In this document: piece after piece, positions 1 through 60,369 of the stretch | Layout of the letters: each line of letters begins with the position of its first letter | Position numbering within the stretch: the first letter of the stretch is position 1 | IMG/VR virus record: IMGVR_UViG_3300037963_002318 | Location: 1-60,369 of that record | Origin: a virus | Lineage: Duplodnaviria; Caudoviricetes | DNA: 60,369 nt | Reading direction: 5' to 3' (one strand) | Translations under genes and position numbers: made by a program | Notes under the pieces: generated by a model | The model's input: the letters and a program-made list of their open reading frames with translations, nothing else | What the model was told of the DNA's origin: nothing | The model's database searches: none

Positions 1-2
1 TG

Positions 3-158
3 GGCAACAAGTTACTCAAGCGTGACTACAACAAGATAGTCAAAGACTTCAACAAACTTGTTACCAAGCATGAGAAGTTGCATGATGACATGGTTGAGAA
101 CATGAAGGCAGTTAGCGAGGCACAAACTATGGCACCAAGCGAACATATGTGGGGTTGA
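3..158 (+). CDS. 3' fragment of an ORF, probably the C-terminus of the PAC2-like protein at 59743
   Basis: Hand translation from nt 3 is open to TGA at 156-158: GNKLLKRDYNKIVKDFNKLVTKHEKLHDDMVENMKAVSEAQTMAPSEHMWG. A helical tail ending in an HbYX-like MWG. Confidence 0.55.
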   Translation, partial: GNKLLKRDYNKIVKDFNKLVTKHEKLHDDMVENMKAVSEAQTMAPSEHMWG

Positions 159-162
159 TACA

Positions 163-1476
163 GTGAACATTTTTGAGACAATGCAAGATTATGTGGACAG
201 GAACCACTACATTGATGTGGCAGACAAAATACCAGTGTTTCTATGTTCGATAGGCACACATATTTTCAACGGATTAAACAAGTGTGGAACCTGTCCTTTC
301 ATACCTGTTGGTGATGAAGAAGGATTCGCCATAGACTCTTGTATTCTAAGGCACGATAAAGCCCCGTTATACACCCCTATGAGCCATGTAGCAGACACTC
401 GGCTACATATCCTCATGCGAGGTATGAAAGGCTCGGGAAAGTCCGTTCTAATCAATTTATTTTTGGCACCGGGAACAGGGTTACTTAACAACCCTCTCAA
501 TGCCGCAATAGGTATGGCTTTCAGAACGGACATCGGCCCTAACTCTATTACCGAAGCAGGTATGTTTGGGTCTGTCAATGAAGAAGGTGAAATCATGGGC
601 CGACCATTGGCCCGTGAAATGTGCGGTGGGTTCCTCGGGTTCGAGGAGTTTTCATCCTTAGTGGATGCCGCCAAAAAAGACCATAGCACAGACATGACTA
701 ACCAAATGCTAACAAGCGTTGACAATGGTCGTGTCAAGAAGGCTATGCGAGCAGGGTGGGTTGAATATACTACCCGCTATACTCTATGGGCTGGAACCCA
801 GCCGGGCCGATTCGAGATGGAGTCCGGTATGGATAGGAGATTCTTCATCATTGATATTGACATGAATCCCGAGAAGGAGATACTATTCAAGAAGGCACAG
901 GCTAAACAAGCAAGCATGTCCAACATGGAACGCTTGGAGTTAGCCGATATTGCTATCAAGATTAAGGACTTCTTTACTGAGAGGGCTATGGAGGTCATTA
1001 TGAACCCACCTACCGGACTATGGTTCGATGATGAGTTTAACGAGTGGCTTTTCAAACCCGAAGTCCGTAGCCATGAGGCGGATTTATTCCGCAGATTGGC
1101 TATCGGCTATGCCATCATGTCACCCGACTATGTAGGCGGTGACAAGTTGGCAATAAAAATGACTCCGCAACTAAGGCAAATCTTAGACGACTGTTTGAAG
1201 ATGCGCCGTAATGTTATGGATGGTGACTTGCTTCTCATCAAGACGGCGTTTTGGAATACCCAAATGTCAAGAAGCAACCTGTTGAAAGAAGTATCACGCA
1301 TGATTACTAATGGTGACTACCAAGCGGCGAAGCGTTGGGTGGAGGATAACCTTATCATTCAGCCGTGGTATAGCGAAGAACGGAGTGCCTCAAGTGGTCG
1401 AGGCCGAAAGGGAGTGTCCGTGTTTATCGGATATGAACCCAAGACCATAGACGCAAAGGCGGTGAAATTAGAATGA
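163..1476 (+). CDS. MCM-like AAA+ replicative helicase (short form)
   Basis: Walker A GMKGSGKS, MCM-like SITEAGMFG, Walker B FEEF, arginine-finger MDRRF, likely C-terminal winged helix. Confidence 0.75.
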   Translation: MNIFETMQDYVDRNHYIDVADKIPVFLCSIGTHIFNGLNKCGTCPFIPVGDEEGFAIDSCILRHDKAPLYTPMSHVADTRLHILMRGMKGSGKSVLINLFLAPGTGLLNNPLNAAIGMAFRTDIGPNSITEAGMFGSVNEEGEIMGRPLAREMCGGFLGFEEFSSLVDAAKKDHSTDMTNQMLTSVDNGRVKKAMRAGWVEYTTRYTLWAGTQPGRFEMESGMDRRFFIIDIDMNPEKEILFKKAQAKQASMSNMERLELADIAIKIKDFFTERAMEVIMNPPTGLWFDDEFNEWLFKPEVRSHEADLFRRLAIGYAIMSPDYVGGDKLAIKMTPQLRQILDDCLKMRRNVMDGDLLLIKTAFWNTQMSRSNLLKEVSRMITNGDYQAAKRWVEDNLIIQPWYSEERSASSGRGRKGVSVFIGYEPKTIDAKAVKLE

Positions 1477-1754
1477 AACGAAGAAAACCAGCGTGGCGTA
1501 ATGCCGCATATGAATACATCAAGATTAATGGCCCATCAACTTCTGAGAGGTTGCTATCGGATATGAAAACGAAAGCGGGCAAGATATGGGCTAACAGTAA
1601 CAAGGCACCCAAGAACGCAAGTGGCGCATCACAATTGCTGAGTGCCGACCCTCGGTTCTATGGGACTTGGGTTAGAAAAACAGTCACTTCTTCTGAGCGC
1701 AGAACCTATGCCGACTACAAAGTGAAGGAATGGAGGATTGTTGATGAAGAGTAG
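1473..1754 (+). CDS. small winged-helix-like DNA-binding protein (paralog of 2373)
   Basis: WRNAAYEYIKINGP...ASQLLSADPRF aligns by eye with WRDAVVRHLREKGP...ASNLLHADPRI; overlaps the upstream stop. Confidence 0.55.
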   Translation: MKRRKPAWRNAAYEYIKINGPSTSERLLSDMKTKAGKIWANSNKAPKNASGASQLLSADPRFYGTWVRKTVTSSERRTYADYKVKEWRIVDEE

Positions 1755-2376
1755 GCGGCAGATTCAGAATAGGCTGAATGATGAAGCAGATAACACAGAC
1801 TTCTTAGCCGCCCTTGAGTGGGTGCTAACTCCCGATGGTTGCCCCATGTGTGCTATTGGTAACAGGCGAGAATTAGAAGTCAAGGTGCATCGTGGTGAAG
1901 TAACTCCTACCTTCTTAGAAACTAAGAATGGTTGGCCGACCGGCACTGTCATATCCCATATGGATGAACACCTTGAGTATGACCCAATGGAGGCGGCGCA
2001 CATGGAAAAGATGCGTGACGAATCCATATCCACACTCAATGTAGCCGAGGACTTAGCCCAGCGACTTGTGTCGTGGGTTGGTGAATTGGAAACACGCAAG
2101 GAAACTGAAGGTCTGACATCTGAGTGGATTGGTGACGCAACCAAACTACTCGGGCAGGGACAAGGATTCCTCAAGTTGATAGGTCAACTCAAGAAGGAGA
2201 TTGGTGTTGATTCTCAACTCCTATTGGCTGACCGCAAGGTTGAGCAGATGATGGGCATACTTGTTGATGTTCTCAAGAGCGAGCCTGTGTATTTAGACCA
2301 AATACAACTGCGTCTTGCTACACTAACTGCTCCGACCCAGCATATACAAGAGGCTGACTTCGAGGTGGTTGAATGA
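1744..2376 (+). CDS. hypothetical protein with CxxC...HxxxH metal/HTH-like N-domain and helical C-domain
   Basis: CPMC...HMDEH motif; coupled to neighbours; ATG at 1744. Confidence 0.55.
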   Translation: MKSRRQIQNRLNDEADNTDFLAALEWVLTPDGCPMCAIGNRRELEVKVHRGEVTPTFLETKNGWPTGTVISHMDEHLEYDPMEAAHMEKMRDESISTLNVAEDLAQRLVSWVGELETRKETEGLTSEWIGDATKLLGQGQGFLKLIGQLKKEIGVDSQLLLADRKVEQMMGILVDVLKSEPVYLDQIQLRLATLTAPTQHIQEADFEVVE

Positions 2377-2642
2377 AGTTTAAGCATAAGCGTTGGCGTG
2401 ATGCAGTAGTGCGACACTTGAGGGAGAAGGGGCCGCAACTCCTATCTCAGATAATGGATGAGTTGAGGAACAAGGATGGGCGACCTTATGTTTCGGGGCC
2501 GAGACTGAATGCCGCCTCTAATTTACTACACGCTGACCCACGCATTAGTGTGCGTGAAGTCAAGAAGGTTGGTAGTGGTATTAGTGGGCCATACAAGGCG
2601 TATGAATATGCGGTGTTTGACGATGACGAAGCGCAGGTGTAA
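2373..2642 (+). CDS. small winged-helix-like DNA-binding protein (paralog of 1473)
   Basis: Visible similarity to 1473..1754; ATGA overlap with the previous gene. Confidence 0.55.
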   Translation: MKFKHKRWRDAVVRHLREKGPQLLSQIMDELRNKDGRPYVSGPRLNAASNLLHADPRISVREVKKVGSGISGPYKAYEYAVFDDDEAQV

Positions 2643-2817
2643 ATCACCCGGATGCAGGGCGGAATTGACCGACCCCAGCAAGGGTTATTGTAGCCGACAC
2701 ATTTATCATGTGGAGAGGTTAAAGGACACTGTGGAATGGTTGACATGGAGGAGATGGTTTGAAGCGGAATTGGCGAAACAAGACGAAGAACATGCTGAAT
2801 ACGAGACCGATTTATGA
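2623..2817 (+). CDS. small Cys/His zinc-finger protein
   Basis: MTKRRCKSPGC...YCSRH; ATG at 2623 in the 2509 frame. Confidence 0.5.
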   Translation: MTKRRCKSPGCRAELTDPSKGYCSRHIYHVERLKDTVEWLTWRRWFEAELAKQDEEHAEYETDL

Positions 2818-3028
2818 GGCTGAGTTTCCGGCACTTGCGAAGGCTATGGCTGAGGATGGATTGACCCTTAGAGTAGTTTCAAAAGGTAATGGTTATGAGT
2901 GGCTTGTTGCTGATTACATACTCCCGGCGAAGAGTGTTCGTGAAGTATGGGGTTTAACCCCACATCAGATGCGTAGGTTCACCGCTTGGTTGCTGGCATT
3001 TAACACGGAGTTGATACAATGGGAGTAG
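2792..3028 (+). CDS. hypothetical protein
   Basis: Fills the operon gap; ATG at 2792. Confidence 0.5.
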   Translation: MLNTRPIYEAEFPALAKAMAEDGLTLRVVSKGNGYEWLVADYILPAKSVREVWGLTPHQMRRFTAWLLAFNTELIQWE

Positions 3029-3687
3029 TTATTTTTACAAACGATGATGCAAGATACCGCAAGGGCGATTTCATATGTATGTATGGTGAGATTACAGTCC
3101 CACCTACAACACCCGATACCACATTTATTCTTCACAACAAGTCATTCAGCGAGGCTGATGTCCTATACTGGGCTCCAATCATACAACACCGCTTAGTAGT
3201 GGTGGTTGACAAGTTACCCAAGTTGAGTGATGCAAGCGAGGACTATGTTATCATAGACCAAGCACTGAAGGTTAAGGACAAGGACTTCACCCGTTCTATT
3301 CGTGCGGCCCTATGTTGGGTTGACCGTGACCGAGCATTGAGCGCACTTAGACCTGTTCCTCTCGCTTTGATGAACGCTTTCATCAAGGCTAATGTGGATA
3401 ACATGCAAGTCGGCAGGTTGCTCGCTAGATGCCGATTTACTTTGCATGATGACTATACCCGAGCAGTTATGGCATACGGTATTTATCCTGTATCTAATTT
3501 CAAGTGGCCCAAGAAGTCACATAACAATACTAATATACTGCCGAGCGAGATGAGAAGAACAGACAAGCACTTGGGTGTCATACTGAATAATGACATCGTA
3601 GTATCTAATGCAATCCGTAGGGATGCACCGGACACTTTACCTAAAGGCTTGCCTAAACGAAAACAGAAGGCGATAGAATGGCTATGA
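3019..3687 (+). CDS. hypothetical protein (possibly a degenerate clamp-loader partner subunit)
   Basis: 222-aa ORF in the replication operon with an alpha/beta N-domain and helical C-domain; no intact Walker A. Confidence 0.5.
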   Translation: MGVVIFTNDDARYRKGDFICMYGEITVPPTTPDTTFILHNKSFSEADVLYWAPIIQHRLVVVVDKLPKLSDASEDYVIIDQALKVKDKDFTRSIRAALCWVDRDRALSALRPVPLALMNAFIKANVDNMQVGRLLARCRFTLHDDYTRAVMAYGIYPVSNFKWPKKSHNNTNILPSEMRRTDKHLGVILNNDIVVSNAIRRDAPDTLPKGLPKRKQKAIEWL

Positions 3688-4034
3688 ATGAAGTATTTGT
3701 GTATGGAACACTGAAGCGAAACCAACATAACAATGACCTACTTCGTGATTCACAATTTTTAGGTGAATACGAAACCGACCCACGCTGGGGCTTAGTAACA
3801 CTGGGGTCTTTCCCCGGCATGGTTCCCGGCAACTTGGCGGTAAAGGGTGAAGTATTTTTGGTGGATGATGATGTATTGGAGGCCCTTGATTTATTAGAGG
3901 GTGTTGACCACGGCCTGTATAACAGGCACCGCATCCCGATTAACTGCCCTGTGACGGGCGAGAAGCGTAATGTATGGGCTTATCTATACGGTGGTATAGT
4001 GTATATGCCCGACATCTTCGAGGAGTGGTCTTGA
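3678..4034 (+). CDS. gamma-glutamylcyclotransferase (AIG2/GGCT-like)
   Basis: VFVYGTLK, FPGMV, VKGEVF, LDLLEG...YNR, WAYLY signature. Confidence 0.85.
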   Translation: MAMNEVFVYGTLKRNQHNNDLLRDSQFLGEYETDPRWGLVTLGSFPGMVPGNLAVKGEVFLVDDDVLEALDLLEGVDHGLYNRHRIPINCPVTGEKRNVWAYLYGGIVYMPDIFEEWS

Positions 4035-4213
4035 TGTTAGGCGTTATAATCGCATGGTTAATCTATGCCACAATTACTATATTTGTTAACTGGGATGATA
4101 CACCGTGGACTATGGGTACGCAAAGGGAAACTACTTATCGACCTAAAGGGTCTGCGGTTGATGGCGAACACAACCTAAGTCATGCGGCTATGTTTATGAA
4201 CATGGATGAATGA
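4034..4213 (+). CDS. small membrane protein
   Basis: MLGVIIAWLIYATITIFV hydrophobic N-terminus; TGATG coupling. Confidence 0.5.
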   Translation: MLGVIIAWLIYATITIFVNWDDTPWTMGTQRETTYRPKGSAVDGEHNLSHAAMFMNMDE

Positions 4214-4650
4214 GGGTGAAATACCAAATACTCATAAGACGGTCTGTGTCAGCCAACAATAACAACAAGCGTGTGCGCCGAGCGATAGTCGAAATACTCT
4301 TGAAACACGGGGCGTGTACTCGGGAGCAGGTAGCGGAACATCTGCAAACCTACAAGGGGGTCAAGAATGTTCCATCTCCTAATTCTCTATCGGCTCTTAT
4401 GTCGAAGAATCCGCAAGTGGTCATTGTTGGGCGTGAAAAGGTCGAAATGACAAGTGGTATCAATACACACCATATGCTCTTTGATATTGACCGAACAGTA
4501 ATCAAGACTAAGGATGACTTAATCTTAACAAGACCTATTTCGGTTATGACTCCTAGTGAACGCAAGAAGGCTAAACAGTGTGGCAAGTGTGGTAGGACAA
4601 GGATTATGCCCGAGGGCAGTGATACTTGTTTAACCTGTCTGCGACAGTAG
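4210..4650 (+). CDS. winged-helix-like protein with C-terminal zinc ribbon
   Basis: RRAIVEILLKHGACTREQVAEHL...PSPNSLSALMSKNP; CGKC...CLTC. Confidence 0.6.
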   Translation: MRVKYQILIRRSVSANNNNKRVRRAIVEILLKHGACTREQVAEHLQTYKGVKNVPSPNSLSALMSKNPQVVIVGREKVEMTSGINTHHMLFDIDRTVIKTKDDLILTRPISVMTPSERKKAKQCGKCGRTRIMPEGSDTCLTCLRQ

Positions 4651-4660
4651 TTTTATAATG
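4651..4660 (+). promoter_or_regulatory. archaeal TATA box for a leaderless RFC transcript
   Basis: TTTTATAATG ~30 nt before ATG 4682. Same geometry at 9329 (PolB ATG 9357), 11610 (ATG 11640), 14382 (ATG 14414) and 59713 (ATG 59743). Confidence 0.55.
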
Positions 4661-4681
4661 TGCCGACACTAATGGTTAACC

Positions 4682-5581
4682 ATGCGAGAAGTATGGGCAA
4701 CGAAGCACAGGCCAAATAATCTTGATGATTTCGAGGGACAAGGGCATATTGTATCTGAAATGGCATCCATCATTGATGGTAATAGTCAGATGCAACACTA
4801 CATATTCTATTCCCCCGAACCCGGAACAGGCAAGACTACATTGGCTCACATATTATCCGAGCAATTAGGCTATCAGATTCACAAGTATAATGCTTCATCC
4901 AAGCGTCAGCGTGGTATCGAGTTTATCGAGGAGGAGTTAGCACCTATGACTCGGCTCGGTCAATACGAAAGCATATACTTCTTAGACGAGGCAGACCAAC
5001 TAACACCTGCCGCACAGTCGGCACTCAAGGGAGTGATTGAGGATTCACAAGGATTCTTCATCCTCACTTGTAATGACCTAAGCAAGATTAGCCCGTGGTT
5101 ACAATCCCGTTGTCAAGTGCGAGTATTCCAACCCCTTAACGACACTGATATGTTTTACAGGCTAAACAAAGTTGATGCCGCAGAAGGATTTCAAACCGCA
5201 ACCGAACACTTGGATGCGATAGTCAGTGCTAACAAAGGCGACCTGCGTAACGCAATCAACGCACTGCAAGCCTATCACTCTATTCCCGAAGCAGACCGTG
5301 AATCATTCCTGTTGGGGCTGGGTCAACCAGCCGTTGATGCACAGAAGATACTCACGCTTTGTATGAAGGAGCAACAGGTTGAGGAGGCCGTTAATTTGAT
5401 GGGTTCTTCTAACCTTAGACAAGTTATAGATGCCGTGTTTAGATACGGCGTTGATTCTCCCGCCAAACCCACCAGCAAACTAAAGTTGGTTGAGGCCGCA
5501 ACCCAAGCGCACCGTGATTTACTCATGGGCGTGGAGGCCCATTATGTTGTATGGGACTTCTGTCGGAGGCTGGCATCATAA
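4682..5581 (+). CDS. rfcS: replication factor C small subunit (clamp loader)
   Basis: WATKHRP, PGTGKTT, NASS..RGI, LDEADQLT..AQSAL, SRC motif, GDLRNAIN. Confidence 0.92.
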   Translation: MREVWATKHRPNNLDDFEGQGHIVSEMASIIDGNSQMQHYIFYSPEPGTGKTTLAHILSEQLGYQIHKYNASSKRQRGIEFIEEELAPMTRLGQYESIYFLDEADQLTPAAQSALKGVIEDSQGFFILTCNDLSKISPWLQSRCQVRVFQPLNDTDMFYRLNKVDAAEGFQTATEHLDAIVSANKGDLRNAINALQAYHSIPEADRESFLLGLGQPAVDAQKILTLCMKEQQVEEAVNLMGSSNLRQVIDAVFRYGVDSPAKPTSKLKLVEAATQAHRDLLMGVEAHYVVWDFCRRLAS

Positions 5582-5611
5582 CGGTTATATAGTGGCGGGA
5601 CTAAAGGATAT

Positions 5612-6835
5612 ATGGAGGCAAAAATTATGGCAGATATTGACCAAATGATTGACAGAATAAGCAAGAACATAGGCGCAAGCGAAGAAACGGTTCGCTCTCG
5701 AATGGACATCGTTCTATCCGAGAACAAGAACACTTGGCTTGATGCCGGAAAGACCGAAGATGAGTGTTCGCTGAACGCACTTAGAATTGCCGGTAGGCAG
5801 ATTAAGAGCGAGAGCGAAAGACTAAAGCGCAGTGGAGCAACACTATACGAAGGAATGTTCGTTAGCGTTCCACGCTACAAGGACTGGGCAGACTTAGCAT
5901 ACAAGAAGGCCGCAGGGACTATCTCACAAGGTATTGATACAGTGATTGATTCACTTATCGAAGAAGGTAACATTATTCTCTATGAGGATAACAACGATGG
6001 CACCTTCACCAAGAAGTATAACCCATCCTTAGCGCAGAAAGCGGATTTCGAGTCCGGTAGCGCAAGCACCGACATTGACGCACTACCCAAAGGCACATAT
6101 GATGCAGGTAATGGAATACATTTCCACCTAATTTGGGACAAGGCGAACCCAACATTCCCAAGCGGGGATGCTAATTGGAAATACGGCAAGCCAAGACCGC
6201 TAACCGAAAAGGACAGGACTTGTTTATTCTTAGGCCGCCCACAGGGCAGTAAAGACGACATGAGAATCTATTCTATGAGATTCAACGGACAGTTAGCCGA
6301 GGAGCAACACCCAACATTTGTTGCTGGCACTATCGCTATGCGACCTGCTCGTAACGGTGATGTAGCATACGGCAAGGCTGGTGTCTCAGTATTCAACCGT
6401 GACGACGCAGTGCAGGGTTCCTTCAGTGGTAGCCCGGATGCACTAATCGCTGGATTAGACCAAATCAAGACTCTTGAGAACGGTCTGCAAGACATCGAGG
6501 CGTATGTCGGCACACTATCCGACAAGGAACGCTGGGATGCTTTGGCGGCGGCTATTGTTGAAGTGATTCACATTGACCCAAGAGACAACGGTGGTTACAT
6601 TATTACTGTTGGTGACTTGGATATTATGTCCACTGCTGGCACCGTTGACATCTATGTTACTACAAAGCATGAGTCACTTGTTGACTTCGCAGTTGGTAGC
6701 ACCCTAATGGTAGTAGGTTCACCATACATGAGCCGTGATGATGAGGCTAAGTTGGCCGTCACCGGTTGGTGGTGTCACGAATCTATGGCGGCATCAGCAC
6801 CCGAGCAACTACCGGATGAAGGAGGCTGGGACTGA
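5612..6835 (+). CDS. single-stranded DNA-binding protein (RPA-like OB fold)
   Basis: C-terminal OB-like strand pattern, acidic/aromatic tail DEGGWD, position between RFC and the recombinase-like ATPase. Confidence 0.55.
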   Translation: MEAKIMADIDQMIDRISKNIGASEETVRSRMDIVLSENKNTWLDAGKTEDECSLNALRIAGRQIKSESERLKRSGATLYEGMFVSVPRYKDWADLAYKKAAGTISQGIDTVIDSLIEEGNIILYEDNNDGTFTKKYNPSLAQKADFESGSASTDIDALPKGTYDAGNGIHFHLIWDKANPTFPSGDANWKYGKPRPLTEKDRTCLFLGRPQGSKDDMRIYSMRFNGQLAEEQHPTFVAGTIAMRPARNGDVAYGKAGVSVFNRDDAVQGSFSGSPDALIAGLDQIKTLENGLQDIEAYVGTLSDKERWDALAAAIVEVIHIDPRDNGGYIITVGDLDIMSTAGTVDIYVTTKHESLVDFAVGSTLMVVGSPYMSRDDEAKLAVTGWWCHESMAASAPEQLPDEGGWD

Positions 6836-7767
6836 TGACTTGGGCAACAACCAGTGCTAAGACGGAAACTGCTCCCCGCAAAACATTTGGGGTGGAGCAT
6901 TACCGTCAACTCTTCGACCGCAAGCGAGAGGCTATGGCCCCAATTCGCATGGCGTTGGTAGGCAAGGAGAACACGGCTAAGACAGGGCTTGCCCTTGACT
7001 TAGCCCTCTCCCACACCGATAAAGAAGTAGTCATCATTGACTGTGACAACTCAGCGCAGAACACAGTGGACTACCTTATCTCGACAGGTGCCGCAGATGC
7101 AGACCGCATTCGTGTAATCCCTATCATTGATGAGTTAGATGACGCTATGTGGAATGACGACAACACTACTAACTGGATGGCAGTAGTTGACAAGATTGAG
7201 TGGTTCGCATCCTTCTTGGGTGAGTCCTCCGATAATGTAGGCGCAGTTATCTTTGATGGTGGCTCGACATTCCTAAAGTGGTGCGAGTTTGTAATGACAG
7301 ACCGACTAATCCGCCGTGGTGTTATTAACGACAGTGGCGACGGGTTCAATCAGAAGGAGTGGCGAGAGCGCAACAGTGTGTTCAAGGGTGTCCTTGACCG
7401 CTTAACTGCGCTACCAATCCCATACATCTTCTATACTTTCCACCTGAAAGACCAAAAGCAATACATGGACATTGGTGACGGCACAAAGGCACTGATGAAA
7501 GTTGGCGAGAAGGTTGATTGGGTGGATGGAACCCAGCGATTCGTGTCCCAGCAGGTATGGCTAAAGCGTTATACCAAGAAGGGTGACAAGGCGGCTGGTG
7601 TTGAGGCTGACAAGGCTCTCGCTAACGATGAGTTTGCCATTCGTGCAAAAATCGAGGAGATGAAGGGTCGTAACATGGAACACTTGGGCACTACCCATGA
7701 GGTTCTAAATGTCAAGGATAGCAAAGTCACTTGGAACGGACTACCTTTGAGGTGGAGTGATGTCTAA
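6835..7767 (+). CDS. RecA-fold/AAA_24 (Sak4-like) ATPase
   Basis: Walker A variant GKENTAKT, VIIDCD, VIFDGGS Walker B, YTFH. Confidence 0.7.
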   Translation: MTWATTSAKTETAPRKTFGVEHYRQLFDRKREAMAPIRMALVGKENTAKTGLALDLALSHTDKEVVIIDCDNSAQNTVDYLISTGAADADRIRVIPIIDELDDAMWNDDNTTNWMAVVDKIEWFASFLGESSDNVGAVIFDGGSTFLKWCEFVMTDRLIRRGVINDSGDGFNQKEWRERNSVFKGVLDRLTALPIPYIFYTFHLKDQKQYMDIGDGTKALMKVGEKVDWVDGTQRFVSQQVWLKRYTKKGDKAAGVEADKALANDEFAIRAKIEEMKGRNMEHLGTTHEVLNVKDSKVTWNGLPLRWSDV

Positions 7768-7948
7768 GGATGATGAAATCAAGGCTCTCAAGAAAAGGAT
7801 TATGTCCCTTGAGAACGACTTGGATAGCATGATGGGCAGGTTTTCTATGGTCGGCAAACTATGGGATGCCGTCAAGGAATTACAAGACCACGCCAATAGA
7901 AAGGGCGACTGGATTTCACATATGTTGTTATACCGGGAGGTTAAGTGA
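7757..7948 (+). CDS. small coiled-coil protein
   Basis: Heptad pattern; GGAGTGA RBS; coupled to neighbours. Confidence 0.5.
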   Translation: MMSKDDEIKALKKRIMSLENDLDSMMGRFSMVGKLWDAVKELQDHANRKGDWISHMLLYREVK

Positions 7949-8755
7949 ATGAAGATACCGAGGGATTTATTGTTACAGTTGCTTGGAGTTACCAAGCGTG
8001 AGCAGACCATTAACGGCAAAGCACAGGCTCAAGTAACAGGTTGCGTCTTGACTCTTGGTGACAAGAGACTATCCACCACAAGTATAGTGAAGGATGGTAA
8101 AACCAGCCTATCGAGATTCTCATTCACTTGTGATGACGACAGTGAAAGCACTATCCCTGTCCCCGATATTGATAGGCTCATGGGAGTTTTGAAGTATCAC
8201 GGCGAGGTAGTTAAGTTATCATATGATAATGAAACTTCTAAGGTGTTAATCAAATCTAAGTCCAAGCAGACTACGCTTGTTGGTGGACTATCCGCCAAAG
8301 CGTTCCCTAACAGTCAGCAGAACCTTTTGGAGTGGCATAAGGCCAGTATTGAAAGGGCCGCACAGATTAAGGGTAGTAGTTATGTGATGGCTAACGGAGA
8401 AACCCGTTCACCATTTACTACTATCACTGTCGGCAGTGAAGTTTTGCATGACGCACTAAGGTGTGATGGGATGAATGGGCAGAAGTTGAATAGATACACA
8501 TTCACTTTGAAGGATGGTGATGTTGTAGTCACAGTGGGCGACCACTTCAAGGGACTAACTGAAACAACTATCGCCACCGGCTACTCAGATGATAACTTCG
8601 AGGCCGTCTTTGAGGGCGGTCTTGAGAATATACTCAAGTATTACAAGGGTAATGTCAGCCTATCATTCTTGGATTTCAAGAATGAGGGCCAAGGCACTCG
8701 CTTGATTATGTCCTTTGACAACGGTGACTGGGTATTCCAAGCGGGGGTCTTGTGA
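7949..8755 (+). CDS. divergent sliding clamp (PCNA-like)
   Basis: 268 aa with two repeated alpha/beta halves (IPVPDIDRLMGVLK...; FEGGLENILKY...VSLSF), in an RFC/PolB context. Confidence 0.6.
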   Translation: MKIPRDLLLQLLGVTKREQTINGKAQAQVTGCVLTLGDKRLSTTSIVKDGKTSLSRFSFTCDDDSESTIPVPDIDRLMGVLKYHGEVVKLSYDNETSKVLIKSKSKQTTLVGGLSAKAFPNSQQNLLEWHKASIERAAQIKGSSYVMANGETRSPFTTITVGSEVLHDALRCDGMNGQKLNRYTFTLKDGDVVVTVGDHFKGLTETTIATGYSDDNFEAVFEGGLENILKYYKGNVSLSFLDFKNEGQGTRLIMSFDNGDWVFQAGVL

Positions 8756-9093
8756 TGGTTGGGTTAAAGTATAGCACACCTAGGGGTGTGTCATTCCGTG
8801 AATACGAGGAGATGTTGGCGACTGGTCGTTACGGTGAGTTTATCACACGCAAGAAGCGTAACAAACGCATTAGGCAGTTGGTGTCAGCAGTTATCTTTTT
8901 TGATATGGATATAGGCGAGGAATGCACCATAGAACATATGATAAATCACGCATGGAAATACAATCCCATAGGCCCGAGTGCTATGGCACTATCTCCTCAA
9001 CAGTTTGGTTCATTATTGGGCACTATGATTAGATATGATATTGTTAGCAAGCGTGTTGAGAACAACAAGAGTTACTACAAGAGGTTGGTATAA
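8752..9093 (+). CDS. winged-helix-like protein
   Basis: Helix-turn-helix plus wing pattern SPQQFGSLLGTMIRYDIVSKRVENNKSYYKR. Confidence 0.5.
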   Translation: MMVGLKYSTPRGVSFREYEEMLATGRYGEFITRKKRNKRIRQLVSAVIFFDMDIGEECTIEHMINHAWKYNPIGPSAMALSPQQFGSLLGTMIRYDIVSKRVENNKSYYKRLV

Positions 9094-9311
9094 TGAAATG
9101 CAGTAAATGTGGACATGAAGAAGTTGTTGAAGTGAAGGAGGATTACCGGTTCGCTACTTGGTTACATCAAGAATATGTAGTCAAGCGTAGGTCTATGGAG
9201 AGCATAGCCAAAGAACAGGGAGTTACTCCTACTACGATTAACAATTGGCTCAAGCGATTTGGCTTGCCAACAAGAGGTCGTGGTGTCCGTTCCGGCTTGT
9301 TTGACATTTGA
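9093..9311 (+). CDS. HTH DNA-binding protein with N-terminal CxxC
   Basis: SMESIAKEQGVTPTTINNWLKRFGL classic HTH. Confidence 0.7.
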   Translation: MKCSKCGHEEVVEVKEDYRFATWLHQEYVVKRRSMESIAKEQGVTPTTINNWLKRFGLPTRGRGVRSGLFDI

Positions 9312-9356
9312 ATAATAGTGCTAACTACTATATACTGGCGAGTCGTATTTAGTATT

Positions 9357-11603
9357 ATGCAAGTAACACATACAAGTGGTCGCAAGATTACTATACGAAG
9401 GCGTGACCCCGAGACTTTAGAGCGAATACAGGAGACTATTGAAACCTATCCATACTGCTTTGTGCCAACGGCTAAATTAACCGACACTTATGGTTTGGTT
9501 AGGACTGAGCCGGGTTATGAAGGAGTATATGGAACCGAATTGACTAAGGTTTATTTCAGAAATGAGTTTGACCGTAGGGATTGGGTTCGAGCAAACCACA
9601 CTTGGGAGGGCAATATATCTTTTGCTAACCAAGTATTGAATGATAGGACAAAGGACAATGAACCTTATCCTAACTATGAACACAGGGTATGGTATATTGA
9701 TGGCGAATGGAAAAAGGACTCCGAGGAAATCACAGTCCTTAGTGCATACGATTCCTATACCGGCAAGATGTTCACATGGGTTCAGCACCCCGACATTACG
9801 CCGGGCTACCATAGTAGTCTGCCCTGCAAGAATCACCCCGATGGTTTGACAGAAGTACATTTTGAAACACAAGTCAAAGCATTCGTCAATGAGCGTCAAC
9901 TGCTCGCTGATTTTGCGGCACACATGAAGAAGAATGACCCCGATATTCTAACCGGTTGGTATTTCGTGGATGCTGATGTATCAACTATCAGCACCCGCAT
10001 GAGGAAACTAGGGCTTGACCCACGCAAAATGTCACCGCACAATCAACATAACTACAAGTACGGTGTAACCGAAAAGCGTTGGACTCAACCTATCCCCGGC
10101 CGCACCTGTATTGATTTGATGATTGCGTTCAAGAAGTTATGGACTATCAAGAACGGCCAACTGGCGAGTCAGAAGTTGGATGATGTTGCGGAGTTTGTGC
10201 TGGGTGAACGCAAGGTTGAGTTGCCCGACGGGCACGACACCTATTACACTGATATAGGCACATATGTTGACTACAATAGACAAGATGTACGCCTGTTACC
10301 AAGATTAGATGAGGAGATAAACGCTATCAATTACTATACTTCACTGCAACACTTAGTCCAGTGTGACATAGAGACTGTTCCTATGACTACTGCGCCTGCT
10401 ACCAGTCTGTTCATACAGGATGAGGAGTTTGAAGGGCGCATTCCCGATGACCCACGCTTTGCTATGGTGCCATACCCCGGTGCTGATATACAACAACCGG
10501 AGCCGGGTCGCTATGAAAACATGGCAATTATGGACATCAAGGCCATGTATCACTCCAATGTCAAGTTGCATAACATTTCATGGGACACGCTGAGTGACGA
10601 TGGTAAAGACTGTGGTAACGGTAGCAAGTTTTTACAGGATAAACCCGGTCTGCTTGGTAGGGTCATGGATAAATTGACGGTTAAGCGTAATGAATACAAG
10701 GCTTTGATGAAAGCGGCTACCACTGATGCTGAGAAGCGCAAGTGGGATGCTATGCAATTTGCTACTAAGTCAATGGTTGCATCCCTATACGGTGTGTCCG
10801 GCGATTCAAAGTATGGTATGTATCACCCCGAGATTGCGGCGGCTATCACATACACAAGCAGACAAACACTATTCCGTCTGCGTGATGAGTGTAATGACCG
10901 TGGTTATCCTGTGCGATACGGCCACACAGACTCTATCTTTTGTGAAGTCCCTACACCCGAGGAGGGTATGAAGTTGGTTGAGCAAATCAACGAGTCTATG
11001 GCACCTATCGAAACCGAGTTTGAGAAGTGGTGCGAATCTATGATACTCAAGGCTAAGAATCGCTATGCTGGCAAGGTGACATGGACTGATGGTACCCACC
11101 ATGAACCACAGTATTATTACAAGGGGCTTGAATTGAAACAGGCTCGTATGCCAAAGGCCATGAAGGAGGCTATGGATGGCACACTAAGGGGTATTCTTGA
11201 CGGTAAAGGTCGTGAGGATATTGACGATTACTTGGCTGGACTAATCAAGGCTGGTAACGAAGGCGAGTTGGGAGAATCCCTTTTAATGAAAGGAAAATTA
11301 CGCAGACCTATTCACAAATACAAGAGCATTAGTGGTGCTATTGCTGGCGTGGTATGGGCTAAGGATAATCTCAACAGGGTCTATGAAGTGGATGAGCCGT
11401 TCTTGACGGCTATTGGTGCTGGTGGGCAATACTATGCCTTTGATAAGGTGGAGGACTTGGATGGTGTCGCTAAGATTGATTGGTCGGAGATGACTGAGCG
11501 ATTCATAGTCAACAAGGCTTGTGACATCTATGACTTGGTTAATTGGGACACTCAGCCCCTATGGAACGCTCATCGTGGCATTGGTAATGTTAGGTGGTTA
11601 TGA
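9357..11603 (+). CDS. polB: family B DNA polymerase
   Basis: Exo motifs (IDGE, GWY..D, YNRQD), DIKAMYHS, KSMVASLYG, YGHTDS, KNRYAG, KGLE. ATG 9357 is preferred over GTG 9318 because of the TATA at 9329. Confidence 0.95.
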   Translation: MQVTHTSGRKITIRRRDPETLERIQETIETYPYCFVPTAKLTDTYGLVRTEPGYEGVYGTELTKVYFRNEFDRRDWVRANHTWEGNISFANQVLNDRTKDNEPYPNYEHRVWYIDGEWKKDSEEITVLSAYDSYTGKMFTWVQHPDITPGYHSSLPCKNHPDGLTEVHFETQVKAFVNERQLLADFAAHMKKNDPDILTGWYFVDADVSTISTRMRKLGLDPRKMSPHNQHNYKYGVTEKRWTQPIPGRTCIDLMIAFKKLWTIKNGQLASQKLDDVAEFVLGERKVELPDGHDTYYTDIGTYVDYNRQDVRLLPRLDEEINAINYYTSLQHLVQCDIETVPMTTAPATSLFIQDEEFEGRIPDDPRFAMVPYPGADIQQPEPGRYENMAIMDIKAMYHSNVKLHNISWDTLSDDGKDCGNGSKFLQDKPGLLGRVMDKLTVKRNEYKALMKAATTDAEKRKWDAMQFATKSMVASLYGVSGDSKYGMYHPEIAAAITYTSRQTLFRLRDECNDRGYPVRYGHTDSIFCEVPTPEEGMKLVEQINESMAPIETEFEKWCESMILKAKNRYAGKVTWTDGTHHEPQYYYKGLELKQARMPKAMKEAMDGTLRGILDGKGREDIDDYLAGLIKAGNEGELGESLLMKGKLRRPIHKYKSISGAIAGVVWAKDNLNRVYEVDEPFLTAIGAGGQYYAFDKVEDLDGVAKIDWSEMTERFIVNKACDIYDLVNWDTQPLWNAHRGIGNVRWL

Positions 11604-11639
11604 TAACACATATATACTGACGAATACAAAGGTGATAAC

Positions 11640-11924
11640 ATGGCAGAAGAACCGAGAAAGCCTAAGAAGATGACAACACAACAACTGACCTACGCCGTTC
11701 ATTCGCTTGAACAGGCATTCAACAATATAGCCGCCGCTATCGGTAACGATATGGCACAGGTTATGAATGTCCTCGGCGGAATGCTAAGGCATTTGGATTT
11801 ACTGATAGACATTAAGTGTCCCGACTGTGGAACCGAATTAAGTCACCCTAAGATGGATGGGGTGCCTATGCCTTCAGAATGCCCGGCGTGTGGCGGAAAG
11901 TTGAACCTAGACGAAGAAGAATGA
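11640..11924 (+). CDS. zinc-ribbon protein
   Basis: CPDC...CPAC; TATA-like box at 11610. Confidence 0.6.
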   Translation: MAEEPRKPKKMTTQQLTYAVHSLEQAFNNIAAAIGNDMAQVMNVLGGMLRHLDLLIDIKCPDCGTELSHPKMDGVPMPSECPACGGKLNLDEEE

Positions 11925-11953
11925 TTATTAAACAAACCGAGGGTGGATTAAAC

Positions 11954-12256
11954 ATGGCACGAATACTTGTTGTAACAGATGATGCGGAGATTATCTCCGA
12001 AGCACTTGCTACCTATGGTCGAAGAGATGTGTATATAGCACTAGATAACACAGTTGCTAACAAGCACAAAGCGGAGGCACTTGGGATTGATAGCAGATTA
12101 AATCTTGTTGGCTCCGATGCAGACCATGACCTATTCGACACCGTTCTTGGTGGCTCAAAGAAGTCCACTAAGAAATCCGCCCCAAAGAGCAAGAAGGAAT
12201 CACTTGCTAAAGAAGTTGAGGCGGTAGTAAATGAAGAGTCCAAAAAAGTACTCTAA
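11954..12256 (+). CDS. hypothetical protein with Lys-rich tail
   Basis: ATG 11954 after GGGTGGA; Rossmann-like start ARILVVTDD. Confidence 0.5.
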   Translation: MARILVVTDDAEIISEALATYGRRDVYIALDNTVANKHKAEALGIDSRLNLVGSDADHDLFDTVLGGSKKSTKKSAPKSKKESLAKEVEAVVNEESKKVL

Positions 12257-13196
12257 GGAATGGTTCGCAATAGAAGGGCCGAATCACGGTCACTCTAACC
12301 CAATCAAAGCGTCTGCTAACGGATGGCCTGTTAGGTTATCTAAGTCGGCGTTTATGACCTATCTTGGTTGTCCCCGTAAATACTGGTGGAGTAATGTAGC
12401 CGAGATTCGCACACCGCAGAATCACTACATGGCTCATGGTACAGGAGTCCATAGGGCCTTAGAAAATCTATATGGCAATTGGAAAGAAGGATGGCACGAC
12501 GAAACCTTTGAAGAATTGGGTGTTGTTGATTGGGAGGATGGTTCAATCCACCAGCCTCATTTACAGTGGAATAAAGACCAACAACAGGTCTATTCTGATT
12601 CGCTAATTTCACTTTTTCAATTGGAAAATGAGAGATTAGAGCGTTGGGGCGAGGAACATTTTGCTCCTGTTGAGTTTGAAATTAAACATGTTGTTAATCA
12701 TCCCGATTCTAATTTCCTATTGGTCGGCAAGATTGACGGTGTTCATAGACACCCCAATGGCGGTCTTGTAATTACTGAATTGAAAACAGGAAAAGCAACT
12801 AAGGGCAAATTGACTAAGACTCGCAAGGAGTTATGTTTCTATCGCCATATGCTATCCCTATTAGGATTCGATGAGGCAGTGTATTTCTATTACCTGTTCC
12901 CCGAGGCTACTAACACCGACTTGTATCTCGAATTAGAGGGCAAGAAGGACACTGAAGTTTGGCTTGGTGAGAAGCAGGGTATGGCGGTGCTTGAGAAGGT
13001 ATCGAAGCGTTCAGTTAACGCTATGCACAAGTCCTTAGATAAGGCTATTGAGGGTATCAATGGCGACCTATGGGGTATGAAGTGGAATGACTACTTCTGC
13101 ACTGAATGGTGTGAGTTTTCAATGTCATGTGAAGGTCAAATGGTTGGGTTAGATGATGACCCAACACTTTCATATAGTGGAGAAGAAGAGTGGTAG
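12231..13196 (+). CDS. Cas4/AddB-like PD-(D/E)XK exonuclease with Fe-S cysteines
   Basis: LSKS...CPRKYW, GKIDG, ELKTG, C-terminal CTEWCEFSMSC. Confidence 0.85.
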   Translation: MKSPKKYSKEWFAIEGPNHGHSNPIKASANGWPVRLSKSAFMTYLGCPRKYWWSNVAEIRTPQNHYMAHGTGVHRALENLYGNWKEGWHDETFEELGVVDWEDGSIHQPHLQWNKDQQQVYSDSLISLFQLENERLERWGEEHFAPVEFEIKHVVNHPDSNFLLVGKIDGVHRHPNGGLVITELKTGKATKGKLTKTRKELCFYRHMLSLLGFDEAVYFYYLFPEATNTDLYLELEGKKDTEVWLGEKQGMAVLEKVSKRSVNAMHKSLDKAIEGINGDLWGMKWNDYFCTEWCEFSMSCEGQMVGLDDDPTLSYSGEEEW

Positions 13197-13197
13197 T

Positions 13198-13389
13198 ATG
13201 ATGAGCGATAATGAGTGTCCGAAATGCGGTAGCATGATGTCCGAAGAATTAGCCTTTTTGGTGACAGGTCAAGTGAATGGCCCAAGAGCAACAATTAGGC
13301 TACTGGTTTGTGATGATTGCGGCCATACTATGAAAGGTGAAGATGATGACGAAGCAACTACTGACATACCCGAGGGAGATAGGTCTTAA
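13198..13389 (+). CDS. small zinc-ribbon protein
   Basis: CPKC...CDDC in the 13153 frame. Confidence 0.5.
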   Translation: MMSDNECPKCGSMMSEELAFLVTGQVNGPRATIRLLVCDDCGHTMKGEDDDEATTDIPEGDRS

Positions 13390-14380
13390 ACGGGCTATTG
13401 CTAAGAATGGTAGGACATATTCTGACTACCTTAGCAAAATGAGAAGCAAGACTTCTTGTTACACCAGCCTATATTCCTTCGCTAAGATGGACAATGATAA
13501 TAAACCGGACTACCGATATGCAGTGATAGACCGGGCGTGGTGGGATTTTGATGCGGGAGAACGGGGAGGAATCGAACAGGTCAAGCAAGATGTCGCCCAA
13601 CTCATCTCTAGGTTGGAGGGTGATGTTCGGGTCGTGGCGACTGGTCGAGGATTCCATGTCCACCAACTCTTCAACGAAAGTGTGGTCGGACAGGAGTACA
13701 GACTCCCCCTCGAACACTACCAAAGACGAAAGGCGAGGGGATTAGTTACGCTTGATGGCGTAGGTTTTCCCGAGAAGATGACTCGTATTCCTAACACATA
13801 CAATCCTAAGCGTGGTCGCTGGTGTGTAGTCATACCTACTGAGGAGTTTGTTAACAACCCTATGGGTTACGACATACCTACGATGCCTATGCGCTTAGAT
13901 AGAAAGCACCACCCCTTCGGTGAGGCAAATACAGGACTAGAGTCGTTTGATTTCCTTGCTTGGTGTGCTAATTATCAACCTATACAGGATGATTACACCT
14001 TTGCCGATAGTGTCACCCTTGACAGTGACACACTGACGGCAGGTTCAGTCCCGCTAATGCCATGCTTGGCAAGAGCAATACACCAAGACAAGCCTAATCA
14101 CCATGTTAGAGTCGCTTTGGTTCAACATATGGCAGATACTCTTAGGGACTTTGCAGACCCCGAGGCGATAAGCACCGAGCAAAAGCGTGAGATTGAGGAT
14201 GAGATATTCAACTTCGTCAAAGGTCTTGGTTGGTCTAACTGGAATGCTACTGCATCCCGCAAGGGGATTAAAAGCACGATGAAGTATAGGCGTGTCCCGT
14301 CATGCTCATGGTTTGTAGCCCGTGGTATGTGTGCTAAAAAATGCTGGAGATACGATGGTTCGACAGACATTCCCGAATGA
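13343..14380 (+). CDS. archaeo-eukaryotic primase, catalytic (PriS) domain fused to PriL-like Fe-S domain
   Basis: DFD, GRGFHVH, RIPNTYN; C-terminal PCL...HHVRVALV...SC...GMC..KC. Confidence 0.85.
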   Translation: MMTKQLLTYPREIGLKRAIAKNGRTYSDYLSKMRSKTSCYTSLYSFAKMDNDNKPDYRYAVIDRAWWDFDAGERGGIEQVKQDVAQLISRLEGDVRVVATGRGFHVHQLFNESVVGQEYRLPLEHYQRRKARGLVTLDGVGFPEKMTRIPNTYNPKRGRWCVVIPTEEFVNNPMGYDIPTMPMRLDRKHHPFGEANTGLESFDFLAWCANYQPIQDDYTFADSVTLDSDTLTAGSVPLMPCLARAIHQDKPNHHVRVALVQHMADTLRDFADPEAISTEQKREIEDEIFNFVKGLGWSNWNATASRKGIKSTMKYRRVPSCSWFVARGMCAKKCWRYDGSTDIPE

Positions 14381-14413
14381 GGTTAAATAACCAAAAGCAC
14401 CCAGCGTATAGTA

Positions 14414-15145
14414 ATGCTAGTAGTTGATGACCGAGAGAACGACCTTTTGATTCACAAACTCTATGCTTCTATGGGCCGCCATGATGAAGGCGGTCATGTC
14501 AAAGTCAAACGGCTACCTTCTGCCGACTATGTTATCGGAGAGATAGGGATAGAGGCTAAAGAGATAAATGACCTGTATCATTCAATCATGGGTCATGGTC
14601 GTTCTCGCACAATTATTGGGCAGTTGGTGGATTTACAGGAGTCGTTTGAGCGACCTATGCTGGTGGTCTATGGTACCAAGTTAAAGCCGTATCTGCCGGG
14701 CAGAAGACCCAATCGTGCCGAGATTGCTAAGGAGATGAAAAAGATGCAAGCGGTAATCAAGAAGTTTAAGCAAAACTTTGTGATTCAATTCCCAAACATT
14801 CAATTCATGGAGTTGTCAAGTATGGATGATATGGTGGATTGGTTATCATCTGTGCATCACAATCTGCGTATTAGACAGAAGCCTATATCTGAGCCTGCCG
14901 AAAGAACCCGCCGAAGCAATCGCAAGGTGGACTTGCGTGTTAGAGTCCTTGCCGCAATTGACGGCATCTCGGAGAGAGCCGCACACGATTTGTTAACCGA
15001 GTTTGGCTCTATCCCACGCCTACTGCGCTCTCGCACAAGCCAGCGAAAACTCATGGAGATAGAAGGTATAGGGCGTAAAAGAGCCAAGGCTATTTTATCC
15101 CTGCGTGAACGCTATCCCGACCAACCCGATTTAAGCACCGAATGA
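14414..15145 (+). CDS. ERCC4/XPF (Hef-like) structure-specific nuclease with HhH domain
   Basis: VDDRE, ADYVI, IEAK..NDL..SI, HhH motifs IDGIS and IEGIGRKRA. Confidence 0.88.
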   Translation: MLVVDDRENDLLIHKLYASMGRHDEGGHVKVKRLPSADYVIGEIGIEAKEINDLYHSIMGHGRSRTIIGQLVDLQESFERPMLVVYGTKLKPYLPGRRPNRAEIAKEMKKMQAVIKKFKQNFVIQFPNIQFMELSSMDDMVDWLSSVHHNLRIRQKPISEPAERTRRSNRKVDLRVRVLAAIDGISERAAHDLLTEFGSIPRLLRSRTSQRKLMEIEGIGRKRAKAILSLRERYPDQPDLSTE

Positions 15146-18100
15146 ATAACTTTGTGCTTCGGGGCTACCTGTAACGCTTCTTCTATCTGAGGCCACTTGT
15201 ACATTGTGAATAATTAGAGAGGAGAATTGTGCAGTGTCATTGTTTAAGCCTGCCTCCCTGCCTATTGTTATCTTGATAGTGTTGTTTGGTGTATCTAGCC
15301 CCCCAAGACTACCGGAGAATAATGTTATGAATCCGTTAGTTGCTGGATTTAGAATCATATCTTGCTCTATGTACGCACCAGTTTCAACACATTCTGCTTT
15401 TACTGTGACTTCTGCCACACCATCGTCTGCCTCCATAGTATAACGACCAGTAACTCTAACTACATCATTTACGACATCGTTAGGGATTCTCGATGTAACC
15501 GAGAAGGCGGTGTATGAAGTAGTCGCATCCGTGGCACCTGCAAAAGACATACCGTTGTCACTCATAACTGCATCACCAGCAACAGGTGTAATGAATGAAT
15601 CAACCCCTTCGACACCAGTGCTATTTATTGGTGGTTGTGACGGCTTCTTTTGACCTAGCACTGAGAATGAACCACCTGTGGAACTGTCGGTATTGAAATC
15701 CATGACACCTTTTATCTGATTGTTAAGACCCCTACCAACATTGTTAGCGTTGAGTATAGTTGCTGAATTATCGTTAATACCGGTGCCGTTTGGTCTATTA
15801 CCTGTACCTGCTAAAGTAGTAGGGTCAAACTCGCTACCTTGTGTTGTACCTGCGGTTATAGCACCGAATCCACCAACAAAGCCGAACCCTCCCTGTGCAG
15901 GGAACCCAGCGTCACCGGCACCCGGCCCAACAGGGAACCCACCCGGAGTCCCACCGGTAGGAGGTGGCAGTGGTTTCCACGGCCCAGCATCGTTGCCACC
16001 ACCGGTACCAAAGAATGAAGTTAATCCCTTAGCACTACGACTAATGTCTCTTTCTAAGGTAAATGATACAGTTTCGGTGCCTTGTGAAACCGACCAGCCT
16101 ATGCTCTTAATACCTAATACTTCATTACTTAACTCTAGTGCTGAATCAGTATAACTTATGTTTGTTGCTGGCAAGAAGTTAATGTCATCAGTTATTTCTA
16201 AGCGAGGAGCATACCATTCTGCCCTTTCTCCCCAGTATTGTACATTACTATTGATTTTGCGCATACCTAACGGGAATATGCTACCAGCGTTAAGCGTTGA
16301 GTGTGTTTTACCGGCATAAGAATTGCCGTTGCGGGTGTAATTTGTACTTGGGCATCTCTCCCTAACTAGGGCTTTTAGGTATTCGTAGTTAATAGAAACT
16401 ACTATTCTTTCGGTACCATCCCTACCAGTAGCCCAGTATGTTGAAGGTATGTCTATTTCATAGTAACCGTTGGCATCAAATTGAATCCTTGATACACTTC
16501 TCGATGTAGCGGCAAACTCATTGTCTGTCCAATCGTAATCGTGCAAAGATAATTGGAACTCTAATTCATCATAACCAATATCTGCACCCAAACTATCAAC
16601 TATGTCAATCACCATACGAAGCCTACCATCAGCGTTGATTTTCCCTCCACCGGGAGTTTTTTGTGTGGTCTTAGGCATATTGCGTGGTATGTGTACAATC
16701 TGTACTGCATAAGACAAGGAGTTGCTACCGTACCACCAATAATTATTATTATACGCTACTGCACCAGTAGGTCTTGTACAGTCCCCATCCCTACCATCAA
16801 GAGCAGACACCATTCCGGGGAATAAGTTTCCTCCCCACAAACTGTTCCATGTGTAATTAGCAGAAGTGGCACTTGTTGAGTAGCCATATGGGATTGCTCT
16901 TGATTGGTCGGCTACATATCCGTACCTAGCCCCACTAATCATATTGTCATTAGAACCTAAGATGGTGTTTTGCTCATCAATTCTTAGAATCTTAGCACTT
17001 ATCTTCATTGGCGGAGTCTTATATTTTTCGTACTCGGTCTTAGCAAACGCAAATGCTTCTGCCTTTGTTGAAATCTCGGGCCTATCTTCTATTTGCCACC
17101 TAGGGCTTGACCCAAGTTGTGCCGAAGGATAATCCACATAACTACCATTACCTGCATAAAATACTCTAACATTAGTAATATGTTCTTTGTTGCTTGTTTG
17201 TAAATCAGATACTCGCAGATTTGTAGTATTGAAAGTATATCCACTACTGTAATTAGGTCTTAATGACGGCTTGCCATCCCTACCAACCATCCATGTAAAT
17301 ACCTTGCGAGTGTCATAATCGTCACCAATTCCACTTTTTTCCTGTGTGGATTGGAAAATGGTAGCATATGTTTCATTCCTACAATCATTCACACTACCGT
17401 ACTGTTCCACACGATTTGCTTTACGCCAGCGACCTAGCACCGACCCAGCCGACAAAGCGGCGGTTCTTGGTATCTTGAATGTGGTTGATGTCGTATCACT
17501 AACAACATAATTTTGTTGGCTAGTTAGTAGTCCCAAAGGCTGAGATGATAAGATTGTGATTGTGTCGCCGTCTGATAACGCATGAGGGTTAGAGCAAGTA
17601 ATTACACTATGGCCGCTAGAAGGTGCCGCTATGTTAGTAATTAACCCTGCTTGACCCGAAAATGGAACGCCCGATGTAGCCTCTATGTATGGCTCAAATG
17701 TAGTAACCATATCCTTTGTGATAGGGACTGTGTTGATGTCGGGCATACCTTTAACACTTGATTGACTTAGCCAATTTTTATTTAGACAATCTGAGTATGC
17801 TGCTCTAATCTTGTCACTATCGTACCATGTTGCAGTACCTTTGCTTTCAACAAATCCTGTTAGGGACATTATCAGCCTCATAGGGAATATATTAGCCAAG
17901 CCGGAGCGTACCACTAGGTCGGTATAACCCGATGATGTGGTACTGGCGTTAAGGGCATTTGCATCTTCTTTAGTAGTAGTAGTTACTGCAAAACCGGTTC
18001 TTGGTGATTGAATTAATGAGTTTAGTATCGCTAAATACTCAGCATTGTTTTCATAATTTCTAATTTCATAGACTGGTATAGGAGTACCGCTAATTATGCT

Positions 18101-21100
18101 AGAGCCACCACCTAAGTATGTTATGCCTGTTAATCTATGAGGAGTTGTAGTAGTATTTTTACCAGTATAGGTAAATGCTGCCTGCGCTGCCGGGCCGCTA
18201 AATTGGAAATTAGGATTGCCAACAATCACTGTACCGGAGTCCGAAAAACTACTAGCGTCTGCTATACCAATGTAACCAGTACCGGTTCCCGATGTCCCAC
18301 TTGTGTTGCTACTAACTCCTTTATCGAAATAAACATTAGATTCACTACCGTAACCTGCTCCATTCCACTCTCCAGTTACCTTTGTGCCGAGAACAGGTAC
18401 ACCTAAATCAAATAGCCCTCTCATAAAGTAGGTGCCGGGGAAATGTAGGTGTGCGTAACCAGCAGTAATGGTGCCCGAAGGAACATTGTTTTGCCTAAGC
18501 ACCAACCACGGCCCATTCACATTGGTTGAACCACCGGAACTATACGCCGCTTCGGGTATAATATCCTCTATCACATAATCACCATCAACATTAGTGGTGG
18601 TGCCGGTTGAATTGCTTAGTGTTATTTTATGACCTACTCTTAGCGCACCCATATCTGGTCTAGGGTCGCTACCGATGCCTATGCTTGTAAAACCGGGCCT
18701 ACAATCAATAACAAATGTATCGTCATCTAGTTGGGCATCAGGTCTTGCGCTTGTACTGCCGTCTAAGTAACTACCGGGTTGTATGTGAACACCGGGGTTA
18801 GAACCACTCCCGCCATAAACGCCGTCTTGAGTTATGGTAGCCAATGCTCCTTGTGTTACTGCGTGGTAAATCTTCTTTTTCTCTTCAGAAGTTAAAGCAA
18901 TAACTACTGCGTCACTCATCAGCCTACCAGTTTTTGCCGTTAAGTCGGGAATACCAGCAGGTAACGCTACATTACTTGGTAAATTAGAGTCGTTTAGTTG
19001 TATAATCGTATCTCCTACCTGTATATCAGTAGCAAGTGAAGTGGAGTTATTTAGCAGATATTTGTAATTTGCTGACCATAAGAACGGAGAACCTGCTCCG
19101 GCTGAAGCAGTGTCCTCGTTAGCGTTATTGTATGCACATATAGCCCTTTGCCAGTAGTTATCAACAAGAACGGGAAACCCTTCGGTCTCAGTTAGGAAAT
19201 CACCTATCTCCTTGCGACCAGCAGACGACTGTCCAGTTTTACCACCGTTAGAAGTAGTGTTTAGATTGAAAAACTTTGAAGCATCTATGATAACAAACGC
19301 CCCAGCCTTATCCTCCCAATTGTGATATTTACTATTTGACTCAGTATTAGACCCTCCACTAATAGCAGACCACGGATTACCTGTGATTGGGTCTGCGGTA
19401 GCATCCATCTCCCATAAATCAATATCTTCGCCTAAATTAAGGTCAACAAAGTTAGTCCTTTCCTGTGTCGCTGATATATCGGTTTCAGATATTCCTAATG
19501 ATAAGTTGTAATTTGCCGAATGTGGCAACATCAAACCAAACTTCTTATCCCTTTTCATGGCATCTGCATTAGCGTTACCATCGTTACGCATGTCTGCCCA
19601 AAGAACCCAAATGTGTTTATAATCATCATCAATATCTCTAAGTGTGATTGTAGCACCGGTTGAGTGGTCTCTTTGTAGGAAATTGGTAGTTGGTAAAGTT
19701 AATGTACACCCTCCATACCCTACATCTATGTTGCTAGTTGGTAGCATTATAGGTGCTATTTCTCTTGCGCTAAAGTTATTCTTAAACCCAAACGGATTGC
19801 CTATATTCTTAGTCACATAACCACCAGCAGATGATGTGGGTGTCGAAGTAAAATTGACAGTAAATCTTTTCCTATCAAAATTATTATTGGGGTCACACAA
19901 AACATAATTGGTGTATTGCGTACCGCCGCTTGTTTGCTTGTGAAACGGCCAACCAAACTTTTTCAATTGCCAAACACCGTTTAATCGTGATTCGTTACCA
20001 GTTAAACCCCCACTAGCAGAATCAGTAATACCACTAATTCTAATATATTGTCTATGAAAGTTGAACAGTGCCGTAGGGAATTGTAAAATTACAAACCCAA
20101 AAAAGTCAGCCCCAAAAACAGCATCAAGGTATGTTGGCTCCTCTTGACACAATACCATTCTAAATGGATTAGTGGTGTTTGTCGGAGTTATAGCGGTCGC
20201 TACACCGTGGTCAACAAAATTATCAGCGTCAACAATCTCAAATGAAACATTTCCTGTTCCTGTATTAAATGGCGGCATGTTGGCAGTTAGGCTAGTAGTG
20301 GAGCCAACAGTGATTGCGCTGGTAGTAGTGCCCGTTAGTAGTGCGTTGTTTTTGATTTTACCAAACATATGACTAAACCAAGGGGACTTAGGTAAATCTT
20401 TAACCCAGCGACTATGTAGCACACGATATTGTGCATCAGTGTTCCCCGAAGTACCGCCGATATGAGTGTCCCAATCAGCATAAGCATTGTTAGGCCCGAT
20501 AGTATCTTCTGAATTATACAGTTGAATAGGATGAGCAGAAGCCCTTCTCATCCTACTATCAAGGCGTGTTTTCCACACCCCGTCACCATCTTCACCCTCA
20601 TTGTAACCTAGCGAAGCATTAGCGAGAGATAGAGTTTCGGCACCAAAGTAAAAGACATTTAGGTTGTTTTGTGAATCTGCTCTATTATACGCTACCTGTG
20701 TTGTACTATCTCCTGTACCACTGGAACCTAACTCCCATGTGGGGATTGCTCTATCCATATCCTCGAAATAGTCAATCGCTTGTAGGTTAATGATAAACTG
20801 TCTATCACTTTTACGATTGTAGGTTAGGCTTGTTGTTGTGCCTCTCCAAATAGGTCTATCTATGTTATCCCTAAACATTAGTATAGTTGAGTCTGAATAA
20901 TTAGATTTGTCAAAATAAGATAATAGTTTCAAATCAGCATCATCGTCTGCTATCTTTAGATTTAGTTTAGATGTGCTATTTATTGTACTATTGTATGCAA
21001 AATCCAATACTGGCGGCATCTCGGTAGTTGATAGTGGGTAGTCATTAAGTGGTCTAATCATCCCTACCCTGTCAATAAGCACATATGTTTTACCATGAGT

Positions 21101-22357
21101 ACCGTTGCTCTTAACATCTAATTCCCAACCGTACATATCAGCCGCAGTAAATCGAGAACCGTCTGCCTTTGTGCCTATTGAAACGCCTGTGGCAACGCTA
21201 GTACCATTTTTAATTACATCATAAGTACCTGCCGTATAATTTAGTATGAAGTCGTAATCATCCCAGCGTTGATTCATGTTATTATTAGCATCATTCCAAT
21301 TACCTAATCCAGCAAAGCCGCCATAAACTAAACCGTCGGGAGTTATTTCGTAATCAATAGCGGCTCTTGTGTAGCCAGTATCTCCACCAACTACTGATGT
21401 AAATGCGGTGCCCTCACAACCAATACGAAGTCTAAGAGTAGGGCCACCTTGGTGCTTTGCCGCATACATTCTAATCGTAAATATATCCCCATCACCTTTG
21501 CTATTTAGTGAACCATCATATGATAGGATAGGGTCAAATGAAGTTGATGTAGTATATGCGTCTATACTAAGGAACGGTTTGCCTGCTGGAGATGTGATGG
21601 GATAAAGCCATGCTCTAGGCTGACCTGCTCCCCATGACGACGAAGAACCGTCTAAATCGTCACAATTAGGGGCTTCTCCGCTAAATACGCCGGTTAGATG
21701 TGTTCTAACTACCTTGGCAGGGGTTCTAGCCGCCGCAAGAGGCAAACCAGCGTCACTTGCTAAAGCACCGCCCGTATTTTGGTCGGGAACCTGTTGTGCG
21801 CTACGGCCAAATGTGGAGTCGTTTGTACCTATTGCAGCAAAATACCTACCGTTAGTGTTGTAGCCGTTACAGAATAGCATATAAGCCTCAACTGCCGCAT
21901 AATTAGAGTTAGATACGGTTGTTTGGTATGCTTTGGTGGCACCACCAAGAATACCAGTACCGCCATCAAACTTTTGACGATTAGCGTTAGTCAAAGAATC
22001 CGGGTATTGTAACTGCACAAGACCTTCATAAGCACCTACTGTGCTTCTCCTATTCATATCAATACCTAGCCACTTGTCAACACCACTATTGAAGGCTTTT
22101 CGTGTGTCAGTTGTTATGCCTGCGTTATTGAATTGTGCGCTGGCACCATCACCACGCTCAACCCAAGCATAAGCGTACCTAGGATTTAGCGGTGCCCAGC
22201 CGTTAATAGGGTTGCCTTGGTGTGTCTTTGAGGAATGCCATAATAGGCCCGGAGTATTACTTTCATCGGGCACTGCTCTTGCGCCCATAAAGTCGTCATA
22301 ATATCCGGCCATCCAAAATGTGTACTTTCTATCAACTGTTCTAACCACTATTCTCAC
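15131..22357 (-). CDS. giant tail-tip/baseplate hub and host-recognition protein
   Basis: 2408 aa, G/T/S/N-rich beta-type sequence directly after the tape measure; hub-like segments (ITNVRVFY...). Real start may be GTG at 22348 after a GGTGA RBS. Confidence 0.7.
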   Translation of the reverse strand: MRIVVRTVDRKYTFWMAGYYDDFMGARAVPDESNTPGLLWHSSKTHQGNPINGWAPLNPRYAYAWVERGDGASAQFNNAGITTDTRKAFNSGVDKWLGIDMNRRSTVGAYEGLVQLQYPDSLTNANRQKFDGGTGILGGATKAYQTTVSNSNYAAVEAYMLFCNGYNTNGRYFAAIGTNDSTFGRSAQQVPDQNTGGALASDAGLPLAAARTPAKVVRTHLTGVFSGEAPNCDDLDGSSSSWGAGQPRAWLYPITSPAGKPFLSIDAYTTSTSFDPILSYDGSLNSKGDGDIFTIRMYAAKHQGGPTLRLRIGCEGTAFTSVVGGDTGYTRAAIDYEITPDGLVYGGFAGLGNWNDANNNMNQRWDDYDFILNYTAGTYDVIKNGTSVATGVSIGTKADGSRFTAADMYGWELDVKSNGTHGKTYVLIDRVGMIRPLNDYPLSTTEMPPVLDFAYNSTINSTSKLNLKIADDDADLKLLSYFDKSNYSDSTILMFRDNIDRPIWRGTTTSLTYNRKSDRQFIINLQAIDYFEDMDRAIPTWELGSSGTGDSTTQVAYNRADSQNNLNVFYFGAETLSLANASLGYNEGEDGDGVWKTRLDSRMRRASAHPIQLYNSEDTIGPNNAYADWDTHIGGTSGNTDAQYRVLHSRWVKDLPKSPWFSHMFGKIKNNALLTGTTTSAITVGSTTSLTANMPPFNTGTGNVSFEIVDADNFVDHGVATAITPTNTTNPFRMVLCQEEPTYLDAVFGADFFGFVILQFPTALFNFHRQYIRISGITDSASGGLTGNESRLNGVWQLKKFGWPFHKQTSGGTQYTNYVLCDPNNNFDRKRFTVNFTSTPTSSAGGYVTKNIGNPFGFKNNFSAREIAPIMLPTSNIDVGYGGCTLTLPTTNFLQRDHSTGATITLRDIDDDYKHIWVLWADMRNDGNANADAMKRDKKFGLMLPHSANYNLSLGISETDISATQERTNFVDLNLGEDIDLWEMDATADPITGNPWSAISGGSNTESNSKYHNWEDKAGAFVIIDASKFFNLNTTSNGGKTGQSSAGRKEIGDFLTETEGFPVLVDNYWQRAICAYNNANEDTASAGAGSPFLWSANYKYLLNNSTSLATDIQVGDTIIQLNDSNLPSNVALPAGIPDLTAKTGRLMSDAVVIALTSEEKKKIYHAVTQGALATITQDGVYGGSGSNPGVHIQPGSYLDGSTSARPDAQLDDDTFVIDCRPGFTSIGIGSDPRPDMGALRVGHKITLSNSTGTTTNVDGDYVIEDIIPEAAYSSGGSTNVNGPWLVLRQNNVPSGTITAGYAHLHFPGTYFMRGLFDLGVPVLGTKVTGEWNGAGYGSESNVYFDKGVSSNTSGTSGTGTGYIGIADASSFSDSGTVIVGNPNFQFSGPAAQAAFTYTGKNTTTTPHRLTGITYLGGGSSIISGTPIPVYEIRNYENNAEYLAILNSLIQSPRTGFAVTTTTKEDANALNASTTSSGYTDLVVRSGLANIFPMRLIMSLTGFVESKGTATWYDSDKIRAAYSDCLNKNWLSQSSVKGMPDINTVPITKDMVTTFEPYIEATSGVPFSGQAGLITNIAAPSSGHSVITCSNPHALSDGDTITILSSQPLGLLTSQQNYVVSDTTSTTFKIPRTAALSAGSVLGRWRKANRVEQYGSVNDCRNETYATIFQSTQEKSGIGDDYDTRKVFTWMVGRDGKPSLRPNYSSGYTFNTTNLRVSDLQTSNKEHITNVRVFYAGNGSYVDYPSAQLGSSPRWQIEDRPEISTKAEAFAFAKTEYEKYKTPPMKISAKILRIDEQNTILGSNDNMISGARYGYVADQSRAIPYGYSTSATSANYTWNSLWGGNLFPGMVSALDGRDGDCTRPTGAVAYNNNYWWYGSNSLSYAVQIVHIPRNMPKTTQKTPGGGKINADGRLRMVIDIVDSLGADIGYDELEFQLSLHDYDWTDNEFAATSRSVSRIQFDANGYYEIDIPSTYWATGRDGTERIVVSINYEYLKALVRERCPSTNYTRNGNSYAGKTHSTLNAGSIFPLGMRKINSNVQYWGERAEWYAPRLEITDDINFLPATNISYTDSALELSNEVLGIKSIGWSVSQGTETVSFTLERDISRSAKGLTSFFGTGGGNDAGPWKPLPPPTGGTPGGFPVGPGAGDAGFPAQGGFGFVGGFGAITAGTTQGSEFDPTTLAGTGNRPNGTGINDNSATILNANNVGRGLNNQIKGVMDFNTDSSTGGSFSVLGQKKPSQPPINSTGVEGVDSFITPVAGDAVMSDNGMSFAGATDATTSYTAFSVTSRIPNDVVNDVVRVTGRYTMEADDGVAEVTVKAECVETGAYIEQDMILNPATNGFITLFSGSLGGLDTPNNTIKITIGREAGLNNDTAQFSSLIIHNVQVASDRRSVTGSPEAQSYSFGA

Positions 22358-25300
22358 CTATGTCTGTAACGCTACTACTCCACCGTTTGCGGCATAACTC
22401 TCTAACACATTGATAATTCTTTGTGCCGCCGCCTCTTCATTAAAGAATCCGTGGAAATTGTTTGACATAACAATGTCCATTTTATTGTATAAGGTACCTA
22501 CTCCCTGTGTAACTACTTGTTTGTACAAAGAGCCTGTAACATTTCCATATTTACCACCAAAGAATAACTCCTCCCTAGCCCCAGCAAACTTGTAAATATC
22601 ATCAGTTAGATTTTCAATTTCATTTCCTATTAAGGAAATATTGTCTATTGCCTCCTCAGCACCTTCTTCTGATAAAATACTATCCCTTGTGCCTTCAGTC
22701 ATCATAGCATCACTAATTGCTTCAATAAACTCAAATGCTTCGGGTTCGAGGAAGGACTGTAAAGCATCTAAAATATCATCATCTAGTTTCTGCTGGTCTT
22801 CAAGCAGTATCTTCTCTAAGTCCTTGAGCATTTCATACTCATCGTACATATAATCTCCTTGTATAGCATCATCACTAAATAACCCACTCTTCCTCAAAGT
22901 TGCTAAGTCTTGAGTCATATAGTGGCTTTCATCCCTAAGACCTATATTTGTCAACGCCTGCGTACTCCCCATTGAAGCGAAATCTGCCATTTCTTCAAAC
23001 CAGTCAACGAAGGAATCTGCTGGCCCCTCATAAGCCTTATACAAATCCTTGAAATCTCTCTTTAGGTTAGCGGTTTCTAGCAACCCTGCTTCATTCTGTA
23101 TTGCTTTCAGTCCTTGGGCCAAATCTAGTGCGGATTCTGTTGCCGCCCTTTGTTTAGCATCCATAAAGTCGTATGAGTCATTTAGTTTGTCGATAGTTTC
23201 ATCTAACAACTCGGAATCATTTTTCAAGTCCTGTATTGAAATACCACTTAAACCTAATTCTTTAGCAAGCCACTGCTGGTCGTCAGTAAATAAAGAGGTT
23301 TGTGTTCTTAGGCGAAGTAATGTGTCAGTTTGTTTGTCAAGAGTTTGGGTTACTGCTTCGGTAGCCTCCCTATAATCTTCTTGTGTGGAATTGACATAAG
23401 CAAGCGTACCTACTACTAACGCCAAAGGCCCAAGTGCCCTAGCCACCGAGCCAGCATATACTGTCCATGATTTACCTGCTTCTATATTTGCCGTTATTAA
23501 AGCATACTGGGTAGTAATAAAATCTTTAGTGGTTTTTGCTAATGTGCCTAATGCGGGGACTAAAGTAGTTGACATCATTACTGTGGATGCGGTTGCGGCA
23601 TTTACTCCGGGTACCATGCCTATTGCGATAGAAGATACTGAGGACAGGGCAAAACCAAACTTTCGTGCTGAGTCGGCGGCTTTAATTTGGGCTTTATCTA
23701 ACCCTTCATCACCGAGTTTTTTTGAGTAATGCTTTGTTTCCTCGGCGGTTTCAGCCAAACCTTGTGTAATTATTTTTTCTAAGTTAACCCTTTCCTGTGT
23801 TGACAGGTTCAAGTCCCTTTGAGCCTGTTCTAATTCTTTAGTAGCCTGCTCTATTTCCTCGGTTACTGGGCCTAATTGTGTCATTATATCGAACATTTCG
23901 CCCTTAGTAATCACCGATTCATTCTCAAGGGTGGTAAGTGCAGATTGTAAATCGGTCTGCCTTTGTATCATCATGCCGTGAAGGTCAACGGTTTTAAGTA
24001 GGCTATCGGTCTGCATTTGATGACCCAATGTAGTTTCACCAAGCCTACGCAAAGCCGCATCTGATTGTTTATCTATGTTCAACCTTCTCTCATTTACAGT
24101 GCCGTAGTTTTCAATGTACTCATTTAATTCGGTTTCTAAATGGTTATACATTCTCGCTTCGTGTTGTAAATCAGCAACATATTGTTTTTGAGATTCGCTT
24201 AACTCTTTATTTCGGGACTTTGCTACTGCCGCCGCATTTGCCATGTTGGCTTGCTCGCTTGCATTCTTCGCCATAGCATCGTTTAGTTGAGTAATAACTC
24301 TTTGTGAAGCGTGGTACTGGTCTATGTTACTACCGGTATCACGGCGGCCACCACCAGTGAAAGTCTTTTCCCTAAGAGTATCTGCGGTTTGCTCCGCTAT
24401 CAACAGTGTGTTGATTGCATCAGTTTGTTGTTTGAGCATTCTATTTTTACGCTCAACAAACATAACATCTTCTTTGCTAAGTCTTGCTACTTGGTCGTGT
24501 GCAAGGACTACTCTTCTCATGTGTGCTTCATGTGCGGCACTCTTTTCATTGAATATCTTATTGTATTGTTTTTCTAGTGTTAATTCACTATCTTGAGCCT
24601 TTAACTGCTGGTTATAGTAAAGAACCCTATCCATTCTATTACCTATACCCTTTTCATTAATGATATTGTACATACTGGCTAAACTGTTCAACTCCTTCTG
24701 CGCTTTCGCAGATTGCTCATCAAGGCTAAGGCCGTACTCTTCTAATCTATTCCTTTCATTAAATAGATGTGCATTTTCACGCTCGGCAGTTTTTATTTGT
24801 AGGGTTAAAGCATTCGCCCTCTCCCTGTGCCTGTTGATTAACTGATGGTGATACTGAATAGCCTGTAATAGTACCTTTTCCTCCTTAGTAGCCTGTACAT
24901 TGAAGTCAAAGTATGTTGCCTGTTTGCTATGTAATGTTTCATTAGCAATTAGAATACCATGCAGGTCACGCTGGACAGACTCAAACATACCCATACCAAT
25001 AGATAACGACTGTATTCCCAATCCAAACTTAACGAACCCACCAAACAACTGTCCGAATGCGGTCATCCTACCCAGTATTCTTAACAAGTCCTCGCCAAAT
25101 GTGTCAGCAATAGCGACTTGCATTTCAAGTATGTCGTTCTTGGCTTCTTTTTGTGCTATCAAAAACGGCGACAGGGACTCTCCCATCGACGCTTTCATAT
25201 TTTCAGCCGCCGCATCTGCTCTTTCTAGTTGGTAGGCAAACGATTGCATAGCCTTCTCGGCCTGTTCTGATGCCGAATCAATATCTTCGGTAGCCTGTGC

Positions 25301-26305
25301 CGCTAAGGTTACGGCTCGCTCTTGGTTTTCCATCAACTTGATGAAACGGACATAGTGCCTGTTACCAGCGATAGTCTGTGCGATATTCTGCTTTTGGGCT
25401 GAAGTCATCCTGTCCCAACCCATATCAACAAGTTGTTGTGTGATATGGGTCATAGTGTTCATTTCACCGTTAGTATTCATTACTTCAACGCCCATAGCCT
25501 CTAACTCGGTTCTTGCACCACCGATGTCACCACCCATACGAGCGTAAATCATACGCAAGGCACGACCAGCCGCACCTGCTTCTTCACCGGCTTCGAGTAG
25601 CACCGCAGACATAGCCGCCATGCTTTCAAAAGACTCTCCTACTAACGCTCCCTGTGCGGCGAAGTTTGTCATAGTTTCCACTAATTCACCTTCAACCGCT
25701 ACCGACCGGTTAGCAATTGTGTTAAGTGCGTCAAGAGCAAACGCCGATTGGTCGGTTAGTATCTTTTCCTTTTCCATCTGCGATAGTCTTTGGAATTGAG
25801 CCGCATTCAAATCTCCATACAACACACCTGTTTGTTGTTGCAGTTTGATAATACCCTTCATAGCCTCTTCGGAGTTTAGGTCTGATATGTTAGATAGGAT
25901 TTCAGCCTGTTCAACCAACAGTGGGATATTCTCATTACCAACAATGGCCGCTACCTGTGCCGCCCTTGAACCTGCGGTTAACGCTTCAGTACCTACTTTA
26001 GCATATTCTAAACCAATTACCTTTAATTCTTCGGACATAGCCTTTTGTTGGGCTGGTTGAGCGTCATAAAACTTCTCGAACTCGACTTGGGCTTTACCCA
26101 TTTCAATTGTTACCTGTTTTAATTCACCAATGTACACGCCTATGGCTCTCGATACATCTTCGATAGGTTTTAGCATAGCCTCGAAAGAGTCGAGACTAAC
26201 CGCCTTCATAACATTCATAGCGGTTCTATGGTCTTGAATTAATTTACGAGCGTTAAAGCCCGCAACTACATTGAAGAATACTTGGGATGCGCCAACTCTT
26301 GTCAT
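22358..26305 (-). CDS. tail tape measure protein
   Basis: 1315 aa, helical, TP901-type core (AGEEAGAAGRALRMIYARM..LEAMGV), follows the tail chaperones. Confidence 0.9.
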   Translation of the reverse strand: MTRVGASQVFFNVVAGFNARKLIQDHRTAMNVMKAVSLDSFEAMLKPIEDVSRAIGVYIGELKQVTIEMGKAQVEFEKFYDAQPAQQKAMSEELKVIGLEYAKVGTEALTAGSRAAQVAAIVGNENIPLLVEQAEILSNISDLNSEEAMKGIIKLQQQTGVLYGDLNAAQFQRLSQMEKEKILTDQSAFALDALNTIANRSVAVEGELVETMTNFAAQGALVGESFESMAAMSAVLLEAGEEAGAAGRALRMIYARMGGDIGGARTELEAMGVEVMNTNGEMNTMTHITQQLVDMGWDRMTSAQKQNIAQTIAGNRHYVRFIKLMENQERAVTLAAQATEDIDSASEQAEKAMQSFAYQLERADAAAENMKASMGESLSPFLIAQKEAKNDILEMQVAIADTFGEDLLRILGRMTAFGQLFGGFVKFGLGIQSLSIGMGMFESVQRDLHGILIANETLHSKQATYFDFNVQATKEEKVLLQAIQYHHQLINRHRERANALTLQIKTAERENAHLFNERNRLEEYGLSLDEQSAKAQKELNSLASMYNIINEKGIGNRMDRVLYYNQQLKAQDSELTLEKQYNKIFNEKSAAHEAHMRRVVLAHDQVARLSKEDVMFVERKNRMLKQQTDAINTLLIAEQTADTLREKTFTGGGRRDTGSNIDQYHASQRVITQLNDAMAKNASEQANMANAAAVAKSRNKELSESQKQYVADLQHEARMYNHLETELNEYIENYGTVNERRLNIDKQSDAALRRLGETTLGHQMQTDSLLKTVDLHGMMIQRQTDLQSALTTLENESVITKGEMFDIMTQLGPVTEEIEQATKELEQAQRDLNLSTQERVNLEKIITQGLAETAEETKHYSKKLGDEGLDKAQIKAADSARKFGFALSSVSSIAIGMVPGVNAATASTVMMSTTLVPALGTLAKTTKDFITTQYALITANIEAGKSWTVYAGSVARALGPLALVVGTLAYVNSTQEDYREATEAVTQTLDKQTDTLLRLRTQTSLFTDDQQWLAKELGLSGISIQDLKNDSELLDETIDKLNDSYDFMDAKQRAATESALDLAQGLKAIQNEAGLLETANLKRDFKDLYKAYEGPADSFVDWFEEMADFASMGSTQALTNIGLRDESHYMTQDLATLRKSGLFSDDAIQGDYMYDEYEMLKDLEKILLEDQQKLDDDILDALQSFLEPEAFEFIEAISDAMMTEGTRDSILSEEGAEEAIDNISLIGNEIENLTDDIYKFAGAREELFFGGKYGNVTGSLYKQVVTQGVGTLYNKMDIVMSNNFHGFFNEEAAAQRIINVLESYAANGGVVALQT

Positions 26306-26309
26306 GTTA

Positions 26310-26546
26310 TCACTCTCCCTGTTTTACAACAGGTATGCCCCGTTGTTTTAATAATTCGACTACTTCGTTGCCGCTTAACTCTTGACCCGCCTTGTGTCGG
26401 CGTTGTTTAACTCTCTCCATCATGGATTTGCCATCTTTATTGGCTTTACCACTGGCTTCTCTAACTTGGTCTTGCATTTCGTTTAATACGGCAAGGTCAT
26501 ACTCAAATTGATACATTCCCCCTTTAGCAGTATATTTCATCAACAA
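26310..26546 (-). CDS. tail assembly chaperone C-terminal extension (gpT-like), likely reached by -1 frameshift
   Basis: Frame stays open upstream to the slippery heptamer at 26615-26609. Confidence 0.65.
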   Translation of the reverse strand: MLMKYTAKGGMYQFEYDLAVLNEMQDQVREASGKANKDGKSMMERVKQRRHKAGQELSGNEVVELLKQRGIPVVKQGE

Positions 26547-26599
26547 GTCACTTGGTACGGCTCCTTTGTACGATGAACATAATGCGGGGGCTACCTTGC

Positions 26600-26956
26600 C
26601 TAAGAGTCCAAAGGGATTGCGCCCTCCGGCTCTCCAATCCCTCTAACAAAATTAAACACCTGCATCAATTCATCCTTGTCAAGCATGTTGACATCGAAAT
26701 CATCGGGCAGGCATGGGGGAATCATTTCCGTTATTTGTGAATTAACATCTCCGCCAACATCTTCAAGAGCCACCATAAACTCTTCTTGTTGCTCGTCAGT
26801 CCACTCGTCTTGGTTTAAGCCGAAGTGCTTAAACTTGCGGAATGTTTTGGCTAGTAGGGTTTCAAACTTGAGTCGCTCCATACCGGAGGCTTGGCGTACC
26901 CAAATCTTCTTTGTTCCAATTTCAAACTCTTTCTTTAGTATCGGCATCTTTTTCAC
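26600..26956 (-). CDS. tail assembly chaperone (gpG-like)
   Basis: Acidic 118-aa ORF between tail tube and tape measure with a slippery site at its end. Confidence 0.7.
   Translation of the reverse strand: MKKMPILKKEFEIGTKKIWVRQASGMERLKFETLLAKTFRKFKHFGLNQDEWTDEQQEEFMVALEDVGGDVNSQITEMIPPCLPDDFDVNMLDKDELMQVFNFVRGIGEPEGAIPLDS
26609..26615 (-). other. -1 ribosomal frameshift heptamer C CCT TTG
   Basis: X XXY YYZ in the correct phase just before the stop; the -1 frame joins the 26310..26546 ORF. Confidence 0.7.
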
Positions 26957-27164
26957 TCTTCTTTGCTTTACTTTTCTTTGCTGGCTTTTTTGCCTTAGTT
27001 GTCTTTTTCTTTACTTCGACAACTGGTTCTTCGACGACTACCGGTTCTTCAACTACCGGCTCATCGTCTTGAATAGATAGCCCTTTTGTTAGGACTACGG
27101 ACTTTACTTTTCCGATTATTTTTCCTACTGATTTTCGCATCTTAATCACCTTATTGGTCTTCAA
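26922..27164 (-). CDS. small low-complexity protein (VEEP repeats, Lys-rich tail)
   Basis: Fills the operon gap; likely start is ATG 27140. Confidence 0.45.
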   Translation of the reverse strand: MKTNKVIKMRKSVGKIIGKVKSVVLTKGLSIQDDEPVVEEPVVVEEPVVEVKKKTTKAKKPAKKSKAKKSEKDADTKERV

Positions 27165-27348
27165 ACATTATGTAGCAAATAACTTTGTTATTCCTTGAGT
27201 TTCTAACGAAGTTTAGGTCGTATAGACTGTCGCCAGCCGCCAAACTGCTTCTGAGAACCGCTTGAACCAATGTATCAATATCCGACATATCACCCTCAAC
27301 TGCGACAACAGTTAGTTTCGCTGGGTCGGTTACATTACCTGCTGGCAT
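27151..27348 (-). CDS. hypothetical virion-module protein
   Basis: ATG ORF in the tail operon. Confidence 0.55.
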   Translation of the reverse strand: MPAGNVTDPAKLTVVAVEGDMSDIDTLVQAVLRSSLAAGDSLYDLNFVRNSRNNKVICYIMFEDQ

Positions 27349-27353
27349 CTAAA

Positions 27354-28427
27354 TCACGCTACCGAATACTTTACTCCGCTTGCCAACTCGGTTGAAGCGG
27401 CGGTGTGAGTTAGTACAGTTTCAGTCATTACATTGTCTGAGTCAACAAGAGCCACGAAGTTTAGGCTTAGGCTTTGTGTGTCACGACCACTAATGTTTGC
27501 GGTTGGTGCCTCCCAGCGTACTTTACGAATACCCATTACAAGGGATTGTGTACCGTTGGTTAGTGTTAGTTTGATTGCTGGGTCAGCAGTTACACCATCG
27601 TACAACTTGCCACCGCTTGTTAGAAGCATGTCGTAACCCGGAATGCTTGTACCGCTTGTTGTTGAAGCGTCTGAAAACTCAACTGTTCCTGTGATTTCAC
27701 GCATTCCCGGCTCCGGTTGGCGAAGGTATGTTCTGTCACCAATCGAGCAAGCCGCATCGGTGTCAAGGTTCATGTTAAACTCCATGCTGATTGAGTTAAT
27801 CTTAGTTGACTCAACTCCGGTTGCGCCTGCTTCTGAAAACTTAACTTCACCGTCTGCGAAGTGGAATCCGTCTAGTGCGGCACCGCCGAATGTTGGGGTT
27901 GCCAATGTGGTAACGCCCGACTCAGATTTTCCTGTAAAATCAACGGACATAGTAACATATTCACCGTGGGAGCAGTTAAGGCTAAGTCTGCTAACACACA
28001 TTCCAGTGTATGTGTGTTCCTTTTCCTCACGGCCTACTTCAAGGGTGAAGGATGGTAGGATATTTGCACTGTGTTCCTTGAATGTGTGTACGAAGGAGGA
28101 TATTGAGTACCCACCGCTACCCGGTGTTGCGCTATCGCCATAGATACCGTAAAGGCAGTTGCCCAAAAGGTCATCGGGTTGTACTACAAAGTTAATACCA
28201 CCTTCTGAGTATTCCTTTCCATTTACGGACTTTGCCGCACCGTATCTGCTAACATCTGCTCTTGTCATCAAGTCAAATCTATATTGTATGCTTTCATCGT
28301 CAATTTCACCGTACTTCATGTTTGCGTGTCCAGTCAAAACCGATGCAGTGCCGTATGAACGGGCACCGGTGCTGGTAGTCTGCTCAGGTGTCATGGCGAA
28401 ATATCTATATGCGAAATTAGAGGTCAT
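27354..28427 (-). CDS. major tail tube protein
   Basis: Typical tube motifs: LPSFTLEVG, YTGMCVSRLSL, REITGTVEF, LSLNFVAL. Confidence 0.8.
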   Translation of the reverse strand: MTSNFAYRYFAMTPEQTTSTGARSYGTASVLTGHANMKYGEIDDESIQYRFDLMTRADVSRYGAAKSVNGKEYSEGGINFVVQPDDLLGNCLYGIYGDSATPGSGGYSISSFVHTFKEHSANILPSFTLEVGREEKEHTYTGMCVSRLSLNCSHGEYVTMSVDFTGKSESGVTTLATPTFGGAALDGFHFADGEVKFSEAGATGVESTKINSISMEFNMNLDTDAACSIGDRTYLRQPEPGMREITGTVEFSDASTTSGTSIPGYDMLLTSGGKLYDGVTADPAIKLTLTNGTQSLVMGIRKVRWEAPTANISGRDTQSLSLNFVALVDSDNVMTETVLTHTAASTELASGVKYSVA

Positions 28428-28476
28428 ATTACCTTCACCTGTATGTCGCTACTAATGGTTTGTTATTTGAAGGTTA

Positions 28477-29598
28477 TTACCGATGTAGCATGTTTAATTG
28501 ACGCATGTATGTCAATTCCATACGGTGAACGCAGATAACTTCGTCATTATCCATTTTAGTATCGAAGGTAATAGAGTAATCGGTTAGGCTATCAGTCGTG
28601 CCTTTAAGCCCGGTGTTAGTATAGATTTCATCGAAAGCATCACCAGCAATCTCCATTCCTTGACGATAAGCATTCTTGTAATCTGTGCCTCGGGTAGTTA
28701 TAAACAGGATTAAGGTGAAAAATTGCTTGATTCTTGTACCACCCACTGTGTCAAAGTTTGGTGAATCCATCTTCTGTAAAATTACATGAATGCTGGGGGG
28801 AGCGATTCTTGAAATCTGCTGGCTAGATATATCGTAGCCGTATAGGATGGATGAGTCATCAACAAGGTTTTTGATAAAGAATCGCTTGCTATTCTGCAAT
28901 AGATTTACCACTGAAAGACCCATACGAATAAGACTGTCAGATACAAAGGCACTTGTGGATAATTCGTCAGGACTGAACGAACCCATGTTGGTAGTATAGA
29001 CATTATTCCATAGAATCGTTCCATCGTCATTCCCCCACTGTATCTTCTTGGATGAACCTGCACTGCCTGTCACTTCAAGATAGTTGGTAGCCGCTAAATC
29101 ATCTTCAACTATCTCTCTCATATACAAACGGGCTTTACCGGTCGCACTATCTAGTGTTAGGCGAAGCATGATAGGCACTGCCTCGAAACCATCTGCTTGT
29201 GCTAAATCTAACTCTCTCGATGTAACAGTAGTAGTGCCTACTAATTTTAGAGTCTGTGAATTGCCGGTAGCATGGACTTCAACCTTGTGTGTTCCGTTAT
29301 CTAATTTCATAAGAACGGTGCCGTCAGATGGTGCCACCGAGTATTTGAAACAAACAACAAGAGTATAGTCATCAGTTGTTGGGGTTACATGCCAAAGTTG
29401 ACCGCTACCTGCACTAGCAATCTGCCAAGCCTCGCCAACGGCTGAACCATCTGAACCCGTACCTGTCAAAGTAAAAGACTCGTTATCCTGTCCATAATCG
29501 GTTAGGTTTGATGGGTCGCCACCATTCATGCGAGAAGTCCAATATTGATTAGTAGTTGATATTGCCACGGCCACCACCCCACGCCTCATTAAAAGCAT
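28477..29598 (-). CDS. tail terminator-like protein with N-terminal beta-sandwich domain
   Basis: C-terminal ~150 aa has a terminator-like pattern (PPSIHV...FTLILFI); precedes the tail tube. Likely start is GTG 29568. Confidence 0.5.
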   Translation of the reverse strand: MLLMRRGVVAVAISTTNQYWTSRMNGGDPSNLTDYGQDNESFTLTGTGSDGSAVGEAWQIASAGSGQLWHVTPTTDDYTLVVCFKYSVAPSDGTVLMKLDNGTHKVEVHATGNSQTLKLVGTTTVTSRELDLAQADGFEAVPIMLRLTLDSATGKARLYMREIVEDDLAATNYLEVTGSAGSSKKIQWGNDDGTILWNNVYTTNMGSFSPDELSTSAFVSDSLIRMGLSVVNLLQNSKRFFIKNLVDDSSILYGYDISSQQISRIAPPSIHVILQKMDSPNFDTVGGTRIKQFFTLILFITTRGTDYKNAYRQGMEIAGDAFDEIYTNTGLKGTTDSLTDYSITFDTKMDNDEVICVHRMELTYMRQLNMLHR

Positions 29599-30118
29599 CT
29601 ATTATTGCCGCCTCAATCTTCGGGCTAACTGCATCTCTCGCTTTGCTCAACCAATCAATTGATTTGAAACCGGGATGCACCATGTTATTACCAGTTTTAG
29701 CGTTGATAAACCCTAAGCCAGCACCAAAAGTTAGGCTATTTTCTATTGTTTTGAATGTGAACGGGTAGTCAAACTTGGGAGAGCCGTACTCAAGATACTG
29801 TGCTAATTTACCACCACGGGAACCTGTGACACCGCCTTCATCAATAGGGTCGGAACCAAAGCGCACTTCTGCTTTTTGATTGTGATTTTCACCTATTTCC
29901 ACTATTAAGGAATCTGCTACCTTTTGTGCCATAGCCTGTTGCCTAACTGGTGCGTCACGCTTTATCTGTGACTGTGATGTAGGAATCTGCGCCTTTAGTA
30001 CATCGTAAATGGCATCAGCCATAATTTCGGCAGATGTTCTTTCCATCTCCTTGATAGCCGCATCAGTTTGACGGGTATCAATCTCGAGGGAAAATCCCAT
30101 ACCAAATCTATTTACCAT
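29549..30118 (-). CDS. neck/tail completion protein (HK97 gp10-like)
   Basis: AQYLEYGS...HPGFK..WL motif; position in the module. Confidence 0.65.
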   Translation of the reverse strand: MVNRFGMGFSLEIDTRQTDAAIKEMERTSAEIMADAIYDVLKAQIPTSQSQIKRDAPVRQQAMAQKVADSLIVEIGENHNQKAEVRFGSDPIDEGGVTGSRGGKLAQYLEYGSPKFDYPFTFKTIENSLTFGAGLGFINAKTGNNMVHPGFKSIDWLSKARDAVSPKIEAAIIDAFNEAWGGGRGNINY

Positions 30119-30127
30119 TTAATCCCC

Positions 30128-30658
30128 TCAATCAACAGTCCCCAAATGAGCCAATCTAGTTAGGCTTGCGGTTCCTCTTGCTCGAAGGACATTAGAGCGC
30201 ACCGGGTCGGAACCTGCGGTGTGGAATGCGGCTTCATCTTCAAGGTATATTGCCGCCGCTAAATCAGCACAAATCTCTCGGGCTATCTCCGCAAACTCCC
30301 CTTCTTGTACAGGGGATGCGGTATCATGTGCAAAGTCTATACCTGTGCAACCTGTTAGTGTGGCACCGCCTTTACCAGTCCACTTGAATGTGTCGCCATC
30401 TATGTTACCTGTTCCGGCAGTTGAAAAATCAGCGTTACTAACAAGTGTGATTGTAGTAGCACCTGCGCTAACTGCACCGTTTAATGTATTTGACGCTATG
30501 TATGAGGATGGGGCATCACGACCATAGTCACGGAATGACTGGTCTATCTCCACACCAGCCCTGCGGATAGCACTTGCTATACGAGTAGCGGCTCTATCAC
30601 GCTGGCCGGAATCAAGACCCAATCTAACTGAAACATCTGCCGCCGTACAATATCCCAT
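30128..30658 (-). CDS. head-tail adaptor with inserted beta domain
   Basis: YCTAADV...I..A..EID and ICADLAA adaptor signature, interrupted by an SAGATTITL beta segment. Confidence 0.6.
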   Translation of the reverse strand: MGYCTAADVSVRLGLDSGQRDRAATRIASAIRRAGVEIDQSFRDYGRDAPSSYIASNTLNGAVSAGATTITLVSNADFSTAGTGNIDGDTFKWTGKGGATLTGCTGIDFAHDTASPVQEGEFAEIAREICADLAAAIYLEDEAAFHTAGSDPVRSNVLRARGTASLTRLAHLGTVD

Positions 30659-30666
30659 ATTATCAC

Positions 30667-30873
30667 CTACAAAATCAAACTACCCACATCAACGCCGAAG
30701 GATGCCGCAATAAAGATAATTAGTATTCGTACACTGCCGTGTAGTTTGGCAAGTGATACCATCATCTCCGTCTGAGCCTCTCCCATTTTTTCCAATAATT
30801 CCTCATGCTTTTCTATGCGCTTTTCGATATTATCGAGGCGCACACCATGAGTGGTTCTTGACATGGAAATCAC
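30667..30873 (-). CDS. small coiled-coil plus TM protein (holin/XhlA-like)
   Basis: RLDNIEKRIEKHE coil followed by a C-terminal hydrophobic helix. Confidence 0.5.
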   Translation of the reverse strand: MISMSRTTHGVRLDNIEKRIEKHEELLEKMGEAQTEMMVSLAKLHGSVRILIIFIAASFGVDVGSLIL

Positions 30874-31055
30874 TCCTTCTTTTCATCCATGACATCATCC
30901 ACGACTTCTTTAATGTCGTCAACTATGTCACCTAATTCGTCAAGGGTGATTTTACCATCATCAAGGTAATATCGCTTGTATATCTGATATGCGCCAGTAA
31001 CGACTATTCCCGCTATTCCCACATATAATGCTATTGTTGTTATATCCATTTTCAA
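30870..31055 (-). CDS. small membrane protein
   Basis: N-terminal TM helix, acidic tail DDGKITLDEL. Confidence 0.55.
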   Translation of the reverse strand: MKMDITTIALYVGIAGIVVTGAYQIYKRYYLDDGKITLDELGDIVDDIKEVVDDVMDEKKE

Positions 31056-31216
31056 TCATCTCTATATTCTATTTGTTTTACTGCCGAGGTCGGTATAAAA
31101 GTAAAAGGCTTGCTTTCGCCGGGCCTATACACTGCGTAGCCGTGGTCTGTCTTTTCAATGTTCACATTGGTATAACATCTCTCGGGAGGCTGATACACTA
31201 CTTTGCCTTTACGCAT
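31052..31216 (-). CDS. small hypothetical protein (54 aa, not in ORF track)
   Basis: Hand translation MRKGKVVYQPPERCYTNV...IEYRDD; coupled to neighbours. Confidence 0.5.
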   Translation of the reverse strand: MRKGKVVYQPPERCYTNVNIEKTDHGYAVYRPGESKPFTFIPTSAVKQIEYRDD

Positions 31217-31319
31217 TCTTTTCACCTGTAATTAAGTCCTTCTTTTGCTGTTTTTCGGCTCTATCTAAGTCCTTTGACTTTGCATCAAACCACGCATCTA
31301 ACATTTTACATCTTGTCAT
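31209..31319 (-). CDS. small hypothetical protein (36 aa, not in ORF track)
   Basis: MTRCKMLDAWFDAKSKDLDRAEKQQKKDLITGEKNA after a GGTGA RBS. Confidence 0.4.
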   Translation of the reverse strand: MTRCKMLDAWFDAKSKDLDRAEKQQKKDLITGEKNA

Positions 31320-31328
31320 TCAATCACC

Positions 31329-33323
31329 TTAACTTGTAATAAACGCTGGAATGAAAACTAGCGTTCCATCATTTAATGTTACTGGGCCAATAAACCCGTA
31401 TGGGACTAAACCTAAAGCCGCATTATCGGGGACTGCTGAGAATGCCGGGGCGACAGGGGCGGGTGCGCCTGCAAAATCGGCATTGATTGTAACTGCGCCT
31501 GTTGCGCCGCTAACTGTTACATTTGTGCCAGCAACATTTGAAGTTACACCTGTATTATTGATTGTTACTGCCCCTGTTGCACCACTGACACCTATACCTG
31601 TTCCCGCTACATTTGAAGTTACGCCTGTGTTTGTAACTGTCAAAGTATCAGTAGCCGAAGCCGCAGTTGAGATACCTGTACCGCCTGCAATATCAACGGT
31701 ATTACCATCAGTAATACTTTGATTAGCACCGCTATCGCCACTCAAAGTCCAAGAAGTCATGCCTCCGCCACCACCGCCACCACTGGCAAGTAGGTCATGG
31801 TCTGTACCACTTTCGTCAGTAAAGTATAGTTTATTGTCACTAGATTTGACCCATATTTGACCGAATCCAGTAGCAGGTGTCAAAGGATGGTCGCTAGTGT
31901 CAGTCAATTTTATTCCTTCGTCTGCGTGTAATATGCTATTTGTTATATCAAAAGTCAAATTGTTGTCACTGATAAACTTGCCAGCGTGGTCTGATAATTG
32001 GACATTACCACCTGTACCATGAGAGGGAGTTATTGGGAAACTGTCACTAACTACTGAAGTGTAAATACCATCTGCTATTTGTGAATAATTCCAAGAGCCT
32101 TTTATTATTGGCCTTCTAACTGTGGTTATCACTGAAGTTTCATTAGTGGCTACTTGGTGTGGGCCCTCAAGTGAGGCACCGCTTTCTATTGTCAAATTGT
32201 TAAGGCTTAATGTTCTGCCCGAAGCGATAGTCGCTTTCCTACCTGCGGTACCATCGGTTCTTATGACAACACCATACCATATGCCTTTGAAAGAGCCATC
32301 ATTAGCACCGTATGAAGTGGAACCACTAACAGGAAATGTAAAGGTAGCACTGTTTATAGTAAAATCAAATGTAGCAAGGCCAGCGTCAAATGTATTTCCA
32401 TTGTAGTCAAATGTTGAAGTAGTTAGTAATTTGAAAACTTTACTTGCATCATTTTTTGGGCTATTTCTAGTACCAGCAAATGTAACTCCAGTATTTGTTA
32501 ACTGTAAAGAATACATAGTAACTGCGCCATGCACAGTTGATGTAGGTGCCCTATGATAATCCGGCCTAAAGGTATGTGCTACCGCAGATGTGACTTTTGG
32601 ATATGGCCCATCATCAAAGTAAATATTTACACCAGTTGATATACCCGAACCAAAATCATAAGTAATATCGTCTTGATTGTAAATAACGGCATACTCGCCG
32701 TTTGTAACCCATCTATTATCTGCATTAGGTAGCCCTGTGAATGTGATAGTGGAGTTTGCCCCTCTAGTATTCTTTAATGCTCCATCAAGAGCAAGTGCCG
32801 TTTGTGCTGATGAAGTATTGCCAAGCGTGACATCGGTGTAAATATCAATAGATGATTCAGAAGATATTGTGACGCTAGGCCCAGCCGACTCATTAGCCGA
32901 AACTGAATTAATAGTCATTATATTGTTTGATATGGCAGTAATGTAAAAAGAACCACTATTACCAGCAGAACCCGCTATTGTTATGTACATTCCTACTCTA
33001 AAGCCCAATGGTTCAAAATTATTGACTGAATCTGTCAATGTATTAGCGGTGCTATCAAACACTATTGTAGTTGTAGTTAATGAAGTTTCATACTTGTATT
33101 CGGGATTAACAGTAATGCTTTGTACTTGACCTATGTCCCACCTACATACTGCATTACCTTTGTTTGACTTCATTGTTAAAGCGTCGCCAAACACACAATC
33201 ATCTGTTGCACCGGGAACGCCTGTTGAACCACTACCGTCTGCGGCAGTATTCCAATTAGCGGCAGTGTTAGCAGTTAACGCAGTACCGCTAGTTTGATTT
33301 GCTATCCAATACTTAGTAGCCAT
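31329..33323 (-). CDS. virion fibre/spike protein
   Basis: T/S/G-rich beta sequence, poly-Gly hinge, tandem 25-aa GVTSNVAGT repeats near the C-terminus. Confidence 0.65.
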   Translation of the reverse strand: MATKYWIANQTSGTALTANTAANWNTAADGSGSTGVPGATDDCVFGDALTMKSNKGNAVCRWDIGQVQSITVNPEYKYETSLTTTTIVFDSTANTLTDSVNNFEPLGFRVGMYITIAGSAGNSGSFYITAISNNIMTINSVSANESAGPSVTISSESSIDIYTDVTLGNTSSAQTALALDGALKNTRGANSTITFTGLPNADNRWVTNGEYAVIYNQDDITYDFGSGISTGVNIYFDDGPYPKVTSAVAHTFRPDYHRAPTSTVHGAVTMYSLQLTNTGVTFAGTRNSPKNDASKVFKLLTTSTFDYNGNTFDAGLATFDFTINSATFTFPVSGSTSYGANDGSFKGIWYGVVIRTDGTAGRKATIASGRTLSLNNLTIESGASLEGPHQVATNETSVITTVRRPIIKGSWNYSQIADGIYTSVVSDSFPITPSHGTGGNVQLSDHAGKFISDNNLTFDITNSILHADEGIKLTDTSDHPLTPATGFGQIWVKSSDNKLYFTDESGTDHDLLASGGGGGGGMTSWTLSGDSGANQSITDGNTVDIAGGTGISTAASATDTLTVTNTGVTSNVAGTGIGVSGATGAVTINNTGVTSNVAGTNVTVSGATGAVTINADFAGAPAPVAPAFSAVPDNAALGLVPYGFIGPVTLNDGTLVFIPAFITS

Positions 33324-33329
33324 TTAGCA

Positions 33330-33731
33330 TCAACTCGATGATAGACGAGTTGTTGTTGAGCCACTTGCGAATGCTGAACCTTCACCTTCTGAAACTAATT
33401 TCAGTGCTTGGTCTGCCCTTGTTTGAAAGGTCTTAATCTGTTCAGCAAACCGGCGGTCATATACACTACGCTCATCTTCGCTATAATATGTCGCCACCGT
33501 ATTGATTAGGATATTTAGGCAGTCAAGAGCAACCAGCATTTTGATTGCTCCTTCTTTGAGGTCAGTAGTAACTTGGTTATCAGCAGTAACACCGTAGCGG
33601 GAGCCTCGAGCAACCTTATTAACTTCATTAGTGCGAATAGTAATCATTTCACTAATGGTTCCTTCGTTTAGACCCTTTGGCCTGTTAAGAAGGTCACGAA
33701 TGTTATCAGTCGTTACTGCCATCAGTCCCAC
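33330..33731 (-). CDS. head completion/adaptor protein
   Basis: Helical 133-aa protein (VTTDNIRDLL...) two genes after the capsid gene. Confidence 0.5.
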   Translation of the reverse strand: MGLMAVTTDNIRDLLNRPKGLNEGTISEMITIRTNEVNKVARGSRYGVTADNQVTTDLKEGAIKMLVALDCLNILINTVATYYSEDERSVYDRRFAEQIKTFQTRADQALKLVSEGEGSAFASGSTTTRLSSS

Positions 33732-34062
33732 CTACACCCCATCTGTCGTTAAAGTCTTTTGGAACATCGAGGACTACGGAGTCTTGGGGTATGAGAGTTG
33801 AACGCCCTATGATATACACCAACTGTGACTCAGCAATCATCTCAGCAAACCTACTGTTTGGCACCCAGTATAGGGTTTCAAACTCCAATAGATTTGCTGG
33901 ATTACCGGGCTTGCGGGATGGCGGGATGGCTAACCTAAATAGGAAGCCATTCCCGTCAATCCAGTGTTCCGCCATATGGCGTAAATCAGCAACCTTTGTA
34001 TTCAAGGTTGGCGTAATCCCCTTAGCCTTTAGTGCTTTGAGTAGTTTAGTCTTGTCAGACAA
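33706..34062 (-). CDS. hypothetical protein with N-terminal HeH/Rho-N-like motif
   Basis: KTKLLKALKAKGI...KVADL; follows the capsid gene. Confidence 0.5.
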   Translation of the reverse strand: MSDKTKLLKALKAKGITPTLNTKVADLRHMAEHWIDGNGFLFRLAIPPSRKPGNPANLLEFETLYWVPNSRFAEMIAESQLVYIIGRSTLIPQDSVVLDVPKDFNDRWGVGGTDGSND

Positions 34063-34075
34063 GTAAAACCCTCAA

Positions 34076-35002
34076 TCACAGGCAACCGGTGATAGTGCAG
34101 ATTCTCATGTTCTTGCCAGCCGCCGCACCGTCTTGGTGTTCGTGGATGACGCTACCCATGTAGGAGGTTAGAAGCCATGAGAAACCGACACCCTCGATAC
34201 GAGTCAATTCGGTCTCTTGGAATCCAGCACCGTTGTATTGGAAAAACTCAGCAGTTTCAGCACCCGGTACCATTAGAATAGCACCGACTGTTCCAGCACC
34301 AGCAGCAGGGATAGCGTTTGTGCCACCGTAGTCACGGGTGTAATAAACATCAAGTCCGATTTGAGAGTTTAGTCTCTCTTGTAGGGACATCAATACATTG
34401 GTGTAAAGGCGTGTGTTTAGCATGTCGCCTCTCAATTCAGCAGGTAGGACTAGAGCAAGTCTTTCGTTACCGGAAACTCTTGCGTTCTTGAAAATCTTGT
34501 CCATAGCGTTTAGGACATCTGCCTCCGGGTCTGCTCCACCAGCACTCCATAGTGCAGTAGCCGCTTGAGCCTGTCCAGCACCAGCAACCAACTTTGTTAG
34601 AATGTGGTTGTCAATTAGGTCTGCTCTTGCTTGGATGATAGCCATTTGTTGACGGTTCATGTTTTCCCATGTTTCGCCACGAAGTAGTGTGGAGTCAAGG
34701 AAAACACATCGGCCCTGTCCCTTCTCAAGTTTAACTGAGTAGTTTTCAGTGCCAATCTTGGTCGGGTCAACAACTGCGTTGTCATCAAGTGGGTAGGAGA
34801 AGGTTCCGCTTGCACCAGTGTACCATGTGAAGGTCAACCAGTTAACATTACGGGTTCCAACTAACTTTGTTCCAATAGCAATTGTAGTGGACTGAAGTTG
34901 GATAAAGTCTCTAAGTGTTTGTTCTAATACTGCGTCACCCTTGCCGAATGGGCCAGTTGCCGCAGATACATTCAAGATTTTTTCTAAAGATTCGTTTGCC
35001 AT
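34076..35002 (-). CDS. major capsid protein (HK97 fold)
   Basis: 308 aa after the protease/scaffold and decoration genes; spine-helix-like segment (QARADLIDNHIL). Confidence 0.75.
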   Translation of the reverse strand: MANESLEKILNVSAATGPFGKGDAVLEQTLRDFIQLQSTTIAIGTKLVGTRNVNWLTFTWYTGASGTFSYPLDDNAVVDPTKIGTENYSVKLEKGQGRCVFLDSTLLRGETWENMNRQQMAIIQARADLIDNHILTKLVAGAGQAQAATALWSAGGADPEADVLNAMDKIFKNARVSGNERLALVLPAELRGDMLNTRLYTNVLMSLQERLNSQIGLDVYYTRDYGGTNAIPAAGAGTVGAILMVPGAETAEFFQYNGAGFQETELTRIEGVGFSWLLTSYMGSVIHEHQDGAAAGKNMRICTITGCL

Positions 35003-35021
35003 TTTTCATCATCTCCTAATA

Positions 35022-35432
35022 TTAAGCCGCCCTACAAAGGACAGGAATCAAATCTCCGCTAGCAGGGGTTATTCCATCTTCACCCATGTAGTAGCCTACA
35101 AACTTTGCGCCTGTGGAAGTAGTGTGAACGAATCCATCGTTGTTGTCATCAACATACAATGATTCTCCGGTCTTTAGCACACCGCCGCCAACACACTTAA
35201 TCATTTGAACACCGGTCAAAGGAACGATAGATACTGTTCCTGTTCCAGCCGCTTCAAGTGCGCCGCTTGCATCTCTGCTCGATTCGTCAATTGTTACACC
35301 GATTGGTACATCTGCTTTCGCAGTTGTAATCATAATACCAGCCGCATTATACTTGACAAGCAAGCCCATGCTGGCAAAGGTATTCTGAATGTCCGCACAG
35401 TTAACAGGGTCTAATCCGCTATACATACTCAT
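35022..35432 (-). CDS. capsid decoration/cement protein
   Basis: Gly-rich 136-aa beta protein (PIGV, GESLYV..G, FVGY, GDLIPV) just upstream of the capsid gene. Confidence 0.65.
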   Translation of the reverse strand: MSMYSGLDPVNCADIQNTFASMGLLVKYNAAGIMITTAKADVPIGVTIDESSRDASGALEAAGTGTVSIVPLTGVQMIKCVGGGVLKTGESLYVDDNNDGFVHTTSTGAKFVGYYMGEDGITPASGDLIPVLCRAA

Positions 35433-35448
35433 TTTTCATCATCTCCAT

Positions 35449-37713
35449 TTAGTTTTTTAATTCCTCATACCTTAGTGCAGGTGTTTCATCAGATGCGATA
35501 AAGCCGTTGTAGGCATTTACCCAACTGTTGTAGCATCTTGCGTATAGGGACTGTGGGGACTCAACGAGTTGACCGTTGAGATAGTTTGCGACTACCGGTT
35601 CTTCTGATACTTCTTCAGAAGCCTCGACAGGCTGAGAGGAAACGGACTCGACAGGTGCCATATCAATTACTGGCTCACTGACTGGTTCCGGGCGGGATGC
35701 CTCCCAAGAAGCAATCATGCTTTCAAGGGTTTCCATTGTAAAGTCATCGTGGCCGCTTAGTCCCAAATCTGAGGCTTTGCGTACCAATTCCATTCTATCT
35801 TCTTCTGCTCTTGCAGTTTCAGCCGCCTCGAACTCAGCGATTCGAGCCTTTTCTAAAACCAAAGAAGCCTTTAGTGCTTCAATTTCAGAAGCCAAGTTTT
35901 CCATTTCGTTAACATCATCGGTCATTATCTTCACCTTCGACTGAACAGGGCTACTATCGGTTTGATACTTAATAGTTTCATTTGCTTCAACCCTTTCGAC
36001 TTTTTCTATGTTAGCCTCGGGGTACGCCGGTCTGTGTACAATTGCTAAGTGGTCAAACTTGAAATCGTCTGCGAACCACATAGTAGGCCGACCGCCTTCG
36101 ACTTCTGCCTCAATAACTTCTGATGGGACACCTGTTCCGCCAATAGATACTCCGTAATCAGTCTTCATCCATAGGCCGGACTCAAGAGCCTCGAATAATT
36201 CCGGTCTGCGTACTTCTGCTACATACTTTACTATGTAGCCACCATTCCTTTCGTGATAGGAACCCTTTGTAACGGTTCCTACAATAGCCTCATCAACTCC
36301 ACCATTCATGTTACGAGTGAATCTGCCGTTCTGCGCTTTTGGATGATTTAATGTTACATCTGCGCCGACCATATCATCTGCCAGCCTCTTAGCCAATTCC
36401 GGCCTAATTCCCCATGAGTTTTTGTTAACTCCTTCATGGAATGCGGTTCCGCTAATTCTAATAATTGTTTCACCAGTAGTGGCTACAATAGAAGTTTCAA
36501 CTTCAAGAATGTCAATGTCCAAAGTAACTGCAACTCTAACGCATTTACCATCACGCATTTCCTTGCCGGGTGGACAGGTGTCACCATAGTCGCTCATGTA
36601 TTCATCCTTCTTTTTGTAACCTTCGACTTCTTCACGCTTCGGTGGAATGTCCTTGCCTTGGTTCTTTTCCATGTATTCTTCATGGGTCTTTCCGGGCATA
36701 TAGACCTTCATTCCATCTTCTTCATGTGTGTGTATGCCATCAAGCCCCATTTCCTTTGCTCTATCCATAGCCTCGCCCGGATTGTCAAATACATCTTTGC
36801 GAATCATCTTGGATATAAACTCCTCAAACATCTGCTCCTCAGAAGCCTTTCGTGGGTGTCCCTTTGGTAATAGGTCATTGTCTTGTGTGTATTTAGGATT
36901 AGATGGCTTGCCGCTTCTAACTAACTTTAGGAATGCGTTAACTCTTGCCATAGACCATGCGGCTCTTGAAACTCCGGGCCTGTGAGAAGTGGAGTATGCG
37001 CCTGCACCCCTACGATAAACTGCCTTGAGCATACCAAGTGTAACCTTTCTATCAGACTTTTCATTGTGTGCCGCTACCTTCTTTTTCAATGAGTTAGTAA
37101 CTGCTTCTGAAAAAGTAACCTTGCCGCTTGAATCTTTAGCAGAATCCTTTTTGTTTTTTGGAGAGCCTTTGATTCTATCTTTTTTAGGGGCTGGTGTGTC
37201 CGGGTCGCTTGCGCTAAGTGGTTCGTCATCACAACAGTCGCTACCGCAACCGCAATCTTCGTCAGCCTTTACCTTAGCACCACTGCGCCATTGATAGCAA
37301 GACCAGTATCGGGCTTTCCACTTTGGGCCGGGACTTGCACAATTATGCCTGTCACGGAACGCTTTGCGCCTCTTAGGGTCGTCACGCTTAATTTCCATGT
37401 TAGGGTCGCCAAAGCGAACTATGACTACTTTGCCGGATTCGTTTTTTGTATATACTGCAAACTTTTTGCTTTCGCCCGGTGTGCGGAATGGTTTGTTTAG
37501 TGTAACTTTGCGACCTTGATATTCAGCCGCCGTTACATCTTCTGCGCCCCAATCTTCGTATTCTTCTGAGGCGGTCTTATCTTTGTCATCAAAATAAGAA
37601 CTGCATACTGCGGCTCTTTGTTGAGGATTACCAAACTCGTCATTCATTTTATCATCGGCCATACAACGGCTCATAAAATCATCACGGCTTTCGCTGGGAT
37701 TAGGGGTTGGCAT
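35449..37713 (-). CDS. prohead protease/scaffold with several N-terminal accessory domains
   Basis: Protease-like core (HEGVNKN, LNHP, GVSIG, HLAIVHRPAYPEA) and an acidic coiled-coil scaffold tail. Confidence 0.75.
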   Translation of the reverse strand: MPTPNPSESRDDFMSRCMADDKMNDEFGNPQQRAAVCSSYFDDKDKTASEEYEDWGAEDVTAAEYQGRKVTLNKPFRTPGESKKFAVYTKNESGKVVIVRFGDPNMEIKRDDPKRRKAFRDRHNCASPGPKWKARYWSCYQWRSGAKVKADEDCGCGSDCCDDEPLSASDPDTPAPKKDRIKGSPKNKKDSAKDSSGKVTFSEAVTNSLKKKVAAHNEKSDRKVTLGMLKAVYRRGAGAYSTSHRPGVSRAAWSMARVNAFLKLVRSGKPSNPKYTQDNDLLPKGHPRKASEEQMFEEFISKMIRKDVFDNPGEAMDRAKEMGLDGIHTHEEDGMKVYMPGKTHEEYMEKNQGKDIPPKREEVEGYKKKDEYMSDYGDTCPPGKEMRDGKCVRVAVTLDIDILEVETSIVATTGETIIRISGTAFHEGVNKNSWGIRPELAKRLADDMVGADVTLNHPKAQNGRFTRNMNGGVDEAIVGTVTKGSYHERNGGYIVKYVAEVRRPELFEALESGLWMKTDYGVSIGGTGVPSEVIEAEVEGGRPTMWFADDFKFDHLAIVHRPAYPEANIEKVERVEANETIKYQTDSSPVQSKVKIMTDDVNEMENLASEIEALKASLVLEKARIAEFEAAETARAEEDRMELVRKASDLGLSGHDDFTMETLESMIASWEASRPEPVSEPVIDMAPVESVSSQPVEASEEVSEEPVVANYLNGQLVESPQSLYARCYNSWVNAYNGFIASDETPALRYEELKN

Positions 37714-37724
37714 AACTACCTGTG

Positions 37725-38201
37725 TTAACGGTCTGACTTAATATCATTTCTCCATATTTGCTGGCCTTCTAAAACTATACTTTCGTATAACCAGTTGGGC
37801 ATCAAATCTTGAATATCTTCTGCGGTGTTGACTTTAGTGTAGCCTAATTTTGTTACAACCTTAACTAAGTTTTGCATTTGTGTATCTTCAATTGGATTGA
37901 TGACTGTTACTTTGCTTATGTTCTGCATATGTGGCGCATTGTTTCTATACTCTAATAGTAAAGTATGTAGTCCTTTGCCTCGCCAACCCCTACGAACATA
38001 AGTGTTGCCTACAAACGCATAATCACTACTCATTCGTAGGGATGATGTGTATGCTATGGGTAGTTTATCTTCATACAAAACCCAATAACAGGCTTTGTCA
38101 TAGATACCCGGATAACCTTTGTCACTGGCTCTTGGTAACTTCGAGCCCCAAGCATTCTCTAAACCTTCGTGTGTTAAGATATAATCAAAGTGCAGATTCA
38201 C
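37725..38201 (-). CDS. GNAT-family acetyltransferase
   Basis: Motif A TYVRRGWRGKGLHTLLL and KLGY motif B. Confidence 0.7.
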   Translation of the reverse strand: MNLHFDYILTHEGLENAWGSKLPRASDKGYPGIYDKACYWVLYEDKLPIAYTSSLRMSSDYAFVGNTYVRRGWRGKGLHTLLLEYRNNAPHMQNISKVTVINPIEDTQMQNLVKVVTKLGYTKVNTAEDIQDLMPNWLYESIVLEGQQIWRNDIKSDR

Positions 38202-38205
38202 TTTA

Positions 38206-38655
38206 TCACTTCTTTTTCTGAACAGGTTTTAGAGTAGCGACATTCAAATCGCTTCTTAGTTTATCCATTTCCTGTGAATGCTCTTGAGCCATTTGTGCAA
38301 GAAGGTGCTTGTGCTTTTGCTCTAACTTCTCTAATTCAATTACATGCTCTTTGTGCGCTCCGTCACGCTCTCGGTCATGCTTTAATTCAATAGGGATATT
38401 GTCAACTTCTTGAGTCTGCTCAGACTCCCACATACGCAACACAGTTTGTAACGCAGGTGCCGCAGTACCGCCAATAATAGCGATAAGTGCAATAAATCCA
38501 TCAAGATTCATCAACACAACATCGGGTTTCCATATACCCATAGCAACCACTGAACCACAGGCCATAAGCCATAGATAGATTGCTGGTATAACTGTGCGCT
38601 TTACCATACGGTCGTTAAACGACTGATTCTTTTTATTCTTCATTTGTTTCACCAT
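38206..38655 (-). CDS. two-TM membrane protein with coiled-coil tail
   Basis: Two hydrophobic helices followed by a His/Glu-rich coil. Confidence 0.55.
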   Translation of the reverse strand: MVKQMKNKKNQSFNDRMVKRTVIPAIYLWLMACGSVVAMGIWKPDVVLMNLDGFIALIAIIGGTAAPALQTVLRMWESEQTQEVDNIPIELKHDRERDGAHKEHVIELEKLEQKHKHLLAQMAQEHSQEMDKLRSDLNVATLKPVQKKK

Positions 38656-40033
38656 CCAAGTTTTCGGGCTTATTCTCGTTTTGCCGAGGCATCTCTCCCA
38701 TACCGGTCTTAGTCGGAGCCTTGTATCTTTGTTTGCCTAACTCGGGCGACTCTCTCGGTAGGTCTAATTCCATACGGGCTTCGTTTAAGGTAGTAATACC
38801 TGCTTCATAAGCCAACACGGTTCTTCGAGTTGTTTCAAACGGCGATTCTTCATCCATAGGGTCAAACTCCAATTTTGGTATATCTCCTTTTCGATGAGGA
38901 ATGCCAAGCAACTCTAAGTGCTTAGAGAATAAGCGTTGAATAGACTGTCCTAAAATTGTTTGTAATCTGCGGATAGATTGCACCGACCACTGAGAAGCGT
39001 TAAATGTAGCCGCAAAAGTTGAGCCACGCTCTTGACCCATAGAAACTCTTGGGACATGAAGCACTGCTGAAATGTCTGCATTAACATTGTCAAGGAATGT
39101 TGAATTATCCGGCACTGTATTTTTCAAATCCACAAACTCCATATTAACATAATGCGGTAGGATAGGCACTTGGTCTGAGCGTAGTCCATCAAGAAGTGAG
39201 CCCACGCTATCCATAATATTTTCAAGGCGTTCTGCGGCTTCATCGGGGTCTTGGATATTTTCAATAGCCTCGGGGCCAATAGTGATGTATTGCTTTGTCA
39301 GACTATCTTCGAGTGCAATACGATTATTCATACTGTTATACTTAGCACGAATCGCTTGCTTTAGTGCGGAGAAGCGGGATGCACCCCATACACCGTATGT
39401 CCAGCGACCCATTCTATCCATATACCAGTGAGAGCGATAGTCAATCTTAATGTGCATGATTTCCTTCACAGAATACTTCGCTTTGTTTGGTGCGTTTTCC
39501 TTATACAAGTAAAACTTAGGTTCATAGATAGCGTATTCTTTTGTAGCCGAGAATGGTATCTTTCTATCATCAACAATAGTGACTTGGCTAACAGGTAGTG
39601 ATTGTATTGCAGTTATACCAACCCCCGATTTACCTACCAATTTGTTAATATCATTTCCATAAACCATCAAATTACGCATGGCATTTATCAGGAAATCGTC
39701 GAAATCAAGAACATCTTCTGTCAAATCTTTGATTGCGGTTCTAATTTGTGCGTTGCGCCCACCAACTAATCGGTATTTGTTTGCAGTTAGGCTGATAGTC
39801 CTAACTGCTCCGTTTAATTCGGGGTCAAAGTTAAGCATGTCATCGTATAAATCAAACTCATTTGTGTTGTTAAATGTAGTTTGGGTCATATCTTCAGTAT
39901 CTTTTACGATATTGCTAATACCAGCAGACATAATTTCAAATGGAGTTTTCATTCCTTTACCTGTTGTTACCTTAATTGGTACCGGTTCTGCCGCCACGAC
40001 AGAAGTTTTTTTGAAAGGGTTCCACCATGCCAT
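38633..40033 (-). CDS. portal protein
   Basis: 466 aa after terminase; MRNLMVYGN, IMHIK, ISAVLHVP, GITTLNEARMEL portal-like motifs. Confidence 0.85.
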   Translation of the reverse strand: MAWWNPFKKTSVVAAEPVPIKVTTGKGMKTPFEIMSAGISNIVKDTEDMTQTTFNNTNEFDLYDDMLNFDPELNGAVRTISLTANKYRLVGGRNAQIRTAIKDLTEDVLDFDDFLINAMRNLMVYGNDINKLVGKSGVGITAIQSLPVSQVTIVDDRKIPFSATKEYAIYEPKFYLYKENAPNKAKYSVKEIMHIKIDYRSHWYMDRMGRWTYGVWGASRFSALKQAIRAKYNSMNNRIALEDSLTKQYITIGPEAIENIQDPDEAAERLENIMDSVGSLLDGLRSDQVPILPHYVNMEFVDLKNTVPDNSTFLDNVNADISAVLHVPRVSMGQERGSTFAATFNASQWSVQSIRRLQTILGQSIQRLFSKHLELLGIPHRKGDIPKLEFDPMDEESPFETTRRTVLAYEAGITTLNEARMELDLPRESPELGKQRYKAPTKTGMGEMPRQNENKPENLDGETNEE

Positions 40034-40060
40034 GCAATTACCTACTTATCGTGCGTTATT

Positions 40061-40186
40061 TCAAGGTTCAGTGTCCCAAATAGACTTTTTTCGCTTTTTG
40101 CGTTTATACACCCACACCGCAACCCCGAGCCAAAACAGGACTTCTAAAATTATGAGACCGATTCCTATGTCAAATATCTCATCCAT
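40061..40186 (-). CDS. small single-TM protein (41 aa, not in ORF track)
   Basis: MDEIFDIGIGLIILEVLFWLGVAVWVYKRKKRKKSIWDTEP. Confidence 0.5.
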   Translation of the reverse strand: MDEIFDIGIGLIILEVLFWLGVAVWVYKRKKRKKSIWDTEP

Positions 40187-40190
40187 TCAA

Positions 40191-41708
40191 TCACAACCTA
40201 ACATATTTGCTTGATGATGGTCTGCGTTTATTAGTTTTTGGGTTCTTTTTATTCTTAGACCAGCCACCCATGCTGGTTGTTTTGGAAATCATAGGCATTT
40301 GGTCGTTTTGTTTTGGTTTGAATTGGTCTATTGCGTGTGCCAAAGCCATAACAGTATCGTTATGTTTGCCGACATCAACAATCTCGCCGTTTTTCCAAAC
40401 ATGCGCCTCTAACTCATCGAGAATAATGTTGACTTTTTTCCGAGTAGCGTCATCCCCATAGGGGAATACTACTAACTTGCGCTCAAACCAAACTCGCAAG
40501 CGATTCATTAGACCTTGCTTGAGTCCTTTGTTGGATGCTTTGGATGGGCGATAGTCCAAATGTCCCCCCTTTTGCTCTATGACTGTTTGATATAGTCGCT
40601 GAAAACCTACATCTTCAGCCGCAACGGGGGCACCATAATGTTTAGCCCACTCAATAATTGTGTCTGCTTGCCTGTCCGGCGGAAAATCATTTTTGCGCCA
40701 CATATCAACAAAATGAATATACCCCTGTTCATCTTGACGCAAACATATTAAGACGGAGTAATCTTTGCCTATACCATGAGCAGGGTCGAAACCGAGGATG
40801 AAACGGGAACCATCGTGGAGTTGACTGTCGAAACCACTAATGGCTCCTATGTCTATGTGTTCTCGGATGAGGTGCCTGTTGAAAACTTGGGAGTCATCAT
40901 CCACGACCTTGCACAAATACTCCTGTGCGAAAGCGAGGTCATCGTCTATGCTGATTTTTTGTTCCAGCAAAAACTCGGTGGGTCTAAACTCGGGCCACAG
41001 TGGCAGTAGTGGGATATTATCGGGGTCGGCTCTATGCTCATCCCAATTAGGAAATGCAGACCAAACGCCGGATTTCCAAACCTGCTTTGCTTTTTCGGAT
41101 AGCATTTCAGTATGATATAGGTCGGTGTGGGACATTGGTGTGCCTACACAAAATAATGATGTGCCGGGGTCAAGCATAGGAGTTACTACCTTCTTGAACC
41201 ATTCTGATACTGAGTCCATAGTCATGTCACCCATTTCAGCGAGAACATCATCGAGTGCTACTACCGCAGGGTGTTCTCCACGAATAGCGGAACCCACACC
41301 TGTTGCTTGAATCCAAGCACCGTTAGTAAATTGAATCCTTTGTTTGTTAGAACGCTTTTCATCAAGATACTTTCGTAATTCGGGGTGACGGCGCATATCC
41401 GTTTTGATTTCCTCAAGACGGTTTGTAGCCTGTCGTATGCTGGCTGAGAATAGCCATACTTCAATAGGTTGCCCGTGTCTTTGCTCGAATAGACACATAT
41501 GCAGTAGTTTTACTCGAAGAGTAGCCGACTTGCTATGGGAGCGAGGGGCAATAATACAGACACGGTGGACTTGGGCACCTTTGCGGTTGCCGTATAATTC
41601 CATCCACTCATCTATGTGGTCTGCCCACTTGTATTCGGGTGAGAGCCATTCATAGAAATGTTTGATGTCATGGCGTGAACGCTCGAAGTTGAAGTTGGGC
41701 ATTACCAT
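40191..41708 (-). CDS. terL: terminase large subunit
   Basis: APRSHSKS Walker A, LDDV Walker B, VGTP, FAQEY, GFDPA and HNDTVMALA nuclease motifs. Confidence 0.93.
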   Translation of the reverse strand: MVMPNFNFERSRHDIKHFYEWLSPEYKWADHIDEWMELYGNRKGAQVHRVCIIAPRSHSKSATLRVKLLHMCLFEQRHGQPIEVWLFSASIRQATNRLEEIKTDMRRHPELRKYLDEKRSNKQRIQFTNGAWIQATGVGSAIRGEHPAVVALDDVLAEMGDMTMDSVSEWFKKVVTPMLDPGTSLFCVGTPMSHTDLYHTEMLSEKAKQVWKSGVWSAFPNWDEHRADPDNIPLLPLWPEFRPTEFLLEQKISIDDDLAFAQEYLCKVVDDDSQVFNRHLIREHIDIGAISGFDSQLHDGSRFILGFDPAHGIGKDYSVLICLRQDEQGYIHFVDMWRKNDFPPDRQADTIIEWAKHYGAPVAAEDVGFQRLYQTVIEQKGGHLDYRPSKASNKGLKQGLMNRLRVWFERKLVVFPYGDDATRKKVNIILDELEAHVWKNGEIVDVGKHNDTVMALAHAIDQFKPKQNDQMPMISKTTSMGGWSKNKKNPKTNKRRPSSSKYVRL

Positions 41709-41854
41709 TATCGCACCACCCTCATGTTACCACAATAAACTGTGCGTTTTTGTTTTGGGCACCATTTGGTGCATGAAGTGTAACAAGCGTTTGCTTCACG
41801 ACCACAGTTGTTACATTTGCGTAACTTTCTATGGAATCTGTGTCCTCCAGCCAT
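41708..41854 (-). CDS. small Cys-rich zinc-finger protein (48 aa, not in ORF track)
   Basis: MAGGHRFHRKLRKCNNC...YCGNMRVVR; TAATG coupling to terminase. Confidence 0.5.
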   Translation of the reverse strand: MAGGHRFHRKLRKCNNCGREANACYTSCTKWCPKQKRTVYCGNMRVVR

Positions 41855-41856
41855 AC

Positions 41857-43224
41857 TTATTCCTCATGGACTACTGGTGCGAATAGAGAACCGATGTAGC
41901 CCTCCTTTTCGTCAATTAGATATGCGGCCAAACCTGCGGTGCTAGTAGTGTAACCTGCTCTTGCGTGGTATCTGTCGTGACCTGCAAGGGATGGCATCTG
42001 CACAATTAGGCATCCGTCTTTTTCGGTTAAGCGTTGGTGGTGAAGGTGTCCGTGGAACCATACTCTATGGTCGGTCTGTCCCCACTGCTTCTTTGCTTCG
42101 TTAGCCATTAGACCAGCAAGGCTATTGGTCTTTTTAAGTCCGTCACCGTGGGTGAATCCAAGCAGTGTTGAACCGTACACTAGGTAACGGCGGTTAAAGG
42201 AGGATATGGTAATTGTGACATCATTACAACCTTCGTATGCCGCAGATAGATACATCATCAGTGCGATAGTGGAATGGCGGTCGTGATTGCCAGCCATCAT
42301 TACTACTTCGACAGGTGCGATTTGTCGCATCAAGTCAATGTGTTCTCGGGCCAACTTGCATCCGGTAATAAGGATTTCAGCAGGGGAGCCGCACATATCT
42401 TGCAGGGTTCCCTTAGTAGTAGTACCTTGGTCGTTATCAACATGGAACCAATCGGAGCCAGCACCTACATAGATTTTTTCGGGAGCAGATGGGATTCTGC
42501 TAACAAGGCTTTCGGTCTTTTCCATTAGACGCTTTCGTGCCTCCTCGAAGTTGTATGTTTCACCTACTTCATCCTCCCAGCCGTGTTTTCCCCAGTGGAA
42601 ATCGGTAGGACATACTACTAGGGCGTATGGTGAAGGAGCCACAGGTAATTTTAGTTTCGGCACTTTGGATGCGGCTTTTGGTAGGTCTTTGAGATAGTTT
42701 AGTTTCCACTCAAGGTCACGCCACTTGACCGCATCTTCTTCGAGAGCCTTGCGTTCACGCTTGTATATTTCCTGTGCGGCGTTGTGTTTGCGCTGGGATA
42801 ACAAGTCGTCAATGTGTTGCTCGGGTTCATCCAGCAGTTGTTCGTTAGATAGCGGGACTGTGGAGTGCGTAACCTTGTGCGCTCTTTTCCAAGCCAAGAA
42901 GTGTTCAACTGGCATATCGTATTTGAGTGCCATTTCGGAGGCGGTCAACGGGGTGCCGTCAAAACCGGAGTAGTCACGGAGCATGGCTCGGTGCTTTTCG
43001 CCGGACATGCTGATGTCCCCAAAAGTGAGGGCCGTAATGTATGTGTCGGAGGACTCGTCGTAGGAGTATGAATCGTCTTTTACTTCGCTCTCGTAATTGA
43101 TTAGGCGCATCTCCCACGCCTTCACTGTTGAGTCGGGGTAGTATTGGTTTAGTAGTCGTGCGTAGCCGATTCTGCTACCGGGGTGTTCATCCATGTGCTT
43201 TAGTATCGTGTCTTGATGGGACAT
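41857..43224 (-). CDS. calcineurin-like metallophosphoesterase with N-terminal HTH
   Basis: DFHWG, GSDWFH, GNHD, THGD, GHLHH motifs. Confidence 0.85.
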   Translation of the reverse strand: MSHQDTILKHMDEHPGSRIGYARLLNQYYPDSTVKAWEMRLINYESEVKDDSYSYDESSDTYITALTFGDISMSGEKHRAMLRDYSGFDGTPLTASEMALKYDMPVEHFLAWKRAHKVTHSTVPLSNEQLLDEPEQHIDDLLSQRKHNAAQEIYKRERKALEEDAVKWRDLEWKLNYLKDLPKAASKVPKLKLPVAPSPYALVVCPTDFHWGKHGWEDEVGETYNFEEARKRLMEKTESLVSRIPSAPEKIYVGAGSDWFHVDNDQGTTTKGTLQDMCGSPAEILITGCKLAREHIDLMRQIAPVEVVMMAGNHDRHSTIALMMYLSAAYEGCNDVTITISSFNRRYLVYGSTLLGFTHGDGLKKTNSLAGLMANEAKKQWGQTDHRVWFHGHLHHQRLTEKDGCLIVQMPSLAGHDRYHARAGYTTSTAGLAAYLIDEKEGYIGSLFAPVVHEE

Positions 43225-43394
43225 TAGTTATTGGGTGTGCCCGCCAGTTTATCAATGTTTTCCAAAAAAAAAAATCAAAAAAACGCATGGTGCTTGGCTG
43301 TCCCTATATGTATGATAGATGTGATTTTTGGCGACTCGCCTATTAGTAAAAACAGGGCAGTTTTTTGTGATGCCCAGCACTAGAGATTCTCGAC

Positions 43395-43604
43395 TCAATT
43401 TCTCAAGTCAAGAATCCACTGCGGAGCGTCTGAAGTACCCCAATTGTACGGCAGTACTTCAAACGGTACACAGCACCCAAATCCAAGGTTGGTCTTGGTT
43501 GCTAGTTTTTCTCCTACTATCTTCAGTGTACCACATCTGATACACCTAATCATGTTCGTTTTGTACATCTCTTTCCATTCTTTGTTACTCATCATTTTCA
43601 TCAC
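43395..43604 (-). CDS. small Cys-containing hypothetical protein
   Basis: CIRC motif; coupled to the upstream ORF. Confidence 0.4.
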   Translation of the reverse strand: MMKMMSNKEWKEMYKTNMIRCIRCGTLKIVGEKLATKTNLGFGCCVPFEVLPYNWGTSDAPQWILDLRN

Positions 43605-43741
43605 TCATCTTCTTGGTTATACTCATGCTGTGTGCAATCTAAATCATGACCGTGGTCTAGTTTAGCATTACATTCTTCACATCTATCACAAGTGCATTCA
43701 TCAATTAGTTGGAAGCAATCTTCGCATGATTCCTCAGTCAT
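43601..43741 (-). CDS. small acidic Cys/His-rich protein (46 aa, not in ORF track)
   Basis: MTEESCEDCFQLIDECTCDRCEEC...; GAGG RBS upstream. Confidence 0.45.
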   Translation of the reverse strand: MTEESCEDCFQLIDECTCDRCEECNAKLDHGHDLDCTQHEYNQEDE

Positions 43742-43744
43742 TCT

Positions 43745-44149
43745 TCATGCCTCCTCAAATTGTTGGAATGTGGTGTCTGTGTTATCACACTCAATCTCAT
43801 AGACTAATCGTGGCGGTAGTTTCGCTTTAGGTGCCAAGTCGCTTGGACTGTTCAAGTTGTAGTCAATTGGTGGCAGGTTATCCCACTGAATTGATGTGTC
43901 CTTCTTTGTCTCCCTTGCCTTCTTCAGCATATCATCTAGTGTATGCTCATGCTTGGTAACAATGATGTCAAACCATCCCTCGCCATCATCTTCGATTGTC
44001 CAATCAATAGCGAATGCGTGGCAGTATTCGCACCAGCACTCCTCTCCTGTTCTGTCTGTTATCCAGTGATGTTCACCTTCTCCGCATGTATCGTTATTAT
44101 CTCCGACCATGCACCGACGACCACACCACCCCTTATCAATACTCCTCAC
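43745..44149 (-). CDS. acidic hypothetical protein with Cys/His cluster
   Basis: C..H...CWCEYC; likely start is ATG 44110. Confidence 0.5.
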   Translation of the reverse strand: MRSIDKGWCGRRCMVGDNNDTCGEGEHHWITDRTGEECWCEYCHAFAIDWTIEDDGEGWFDIIVTKHEHTLDDMLKKARETKKDTSIQWDNLPPIDYNLNSPSDLAPKAKLPPRLVYEIECDNTDTTFQQFEEA

Positions 44150-44217
44150 ATATGCACCACATATCCAGCGATTTCAAGACCTAATCCAAATCACCACGAA
44201 ATCATATAATCATCATA

Positions 44218-44278
44218 TATCAGTAAGGTACTGCCCCCGGCTCAGTAAATAGAGAGAGAGAAAGAGAAAAAGAGAGAG
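44218..44278 (+). repeat. cassette-boundary element copy 1
   Basis: TATCAGTAAGGTACTGC...CTCAGTAAAT followed by a purine (GA)n tract. Confidence 0.85.
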
Positions 44279-44309
44279 CCCCCCAGTGGAGCGAACTCCA
44301 CTGAGGGGC
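44278..44309 (-). terminator. GC-rich UUCG hairpin followed by a (UC)n tract on the minus strand
   Basis: Minus strand reads GCCCCTCAGTGGAG-TTCG-CTCCACTGGGGGGC, downstream of ORF 44352..44672. Confidence 0.6.
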
Positions 44310-44351
44310 AGATTACTGAGATTTCAGTTATACAAATCCAGCCCAATTGAT

Positions 44352-44672
44352 TCAATTGTTGTTTATGATTGCATCCAAGGCGTTTCTTGTTCGCTCATGG
44401 TCGATGAGTGTTGCATTCTCATATGCGACCAATACTGCACTAAACTCCTTGCTATGGCTACATAGGTATTGTGCGGTGTTCTTCTGCATCATGCCGTACT
44501 TCTCCTTCACATATCCTACATTGGTATGATTGAACAAGTTTGCATATACAGCATAGAATGTGTGAAAATACACATTGAAAACACACCTACCTATTCTGTC
44601 TATATCTTGTGGTACTATTGTCATAATTATCACCTCCTTGTTTGACGCTTCATTCATCCTAATATCTGCCAT
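44352..44672 (-). CDS. hypothetical cassette protein
   Basis: Main ORF between elements 1 and 2, with its own TATA (TATATATA near 44743-44750). Confidence 0.55.
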   Translation of the reverse strand: MADIRMNEASNKEVIIMTIVPQDIDRIGRCVFNVYFHTFYAVYANLFNHTNVGYVKEKYGMMQKNTAQYLCSHSKEFSAVLVAYENATLIDHERTRNALDAIINNN

Positions 44673-44797
44673 TACGCTTCGCCTCTTGATTCACTTCATC
44701 CTCTATCTGATTTCCGTATTGGTCATACTAACAGGTAGGTTGTATATATACCCTTCTCGAAATCATCATCAAAATGCTCATTCAATATTTCAACAGG

Positions 44798-44858
44798 TAT
44801 TAGTAAGGGTACTGCTCCGACTCATAAATAGAGAGAGAAAGAGAAAGAGAGAGAGAGA
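44798..44858 (+). repeat. cassette-boundary element copy 2
   Basis: TATTAGTAAGGGTACTGCTC...CTCATAAAT followed by (GA)n. Confidence 0.85.
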
Positions 44859-44860
44859 CA

Positions 44861-44876
44861 GGGGGCCGAAGCCCCC
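44861..44876 (-). terminator. UUCG hairpin followed by a (UC)n tract on the minus strand
   Basis: GGGGGC-TTCG-GCCCCC downstream of ORF 44900..45271. Confidence 0.55.
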
Positions 44877-44899
44877 CGCCCCTCGGATTTCTGATTTGC

Positions 44900-45271
44900 T
44901 CAGATGATGTCGCCAAACAGGTCTGCAAGGTAGTACGAGATTGATGCCCTGCCTGCTTCATCTGCTTGGTTGTATTCCTCCAGCATGTTCTTCTGATTTG
45001 CTCGATACTGTGTCAGCCATTCTTCAGCATCTCTCATCAGTGATTCGGGGGATTCTCTCAAAATCCAATCCATATCACAGTCTCTCAGAACCTTCTCCAG
45101 CACATTTACTGCCTCAGTTTTCAGTGGTGTTTCTATGTTATCAGCCTCTCTCAGCACAATTGCATGTGCCTTGGTTGCCTCGTGTATGCTTTCTGCAATT
45201 GCAGTTACCAGCATCATTACCATGATGTTGGTTCTGTCAAACGCTTTTCTGCCTATATTTCCGGTGTCCAT
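44900..45271 (-). CDS. hypothetical helical cassette protein
   Basis: Only sizeable ORF between elements 2 and 3; upstream TTTAATAGGGGG promoter and GAGG RBS. Confidence 0.6.
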   Translation of the reverse strand: MDTGNIGRKAFDRTNIMVMMLVTAIAESIHEATKAHAIVLREADNIETPLKTEAVNVLEKVLRDCDMDWILRESPESLMRDAEEWLTQYRANQKNMLEEYNQADEAGRASISYYLADLFGDII

Positions 45272-45345
45272 TTTGGTCGCCTCATGTTACCCGACATGGT
45301 TCCCCCTATTAAACCCAGCGATTCAGACAATCAATAGTTATTGTA

Positions 45346-45399
45346 TGTTAGTAATACTTCCCCTTCGTCTCAGTAAGAAAAAGAGAGAGAGAGAGAGAG
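45346..45399 (+). repeat. cassette-boundary element copy 3
   Basis: TGTTAGTAATACT...CTCAGTAAG followed by (GA)n. Confidence 0.8.
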
Positions 45400-45615
45400 T
45401 TAATCGTGGTACTGCGTGGCATTTTTGATTTTCCACGGCTGGCCGTGAAATCCAACCGTGACTTGATATACTACCACCTGCTCGTCGGTGTATATCCGGG
45501 CAACGATAACCGACAATCAGCAATTACACGAAAATTGGTTTGACAGGTGGTCTGGAACGAAACTGGTAACAGAACGGGGAGCAACCCCGATGTCAAAAGC
45601 AGGAGATGTTTGTCC

Positions 45616-46326
45616 ATGAGCCCAGCGTGGTATGTCATGCAGACAAACATGATTAACGGAAAGGAGGAAACAGTTGGACTGTTGCGTCGAACCATCAACA
45701 ATTTGTTGATGCTAGTTGCAACTATGTTGGGTTACCAACAACCAACTGCGACCTTAGTGAGCAAGATGAAGGAACTAGACCACCTGTACACTGAGTACTT
45801 GGGTCACTGTGCAACCGACTGGATTGGATTCAATCCACCCAGCAAGCGAACACAAACCCTGCTACGAAACAAGTGGATGAAAACCATGAACCAACTAGCC
45901 AAGCAAATAATGAAGGAACTTGTCAAAATCGACTGTTCCTACTGTGGACTTGGTAATGTGTCCGAGAGTGACAAATGCTCCGGCCGAAAGGTCGGTAGTG
46001 GATTTGAAGTCCACGAATGGCAGAAGTCACCAAAGGCACCGAGAGTCTGGGTTGTTGACCAAGAAGCACACTACAATAGTGAGTGGATATGGGTTGACGA
46101 AACCGGACACTATGAGTGGGGCCAACTATACCTACCTGCACAGGGCAACTGTGCAATAGGTCACGGGCCCTACGAAGGTTCAGATAGACCAATGCACAAC
46201 GCACTGGCACATCTTGACAGCGAAGCAGCACAACTGGTGCTAAAGCACTTGGAATACGGCGAAGTACCTCGCCGAGTCCGAGTGGCACTAAACGAACTGG
46301 CCGAGTACGAAACTCGAACAGTTTGA
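45616..46326 (+). CDS. hypothetical cassette protein with CxxC...C motif
   Basis: In-frame ATG 45616 after an AGGAG RBS (track start 45547); CSYC...KC. Confidence 0.6.
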   Translation: MSPAWYVMQTNMINGKEETVGLLRRTINNLLMLVATMLGYQQPTATLVSKMKELDHLYTEYLGHCATDWIGFNPPSKRTQTLLRNKWMKTMNQLAKQIMKELVKIDCSYCGLGNVSESDKCSGRKVGSGFEVHEWQKSPKAPRVWVVDQEAHYNSEWIWVDETGHYEWGQLYLPAQGNCAIGHGPYEGSDRPMHNALAHLDSEAAQLVLKHLEYGEVPRRVRVALNELAEYETRTV

Positions 46327-46370
46327 TACTGAAACAGGCAACAAGTTTGCACCGATTTCGGTTATTTGCC

Positions 46371-46463
46371 CTCCCCAGCACTTCGGTGCTGGGGAGTGGC
46401 TCCTTTTCGGGGTGTCCGAGACGAAGAAGTCCGGGCACCCCACCTTTTTTCATTATTTTTTTA
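46371..46463 (+). terminator. double hairpin plus T tract
   Basis: CTCCCCAGCAC-TTCG-GTGCTGGGGAG (46371-46396), GGGGTGTCCG/CGGGCACCCC (46409-46441), then T runs. Confidence 0.65.
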
Positions 46464-46473
46464 TTTGAACATA

Positions 46474-46535
46474 TATTAGTAAGGGTACTGCTCGCATTCA
46501 GTAAAAAAGAGAGAGAGAGAGAGAGAAGAGAGAGA
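46474..46535 (+). repeat. cassette-boundary element copy 4
   Basis: TATTAGTAAGGGTACTGCTC (20 nt identical to copy 2)...TTCAGTAAA followed by (GA)n. Confidence 0.85.
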
Positions 46536-46551
46536 TGCGGCTTTCATTTTT

Positions 46552-46992
46552 TCAATTTACTCCCTCCAAGAACATATCATAGGTGAAAGTCTGAGGAGGG
46601 AATACTCCATGTTTCTCTAAGTATAGGGCCTGCTCGGCCGTTTCAATGTGTAGTATTTGCTTCAATGTATCAAGGCCGAGTATATCGCATATTTCGCCTT
46701 GAATCCTTGAGGCTTTCAATTCACCCTCTAAAGTGAAAGGGCAATCGTATTTTAGGTGTATAGTGTCATGTAATGCCCTAAATAGGATATTGAAGGGCGC
46801 ACTTCCCCATATGGTTGAATGACTCTCCCCTCCCCAAATCGGCATAGGTAACATTTTGTTATATGCCTCGATGACGGGCTCAAATCCCATATCCTCAATT
46901 GTGACATAGAAGGGATAGACCCCGACATAATCACAGACCTTGAGAAGTCCGTTTTGTATTGCTTGCTTTAATTCGGTAGGTATTGCGACCAT
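46552..46992 (-). CDS. putative metal-binding protein with N..FRAxHDxxH motif
   Basis: FNILFRALHDTIHL...FTLEGE; own TATA and GGAGG RBS. Confidence 0.6.
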   Translation of the reverse strand: MVAIPTELKQAIQNGLLKVCDYVGVYPFYVTIEDMGFEPVIEAYNKMLPMPIWGGESHSTIWGSAPFNILFRALHDTIHLKYDCPFTLEGELKASRIQGEICDILGLDTLKQILHIETAEQALYLEKHGVFPPQTFTYDMFLEGVN

Positions 46993-47058
46993 GTACCTCC
47001 CACGCTACCCCACTATATGAACCCAGCGTTTCAACAAATAGCCAATGAATCAAGTATA

Positions 47059-47124
<66 letters not shown>

Positions 47125-47125
47125 C

Positions 47126-47158
47126 CCTATCATGAACGGTTTTACCTATCATGAACGG
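47126..47158 (+). repeat. tandem 14-bp direct repeat CCTATCATGAACGG
   Basis: Exact copies at 47126 and 47145. Confidence 0.85.
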
Positions 47159-47251
47159 GCCGCCGACCCCCTCTCGGCGGGTGTTTTTTGACCCCCTTGA
47201 GTATTTAAGCAACCGAACATGTTCGTTAATTCTTTAAGGCAAACGGGGTTA

Positions 47252-47770
47252 TTCGGAAATTGCCCGCAAGGGCCGAAGCAATCGGAAACGAATCGGGGGG
47301 GGCGACCTCTCCAAGTCGGCACTCACAAGACTTGGAGACACTAACCCACGGCTCCCGACAAATCTAGCAAGTGATTTCCAAGAGGGTCGCACTCAATCAG
47401 AACACCAAACACAGTGGGATTGAGTCGCCTCAAGGATTCATGGCCTCAACTCCATAGGAGAGGGTCAATCAGAATCAGATGACGGGCTTGCAGGGCGGTC
47501 GAGAGGCCGACAAATGTGCTGGTTTGGCATTACCTTCGGGTGAAAGTGTTCCATGATGCCAAAACACCAGCATAAAGCCACGATGAGGGGGCGTTCTGCC
47601 TATCCGAATCGAGAGCGATTCATTCACTAGGATGGACTCAAAATCGTTTGAGCCCTAGTGACTTTGAGATAAACTAAATCGTGGCCGTTCGTTTTACACA
47701 ATCCTATTCACACTAGATTGAGGAGATGCAATTCGATGATTCAATCAATCCAACTCCCTTGCCCCTACTG
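47252..47770 (+). ncRNA. candidate large structured RNA (unknown family)
   Basis: No ORF in the track; many long stems and GNRA/UUCG tetraloops on the + strand; TATA-like TTTAAG at ~47195 and ~47233. Confidence 0.55.
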
Positions 47771-47804
47771 ATACGGGGAAACACAAGGCGAGGAGCGTGA
47801 AACA

Positions 47805-50327
47805 ATGCAAACAACAACAACAACAGGAAACATGCTACTAGACCTGTTAGTGTGCATCTTGGCACTACTGCCAATTATGATGCCACTACTAGCGGTTCTA
47901 GCGGTACGACGAAACGAACGAATGAACATGCGAATAGGTCTTGAGATTGAAGCAATCAAGAAGGCCCACATTCGTGAGTCACCACATGAGAAGATGGCAC
48001 ACTGGATAATGAAGTGTGACGAGAAGATGTTGAAACTAATGTCTCCCCGTACACGGAAAACCATCCGTGCCCTCAAAGTCTCATTCCGTGGTTACACTCA
48101 CGAAGTCATGGATGAAACCAAGATTGTCACAGACTCATCATTGAGTCGTGGCGGCTTTGAGATTGTGTCACCCCCACTCATGGGGCGTGGTGTAATCATG
48201 TCGTGGATTAGTCGAATGATGTCACATCTTCGTGGTGTGGCTGAAGTCGATAGGTCATGCGGCCTTCATGTCCATGTGGGTCTGAAGGACTACGGAGCAA
48301 GGGCAAATAGAATCGAATTAGGCTTTACCGAGCCTACCGAGGGACTTGGCCCCGAAGACTACGCCAAGGCCATTACTGGTCGAGTTGCGTGGGCCTACGG
48401 GTATTTCCAATATGCAATCAATCTGATTGTCAGCCCAAGCCGCCGAAACGGCGAATGGAGCCGTGATGTGTCCTACATCAGCCGCCAATATAGCAACCCG
48501 AGTGAAGTCCGCTTCCCTCAGCGAAAATGGGATGATGAACACGGAATGTATATCCGTGAATGGCACACTGAAACCGACCCTGCAAAGGTCGGCATGGTGT
48601 TCTATGACCGACTGTACGAAGGTAACCCCGACTACGGTGACTCCCGCTATCAGTGCGTAAATCCTCAATCACTGCCGAAGTACGGTACGATTGAGTTTAG
48701 AGCGCACCAAGGCACTACGAACGCAACCAAGATTCAGAATTGGGTGCAATTCTTGCACCTACTGGTCAGCCGTTGTGCTAGTAACTATTGGACAGACATC
48801 ACCAACTTCCGTGGTGACTCAATTCATGACCTATTCACTTGGCTTGGTTTGGCAGACGATGACCCACTCTATGTGGCTATGGTTCGCCGTATCAAGGCAC
48901 TGAATGGTAACAACCCTAGCGTATTCCGCAACGACCCAATCTTGGCACACAACGCACTCTTCAAGGAGAGCGTAACATGCTCCCGATGTGGTTCGGCTTC
49001 TTGTGACTCAGACGAAGTGTGTGGCACTAATTACACACAGGATTTGATGGAGGAAACCGAGGCTCACTTCTTGGACTTGGATAGGTCATGCGACACATGT
49101 GGCACATCACTTCGGGAAACCGAAGCACACATGCGCTACAACTACGGTGACTACCACGAAGCACACTGCCCCGAGTGTCGTGACATGAGGGTGTTCAACG
49201 CTATGGGAGGAGTCATCCTCTCAGTCATGCTTGGCACCCTACCACTGGCACTAGTTATCGTAGGGTGTGGAATTGGTGCCATACATGCGGCGGCTAAGAC
49301 CTTCAAGTCCAAGCGATTGTCAACTAGACTGTTCAAGGCATTATCAGCCCGAGGCAAGCAAGCATCGGGCTTCGCCTTTGAGAACGGGAAGGGAGTGTAT
49401 TTTGTGAAAGCACCACACTCCTCAATCGCTATGGCTCACCATGTACCGAAGCAACTACGGAAACAAACCCAATGGTCAATGTTTCACACCCGCTTCGCCA
49501 CTCATGGTGCCAACAACAAAGCAAATGCTCACCCTCACTTTGGTCGCAAGGCTAAGGTGACGCTGGTTCACAACGGCGTGGTTCACAACCACGACGATGT
49601 ATGGATGGCGTTAGGCGAGAAGCCTACGGGCCCTGTGGACTCACAGGCCGTGGCACAGTGCTTAGAAGTTGGTGGAATTGAGAAGGTAGTCGAGTTATGC
49701 AAGGGCTCAATGTCCTTGATTTGGTCAGACAGTCGTGACCCGCAAGGTACTCTCAAGTGCTGGACTAATGGAGGCAATCCACTAGTCATGGGTCGCATAG
49801 ACGACAAGGCAACCGGCCCCGTAGTAATTGCTTCAACTGAGGCACTTCTCAAGGAGGGTTGCGGCAAGCGTCTCAAGACACATTGGGATGCAACCATCGG
49901 GCGTGAGTACACAATCTCGCCTACCGGTAGCATCAGCCGCCGTGACATCGAAGGCAGTGAAGCCACTGCCGGAGTTGTCTATGACTGGCGTACCTACAAA
50001 GTCGATGACTTTTACTACACCTACGGTAGCAACTACTCGACTACCAAGACCAAGAAGCGACACCTACCTTATCGCATCAAACAGATGGCGAAGAAGGAGT
50101 TGGAGCGACTTGGTAGTTGGGAGCCAATCGAAGGCAAATGGGATGGCTTCGACCTGCACACTTTCAGTGGCATTCATGCCGCTAAGTGGGATGAGTCGGG
50201 CAAGCCCTTGACCTACGCACTGCCGCAATACATCAACCCGATGCACTACGACAGTGACCTTGAGGAAATACTCATGGGGTCGCACAGACCCGATGAGTTG
50301 GACTCATGCACCTATGAGGCCCCTTGA
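47805..50327 (+). CDS. amidoligase (COOH-NH2 ligase, Amidoligase_2-like) fused to class II glutamine amidotransferase
   Basis: IGLEIE, DSSL..FEIVSPPL, SCGLHVHVG, RY..VN, GTIEFR; then CGIG, RG..ASG, HTRFATHG, AHPH, HNGVV, VDS. Confidence 0.85.
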   Translation: MQTTTTTGNMLLDLLVCILALLPIMMPLLAVLAVRRNERMNMRIGLEIEAIKKAHIRESPHEKMAHWIMKCDEKMLKLMSPRTRKTIRALKVSFRGYTHEVMDETKIVTDSSLSRGGFEIVSPPLMGRGVIMSWISRMMSHLRGVAEVDRSCGLHVHVGLKDYGARANRIELGFTEPTEGLGPEDYAKAITGRVAWAYGYFQYAINLIVSPSRRNGEWSRDVSYISRQYSNPSEVRFPQRKWDDEHGMYIREWHTETDPAKVGMVFYDRLYEGNPDYGDSRYQCVNPQSLPKYGTIEFRAHQGTTNATKIQNWVQFLHLLVSRCASNYWTDITNFRGDSIHDLFTWLGLADDDPLYVAMVRRIKALNGNNPSVFRNDPILAHNALFKESVTCSRCGSASCDSDEVCGTNYTQDLMEETEAHFLDLDRSCDTCGTSLRETEAHMRYNYGDYHEAHCPECRDMRVFNAMGGVILSVMLGTLPLALVIVGCGIGAIHAAAKTFKSKRLSTRLFKALSARGKQASGFAFENGKGVYFVKAPHSSIAMAHHVPKQLRKQTQWSMFHTRFATHGANNKANAHPHFGRKAKVTLVHNGVVHNHDDVWMALGEKPTGPVDSQAVAQCLEVGGIEKVVELCKGSMSLIWSDSRDPQGTLKCWTNGGNPLVMGRIDDKATGPVVIASTEALLKEGCGKRLKTHWDATIGREYTISPTGSISRRDIEGSEATAGVVYDWRTYKVDDFYYTYGSNYSTTKTKKRHLPYRIKQMAKKELERLGSWEPIEGKWDGFDLHTFSGIHAAKWDESGKPLTYALPQYINPMHYDSDLEEILMGSHRPDELDSCTYEAP

Positions 50328-50624
50328 GCCAAGTGTTCATTCGTGACAACACAACATACGATTTTGTTTGAAACAACAATATCGAAGCCGAATGGCGGGG
50401 GTGTTCGCACCCCCGTCATTCTCCCCCTGTTAGCATACACACTCCTCTCCTATCACAATCACATTTACCACGCTCCTCAATCGAGGGCGAGCCGCCTAGA
50501 CAAGTGCGGGGTACCAAGTCGGTCTTCACTGGAGTTTTCTTCTCACTCCTTCTCCAGTGATTTTGGGGTGTCGAGGCCCGTTCATAGCCTCGGCATCCCT
50601 CCCACTCCCTTGGAGGCATACACC

Positions 50625-50867
50625 ATGAGCGACAAACCGACCATGAAGAAGTGCAACCACATCGAGTGCGGCGGCAAATTGCAACCGCATTCAATCGACT
50701 CGGCAACGGGTACGCTGGACTGTGATGGCCCATGCTCCCCCCGCCGTGTCCAAATGTGGCGTGATGCACTGAGCAAGCAACCAACCGAGCAACCCAAACC
50801 TAAACCGGTCTATCAAGGGCCGGTTACAAAGGAGGTTTGGGAGGACTTGTGTTACTGGAAACAGTGA
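50625..50867 (+). CDS. small Cys-containing protein
   Basis: ATG 50625 after GGAGG; C..IEC...CDGPC. Confidence 0.5.
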   Translation: MSDKPTMKKCNHIECGGKLQPHSIDSATGTLDCDGPCSPRRVQMWRDALSKQPTEQPKPKPVYQGPVTKEVWEDLCYWKQ

Positions 50868-50973
50868 ATGCACAGTCCACTCGACTAGAGGGTGGCGGTG
50901 GCCTACAACCCACCCCCTCAGATGGCATGAGGTAGCCAAACCGGACTGAGTGACAACCGGCAAACACACAAAT

Positions 50974-51042
50974 GGGGCCGGCCTTCGGGCCGGCTCCAAA
51001 TATGTGTTATTTTTTTTATTTTTTTATTTTTTTTATTTTTTT
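50974..51042 (+). terminator. UUCG hairpin plus long T-rich tract
   Basis: GGGGCCGGCC-TTCG-GGCCGGCTCC, then repeated T7-8A units. Confidence 0.7.
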
Positions 51043-51048
51043 AGTTTA

Positions 51049-51282
51049 TATTAGTAAGACGATAGTCTTATTGAATAAAAGAGAGAGAGAGAAAGTTGAG
51101 AGAGAAAGAGAGAGAGAAGTAAAGAGAGAAAGGGGGAGAGAGAGCATTAGTAAGACGAGAGAGAGAGGTGCGTGTGAGAGAGAGAAGAGTTATATAGTGG
51201 AGAGAGAGAAGTCTTAGTAAGACGAATGAGTGGGCGAGAGAGTGCCTATGAAAAAGCCTTAGTAAGACGAAAAGAAGGAAAA
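51049..51282 (+). repeat. boundary element copy 6 expanded into four TTAGTAAGACG iterons in purine-rich DNA
   Basis: Exact TTAGTAAGACG at 51051, 51147, 51214 and 51259, separated by GA-rich tracts. Confidence 0.85.
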
Positions 51283-51580
51283 GGTTATAACGAAAGAGAG
51301 GCTAAACGGTGTACTGAGAGCCTGTCGAGAGAATAGAGAGCCAAAAAAACTGTCAATGCGTATGGAATGGAGTAGGTAAATCAGGTGTTTCCAGCAACAC
51401 CTACTGTTGTCTGCTACCCTCGATATTCAAGTAACAACTCCGGCAAAAATCAGACTATCCGGCAGTGCCAGCCGACACACCCACAACGCCAGCCGAAACC
51501 TGCACCGCTAAATGCACCCCTGCTCGGCCATTCACCTATCAACATTCATATACTCACCACCGATTCTTGCCACCACCAAC

Positions 51581-51604
51581 TTGATATACCGGCGGCCCCA
51601 TATA
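51581..51604 (+). promoter_or_regulatory. early-type promoter motif copy
   Basis: TTGATATACCGGCGGCCCCATATA upstream of 51627. Confidence 0.55.
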
Positions 51605-51626
51605 CTAACCAACGGAGGCAACCAAC

Positions 51627-51866
51627 ATGGTAACGAAACAACAACTACAAAACATGCTTGACGAAACGATTGAAGAATTACAGAAGCCCACATCTGAAGG
51701 CGGCCCTATGGGCCAGCGATTTAGGCAACTGCTATTTCACAGGGCCAACTTGGAAATGAAACTGAGGGACTTGGAAAAACCCGAGCCGGAGGAAAACCCA
51801 TACCAAAAATACTACGACCACGCAAGGGAGTATTACTCAGAAGAATCAGAGGAGTTGTTCTCATGA
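51627..51866 (+). CDS. hypothetical protein
   Basis: GGAGG RBS and promoter upstream. Confidence 0.6.
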   Translation: MVTKQQLQNMLDETIEELQKPTSEGGPMGQRFRQLLFHRANLEMKLRDLEKPEPEENPYQKYYDHAREYYSEESEELFS

Positions 51867-52009
51867 AGTGGCTAACATGCCCCGATTGCAGTTGGAAAGT
51901 GTGTGTCGCTGATACGACTACGACCATAGACCCATGCGATTGTGCGTGTGGTGCTGAAAGCATAAACCCATACAACGGAACCAAGCAATACAAGGAGGAT
52001 TCAGCATGA
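51863..52009 (+). CDS. small zinc-ribbon protein (48 aa, not in ORF track)
   Basis: MKWLTCPDC...CDCACG; ATGA coupling. Confidence 0.5.
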   Translation: MKWLTCPDCSWKVCVADTTTTIDPCDCACGAESINPYNGTKQYKEDSA

Positions 52010-52116
52010 AGATTAGAGTGCCTACGCCGATTTGGTGCGCTTGGCTGGTCTTGACCCTGCCAATCGCCGTAATCAACCTACTGCTCTATATCACAGGTGT
52101 CGTTGAGGTCGGCAAC

Positions 52117-52140
52117 TATAAATAGGGGCGGCCCCATTAA
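52117..52140 (+). promoter_or_regulatory. early-type promoter motif copy
   Basis: TATAAATAGGGGCGGCCCCATTAA. Confidence 0.65.
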
Positions 52141-52168
52141 CAGACTGAAGCAACCGGAGAGGAGCAAC

Positions 52169-52330
52169 ATGGAATACAACAGAAAAAACAACGGACAATT
52201 CGACACCCCACAAAAGGTGTCATACCAATGCGAAGAATGCAATCACCAGCATATCGGATTTGAGATACACGGAATGAGAATAACCTGCCCCGAATGCGGA
52301 TTCTCATTCGTCATAGGACAGGAGGAATAA
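52169..52330 (+). CDS. small zinc-ribbon protein
   Basis: CEEC...CPEC; AGGAG RBS before ATG 52169. Confidence 0.6.
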   Translation: MEYNRKNNGQFDTPQKVSYQCEECNHQHIGFEIHGMRITCPECGFSFVIGQEE

Positions 52331-52332
52331 AA

Positions 52333-52515
52333 ATGGTAAAAACATACACAATAAACATAACATACGAAGCAACACTGACGACCGAAGAAAACTACACCGA
52401 GGAGGACATCGAGAATGGCCTTTGGTTAGGCGACCTTGAGATAGGAACGCTTGGCTACAACCGTGTAATCAGCATCCGTGGAGATGCGGTGGACTACGAG
52501 ATACAGGAGGAATGA
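52333..52515 (+). CDS. small acidic hypothetical protein
   Basis: GGAGG RBS before ATG 52333. Confidence 0.55.
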   Translation: MVKTYTINITYEATLTTEENYTEEDIENGLWLGDLEIGTLGYNRVISIRGDAVDYEIQEE

Positions 52516-52518
52516 AGA

Positions 52519-53013
52519 ATGAGAACGACAAGGGAATACGGAATTGAAGCAAGAATAATACTGAAAAAATTAGAAGATGCGGGGTGCAAGTTAGTAAAGA
52601 CTGGTTGCTCATATACGAGCGACGGCTACTACGACATCTCATGCGAGGGTCTGACTCTCGGTGAAATCGCATACAACCTATGGAATCTTGAGGACTCACT
52701 GCTACATATCATCAACCCCGATGGCAAAAAAGCATGGGCAAGATTCATCTTCGGCAACGGCTGGGGCGAATTGGTGGCTGACTACTCAGTGAACCTACTC
52801 GGCACAGGTTTGCCATACGAAGAGGCACGAAAGCGTGAGCGAGAAGTAGGAATATGGGACTACTACGACTGGAGCATCAATGATGTGCTGAAGTTTTTCG
52901 GAACATCAGTTTCATTCACCAGCATCATCGACGAAGCGATGAATATAAATAGGGGGAGCCCCCTTATAGAAAATGAGGCCGACTCAGAAACCGGACACAC
53001 ACAGGAGGAATAA
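52519..53013 (+). CDS. hypothetical protein
   Basis: GGAGG RBS; FIFGNGWGELVADYS motif. Confidence 0.6.
   Translation: MRTTREYGIEARIILKKLEDAGCKLVKTGCSYTSDGYYDISCEGLTLGEIAYNLWNLEDSLLHIINPDGKKAWARFIFGNGWGELVADYSVNLLGTGLPYEEARKREREVGIWDYYDWSINDVLKFFGTSVSFTSIIDEAMNINRGSPLIENEADSETGHTQEE
52944..52968 (+). promoter_or_regulatory. early-type promoter motif copy
   Basis: TATAAATAGGGGGAGCCCCCTTATA inside the 3' end of the 52519 ORF, upstream of 53016. Confidence 0.6.
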
Positions 53014-53015
53014 GA

Positions 53016-54269
53016 ATGCCAAAAGCAACAACAATAAGAATGACGAAGAACGAAAAAGACCTTATGCAACTGCACACGGCGGCCCGAGGGCTACAAGAAG
53101 TGCAACTAGCAATCACCGCCGAGTTTGGCAGACAACATGCCGACTTCGATGGCAACGCTGAGTTTAGTGGTAACTGGCCTAACAAGACGCTGAAAAAGGG
53201 TCTGAAGATGTCAAGATATAGTGTCAGAAGAGGCACCTTGCCACAGGTCGAAGCACACTTCGATTGGACACCGGAGTATGTCAAGAAGCAGACTGAGACC
53301 GCTAAGAAGCAGGGTCGCAGACCGTATCTATACGGTGCTGGAACATACCGACCAGTCAACCCGCAGATTACTGACGAAGATGGCAAGCCAGTCAAGCATG
53401 ATGACGGCTCATACAAGTATCGCTGGGAGTGGACACCGCACATCGTAGCAGGTATCGAAACCTACATGGAAAACTGCTTGAAGGCGGCGTTAGCGGCCGC
53501 AAAGCGTGAGTTGACCGAGAGCGAAGTAAAATACAGTCGTGACGGGAGAGCGCAAGAAGTATGGAATGTCGTGCAAAGACTACAACAATTCCAAGCATAC
53601 ATCACATTGGATAAGACCTACTACGAGAACGGCGGCAGAACCCTTGTATCGAAGCGAGCAAACCCATACGAGCATCAACACTATGTTTTGCGTGGTGACG
53701 GCTTTAACTCAAGCGATAGCGACTACTACACACACCCGCTACTCGGGCTTGGTCTGAAGTGGTCACTCATCAACAAGGGCAAAAATATTCTGAAAGCATT
53801 ACAGGATATGCACCTTGCCTACAACACATACAACAACAAGATGAGGAACCAAAAATACACGGCGGCCAATGTGGATAACTATGTGAAGAATGTGGAAATC
53901 AACGAGCAAGCCTATGAGGACTTAATCAAGAAGGTCACTAACGATGGTGAAATCACAGTGGATGATGCAATCAAGGCAGACAACGATAAGAGGGCTGAAG
54001 TTGAAGAATACTTCAAGAACATGCCACACGCTGACATGCTTTCGACATCAACACGAACACCTACATTCCGCAAGATTACGATTAGCGAGCAAGTCAAGCA
54101 AGCCGAGAATCGCATCGTGCAAAGCAAGGCAAGGCTGGCCCGTGAGCAAACTCGCTTGGCTGAGGAGACATCTGACCTACCTAAGTTGGAGTGGCAAATC
54201 ACAATGATGAAGGCCGAAAAAGTAGCCGCACAATACGGACTACTCAATGACGGAGGTGAAGAGGAATGA
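53016..54269 (+). CDS. hypothetical protein with C-terminal coiled coil
   Basis: 417-aa ORF, GGAGG RBS, no motif recognised. Confidence 0.7.
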   Translation: MPKATTIRMTKNEKDLMQLHTAARGLQEVQLAITAEFGRQHADFDGNAEFSGNWPNKTLKKGLKMSRYSVRRGTLPQVEAHFDWTPEYVKKQTETAKKQGRRPYLYGAGTYRPVNPQITDEDGKPVKHDDGSYKYRWEWTPHIVAGIETYMENCLKAALAAAKRELTESEVKYSRDGRAQEVWNVVQRLQQFQAYITLDKTYYENGGRTLVSKRANPYEHQHYVLRGDGFNSSDSDYYTHPLLGLGLKWSLINKGKNILKALQDMHLAYNTYNNKMRNQKYTAANVDNYVKNVEINEQAYEDLIKKVTNDGEITVDDAIKADNDKRAEVEEYFKNMPHADMLSTSTRTPTFRKITISEQVKQAENRIVQSKARLAREQTRLAEETSDLPKLEWQITMMKAEKVAAQYGLLNDGGEEE

Positions 54270-54472
54270 TGACCGACATGAGAGGAATTGCTGGCGTGTG
54301 GATTGACCTACATGGCCGCAAGGTATTCAAGCACAAGATTGACAACACTCAGTATATGCCATGCGAACACCCAGCCGTTGAGGCTGGTGTCACAGAAGAG
54401 TCGCATTGGTATCTGATGATTGAAACTGATGGCCGGACTTGGCTTTGGGATGGATGGATTACGGAGGGCTGA
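54266..54472 (+). CDS. hypothetical protein
   Basis: ATGA coupling. Confidence 0.5.
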   Translation: MMTDMRGIAGVWIDLHGRKVFKHKIDNTQYMPCEHPAVEAGVTEESHWYLMIETDGRTWLWDGWITEG

Positions 54473-54578
54473 AGATGTATTGGGGAACCGCATACTCGCA
54501 GGTCAAGCAAGCATTCAAGTGCCGCAGGTGCGGCGAGATTGGATTGCGATACGCACATGAAAAATGCGATTGCCAAAG

Positions 54579-54602
54579 TATAAATAGGGGCAACCCCTAT
54601 AT
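54579..54602 (+). promoter_or_regulatory. early-type promoter motif copy
   Basis: TATAAATAGGGGCAACCCCTATAT (palindrome ATAGGGG-CAA-CCCCTAT). Confidence 0.65.
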
Positions 54603-54622
54603 CAAATCGGAGCAGTGATACA

Positions 54623-54871
54623 ATGGATAAACTGAAGAACGCAAAACTAATACTAGAAGAATACAAGCGAGCGATTAACCCGATACTCGACCACTTTGAA
54701 GCGGCGAGTATCAAGTCGCTACGCTTGAAGCAAGGCAACATGCTGACATCTGAAGAGTACCATTACTTAGACCAACGCATAGCGGAGGCCGAGTCGGTAC
54801 TTAGAGGCGTGTTGAGTGACTACGAAGATTTGATGTATGAAGCATTAGATGAGAAGGAGGACTTGGAATGA
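54623..54871 (+). CDS. hypothetical helical protein
   Basis: Follows the promoter motif. Confidence 0.55.
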   Translation: MDKLKNAKLILEEYKRAINPILDHFEAASIKSLRLKQGNMLTSEEYHYLDQRIAEAESVLRGVLSDYEDLMYEALDEKEDLE

Positions 54872-55194
54872 GGACACTATACGGAACCGATAGCAAGCAC
54901 AGACTGTGGACTAAAACTGAATATGCCGATGGCAGAATCGAGATTCAGATGCAGAAAAGGTTTGGCGACAGGCCAGTGAAAGTTACACCACACTCATACA
55001 AAAAGGGTGTCGTGTGCTTTGAATCGGGCAACAGTTTTTACCACGAACCATTAGAGTATATCAATTGGACTACGGAAAAACACAACGAGCCGGTTACGAC
55101 AGGTTATATCGAACCGCCGATGTCTGCCCCTGCGTTAGAGTGGCTCATCCGTGAAATAGAAACTTGGAGGGGTGACAGTGGTTCAACTGAGTAG
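54868..55194 (+). CDS. hypothetical protein
   Basis: GGAGG RBS, ATGA coupling. Confidence 0.55.
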   Translation: MRTLYGTDSKHRLWTKTEYADGRIEIQMQKRFGDRPVKVTPHSYKKGVVCFESGNSFYHEPLEYINWTTEKHNEPVTTGYIEPPMSAPALEWLIREIETWRGDSGSTE

Positions 55195-55465
55195 GTCTAA
55201 GATGTGGTGGAGCAAGGAGGACAAGGAGTGGTATGTGCAGGTAGCATCAGACCATGAGCGAGCCATGCTTCGCCCCGATTGGTGGGAGGGAACGGAAAAG
55301 GTTCTGAGCAAAGGCTATGATTACAGTAACAAGTACGGCTGGTTCATCATTGTCGGTGTGCCGGTCAAGCAATACTTGAAGCACCATCCCGAAGATGTGT
55401 ACTTGGTACAGGCCGTGTTAGATGAAATCAAAAAGCGTGATGACAGGAGGCGAAAAAAATGCTGA
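55172..55465 (+). CDS. hypothetical protein
   Basis: Operon-filling ORF. Confidence 0.5.
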   Translation: MTVVQLSRSKMWWSKEDKEWYVQVASDHERAMLRPDWWEGTEKVLSKGYDYSNKYGWFIIVGVPVKQYLKHHPEDVYLVQAVLDEIKKRDDRRRKKC

Positions 55466-55695
55466 GTGACCACCAAGATTCAGAACACTTCATAGGAGTG
55501 CGTAGCGAGAGCGAGTTGCTTGACATGCTTGACAAAGCCGAGCGCAAAAAGAATAAACACTATACTATGGCGCAGACTGAATTGAAAAGGCCATTGATAA
55601 TGTATCACATGAGGAATTACAAAGCACTTGAGGGCGTGGTGAAGACCCTCCGATGGGCTCTTGGGGACATGAATGTGGAACACCCACTGGAGTGA
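55459..55695 (+). CDS. hypothetical protein
   Basis: GGAGG RBS; RSE.EL...TLRWALG motif echoes the N-terminus of 1744. Confidence 0.55.
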   Translation: MLSDHQDSEHFIGVRSESELLDMLDKAERKKNKHYTMAQTELKRPLIMYHMRNYKALEGVVKTLRWALGDMNVEHPLE

Positions 55696-55705
55696 ACCGG
55701 CATCG

Positions 55706-55728
55706 TTAAATACCGGCAACCCCTATAA
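55706..55728 (+). promoter_or_regulatory. early-type promoter motif copy
   Basis: TTAAATACCGGCAACCCCTATAA. Confidence 0.6.
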
Positions 55729-55745
55729 CAAAATGAGGATTTGAT

Positions 55746-55994
55746 ATGAGTAATACATACGAAACAGATTATGGAGAAGCGAAGGCCGAATGGCTGGATG
55801 AACCGCAGAAGTGGCGAATCAAACTATACCCTAACAGTATAGCAGATAGACGACCACTTTACAAAGCGGTAACAAAAAGACTACACGAAGATGGATATAC
55901 TACATCTATTCTTCAACAACGCAACAACAAGTTGCGATTCACATGCTGGAAATCAGAAGCAGTGAAGGCACAACCTTTGGAGGCGATTGAATGA
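55746..55994 (+). CDS. hypothetical protein
   Basis: Follows the promoter motif and GAGG. Confidence 0.55.
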   Translation: MSNTYETDYGEAKAEWLDEPQKWRIKLYPNSIADRRPLYKAVTKRLHEDGYTTSILQQRNNKLRFTCWKSEAVKAQPLEAIE

Positions 55995-56299
55995 ATGACA
56001 CAGACAAATATGAAGAATACATGGGGCTCGGTGAAGGGAGAATTGTGCGAACCGCTATGGTATGGGATAAGATGGCAGATGAGTGGTTCACAGACCGAGG
56101 TTGGACTAAACCGCACATGGCCTACGATACCGACCGACCCACGAAAACGCTATGGGTAATGACCCAATGGGAGCCTGAATTATGGCAAGATACGGGAATA
56201 TCAGCGAGGGAGGCTGACTCCTTATTATGTGAAGGATGGGATGAGGCCGAATATGTTGGCTACCAAGAATGGCTGAAAGAACAAGGTGATGAAGAGTGA
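55991..56299 (+). CDS. acidic Trp-rich hypothetical protein
   Basis: GGAGG RBS, ATGA coupling. Confidence 0.55.
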   Translation: MNDTDKYEEYMGLGEGRIVRTAMVWDKMADEWFTDRGWTKPHMAYDTDRPTKTLWVMTQWEPELWQDTGISAREADSLLCEGWDEAEYVGYQEWLKEQGDEE

Positions 56300-56426
56300 C
56301 TAAGCGTATAGTCACCTGCTCATACTGTTGTGAACCAATCACCTTAGAGGAGATTGGTGAAGGCATGTTGAGAGTTTTCAAGACCTGCGGTTGTGACCGT
56401 GGGCCAATGACACAGGAGATGATGAA

Positions 56427-56693
56427 TTGAAAAAATATACAGAATATCTAGCAGAAAAATACGAGCCGATGACGGCTGAAGATTGGAAAGTTTGGTCTGA
56501 GGCCAATGGGACAGGTATGGGAACAGACCACATAGGTCTTGACAAACTTGTTGATGAGATTGCATACCTACGAAGCGTGTTAGCCGAGTGCTATATGTGG
56601 ATGGGGCGCAAGGTTCACAGTGGTTCGATTACCAAGAAGTATCAGTGGGCTATGGCCGAGTGCTACCGCATCAGACAGGAGGATAAAGAATGA
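56427..56693 (+). CDS. hypothetical protein
   Basis: AGGAG upstream; operon context. Confidence 0.45.
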   Translation: MKKYTEYLAEKYEPMTAEDWKVWSEANGTGMGTDHIGLDKLVDEIAYLRSVLAECYMWMGRKVHSGSITKKYQWAMAECYRIRQEDKE

Positions 56694-56842
56694 TTATTTG
56701 GTTATTGAAATGCAGGGGGGTTTGGATTGAAAATTGATACATGCGACATAGCAAGAATGACTATCGTCTATGGTGACGGTAGCATGGTGATTATGGTTCG
56801 CCAGCCTAACGGCACGATGAAAGTTGAAAGGAGGCAACGCTG

Positions 56843-57142
56843 ATGGTGGGAACACTGTTACACATACCAGTGGATGCACCAGCAAAGACCATAGTCACTA
56901 TGCCTATGGGCGCAACACTAGATGATGCGAATTACTTTGCGGCAGACCTGTTGGATGCTGAATACCCACTAGAGATGCACAAGATTGATTCGGAAATCAA
57001 GGTGTTCACGCTGGTTCAAGACGGAACATATGACTACAATCGAGGACTGACTATTGCATTAGATGAGTTAATGGGAATCAAGGTAGCACTTGAGGGGCCA
57101 GTAGTTATCTGCATGATGCCACCGGAGATGTTAAGTAGGTGA
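56843..57142 (+). CDS. hypothetical protein (DUF3846-like pattern)
   Basis: GGAGG RBS; YNRGLT...LEGPVVI ending. Confidence 0.45.
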   Translation: MVGTLLHIPVDAPAKTIVTMPMGATLDDANYFAADLLDAEYPLEMHKIDSEIKVFTLVQDGTYDYNRGLTIALDELMGIKVALEGPVVICMMPPEMLSR

Positions 57143-57154
57143 GACCCCTATATC
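57131..57154 (+). promoter_or_regulatory. early-type promoter motif copy
   Basis: TTAAGTAGGTGAGACCCCTATATC. Confidence 0.5.
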
Positions 57155-57172
57155 AGTTTGGAGAGGAACAAG

Positions 57173-57730
57173 ATGAACATATTTGTTTTAGATAAGAACC
57201 CAATACGAGCCGCACATTACTTAGACGATGTTAGAGTACCTAAGATGTGCGTTGAAACCGCACAGATGATGGCATCAGCCCTGCGCCTACACGGTGCTAC
57301 TGATGAGCAGATGCCACTAACACAGAAAGGCACACCATACAAAGGAGGTTATCACAACCACCCTTGCACAGTATGGGCTGGTGTTTCGCTGGACAACTTT
57401 GCTTGGCTGGCTACCCACGGTGCCGCTTTGTGTGCAGAATACAAGGTACGCTTCGGTAAAGAGCATGCGTGTGAAGGCCCGATATGGCAGATGATTGAGT
57501 TAGCAGACCAGCATGTGTTCTTGCCCGACATCGGCCTAACACCATTCGCACAGGCTATGCCGGATGAGTACAAAGATGATGACGAAGTTGTAGCGTACCG
57601 AAGATATTATCAATCTAAAGCCCATAGCAAGGGCGGAGTCCGGTACGACAAGAGTACCCACGGCTGGCCCGATTGGTGGGTCGTGGACACAGACTTTCTA
57701 TACGGAGTAAAATACGAGGTGACAGAATGA
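57173..57730 (+). CDS. pyrimidine dimer DNA glycosylase-like (DenV-related) protein
   Basis: MNIFVLD, KMCVETAQMM, HNHPCTVW, EY..RFGK.H, QAMPDEYK, AYRRYY. Confidence 0.8.
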   Translation: MNIFVLDKNPIRAAHYLDDVRVPKMCVETAQMMASALRLHGATDEQMPLTQKGTPYKGGYHNHPCTVWAGVSLDNFAWLATHGAALCAEYKVRFGKEHACEGPIWQMIELADQHVFLPDIGLTPFAQAMPDEYKDDDEVVAYRRYYQSKAHSKGGVRYDKSTHGWPDWWVVDTDFLYGVKYEVTE

Positions 57731-57948
57731 GCGACAGAAAATTAGTTGAAGCAGCGAAGCACATACTGAGGTATGTGGTGATTAGAAATAATAGCATAAT
57801 ACCATTGACGCTGATGGATGCGGCGAAGGTTATCTATTTGGCGGTTGATGAGCATGCGTTAGAGGATGCCTACAATACCTTGCAGATGGAGGAGGCACAA
57901 CGCTACGATACCGAGCGAATGCGTATTGAGATGGGTGATGTGCTATGA
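57727..57948 (+). CDS. hypothetical protein
   Basis: GAGGTGA RBS; ATGA coupling at 57727. Confidence 0.5.
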   Translation: MSDRKLVEAAKHILRYVVIRNNSIIPLTLMDAAKVIYLAVDEHALEDAYNTLQMEEAQRYDTERMRIEMGDVL

Positions 57949-58223
57949 TGAGTAACAGGCTACACCGTGGTGGCTACATCAACAAGAAGGATAAACTGGT
58001 TGAGTTTATCTGTCTTGAGTGCGAGACCTGTCACAAGGTTGGTGCTATGGAGGGCTCTCTCAAGGAGATACCTAAAGACAAGGGCGTTCATTTGATGTTC
58101 GACCACAGGCCAAGCGTGATTTACTTCAAGGAAACTGAAGATGGAAAAAAGTATGAGCCGTTGTGCAGACAATGTTCAGACAGGATTTCATTAGTCGAGG
58201 TGGAGAAGGCGCAGAAATGTTGA
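57945..58223 (+). CDS. zinc-finger protein
   Basis: CLECETC...LCRQC. Confidence 0.55.
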   Translation: MMSNRLHRGGYINKKDKLVEFICLECETCHKVGAMEGSLKEIPKDKGVHLMFDHRPSVIYFKETEDGKKYEPLCRQCSDRISLVEVEKAQKC

Positions 58224-58241
58224 TATAGTGGCGGGCATAAA

Positions 58242-58349
58242 GAATAGAATGGAGCAGGGTCGAGATTTTGTGTGTTTCTCCCATCTAATTTAGATGGTTC
58301 CTCAAGGTTGCTTGCTTCGTTCCTTTCCCTCGGCCCTGCCCCGCTATTC
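58242..58349 (+). ncRNA. candidate small structured RNA or leader
   Basis: GCAGGGTCGAG/CTCGGCCCTGC closing stem, CCATCTAA-T-TTAGATGG inner hairpin, TATA-like box at 58220. Confidence 0.4.
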
Positions 58350-58381
58350 AACAAGCAACCAATTAGCGTAGGTGATATACT

Positions 58382-58687
58382 ATGAGAAGAAAACAATTAC
58401 ATATTTTTGCAGACAAGGTGGCGGCTATGCTCTTGGATAACCCAAGAGGATTGTCGTCATACGAGATATACAATAGACTTGCTGACGATAGAAGCAACAT
58501 GAGATGGCTACCAGCACGAAACACCATAGGCTCACGCCTGTCGAACATTATCGGTGTCGAACAGGTAGGCCAATCATTCGAGGCATTCCGAGCGCACGAC
58601 TTGGCTCCCAGCAGACAGGTTGTGCTATGGAGATTAGACATAGAGCGATTCAATCAATGGAGGTTTGGTAATGAGTCAACTAGGTGA
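58382..58687 (+). CDS. winged-helix-like protein
   Basis: VAAMLLDNPRGLSSYEIYNRL...PARNTIGSRLS; GGTGA RBS. Confidence 0.55.
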   Translation: MRRKQLHIFADKVAAMLLDNPRGLSSYEIYNRLADDRSNMRWLPARNTIGSRLSNIIGVEQVGQSFEAFRAHDLAPSRQVVLWRLDIERFNQWRFGNESTR

Positions 58688-59453
58688 ACCAATAGTGGTG
58701 AATCTATCCGACATTGACTTTGTGACTACCAAACCATACACTCGCAACGCTAGGGGCGAGTTAATCCAAACACCATACATAGAAATTAGTATCAATAAAA
58801 AGTTACCTAAGTTTATGATGATAGGCAAGGGCCTACTGTGGGCATATTTGGATGCACTGTTTGAAGATGACCCGCTACCTAGAGGGCCAGTCAATGAGGA
58901 CATATTCGCACCGAAGGTGGATGGGCCATCACTGTATTCGCTACTCAACTCATTTACCCAAGAGGTGAGGGAGGAGGGGACAAACTACATTGTGATGTAT
59001 CATAACGATTTTGTAGTCACATACTTTGAGTCATTCAACGCTTCGGTGTTGTCGGACATCAATGTTTTGGCTGAGGGGCTGGCACAACTGTGCCCAAAGC
59101 CTGTCGAAAAAAGACCATTCGTGTACAAGTCCAGTAAAGTTACCATTAGGCCATCACTTATGATGCCTATTAACGGGTGCTTGCTCGAAGTAATTGACAT
59201 CGGGCAACGCTGGTATTACCGACTGACCGCACAGGCTGGCAATAATGTGCTTATATCGCTGATACAACCCACTACCACTAAGAAGAATGACAAGGGTGAA
59301 ACATTCGCTAAACTACAATCGCTGATTGGTATAGCATCAAGAGTGAATGTGTTGCACATTGACGGCCACCACTTAGGAACACCTATGACTAACAAGGGCA
59401 TGAGGACTAATGAGATTGATGCAATTCTATACAGAAGGGGGTTGACTATTTAA
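58665..59453 (+). CDS. hypothetical protein adjacent to the inverted repeat
   Basis: 262-aa ORF; likely start is ATG 58671 after GGAGG. Confidence 0.6.
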   Translation: MVMSQLGEPIVVNLSDIDFVTTKPYTRNARGELIQTPYIEISINKKLPKFMMIGKGLLWAYLDALFEDDPLPRGPVNEDIFAPKVDGPSLYSLLNSFTQEVREEGTNYIVMYHNDFVVTYFESFNASVLSDINVLAEGLAQLCPKPVEKRPFVYKSSKVTIRPSLMMPINGCLLEVIDIGQRWYYRLTAQAGNNVLISLIQPTTTKKNDKGETFAKLQSLIGIASRVNVLHIDGHHLGTPMTNKGMRTNEIDAILYRRGLTI

Positions 59454-59460
59454 CTTTGAC

Positions 59461-59705
59461 TGAATTAATTTTATTATTTCAGTAACTACAAAAATAATTA
59501 AATGAGGCACTGCTCGCATGTTGTCCGAATTAATTTATTTCTTCAAAGACATTTATACAAAGGGGCGTAATACTATACTACTAACCTATGATATATACTT
59601 AATATAATGTTAAATGTTCTAAGGGAAATAAATTAATTAGCGCAATATCCACGCAGTAATTCGTTTATTTAATTTTACGATTACAGAATTAATAGAATTA
59701 ATTCA
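59461..59705. repeat. AT-rich 95-bp imperfect inverted repeat with 55-bp spacer (candidate replication origin)
   Basis: Arms 59461-59555 and 59611-59705 align without gaps, including a perfect AATTAATTTATTTC block. Confidence 0.8.
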
Positions 59706-59742
59706 ACAACAGTTAAATACTGACGACGGATTAGTGATTATT

Positions 59743-60369
59743 ATGAGAACGAAGCATGAGACAATAGACATATACCACGACGAACCGCTACCAAAACTAG
59801 ACGGCGTAGTGGTATTTACGGAGAATGAATACGGAATGGCATCACTGTTGGCGGGGACAACTATCATTGGTGATAGGGAACCCGATGCAGTAGTGATGAG
59901 TCACCTTCTGAGCGAGTTGGCTTTCAACGCCGCACCGAAGATGGCTAGAGTAGGTTGGGAAATCTATTTTGAAAAGAACCACTGTGGTGATACCATAGCA
60001 TTTGTTATGCTCACCAACTGGCCTAATGTTCAACTGTTCCCGCCGGAATCAAGCAAGGCTACATGGATTTACACATACCCTACTGTTAGGGATTTGGTGC
60101 TTGCCCTACAAGAATTGGGCGCAAAGGAAATGCGCTTCTTGTCAAGCACAACTATACATGAGGCCCTTGACAACGATACCTTTGCCCTGCTCTCTCCAAA
60201 GACCATAAAGAATTATGTGTACGGTAGCGATAGTAACGAGGATGATAACCTATTCTTCTCTCCGCCAACATGGCTATTCCCATACTTGGCGCACAAGATA
60301 GGTTACGAATGGTCTGAGATTATCATGTCCGGTTGTGATGATGATAAGAAGGTTGATGATGTGGCGGGT
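59743..60369 (+). CDS. PAC2-family proteasome assembly chaperone-like protein, truncated by the window end (not in ORF track)
   Basis: 209 open codons: GVVVF...YGMASLLAGTTII, WEIY, LQELGAKEMRFLSS, LFPYLAHKIG, VDDVAG. This follows the PAC2 motif order; TATA at 59713. Confidence 0.55.
   Translation, partial: MRTKHETIDIYHDEPLPKLDGVVVFTENEYGMASLLAGTTIIGDREPDAVVMSHLLSELAFNAAPKMARVGWEIYFEKNHCGDTIAFVMLTNWPNVQLFPPESSKATWIYTYPTVRDLVLALQELGAKEMRFLSSTTIHEALDNDTFALLSPKTIKNYVYGSDSNEDDNLFFSPPTWLFPYLAHKIGYEWSEIIMSGCDDDKKVDDVAG

Follow-up and report, generated by a model that had tools for sequence, protein, structure and literature searches.

What a repeated, strictly oriented element is doing between the genes of a virus, and whether the genes that it separates can move, are the questions raised by a small gene array in a viral DNA stretch of 60,369 nt (the window). 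The original prediction read the array either as an integron-like system for capturing and shuffling cassettes or as a set of polar protein-binding signals at a genome end.

By its gene content, the genome fits magrovirus group C. It resembles the available description of that group (PMC5434244) in its PolB, clamp loader, MCM-like, primase-like and RadA-like genes, in an archaeal-type replisome for which no ligase was found, and in an exonuclease-like phosphoesterase gene within the structural module; the identities given for MCM, primase, clamp and SSB are readings of the sequences. The same available text gives a RadA-like ATPase for all magroviruses (PMC5434244). The best PolB match (24.5%) was to haloviruses, in a phage collection that holds no group C reference genomes. 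The virus likely infects marine archaea, the host being judged from gene content only; a genome-collection search gave no host link, its two matches being a viral contig within a bacterial MAG and a chance match.

The linker element and the layout of the array

Two fixed genes bound the array, and the region is made up of the following features.

40191..41708, minus strand: terminase large subunit
41857..43224, minus strand: calcineurin-like phosphoesterase/exonuclease, the fixed left anchor, adjoining the terminase gene
44218..44278, plus strand: element 1 (AT leader, (T/C)AGTAAG box, spacer, GA tract)
44278..44797, minus strand: cassette B (UUCG hairpin 44278-44309, ORF 44352-44624, promoter near 44744)
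44798..44858, plus strand: element 2
44853..45345, minus strand: cassette x (UUCG hairpin 44853-44884, ORF 44900-45271 of 123 aa, TATA near 45310)
45346..45399, plus strand: element 3
45400..46473, plus strand: cassette D (ORF 45616-46326 of 236 aa, ending in a hairpin and T-tract)
46474..46535, plus strand: element 4, flanked by two convergent 3′ ends
46536..47058, minus strand: cassette E (ORF 46552-46992 of 146 aa, phrog_7806; TATA near 47012; hairpin absent)
47059..47124, plus strand: element 5
47126..47158, unstranded: two CCTATCATGAACGG near-palindromes, a likely operator
47235..47720, plus strand: non-coding structured leader (z -4.1, 0/100 shuffles)
47805..50327, plus strand: amidoligase-glutamine amidotransferase fusion of 840 aa (PF12224 and PF13522), the right anchor
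50625..51045, plus strand: small ORF 50625-50867, UUCG hairpin 50973-50998 and T-tract
51049..51300, plus strand: element 6 with the dense terminal cluster, where GA boxes are interspersed among four TTAGTAAGAC boxes

All six predicted copies of the element are present, every one on the plus strand, and the predicted co-orientation was borne out by TTAGTAAG, found seven times forward and never in reverse in the window. The GA tracts were likewise found to be confined to the array: all nine plus-strand purine runs of at least 16 nt fall within 44251-51284, and the opposite strand of the 60,369-nt window has a single such run, of 16 nt, at 18871. The pattern AGTAA-N12-40-GAGAGAGA gave 11 matches, all on the plus strand, where 0.06 were expected, and none of 100 shuffles gave 11. 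Other details of the prediction stood in part. Four of the six copies have an exact second CAGTAA half-site (22, 22, 22 and 25 nt on), the other two an inexact one. The sixth copy is present, but opens a dense cluster with three further TTAGTAAG boxes (51147, 51214 and 51259). The lone core noted at 43341 is kept at that position in only 3 of the 17 sequences listed.

A profile HMM of the six box-plus-spacer parts, a check that had been proposed, matched the six copies of the window, six in the nearest relative and nothing else among 10 genomes. The linker, made of an AT leader, an AGTAAG/TAGTCTT-type box, 15-25 nt and a GA tract, is co-oriented throughout the clade. The GA element was found in 37 of 38 non-redundant relatives sharing the gene order, and over 38 loci its boxes are forward in 250 cases and reverse in 8, while the box sequence drifts from lineage to lineage. 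The element DNA gave zero matches against 50,697 phage records. TAGTC was rejected as a core common to the sister lineages, being not enriched (5 in the zone of the window versus 46 elsewhere). TAGTC is nonetheless present in more distant loci of the GA group. One further sequence-pattern search returned 12 matches, 6 in this clade and 6 unrelated.

The gene directions between the elements are -,-,+,-,+, as predicted. One transcription unit per interval, also predicted, holds for the cassettes, but the fifth interval (3.9 kb), which holds two ORFs as well as a structured leader, serves as a fixed anchor rather than a mobile cassette. Similarly, a hairpin end is present in cassettes B, x and D but not in cassette E, which has its own TATA. 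The amidoligase fusion was found in 36/36 loci with at least 5 kb upstream, a count that takes in duplicate loci and the window itself. The structured leader is common to the window and L003 at 77%, with different sequence at that place in other relatives, and the CCTATCATGAACGG site is a perfect palindrome in four loci (L015, L025, L030 and L130). An Rfam scan of 43000-60369 with E up to 1, the leader included, had no matches, a tRNA scan found none, and a sigma70 promoter scan was uninformative (11 versus 11.0 expected). Single-protein searches with the cassette genes and the amidoligase found one locus each, too narrow for tracing the origin of the cassette genes; the cassette E protein has four homologues.

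Cassette turnover and the placement of junctions

The cassettes are genuinely mobile, as close relatives differ by whole cassettes. Both gene content and gene order between elements, which the original prediction had proposed to compare, vary across relatives. The window and L001 (anchor 99%) differ by one cassette lost, one gained and one ORF exchanged in a retained frame. The loss sits at a 22-nt exact match common to two L001 linkers, and element 1 of the window recombines the L001 elements 1 and 2, the switch lying in an exact match of 22 nt. L001 lacks cassette x, and the junction there lies in the AT leader/box. The cassette B ORF (90 aa, or 106 aa if started at an upstream ATG) is also in L004, and L001 has another ORF inside the same promoter/terminator frame. 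Of the 11 close loci compared, 9 have cassette D, in differing slots. Edge-to-edge matches between different slots were found for L003.c4 and L097.c1 (98%), L003.c5 and L098.c4 (97%), and L004.c2 and L007.c3 (91%). Order was discordant, without inversion, in 3 of 13 testable cassette pairs, a figure that depends partly on single assemblies (L003, L097, L098 and L006).

Misjoining of cassettes through the GA repeats during assembly is a highly improbable source of this variation. Contigs do break frequently at linkers and some orders come from one assembly only, but the longest exact match between linker copies of one genome is only 17-31 nt (24 in the window), moved cassettes diverge by 2-11%, and the same orders are found again in distinct records (L001, L095 and L096; L002, L099 and L100; the window and L094). 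Moreover, elements 1 and 3 are bridged by contigs of two studies; among contigs of other public runs, X3 and X4 bridge copies 1 and 3, and X1, which may be the source run, bridges copies 1-5.

Of 42 ends of homology blocks, 20 lie in linkers (18% of length) and 6 inside ORFs (47% of length), these ends being non-independent and the p-values nominal. The remaining 16 lie at ORF edges or elsewhere in intergenic DNA, and thus the linker is not the sole exchange site. Crossovers were placed in the AT leader, the AGTAA box, the GA tract and the promoter GATT, past the hairpin and at the start codon; several junctions are exactly at AGTAA or slightly to its left. Breakpoints are therefore enriched in the element, as predicted, but without a fixed crossover point.

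Integrons combine the IntI integrase, attC hairpins and a fixed crossover, and hold single-gene cassettes in direct-repeat sites that are reordered without inversion. The array shares the single-gene cassettes, the direct-repeat sites and the reordering without inversion, but has no IntI, attC hairpin or fixed crossover, and its cassettes have their own promoters. The predicted lack of an integrase was confirmed: PF00589 and PF00239, for tyrosine and serine recombinases, are absent in 5/5 genomes (the PF00589 profile recovered 14/14 controls), and no tyrosine-recombinase integrase was found among 43 ORFs. Five of the six copies have no attC-type hairpin (z -1.4 to +1.1, both strands) and the remaining one forms a short stem (z about -3), so that folding z-scores ruled out the element as structured attC-like DNA. 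No circle joints were seen at linkers in the contigs of four runs, where contigs drop rare forms and repeats were partly skipped. The integron-like proposal thus stands for cassette gain, loss and reordering, but given the missing integrase, the missing attC-type hairpin and the scattered junctions, the array is not an integron. A host recombinase, for example of the Xer type, acting on the AGTA..TACT dyad would account for the single-gene cassettes, the direct-repeat sites, the change of order without inversion and the several junctions in or immediately beside AGTAA on its left. We regard it as very unlikely, since besides the missing viral integrase or resolvase and the missing stable hairpins there are at least four crossover positions, and the box drifts between lineages, unlike the site of a single host enzyme.

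We consider it reasonably probable that the locus serves a group C-like magrovirus as a platform for accessory genes, with single-gene units shuffled by homology-directed recombination at a polar linker, itself likely a protein-binding site copied from the right-end cluster. Related viruses would acquire, lose, exchange and rearrange transcription units through pairing of 16-31 nt exact matches within homeologous linkers of 60-90 nt. Pairing would be performed by the RadA/Sak4-like ATPase, SSB and exonuclease of the virus, for which the window offers two candidates.

6835..7767, plus strand: P-loop ATPase, likely RadA/Sak4-like recombinase (weak AAA_25/CbiA matches, Walker A), candidate catalyst of shuffling
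12231..13196, plus strand: PD-(D/E)XK (Cas4-like) exonuclease (PF12705), candidate for end resection in shuffling

Misaligned exchange between co-infecting genomes, or loop-out of a circle and its re-entry, would each result in deletions, insertions and order changes without inversion. Not every observed junction is in the linker; some lie within promoter, start-codon or terminator blocks that are shared.

The terminal cluster and the nature of the linker

The unit of the terminal cluster recurs as the array unit in L021, L025 and L117, which carry a palindromic TAGTCTTAAGACT plus GGGAGAG version of the cluster box; in L021 and L013 an inverted GA box flanks the palindrome. Sister lineages have different iterated boxes in the same zone, beyond the terminase. 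Selection may keep the linker as a site for a viral protein acting at the genome end, in packaging or entry, although this is a weaker part of the proposal. A genome-end binding site would explain the strict polarity, the dense cluster and the lineage-specific turnover of the motif. The linker is also likely a protein-binding site near the genome end.

Evidence for the terminus itself is weak. Past the cluster, the contig ends of 13 loci are spread over +23 to +4226 nt, and among 12 early-side contigs just one begins at the cluster. In G009, a 390-nt end repeat begins 5 nt from the last palindrome; in G003, a similar 430-nt imperfect end overlap lies within a tail gene, showing that such overlaps can be assembly products, and we do not take the G009 repeat for a physical terminal repeat. 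The polar protein-binding signal of the original prediction remains plausible, and we infer a genome-end role for linker and cluster with the scatter of contig ends against it. No small terminase subunit was recognised among the candidates examined: the 210-aa ORF at 1744-2376, considered as subunit or binder, gave a pTM of 0.34 and matched no solved fold. The 101-aa ORF at 58382, winged-helix-like (best E 0.01), was rejected as a box binder, having no link to the box.

Could the linker instead be regulatory? In a PeSL-type regulatory linker, the minus-strand TC tract would be a polar terminator and the box a promoter upstream site, with shuffling a by-product; the terminator would act on leftward transcripts and shield the late packaging operon. 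The majority of cassettes are encoded on the minus strand, with a hairpin plus a TC/T tract at the end, cassette E has no other terminator, and in the 15 elements showing the pattern, box and promoter are 18-35 nt apart. In the sister loci L048 and L050, box orientation follows promoter direction and boxes are located ahead of early TATA boxes on both strands, which fits transcription control. We nevertheless find this reading unlikely: plus-strand genes have their own hairpin and T-tract end, reverse boxes are rare, the distance from box to promoter varies, and the dense cluster and palindromes are left unexplained. Neither side of element 4 has a promoter, and the place of this element between two convergent 3′ ends disfavours a promoter role. 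Alternatively, the linkers could be weak copies of a packaging cut site, with cut ends at cassette borders rejoined by the viral recombinase. The strict polarity, the copying of the cluster unit into array units, the G009 repeat and the position of the zone, which adjoins the terminase gene even where that gene is inverted, all agree with terminase-driven shuffling, which is quite unlikely given the spread of crossovers, the lack of a recognised small subunit and the possible assembly origin of the overlap in G003. A wider version, also rather unlikely, makes the linkers satellite copies of the genome-end site, with the terminase opening the DNA at cassette borders and the recombinase resealing it, and with the box re-evolving in each group C lineage.

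Relation to known systems and significance

By analogy, the array works like the linker shuffling of T4-type phages, in which PeSL mini-circles were demonstrated by inverse PCR for RB49/phi1 (PMC2839356). As in the available account of PeSLs, ORFans in a plastic region are bordered by repeated intergenic linkers, at which genes are gained, lost and replaced with no integrase, and each cassette supplies its own promoter and terminator (PMC2839356). The PeSL itself is described there as a sigma70 promoter plus stem-loop, whereas here the core is a box plus GA tract, oriented alike regardless of the direction of the genes and repeated in a dense cluster. Promoter and hairpin flank this core in minus-strand cassettes and are absent at element 4.

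The claim that archaeal viruses offer no described equivalent was too strong. PeSL-like gene shuffling was proposed for HGTV-1, a tailed halovirus with a repeated motif ahead of many ORFs (PMC3950731). In the part of that account available, the motif is a TATA-like region plus inverted repeat before ORFs, and shuffling is suggested from PeSL resemblance; here it is seen across relatives. Halovirus HF2 has similar class I/II intergenic repeats of ~60 bp with conserved motifs, shown to be promoters at corresponding positions across relatives, and polar GA linkers bounding mobile cassettes are not part of the description in its available text (PMC8707807). The word "repeat" does not occur in the main text of PMC5434244 or PMC10160649, and no description of this element was found in the openly available main texts searched. 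What is new is that the linker is neither promoter nor stem-loop and is polar regardless of gene direction, and that it copies a unit of the dense right-end cluster, with other iterated boxes in sister lineages.

These comparisons of wild genomes provide evidence that a dedicated slot system for accessory genes is maintained by an abundant group of viruses of marine archaea, something previously just suggested, for HGTV-1, in the available text of PMC3950731. The polarity, the copying of the terminal cluster and the lineage-specific turnover point to a putative viral DNA-binding protein. If the terminase-powered reading were true, the locus would be an integrase-free gene-capture platform run by the packaging machine. 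The array also provides a list of likely host-takeover or counter-defence genes directed against an uncultured host group.

The GA element in the window and across the clade

The six copies of the GA element (AT leader, AGTAAG-type box, spacer and GA tract) were found where the original prediction had placed them, at 44218, 44798, 45346, 46474, 47059 and 51049. Long GA tracts are indeed confined to the array, with all nine plus-strand purine runs of at least 16 nt lying within 44251-51284, and the copies are co-oriented: AGTAA-N12-40-GAGAGAGA matches 11 times, always on the plus strand, against 0.06 expected. The second CAGTAA half-site is exact in four of the six copies and inexact in the other two. 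The sixth copy is present but is more than a single copy, opening a terminal cluster with three further TTAGTAAG boxes, and the fifth interval, predicted to hold one cassette like the others, proved to be one fixed unit of 3.9 kb. In the public sequencing run X1, which may be the source, contigs extend across copies 1-5; in this check, which covered those five copies, copies 1 and 3 were bridged by contigs of runs X3 and X4 as well. As a check for artefacts, the longest exact match between copies of one genome was measured at 17-31 nt (24 nt in the window). Cassette orders are repeated across separate records (L001, L095 and L096; L002, L099 and L100; the window and L094), which may not be independent samples. 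Two features were recorded beside the fifth copy:

47126-47158: operator-like boxes, CCTATCATGA(A/T)(C/A)GG; such boxes occur in 18 loci (duplicates included), mostly preceding the amidoligase and at other places in L015, L029 and L123
47235-47720: structured non-coding leader ahead of the amidoligase (z -4.1), a mosaic exchanged among relatives; no Rfam match

A survey anchored on the phosphoesterase beside the terminase examined 161 loci, 65 of them non-redundant with at least 2 kb upstream. In 38 of the 65, gene order is as in the window or the portal is out of view, and 37 of these carry at least two forward GA boxes (250 forward vs 8 reverse in total); the sole exception, L124, has a shorter GA box in its printed sequence. 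The anchor and terminase are inverted relative to the portal in the other 27, none of which has a forward GA box upstream. The amidoligase closes the array in 36/36 loci with at least 5 kb upstream (duplicates and window counted). The box varies by lineage, being AGTAAG close to the window and TAGTCTT..TAGG, ATTAAGT or GTCTTACGC farther away.

Gain, loss and reordering of cassettes

Relative to L001, a locus with 99% anchor identity, one cassette is missing from the window and one is extra, and an ORF differs within a retained promoter and terminator frame. The junction of the lost cassette is a 22-nt exact match common to two L001 linkers. In 11 loci picked for closeness, with families assigned by hand, whole cassettes that occupy different slots align from one edge to the other: L003.c4 with L097.c1 (98%), L003.c5 with L098.c4 (97%) and L004.c2 with L007.c3 (91%). 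L003, L097, L098 and L006 are one assembly each. Among 13 cassette pairs present in at least two loci, order was kept in ten and changed without inversion in three. The predicted variation of content and order between elements is thus borne out in these close loci.

The expectation of breakpoints exactly at the element held in part. In seven close genomes, the high-identity blocks have 42 ends, of which 20 are in linkers, which make up 18% of the zone, and 6 in ORF interiors, which make up 47%; the p-values (~1e-5 and 1e-4) are nominal because every junction was counted from both genomes. The other 16 ends are at ORF edges or in other intergenic DNA. With looser cut-offs the counts are 24/62 in linkers and 16/62 in ORF interiors. 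Among the crossovers listed, one is at AGTAA (L003e5/L097e1), two are within the GA tract (L002e5/L098e4 and L003e1/L097e0), two at the promoter GATT (L003e6/L098e5 and L002e6/L098e6) and one beyond the hairpin (L002e2/L098e5), with others at start codons.

Mechanism of exchange and role of the linker

As the original prediction had noted for integrases, no tyrosine recombinase or resolvase was recognised in 5/5 genomes, while positive controls were detected in 14/14 and 12/14. Five of the six copies fold no better than shuffles. With no recombinase found, no fixed crossover and no stable fold in these copies, the array is not an integron, an integron-like system having been one of the two readings first proposed; the same observations point to homology-directed exchange. 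The likely catalysts would be the P-loop ATPase (6835), the SSB-like gene (5612) and the exonuclease (12231). No circle junctions were seen in contigs, where rare forms would not show. The array behaves like the shuffled promoter-early stem-loop (PeSL) linkers in the available part of PMC2839356, but the definition there, a promoter plus stem-loop core, does not fit the GA linker. A PeSL-like motif was proposed earlier for halovirus HGTV-1 (PMC3950731, in part), and the HF2 repeats are promoters (PMC8707807, in part). One early-region motif is more classically PeSL-like:

52117, 52944, 54579, 55705 and 57132: early promoter (family D4/D5) with a GGGG..CCCC dyad directly after the TATA box

The linker is not simply a promoter part, since element 4 sits where the 3' ends of its two neighbours converge and the box-to-promoter distance is 18-35 nt (15 elements in which the pattern was found), nor simply a terminator, since plus-strand genes terminate in a hairpin and T-tract. 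In L021, L025 and L117 the terminal cluster consists of a TAGTCTTAAGACT palindrome, GGGAGAG 20-30 nt on, then a AAAGTCCAA-like word, a unit repeated in their array linkers. An inverted GA box stands to the left of the palindrome in L021 and L013, and together they look like a symmetric protein-binding site. Near the cluster we also observed:

L025:980-1230 (reverse strand): short ORF lying between the amidoligase and the terminal cluster, reading like a double ribbon-helix-helix protein
51350-51400 in the window, also L003, L025, L117, L126 and L142: GGTAGG(T) word conserved 130-170 nt right of the cluster

The polar elements had also been read as packaging or ejection signals at the genome terminus. 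In genome G009 a 390-nt end repeat, its copies differing at 7 sites, begins 5 nt from the last palindrome, and its length is within the 271-739 bp of halovirus terminal repeats (PMC3950731, in part). The 430-nt end overlap of G003 (11 differences), however, is inside a tail gene, contig ends in 13 loci spread from +23 to +4226 nt beyond the cluster, and 1/12 early-side contigs begin at it; from these data the terminus was not located. Shuffling of cassettes powered by the terminase is improbable. In sister loci L048 and L050 box orientation follows promoter direction, which speaks for transcription control in those loci and against packaging as the sole role.

Affiliation and sister lineages

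The window (CheckV completeness 100%; no end repeats found in its 60,369 nt) encodes PolB, a clamp loader, PD-(D/E)XK and ERCC4 nucleases, tail, portal and terminase proteins, a calcineurin-like phosphoesterase adjoining the terminase, and an amidoligase-GATase fusion. The best cultured matches of PolB are haloviruses (~24% identity). Magrovirus group C, in the part of PMC5434244 available, is without ligase and has an exonuclease-like gene within the structural module; the gene set fits this group, from which Poseidoniales would be the host. L174, a 61-kb contig of this clade within a bacterial (Opitutales) MAG, is likely mis-binned. Other features of the window are:

1744-2376 (+): core protein of 210 aa showing CxxC..H..H, a body of helices and an acidic tail, 207 homologues; from layout alone, possibly the small terminase subunit
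37725-38201 (-): GNAT acetyltransferase, its location varying among related genomes, or none detected
41708-41854 (-): Cys-rich ORF of 48 aa separating phosphoesterase from terminase, with a match in 9/9 genomes compared
59447-59719: long, imperfect inverted repeat in AT-rich non-coding DNA, with arms of 109 nt and a DNA fold z of -6.3, upstream of an MCM-like gene; possible origin of replication or structured RNA

Sister lineages carry different iterated boxes past the terminase: TTAGTCG in G007 (46 times in 6.6 kb vs 5 elsewhere), and AGCCTCAT, AGGTCTCC, CTCGAAAA..TCGTGCAG or GCAGATCT in others, the iteration being slight in several of the 37 loci compared. Two sets were located:

L050:14900-18000 and L048:14700-16500 (terminase inverted): dense TAGTCG(CGACTA) clusters, polarity flipping mid-cluster
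L068:14900-20960, L073:15100-20900, and L153 and L173 past the terminase: lineage-specific boxes every 0.5-1.3 kb around small ORFs, probably parallel cassette arrays

No description of the GA element was found in the openly available main texts searched, including PMC13108676 and the available parts of PMC11706807, PMC10160649 and bioRxiv 10.1101/619684. The array is real, clade-wide and demonstrably shuffled, and its polar linker is unusual.

Follow-up and report, generated by a model that had tools for sequence, protein, structure and literature searches.

Conserved-structure RNAs longer than 400 nt are rare in prokaryotes and their viruses, and RNase P, OLE, GOLLD, ROOL and the HEARO/omega RNAs are classes each of which opened new biochemistry. 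The leader of the lambda N gene, ~220 nt in length, carries nutL and an RNase III-sensitive hairpin occluding the ribosome-binding site of N. The put RNAs of HK022 (~65-70 nt, two stems) are cis-acting elements of processive antitermination, and RNA II of ColE1 is a structured origin primer. From the intergenic regions of IMG/VR, 8495 motifs of 29-151 nt (mean 67) are reported in the main text of PMC10690425.

In the window, that is, the whole stretch of 60,369 nucleotides analysed here, a structured element of ~540-550 nt is located directly 5′ of the amidoligase gene of a marine phage. It spans from about 47262 (or from a promoter-like box at 47233) to about the start codon at 47805. The limits of 47252-47770 proposed in an earlier note were too narrow and cut off the 3′ part with the ribosome-binding site. 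The same note had called the region the largest ORF-free stretch of the genome, and this is correct: the gap at 46993-47804 (812 nt) holds no ORF larger than 57 aa, and the runner-up in a greedy ORF map measures 249 nt. No conserved ORF or leader peptide was found across the relatives. In the alignment with the relative L008, the indels are of 4, 5, 10, 11 and 14 nt, where coding sequence would show multiples of three, and a 41-aa frame opening at the ATG at 47219 stops after seven codons in the L008 counterpart.

The gap is the sole large divergent intergenic region of the genome. The amidoligase, fused to a glutamine amidotransferase, opens the rightward (replication) gene block; its ORF is complete downstream of the element, which interrupts no gene. 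The co-oriented block headed by the element is ~28 kb long, and the phage encodes its own PolB and clamp loader. TATA-like boxes are present 17-24 nt 5′ of several start codons of the same genome.

Upstream of the RNA, flanking control DNA (47092-47225) includes a (GA)n tract (47092-47124), which forms the (TC)n segment of a leftward promoter cassette present in four copies 5′ of minus-strand genes. It is followed by two exact 14-nt copies of the direct repeat CCTATCATGAACGG (47126-39 and 47145-58), conserved in six of the eight members, a hairpin with T6 (47160-47190) and the palindrome CGAACATGTTCG (47214-47225), which is exchanged for other modules in L009, L011, L020 and L089. The promoter-like box TTTAAG (47233-47238, plus strand like all parts of the RNA), replaced by TTTATA, TTATAC or TATATA in relatives, is positioned 23-24 nt 5′ of the first hairpin in all eight close members. 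It may be a TATA box of archaeal type or a -10 of bacterial type. A sigma-70 promoter was rejected, as no -35 partner was found and such sites are not enriched in the genome (25 vs 25.9, 27 vs 27.3).

The first structure of the RNA, as read in the eight members, is hairpin P1 (47262-47273), GCCC-GCAA-GGGC with a GNRA loop. A hairpin stands directly 5′ of the CCGAAG motif in all eight despite differing stem sequences (GCCC/GGGC, GUCGAG/CUUGAC, GUC/GAC, GUCGGGG/CCCCGAC and GCUC/GAGC); since MAFFT leaves these stems unaligned, P1 has no formal covariation count. The joining motif CCGAAGCAA follows at 47273-47281. Its CCGAAG.AA core is invariant in the seven-sequence alignment, is found in L089 too, and the motif recurs at the corresponding position of the distant L015 and L021. 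Hairpin P2 (47282-47291), UCG-GAAA-CGA, takes the form UCGGA-N5/6-UCCGA in L007 and L008; a CCGA/UCGG pairing (47273-76/47282-85) is predicted by RNAalifold as an alternative to it. Helix P3 (47293-47358) pairs 47293-47299 with 47352-47358; a run of eight G lies at 47295-47302. Both helices were recovered by aligning the sequences to a covariance model, a procedure biased towards its model. In this alignment of seven sequences, P2 is 94.7% paired and has one doubly changed pair; P3 is 100% paired in all seven at its seven pairs, three of which are doubly changed and one of which is an invariant G.U. The tip of P3 is variable. In the window it is the hairpin 47310-47337 (stem TCTCCAAGTC/GACTTGGAGA, 47308-47338), in L007 and L011 it consists of other hairpins, in L010, L020 and L089 of a bare tetraloop, and in sequencing run X7 of a 15-nt mini-hairpin.

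The central multi-helix domain of the window, L006 and L008, designated type A, covers 47363-47509 (helices 5-10) and has six pairs changed on both sides; the stem ACTCAATC/GATTGAGT (47391-98/47418-25) lies within it. Next is a long hairpin (47515-47574, helices 11-13) formed by TGCTGG../..CCAGCA and TTGGCAT/ATGCCAA and capped by ACC-UUCG-GGU. None of its 20 pairs is broken and three vary one-sidedly via G.U; in L008 an internal loop of the hairpin holds an extra 10-nt mini-hairpin, CUC-UUCG-GAG. A branched domain closed by GCCACGAU/AUCGUGGC occupies 47577-47685 (helices 14-18), with five pairs changed on both sides. Its closing stem, read as GCCACGAT/ATCGTGGC (47577-84/47678-85), encloses GAATCG/CGATTC as well as TCACTAG..GGACTCAA/TTGAGCC..CTAGTGA. 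In runs X7 and X14, 70 other letters replace 47623-47699.

An A/U-rich linker (47686-47709) contains a U-run at 47692-47695 and then the box UCCUAUUC (47702-47709), in which TC.TATTC is invariant in the seven-sequence alignment. In six of the eight members the T-run is 4-6 T long, the window having 4 T; L011 and L020 lack it. The hairpin GAUUGAG...UUCAAUC (47716-47746, helix 19) has the same stem with a CCGU-UUYG-ACGG tip in L008, L009 and L089; it reads GACUGAG/CUCAGUC in L011 and GAUUGAGGA/UCCUCAAUC in L020, and L010 is without it. Finally, a predicted helix (47757-47807) pairs the ribosome-binding site GAGGAG (47790-47795) and reaches the start codon at 47805. For P1, the 47716 hairpin and this last helix, the putative pairing comes from reading and single-sequence folds only.

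The stems listed in the earlier note were each found in place when the sequence was read for inverted repeats, and several show compensatory changes. All of them belong to the consensus structure of the window and L008 except GCGACC/GGTCGC (47302-07/47385-90), which is present in the window but gives way in the comparative fold, where 47385-90 is part of another helix and L008 has a mismatch.

A homologous element occurs at the same place in eight distinct relatives. A search with covariance model R2 located the 5′ core in eight out of 45 sources (E <= 0.012), each time at the same position; with models R1 and R2, L021 was not recovered and L015 appeared at E 0.7. The amidoligase of L008 has only 55% protein identity to that of the window, yet L008 aligns to 47059-47722 at 74.5% over 718 nt, an identity equal to that of the best-conserved coding part (49242-50019); the N-terminal half of the amidoligase gives no more than short matches. 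The amidoligase of L007 is 95% identical to that of the window, yet its central domain is different. In detail, the closest relative (L001/L003/L007) has 244 unrelated nt for the 399 nt at 47287-47685 of the window, between nearly identical flanks, and both versions keep P3 and are framed by the shared conserved 5′ and 3′ parts. Most relatives are of type B, without the type A central domain and with helices P5 and P6 instead, in which 6 of the 16 pairs are compensatory. These comparisons show a modular build: the 5′ core (P1, CCGAAGCAA, P2, P3) and the 3′ part are conserved, and the central domain between them is exchangeable. In the flanks examined, no ORF tracks the split between types A and B.

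A blastn search with the gap against 50,697 phage records gave no match. Two flank patterns and one core pattern searched in viral contigs returned a known relative or nothing, and a 5′-core pattern returned two contigs, both already known. A single pattern scan of metagenome contigs gave one 99.9% identical copy (L006); L004 and L005, from the same scan, were discarded as chance matches with no similarity. Parts of the stretch occur in sequencing runs from 12 studies, and none of the 21 runs listed is on record as RNA. Four of these runs, all of them contigs, were compared with it; the Logan contigs hold 90-95% variants (40 of the 168 differing positions listed), and sub-hairpins are swapped among them. 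Amidoligase proteins of the relatives are found on many ~60-kb contigs.

For the covariation tests, a structure was predicted from one sequence alone and the substitutions of a relative were scored against a permutation null; the sample consists of eight distinct sequences, and the strongest tests are two sequence pairs. On the plus strand of the window/L008 core, 11 pairs are doubly changed and kept, against 2.6 +/- 1.5 in permutations (0/2000 as high). The independent pair L010/L089 has nine compensatory changes against 1.7 +/- 1.3 (0/1000), and eight against 2.0 in the reciprocal direction (1/1000). Ten coding control segments show no excess of double changes, the lowest standing at 50/1000. 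Broken pairs in the window/L008 core number 15 against 34.4 +/- 3.5 (0/2000 as low), on a measure for which the null is imperfect, as two of the ten coding controls reach 7/1000 or lower. The window and L008 share a consensus of 131 pairs with 262/262 cells paired, and 15 of the pairs are changed on both sides (7.4 +/- 1.9 in shuffled and 0-2 in slid controls). In the distant pair L015/L021, at 56% identity, the counts were 9 vs 9.6 and 17 vs 10.7 (23/1000). A MAFFT alignment of the eight sequences folded with RNAalifold gave three pairs in the 5′ core and no consensus pairs in the 3′ part, the 47716 hairpin included; the helices there are misaligned. Covariation in homologues, which the earlier note had proposed to test, is present as compensatory pairs above the permutation nulls in two sequence pairs, and these comparisons of aligned sequences show the secondary structure to be under selection.

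Double changes are also high on the minus strand (12 in window/L008 and 7 in one direction of L010/L089), and the strand call therefore rests on the behaviour of G.U pairs and on the loop identities. Changes on one side that keep the pair amount to 12 of 24 on the plus strand vs 5 of 27 on the minus strand, P3 has its invariant G.U, and hairpin tips that have been inserted or exchanged end in UUCG or GNRA loops when read on the plus strand. This pattern points to an RNA of the plus strand, in agreement with the earlier reading of the tetraloops.

Folding energy did not discriminate. The plus strand of 47252-47770 folds at -173.4 against -151.45 +/- 6.18 in shuffles (z -3.55, 0/100 shuffles as good), the minus strand at z -3.64 and the core (47287-47685) at z -4.38. 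Coding controls (16 segments of 450 nt from eight loci, 25 shuffles each) ranged from z -1.32 to -5.62, and eight upstream regions from -0.95 to -4.72 in the same shuffle test. The advantage over shuffles that the earlier note had expected is there, but coding segments of the same genes match it, and the energy z-score was dropped as a discriminator. It is covariation, and not energy, which places the element above chance; a test by energy alone fails its coding control.

Rfam 15 (4227 models, including RNase P, SRP, tmRNA, group I/II introns, GOLLD, ROOL, HEARO, OLE, raiA and the glutamine riboswitches) gave no match in the whole window at gathering scores and none in 46900-47900 at E <= 10, and ARAGORN gave no tRNA or tmRNA gene in the window. 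In eight relatives (62351 bases) nothing was matched at E <= 1 except one tmRNA, located inside the start of the L007 amidoligase; with 12.3 bits vs a gathering score of 47 and E 0.82, it was attributed to chance. These results agree with the earlier note, which had seen no RNase P, SRP, tRNA or hammerhead consensus, and the covariance-model search leaves the novelty of the element standing. A self-splicing intron of group I or II was rejected, as no gene is interrupted and no intron model matches. From the earlier suggestion of a new ncRNA, ribozyme or intron-like leader, nothing points to an intron, and the new large structured RNA or leader is upheld because its base pairs are preserved by compensatory changes. 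Full-text searches of the literature gave no description of the element. On the sequence evidence, the element encodes a predicted, conserved and heavily base-paired RNA of a previously uncatalogued family in a group of ~60-kb tailed marine phages.

The most likely reading, with chances about even, is a structured 5′ leader of the rightward operon, acting in cis and continuous with the amidoligase message. Its promoter would be the box at 47233-38, and the transcript, beginning at P1 or slightly 5′ of it, would continue into the amidoligase message as a leader of ~540 nt. The 5′-terminal core would fold once the polymerase clears the promoter, and the long hairpins may serve for stabilisation of the message or as processing sites. 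The final helix would hide the ribosome-binding site and make translation of the first gene dependent on an opening event through processing, a protein or a ligand; the mode of action would resemble that of the lambda N leader. In a scan of 46800-47950 for terminators, the only hairpin was that at 47160-47180, 5′ of the RNA, and there was none at 47686-47700; no stem-plus-U-run terminator separates the RNA from the amidoligase gene. Since the U-run begins 6 nt 3′ of the closing stem and not directly behind it, it does not qualify as a canonical intrinsic terminator. The predicted probability that the ribosome-binding site is unpaired is 0.10-0.37 in all eight close members, which represent three sequence versions; 22 control genes of the window have a median of 0.53, and the distant L021 has 0.90. 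This predicted occlusion is not exceptional, as 5 of the 22 control genes are equally occluded (at or below 0.25).

As for the host, no tblastn match of TerL reaches 26% identity, and the matches are a mixture of cyanophage, Arthrobacter and haloarchaeal viruses; neither cluster names nor the protein atlas gave an assignment. Two MAG records are labelled Parvibaculum and Opitutales, the labels being those of bins. A Poseidoniales virus with an amidoligase/GATase is described as lacking a DNA polymerase, unlike the present phage.

The main rival to the leader is a separate ncRNA gene of ~435 nt, from P1 (~47262) to the U-rich tract at 47692-95, transcribed from the box at 47233-38 and acting in trans as scaffold, decoy, guide or ribozyme, with its specificity set by the central domain. 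The U-rich tract and the TATA-like box at 47702-09 could be its terminator and a second promoter, that of the amidoligase. We regard such a gene as possible but doubtful. All of 47262-47685 is made up of closed domains whose structure is under selection, six of the eight members have a conserved GUUC-N-UUUU(U)ACA tract at its end, the TC.TATTC box is invariant, and the near-identical window and L007 differ in the central domain in the manner of specificity-determinant alleles. In archaea, an oligo-T run alone can terminate transcription and a TATA box ~23 nt upstream positions the start; if the host is archaeal, the oligo-T would suffice and the TATA box would set the start exactly at P1. TATA-like boxes also precede several start codons of this genome. 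Nevertheless, the U-run has only 4 T in the window and is absent from L011 and L020, it does not abut a stem and so is no bacterial intrinsic terminator, and a partner protein following the domain type was not found in the examined flanks. A wider version, which we hold to be rather unlikely, is a new class of large, free-standing, modular RNAs of marine viruses, possibly viruses of archaea, in which the invariant 5′ core would serve as a protein handle or a catalytic centre, the interchangeable central domains and tips would give specificity, and the RNA would work as ribozyme, ribonucleoprotein scaffold, decoy or guide at the very start of infection.

The folding of both strands, the position in the one large divergent intergenic region, the adjoining 14-nt repeats, purine/pyrimidine tract and palindrome, the run of eight G and the phage-encoded PolB and clamp loader could also speak for a replication origin, where hairpins and repeats act as DNA or in an origin-priming transcript, as in ColE1 RNA II or the origin R-loops of T4; the conserved structure would then be needed for starting DNA synthesis and not for gene expression. 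This seems improbable: the G.U-tolerant substitutions and the UUCG/GNRA caps indicate RNA of one strand, the (GA)n tract is accounted for by the leftward promoter cassette, the structured part lies 3′ of the promoter-like box and leads into a ribosome-binding site, and no turn of GC skew stands out here in the profile of 44000-50899. Least probable, and disfavoured to the point of being very unlikely, is a lack of function, with incidental hairpins in a scar of mosaic recombination or in a mobile or selfish insertion. Such a scar would fit the 244 unrelated nt of L001/L003/L007 between near-identical flanks, the swaps of sub-hairpins among Logan contigs and the equal energy z-scores of coding sequence. 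However, a MITE- or IS-like insertion was rejected, as the window and L007 differ by replacement, with P3 and the 5′/3′ frame retained in both, and the scan for inverted and direct repeats reported no terminal repeats or target duplications at 47287 or 47685. Compensatory changes far above the permutation nulls in two independent pairs are, in addition, unexpected of neutral sequence.

The element stands at the head of the replication/early genes in ~60-kb marine phages that form a widespread family. The natural domain swaps between near-identical phages give genetic access to the importance of its individual parts. As a leader it would be unusually large and modular, and would control a set of amidoligase, glutamine amidotransferase and gamma-glutamyl cyclotransferase; as a separate RNA it would be a new class of phage ncRNA.

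In comparison with known systems, the element resembles the candidates of PMC10690425 in coming from IMG/VR phage contigs and in the use of covariation in intergenic regions as evidence, but it is longer than those motifs, and the main text of that paper has no mention of amidoligase or amidotransferase; individual hairpins of the element might be among its 8495 motifs. With GOLLD and ROOL, large ornate RNAs of phages and prophages with families in Rfam (see also 10.1101/2024.12.08.627333), it shares a length above 400 nt, a multi-domain build, a phage origin, tetraloop-capped helices and an unknown function. It differs from them in being smaller, in not adjoining tRNAs, in abutting a start codon and in giving no covariance-model match at E <= 10, or at E <= 1 in eight relatives. 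Like ColE1 RNA II it is structured, of ~500 nt, has a G-run and adjoins repeats in a control region, but it runs on into the ribosome-binding site of a translated gene, and no antisense partner of the RNA I kind was identified. The 5′ core resembles the put/EAR elements in its position, with three hairpins within ~100 nt immediately behind a promoter-like box at the head of the block; unlike in put, a further ~350 nt are under structural selection, and Rfam gave no match. Terminator-like sites on both strands of 43000-60369 number 23 against 14.2 +/- 3.9, and an antitermination role of the put/EAR type fits by position only. From the lambda N leader the element departs in its length (~540 vs ~220 nt), in the absence of sequence or Rfam similarity, and in that no boxA/boxB was identified and no N-like protein is known here. 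It has in common with that leader a long structured region directly behind an early phage promoter (here a promoter-like box), a functional element near the 5′ end, long hairpins and, as predicted here, a helix over the ribosome-binding site of the first gene.

The region ahead of the amidoligase gene contains a new family of structured RNA of the + strand, with a conserved core and with domains that are exchangeable. The window is a complete tailed-phage genome of ~60 kb (virus record), and an 840-aa amidoligase/class-II glutamine amidotransferase fusion (47805-50327, +) is the first gene of its + strand block. This gene is separated from the - strand gene at 46552-46992 by a gap of 812 nt (46993-47804) without any ORF longer than 57 aa, in agreement with the ORF-poor stretch of the earlier note, and all the stems described there were found in place.

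The 5' part of the element follows a promoter-like box, TTTAAG (47233-38, +), which is TTTATA, TTATAC or TATATA in relatives and lies 23-24 nt from hairpin P1 (47262-73) in all eight members. The stem sequence of P1 differs in nearly every member. It is followed by the motif CCGAAG.AA (47273-81), invariant across members, by P2 (47282-91) and by helix P3 (47293-99 with 47352-58), whose tip is variable. The central part has two forms. Type A, found in the window and in the related loci L006 and L008, comprises helices 5-18 (47363-47685), whereas type B (L007, L009, L010, L011, L020 and L089) comprises CACAAGUCC, P5, P6 and variable distal hairpins. Mosaic combinations exist; for instance, L009 carries a type-A P3 tip on a type-B body. 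The operator-like modules before the promoter-like box are of three different kinds, independent of type. An A/U-rich linker and the invariant UC.UAUUC (47702-09) follow the central part in all members, and the subsequent hairpin (47716-46) is absent only from L010. The last helix, at the 3' end, is predicted to pair the ribosome-binding site, with an unpaired probability of 0.10-0.37 in 8/8 members; the median for 22 other genes is 0.53, and 5 of these genes are as low as the members.

A stretch that resembles the 5' core in miniature is located at 52110-52172. There, TATAAATA runs straight into the hairpin GGGGC-G-GCCCC, and CTGAAGCAACCGG, a ribosome-binding site and the ATG at 52170 come next. 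The core model had weak hits (E 0.1-0.2) at the homologous positions of L011 and L020.

The search of 5.8 billion proteins showed 68 relatives of the amidoligase, many on contigs of ~60 kb, and their alignment led to the retrieval of 80 viral and two genome loci. The homologous element is at the same position in eight distinct sequences (the window, L007, L008, L009, L010, L011, L020 and L089); L006, a 99.9% copy of the window's element, is counted with the window. The closest relative is a single IMG/VR contig (loci L001, L003 and L007) with a 95% identical amidoligase and flanks almost identical to those of the window, in which 244 unrelated nt replace 47287-47685. L008 has the window's version throughout, with 74.5% identity over 718 nt (window 47059-47722), but its amidoligase is only 55% identical as protein. 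The element is as conserved as the most conserved part of the coding sequence (49242-50019); in the N-terminal half of the gene, the nucleotide matches are all short. Contigs from four public sequencing runs hold variants of 90-95% similarity with single hairpins swapped: run X7 has a 15-nt mini-hairpin instead of 47302-47350, and both X7 and X14 have 70 other letters instead of 47623-47699. In two distant relatives, L015 and L021, whose amidoligase is 35% identical, the leader is of comparable length and carries CCGAAG at the corresponding position; covariance models pick them up weakly or miss them altogether.

In order to avoid circularity, the structure was predicted from one sequence alone and the substitutions of the other were then placed on it, with permutations preserving each nucleotide's substitution spectrum as the null. 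Between the window core and L008 (+, 133 pairs), 11 double-changed pairs remained paired against 2.6 ± 1.5 in permutations (0/2000 as high), and 15 pairs were broken against 34.4 ± 3.5 (0/2000 as low). The independent type-B pair L010 and L089 kept 9 double changes against 1.7 ± 1.3 (0/1000), and 8 against 2.0 in the reciprocal test (1/1000). None of ten coding control segments had an excess of double changes (lowest 50/1000). The broken-pair measure is less trustworthy, since two of these ten controls reached ≤7 of 1000. The RNAalifold consensus of the window and L008, which is derived from the very alignment it is scored on, has 131 pairs, whose 262 cells all hold standard pairs; 15 of the pairs are double-changed, against 7.4 ± 1.9 in shuffles and 0-2 in slid structures. 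In the covariance-model alignment, P3 is paired in all seven sequences with 3/7 pairs compensatory; in helices P5 and P6 of the type-B relatives, 6/16 pairs are compensatory.

Both strands show double changes equally often, as they must. One-sided substitutions leave the pair intact through G.U in 12/24 cases on the + strand against 5/27 on the - strand, and one G.U of P3 is invariant in seven sequences. The hairpins gained or swapped in relatives carry UUCG or GNRA caps when read on the + strand, for instance CUC-UUCG-GAG and CCGU-UUCG-ACGG in L008, and in L020 UUCG directly closes P3. These observations point to a + strand RNA rather than DNA cruciforms.

In the comparison named in the earlier note, folding energy was better than that of dinucleotide shuffles (z -3.55 for the + strand and -3.64 for the - strand; core 47287-47685, -4.38), but it does not discriminate. 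Coding segments taken from the same loci (n=16, 450 nt each) ranged from -1.32 to -5.62 and the upstream regions (n=8) from -0.95 to -4.72, so energy alone proves nothing here. Amidoligase coding segments (window 48100-49500 and the same gene in seven relatives) fold far better than such shuffles (z down to -5.6), and an excess of this kind seems common to these genomes as a whole. No Rfam family matched in the window at gathering scores or in the kilobase around the element at E ≤ 10, and the eight relatives were likewise without a match to the element. Genes for tRNA or tmRNA are absent from the window.

Full-text searches of the literature turned up no account of the element. A 2023 survey of IMG/VR intergenic regions (PMC10690425) describes motifs 29-151 nt long, and the word amidoligase does not occur in its main text; single hairpins of the element may already be among its supplementary alignments.

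The - strand genes of the genome include those for tape-measure protein, tail tube, portal and large terminase, and the + strand genes those for family-B DNA polymerase, clamp loader, PD-(D/E)XK nuclease and ERCC4-HhH nuclease. Besides the fusion, a gamma-glutamyl cyclotransferase (+) and a metallophosphoesterase/exonuclease are encoded (3678-4034, 41857-43224); published accounts name genes for amidoligase, GATase and metallophosphoesterase among the auxiliary genes of OM43 phages and of a Poseidoniales virus. Downstream of the tape-measure gene, a 2408-aa ORF (15131-22357, -) has no Pfam or PHROG match. Two ORFs overlap, at 45547-46326 (+, 259 aa) and 45923-46453 (-, 176 aa). Judged by sequence conservation, the former is probably the real gene, because its protein is conserved in L007 (74%), L009 (33%) and L010 (22%) and the latter matches only the near-identical L007.

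The control region upstream of the RNA is dense and also has a hairpin with T6. Its (GA)n tract belongs to a leftward promoter cassette, of which it forms the (TC)n part; in the cassette, (TC)n is followed by TTACTGAG, a short spacer and CTTACTAATATAT. Copies on the - strand (47053-47130, 46460-46545, 45280-45330 and 44160-44310) precede the genes starting at 46992, 46453, 45271 and 44149, and a 14-bp GC-rich hairpin with a TTCG loop stands ahead of two of the copies (44884-44853, 44309-44278). These cassettes resemble terminator-promoter units in an array of early genes. A 14-nt repeat in two exact copies (47126-47139 and 47145-47158), found nowhere else in the genome and conserved in 6/8 relatives, is followed before the promoter-like box by a perfect 12-nt palindrome (47214-47225), which other modules replace in L009, L011, L020 and L089. 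Repeats and palindrome are probably regulator binding sites of a divergent control region.

Sigma-70-like promoters are not enriched anywhere in the window, and no -35 partner accompanies the promoter-like box at 47233-38. In several places (4640-4682, 11600-11640, 14375-14414 and others), a TATA-like box lies 17-24 nt upstream of a start codon; such boxes would mean leaderless or very short-leader messages, and they fit both an archaeal-type promoter and a bacterial -10. Taken with the ERCC4-HhH nuclease and the RFC-like lid of the clamp loader, these features make an archaeal host possible. Ribosome-binding sites are common in the genome, however, and the search for a host gave no assignment.

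We prefer, with about even confidence, to read the element as the 5' leader of the rightward operon, since the RNA starts at a fixed distance from the promoter-like box and its last helix is predicted to cover the ribosome-binding site. The main rival, a separate RNA of ~435 nt ending at 47692-95 with the invariant box 47702-09 as amidoligase promoter, would be attractive if the host were archaeal. It is the less probable of the two. The U-run is missing in 2/8 members and nothing resembling a stem-plus-U terminator lies between RNA and gene, both of which argue for a leader. An origin-related role fits the data more poorly than either and is improbable, and a functionless mosaic, also a poorer fit, is very improbable.

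As a leader, the element would be comparable to known systems, namely the lambda N leader and the put RNAs. By such analogy, the core may bind a protein or act on the polymerase during transcription, the long hairpins may serve in processing or stabilisation, and the opening of the last helix may set amidoligase translation.
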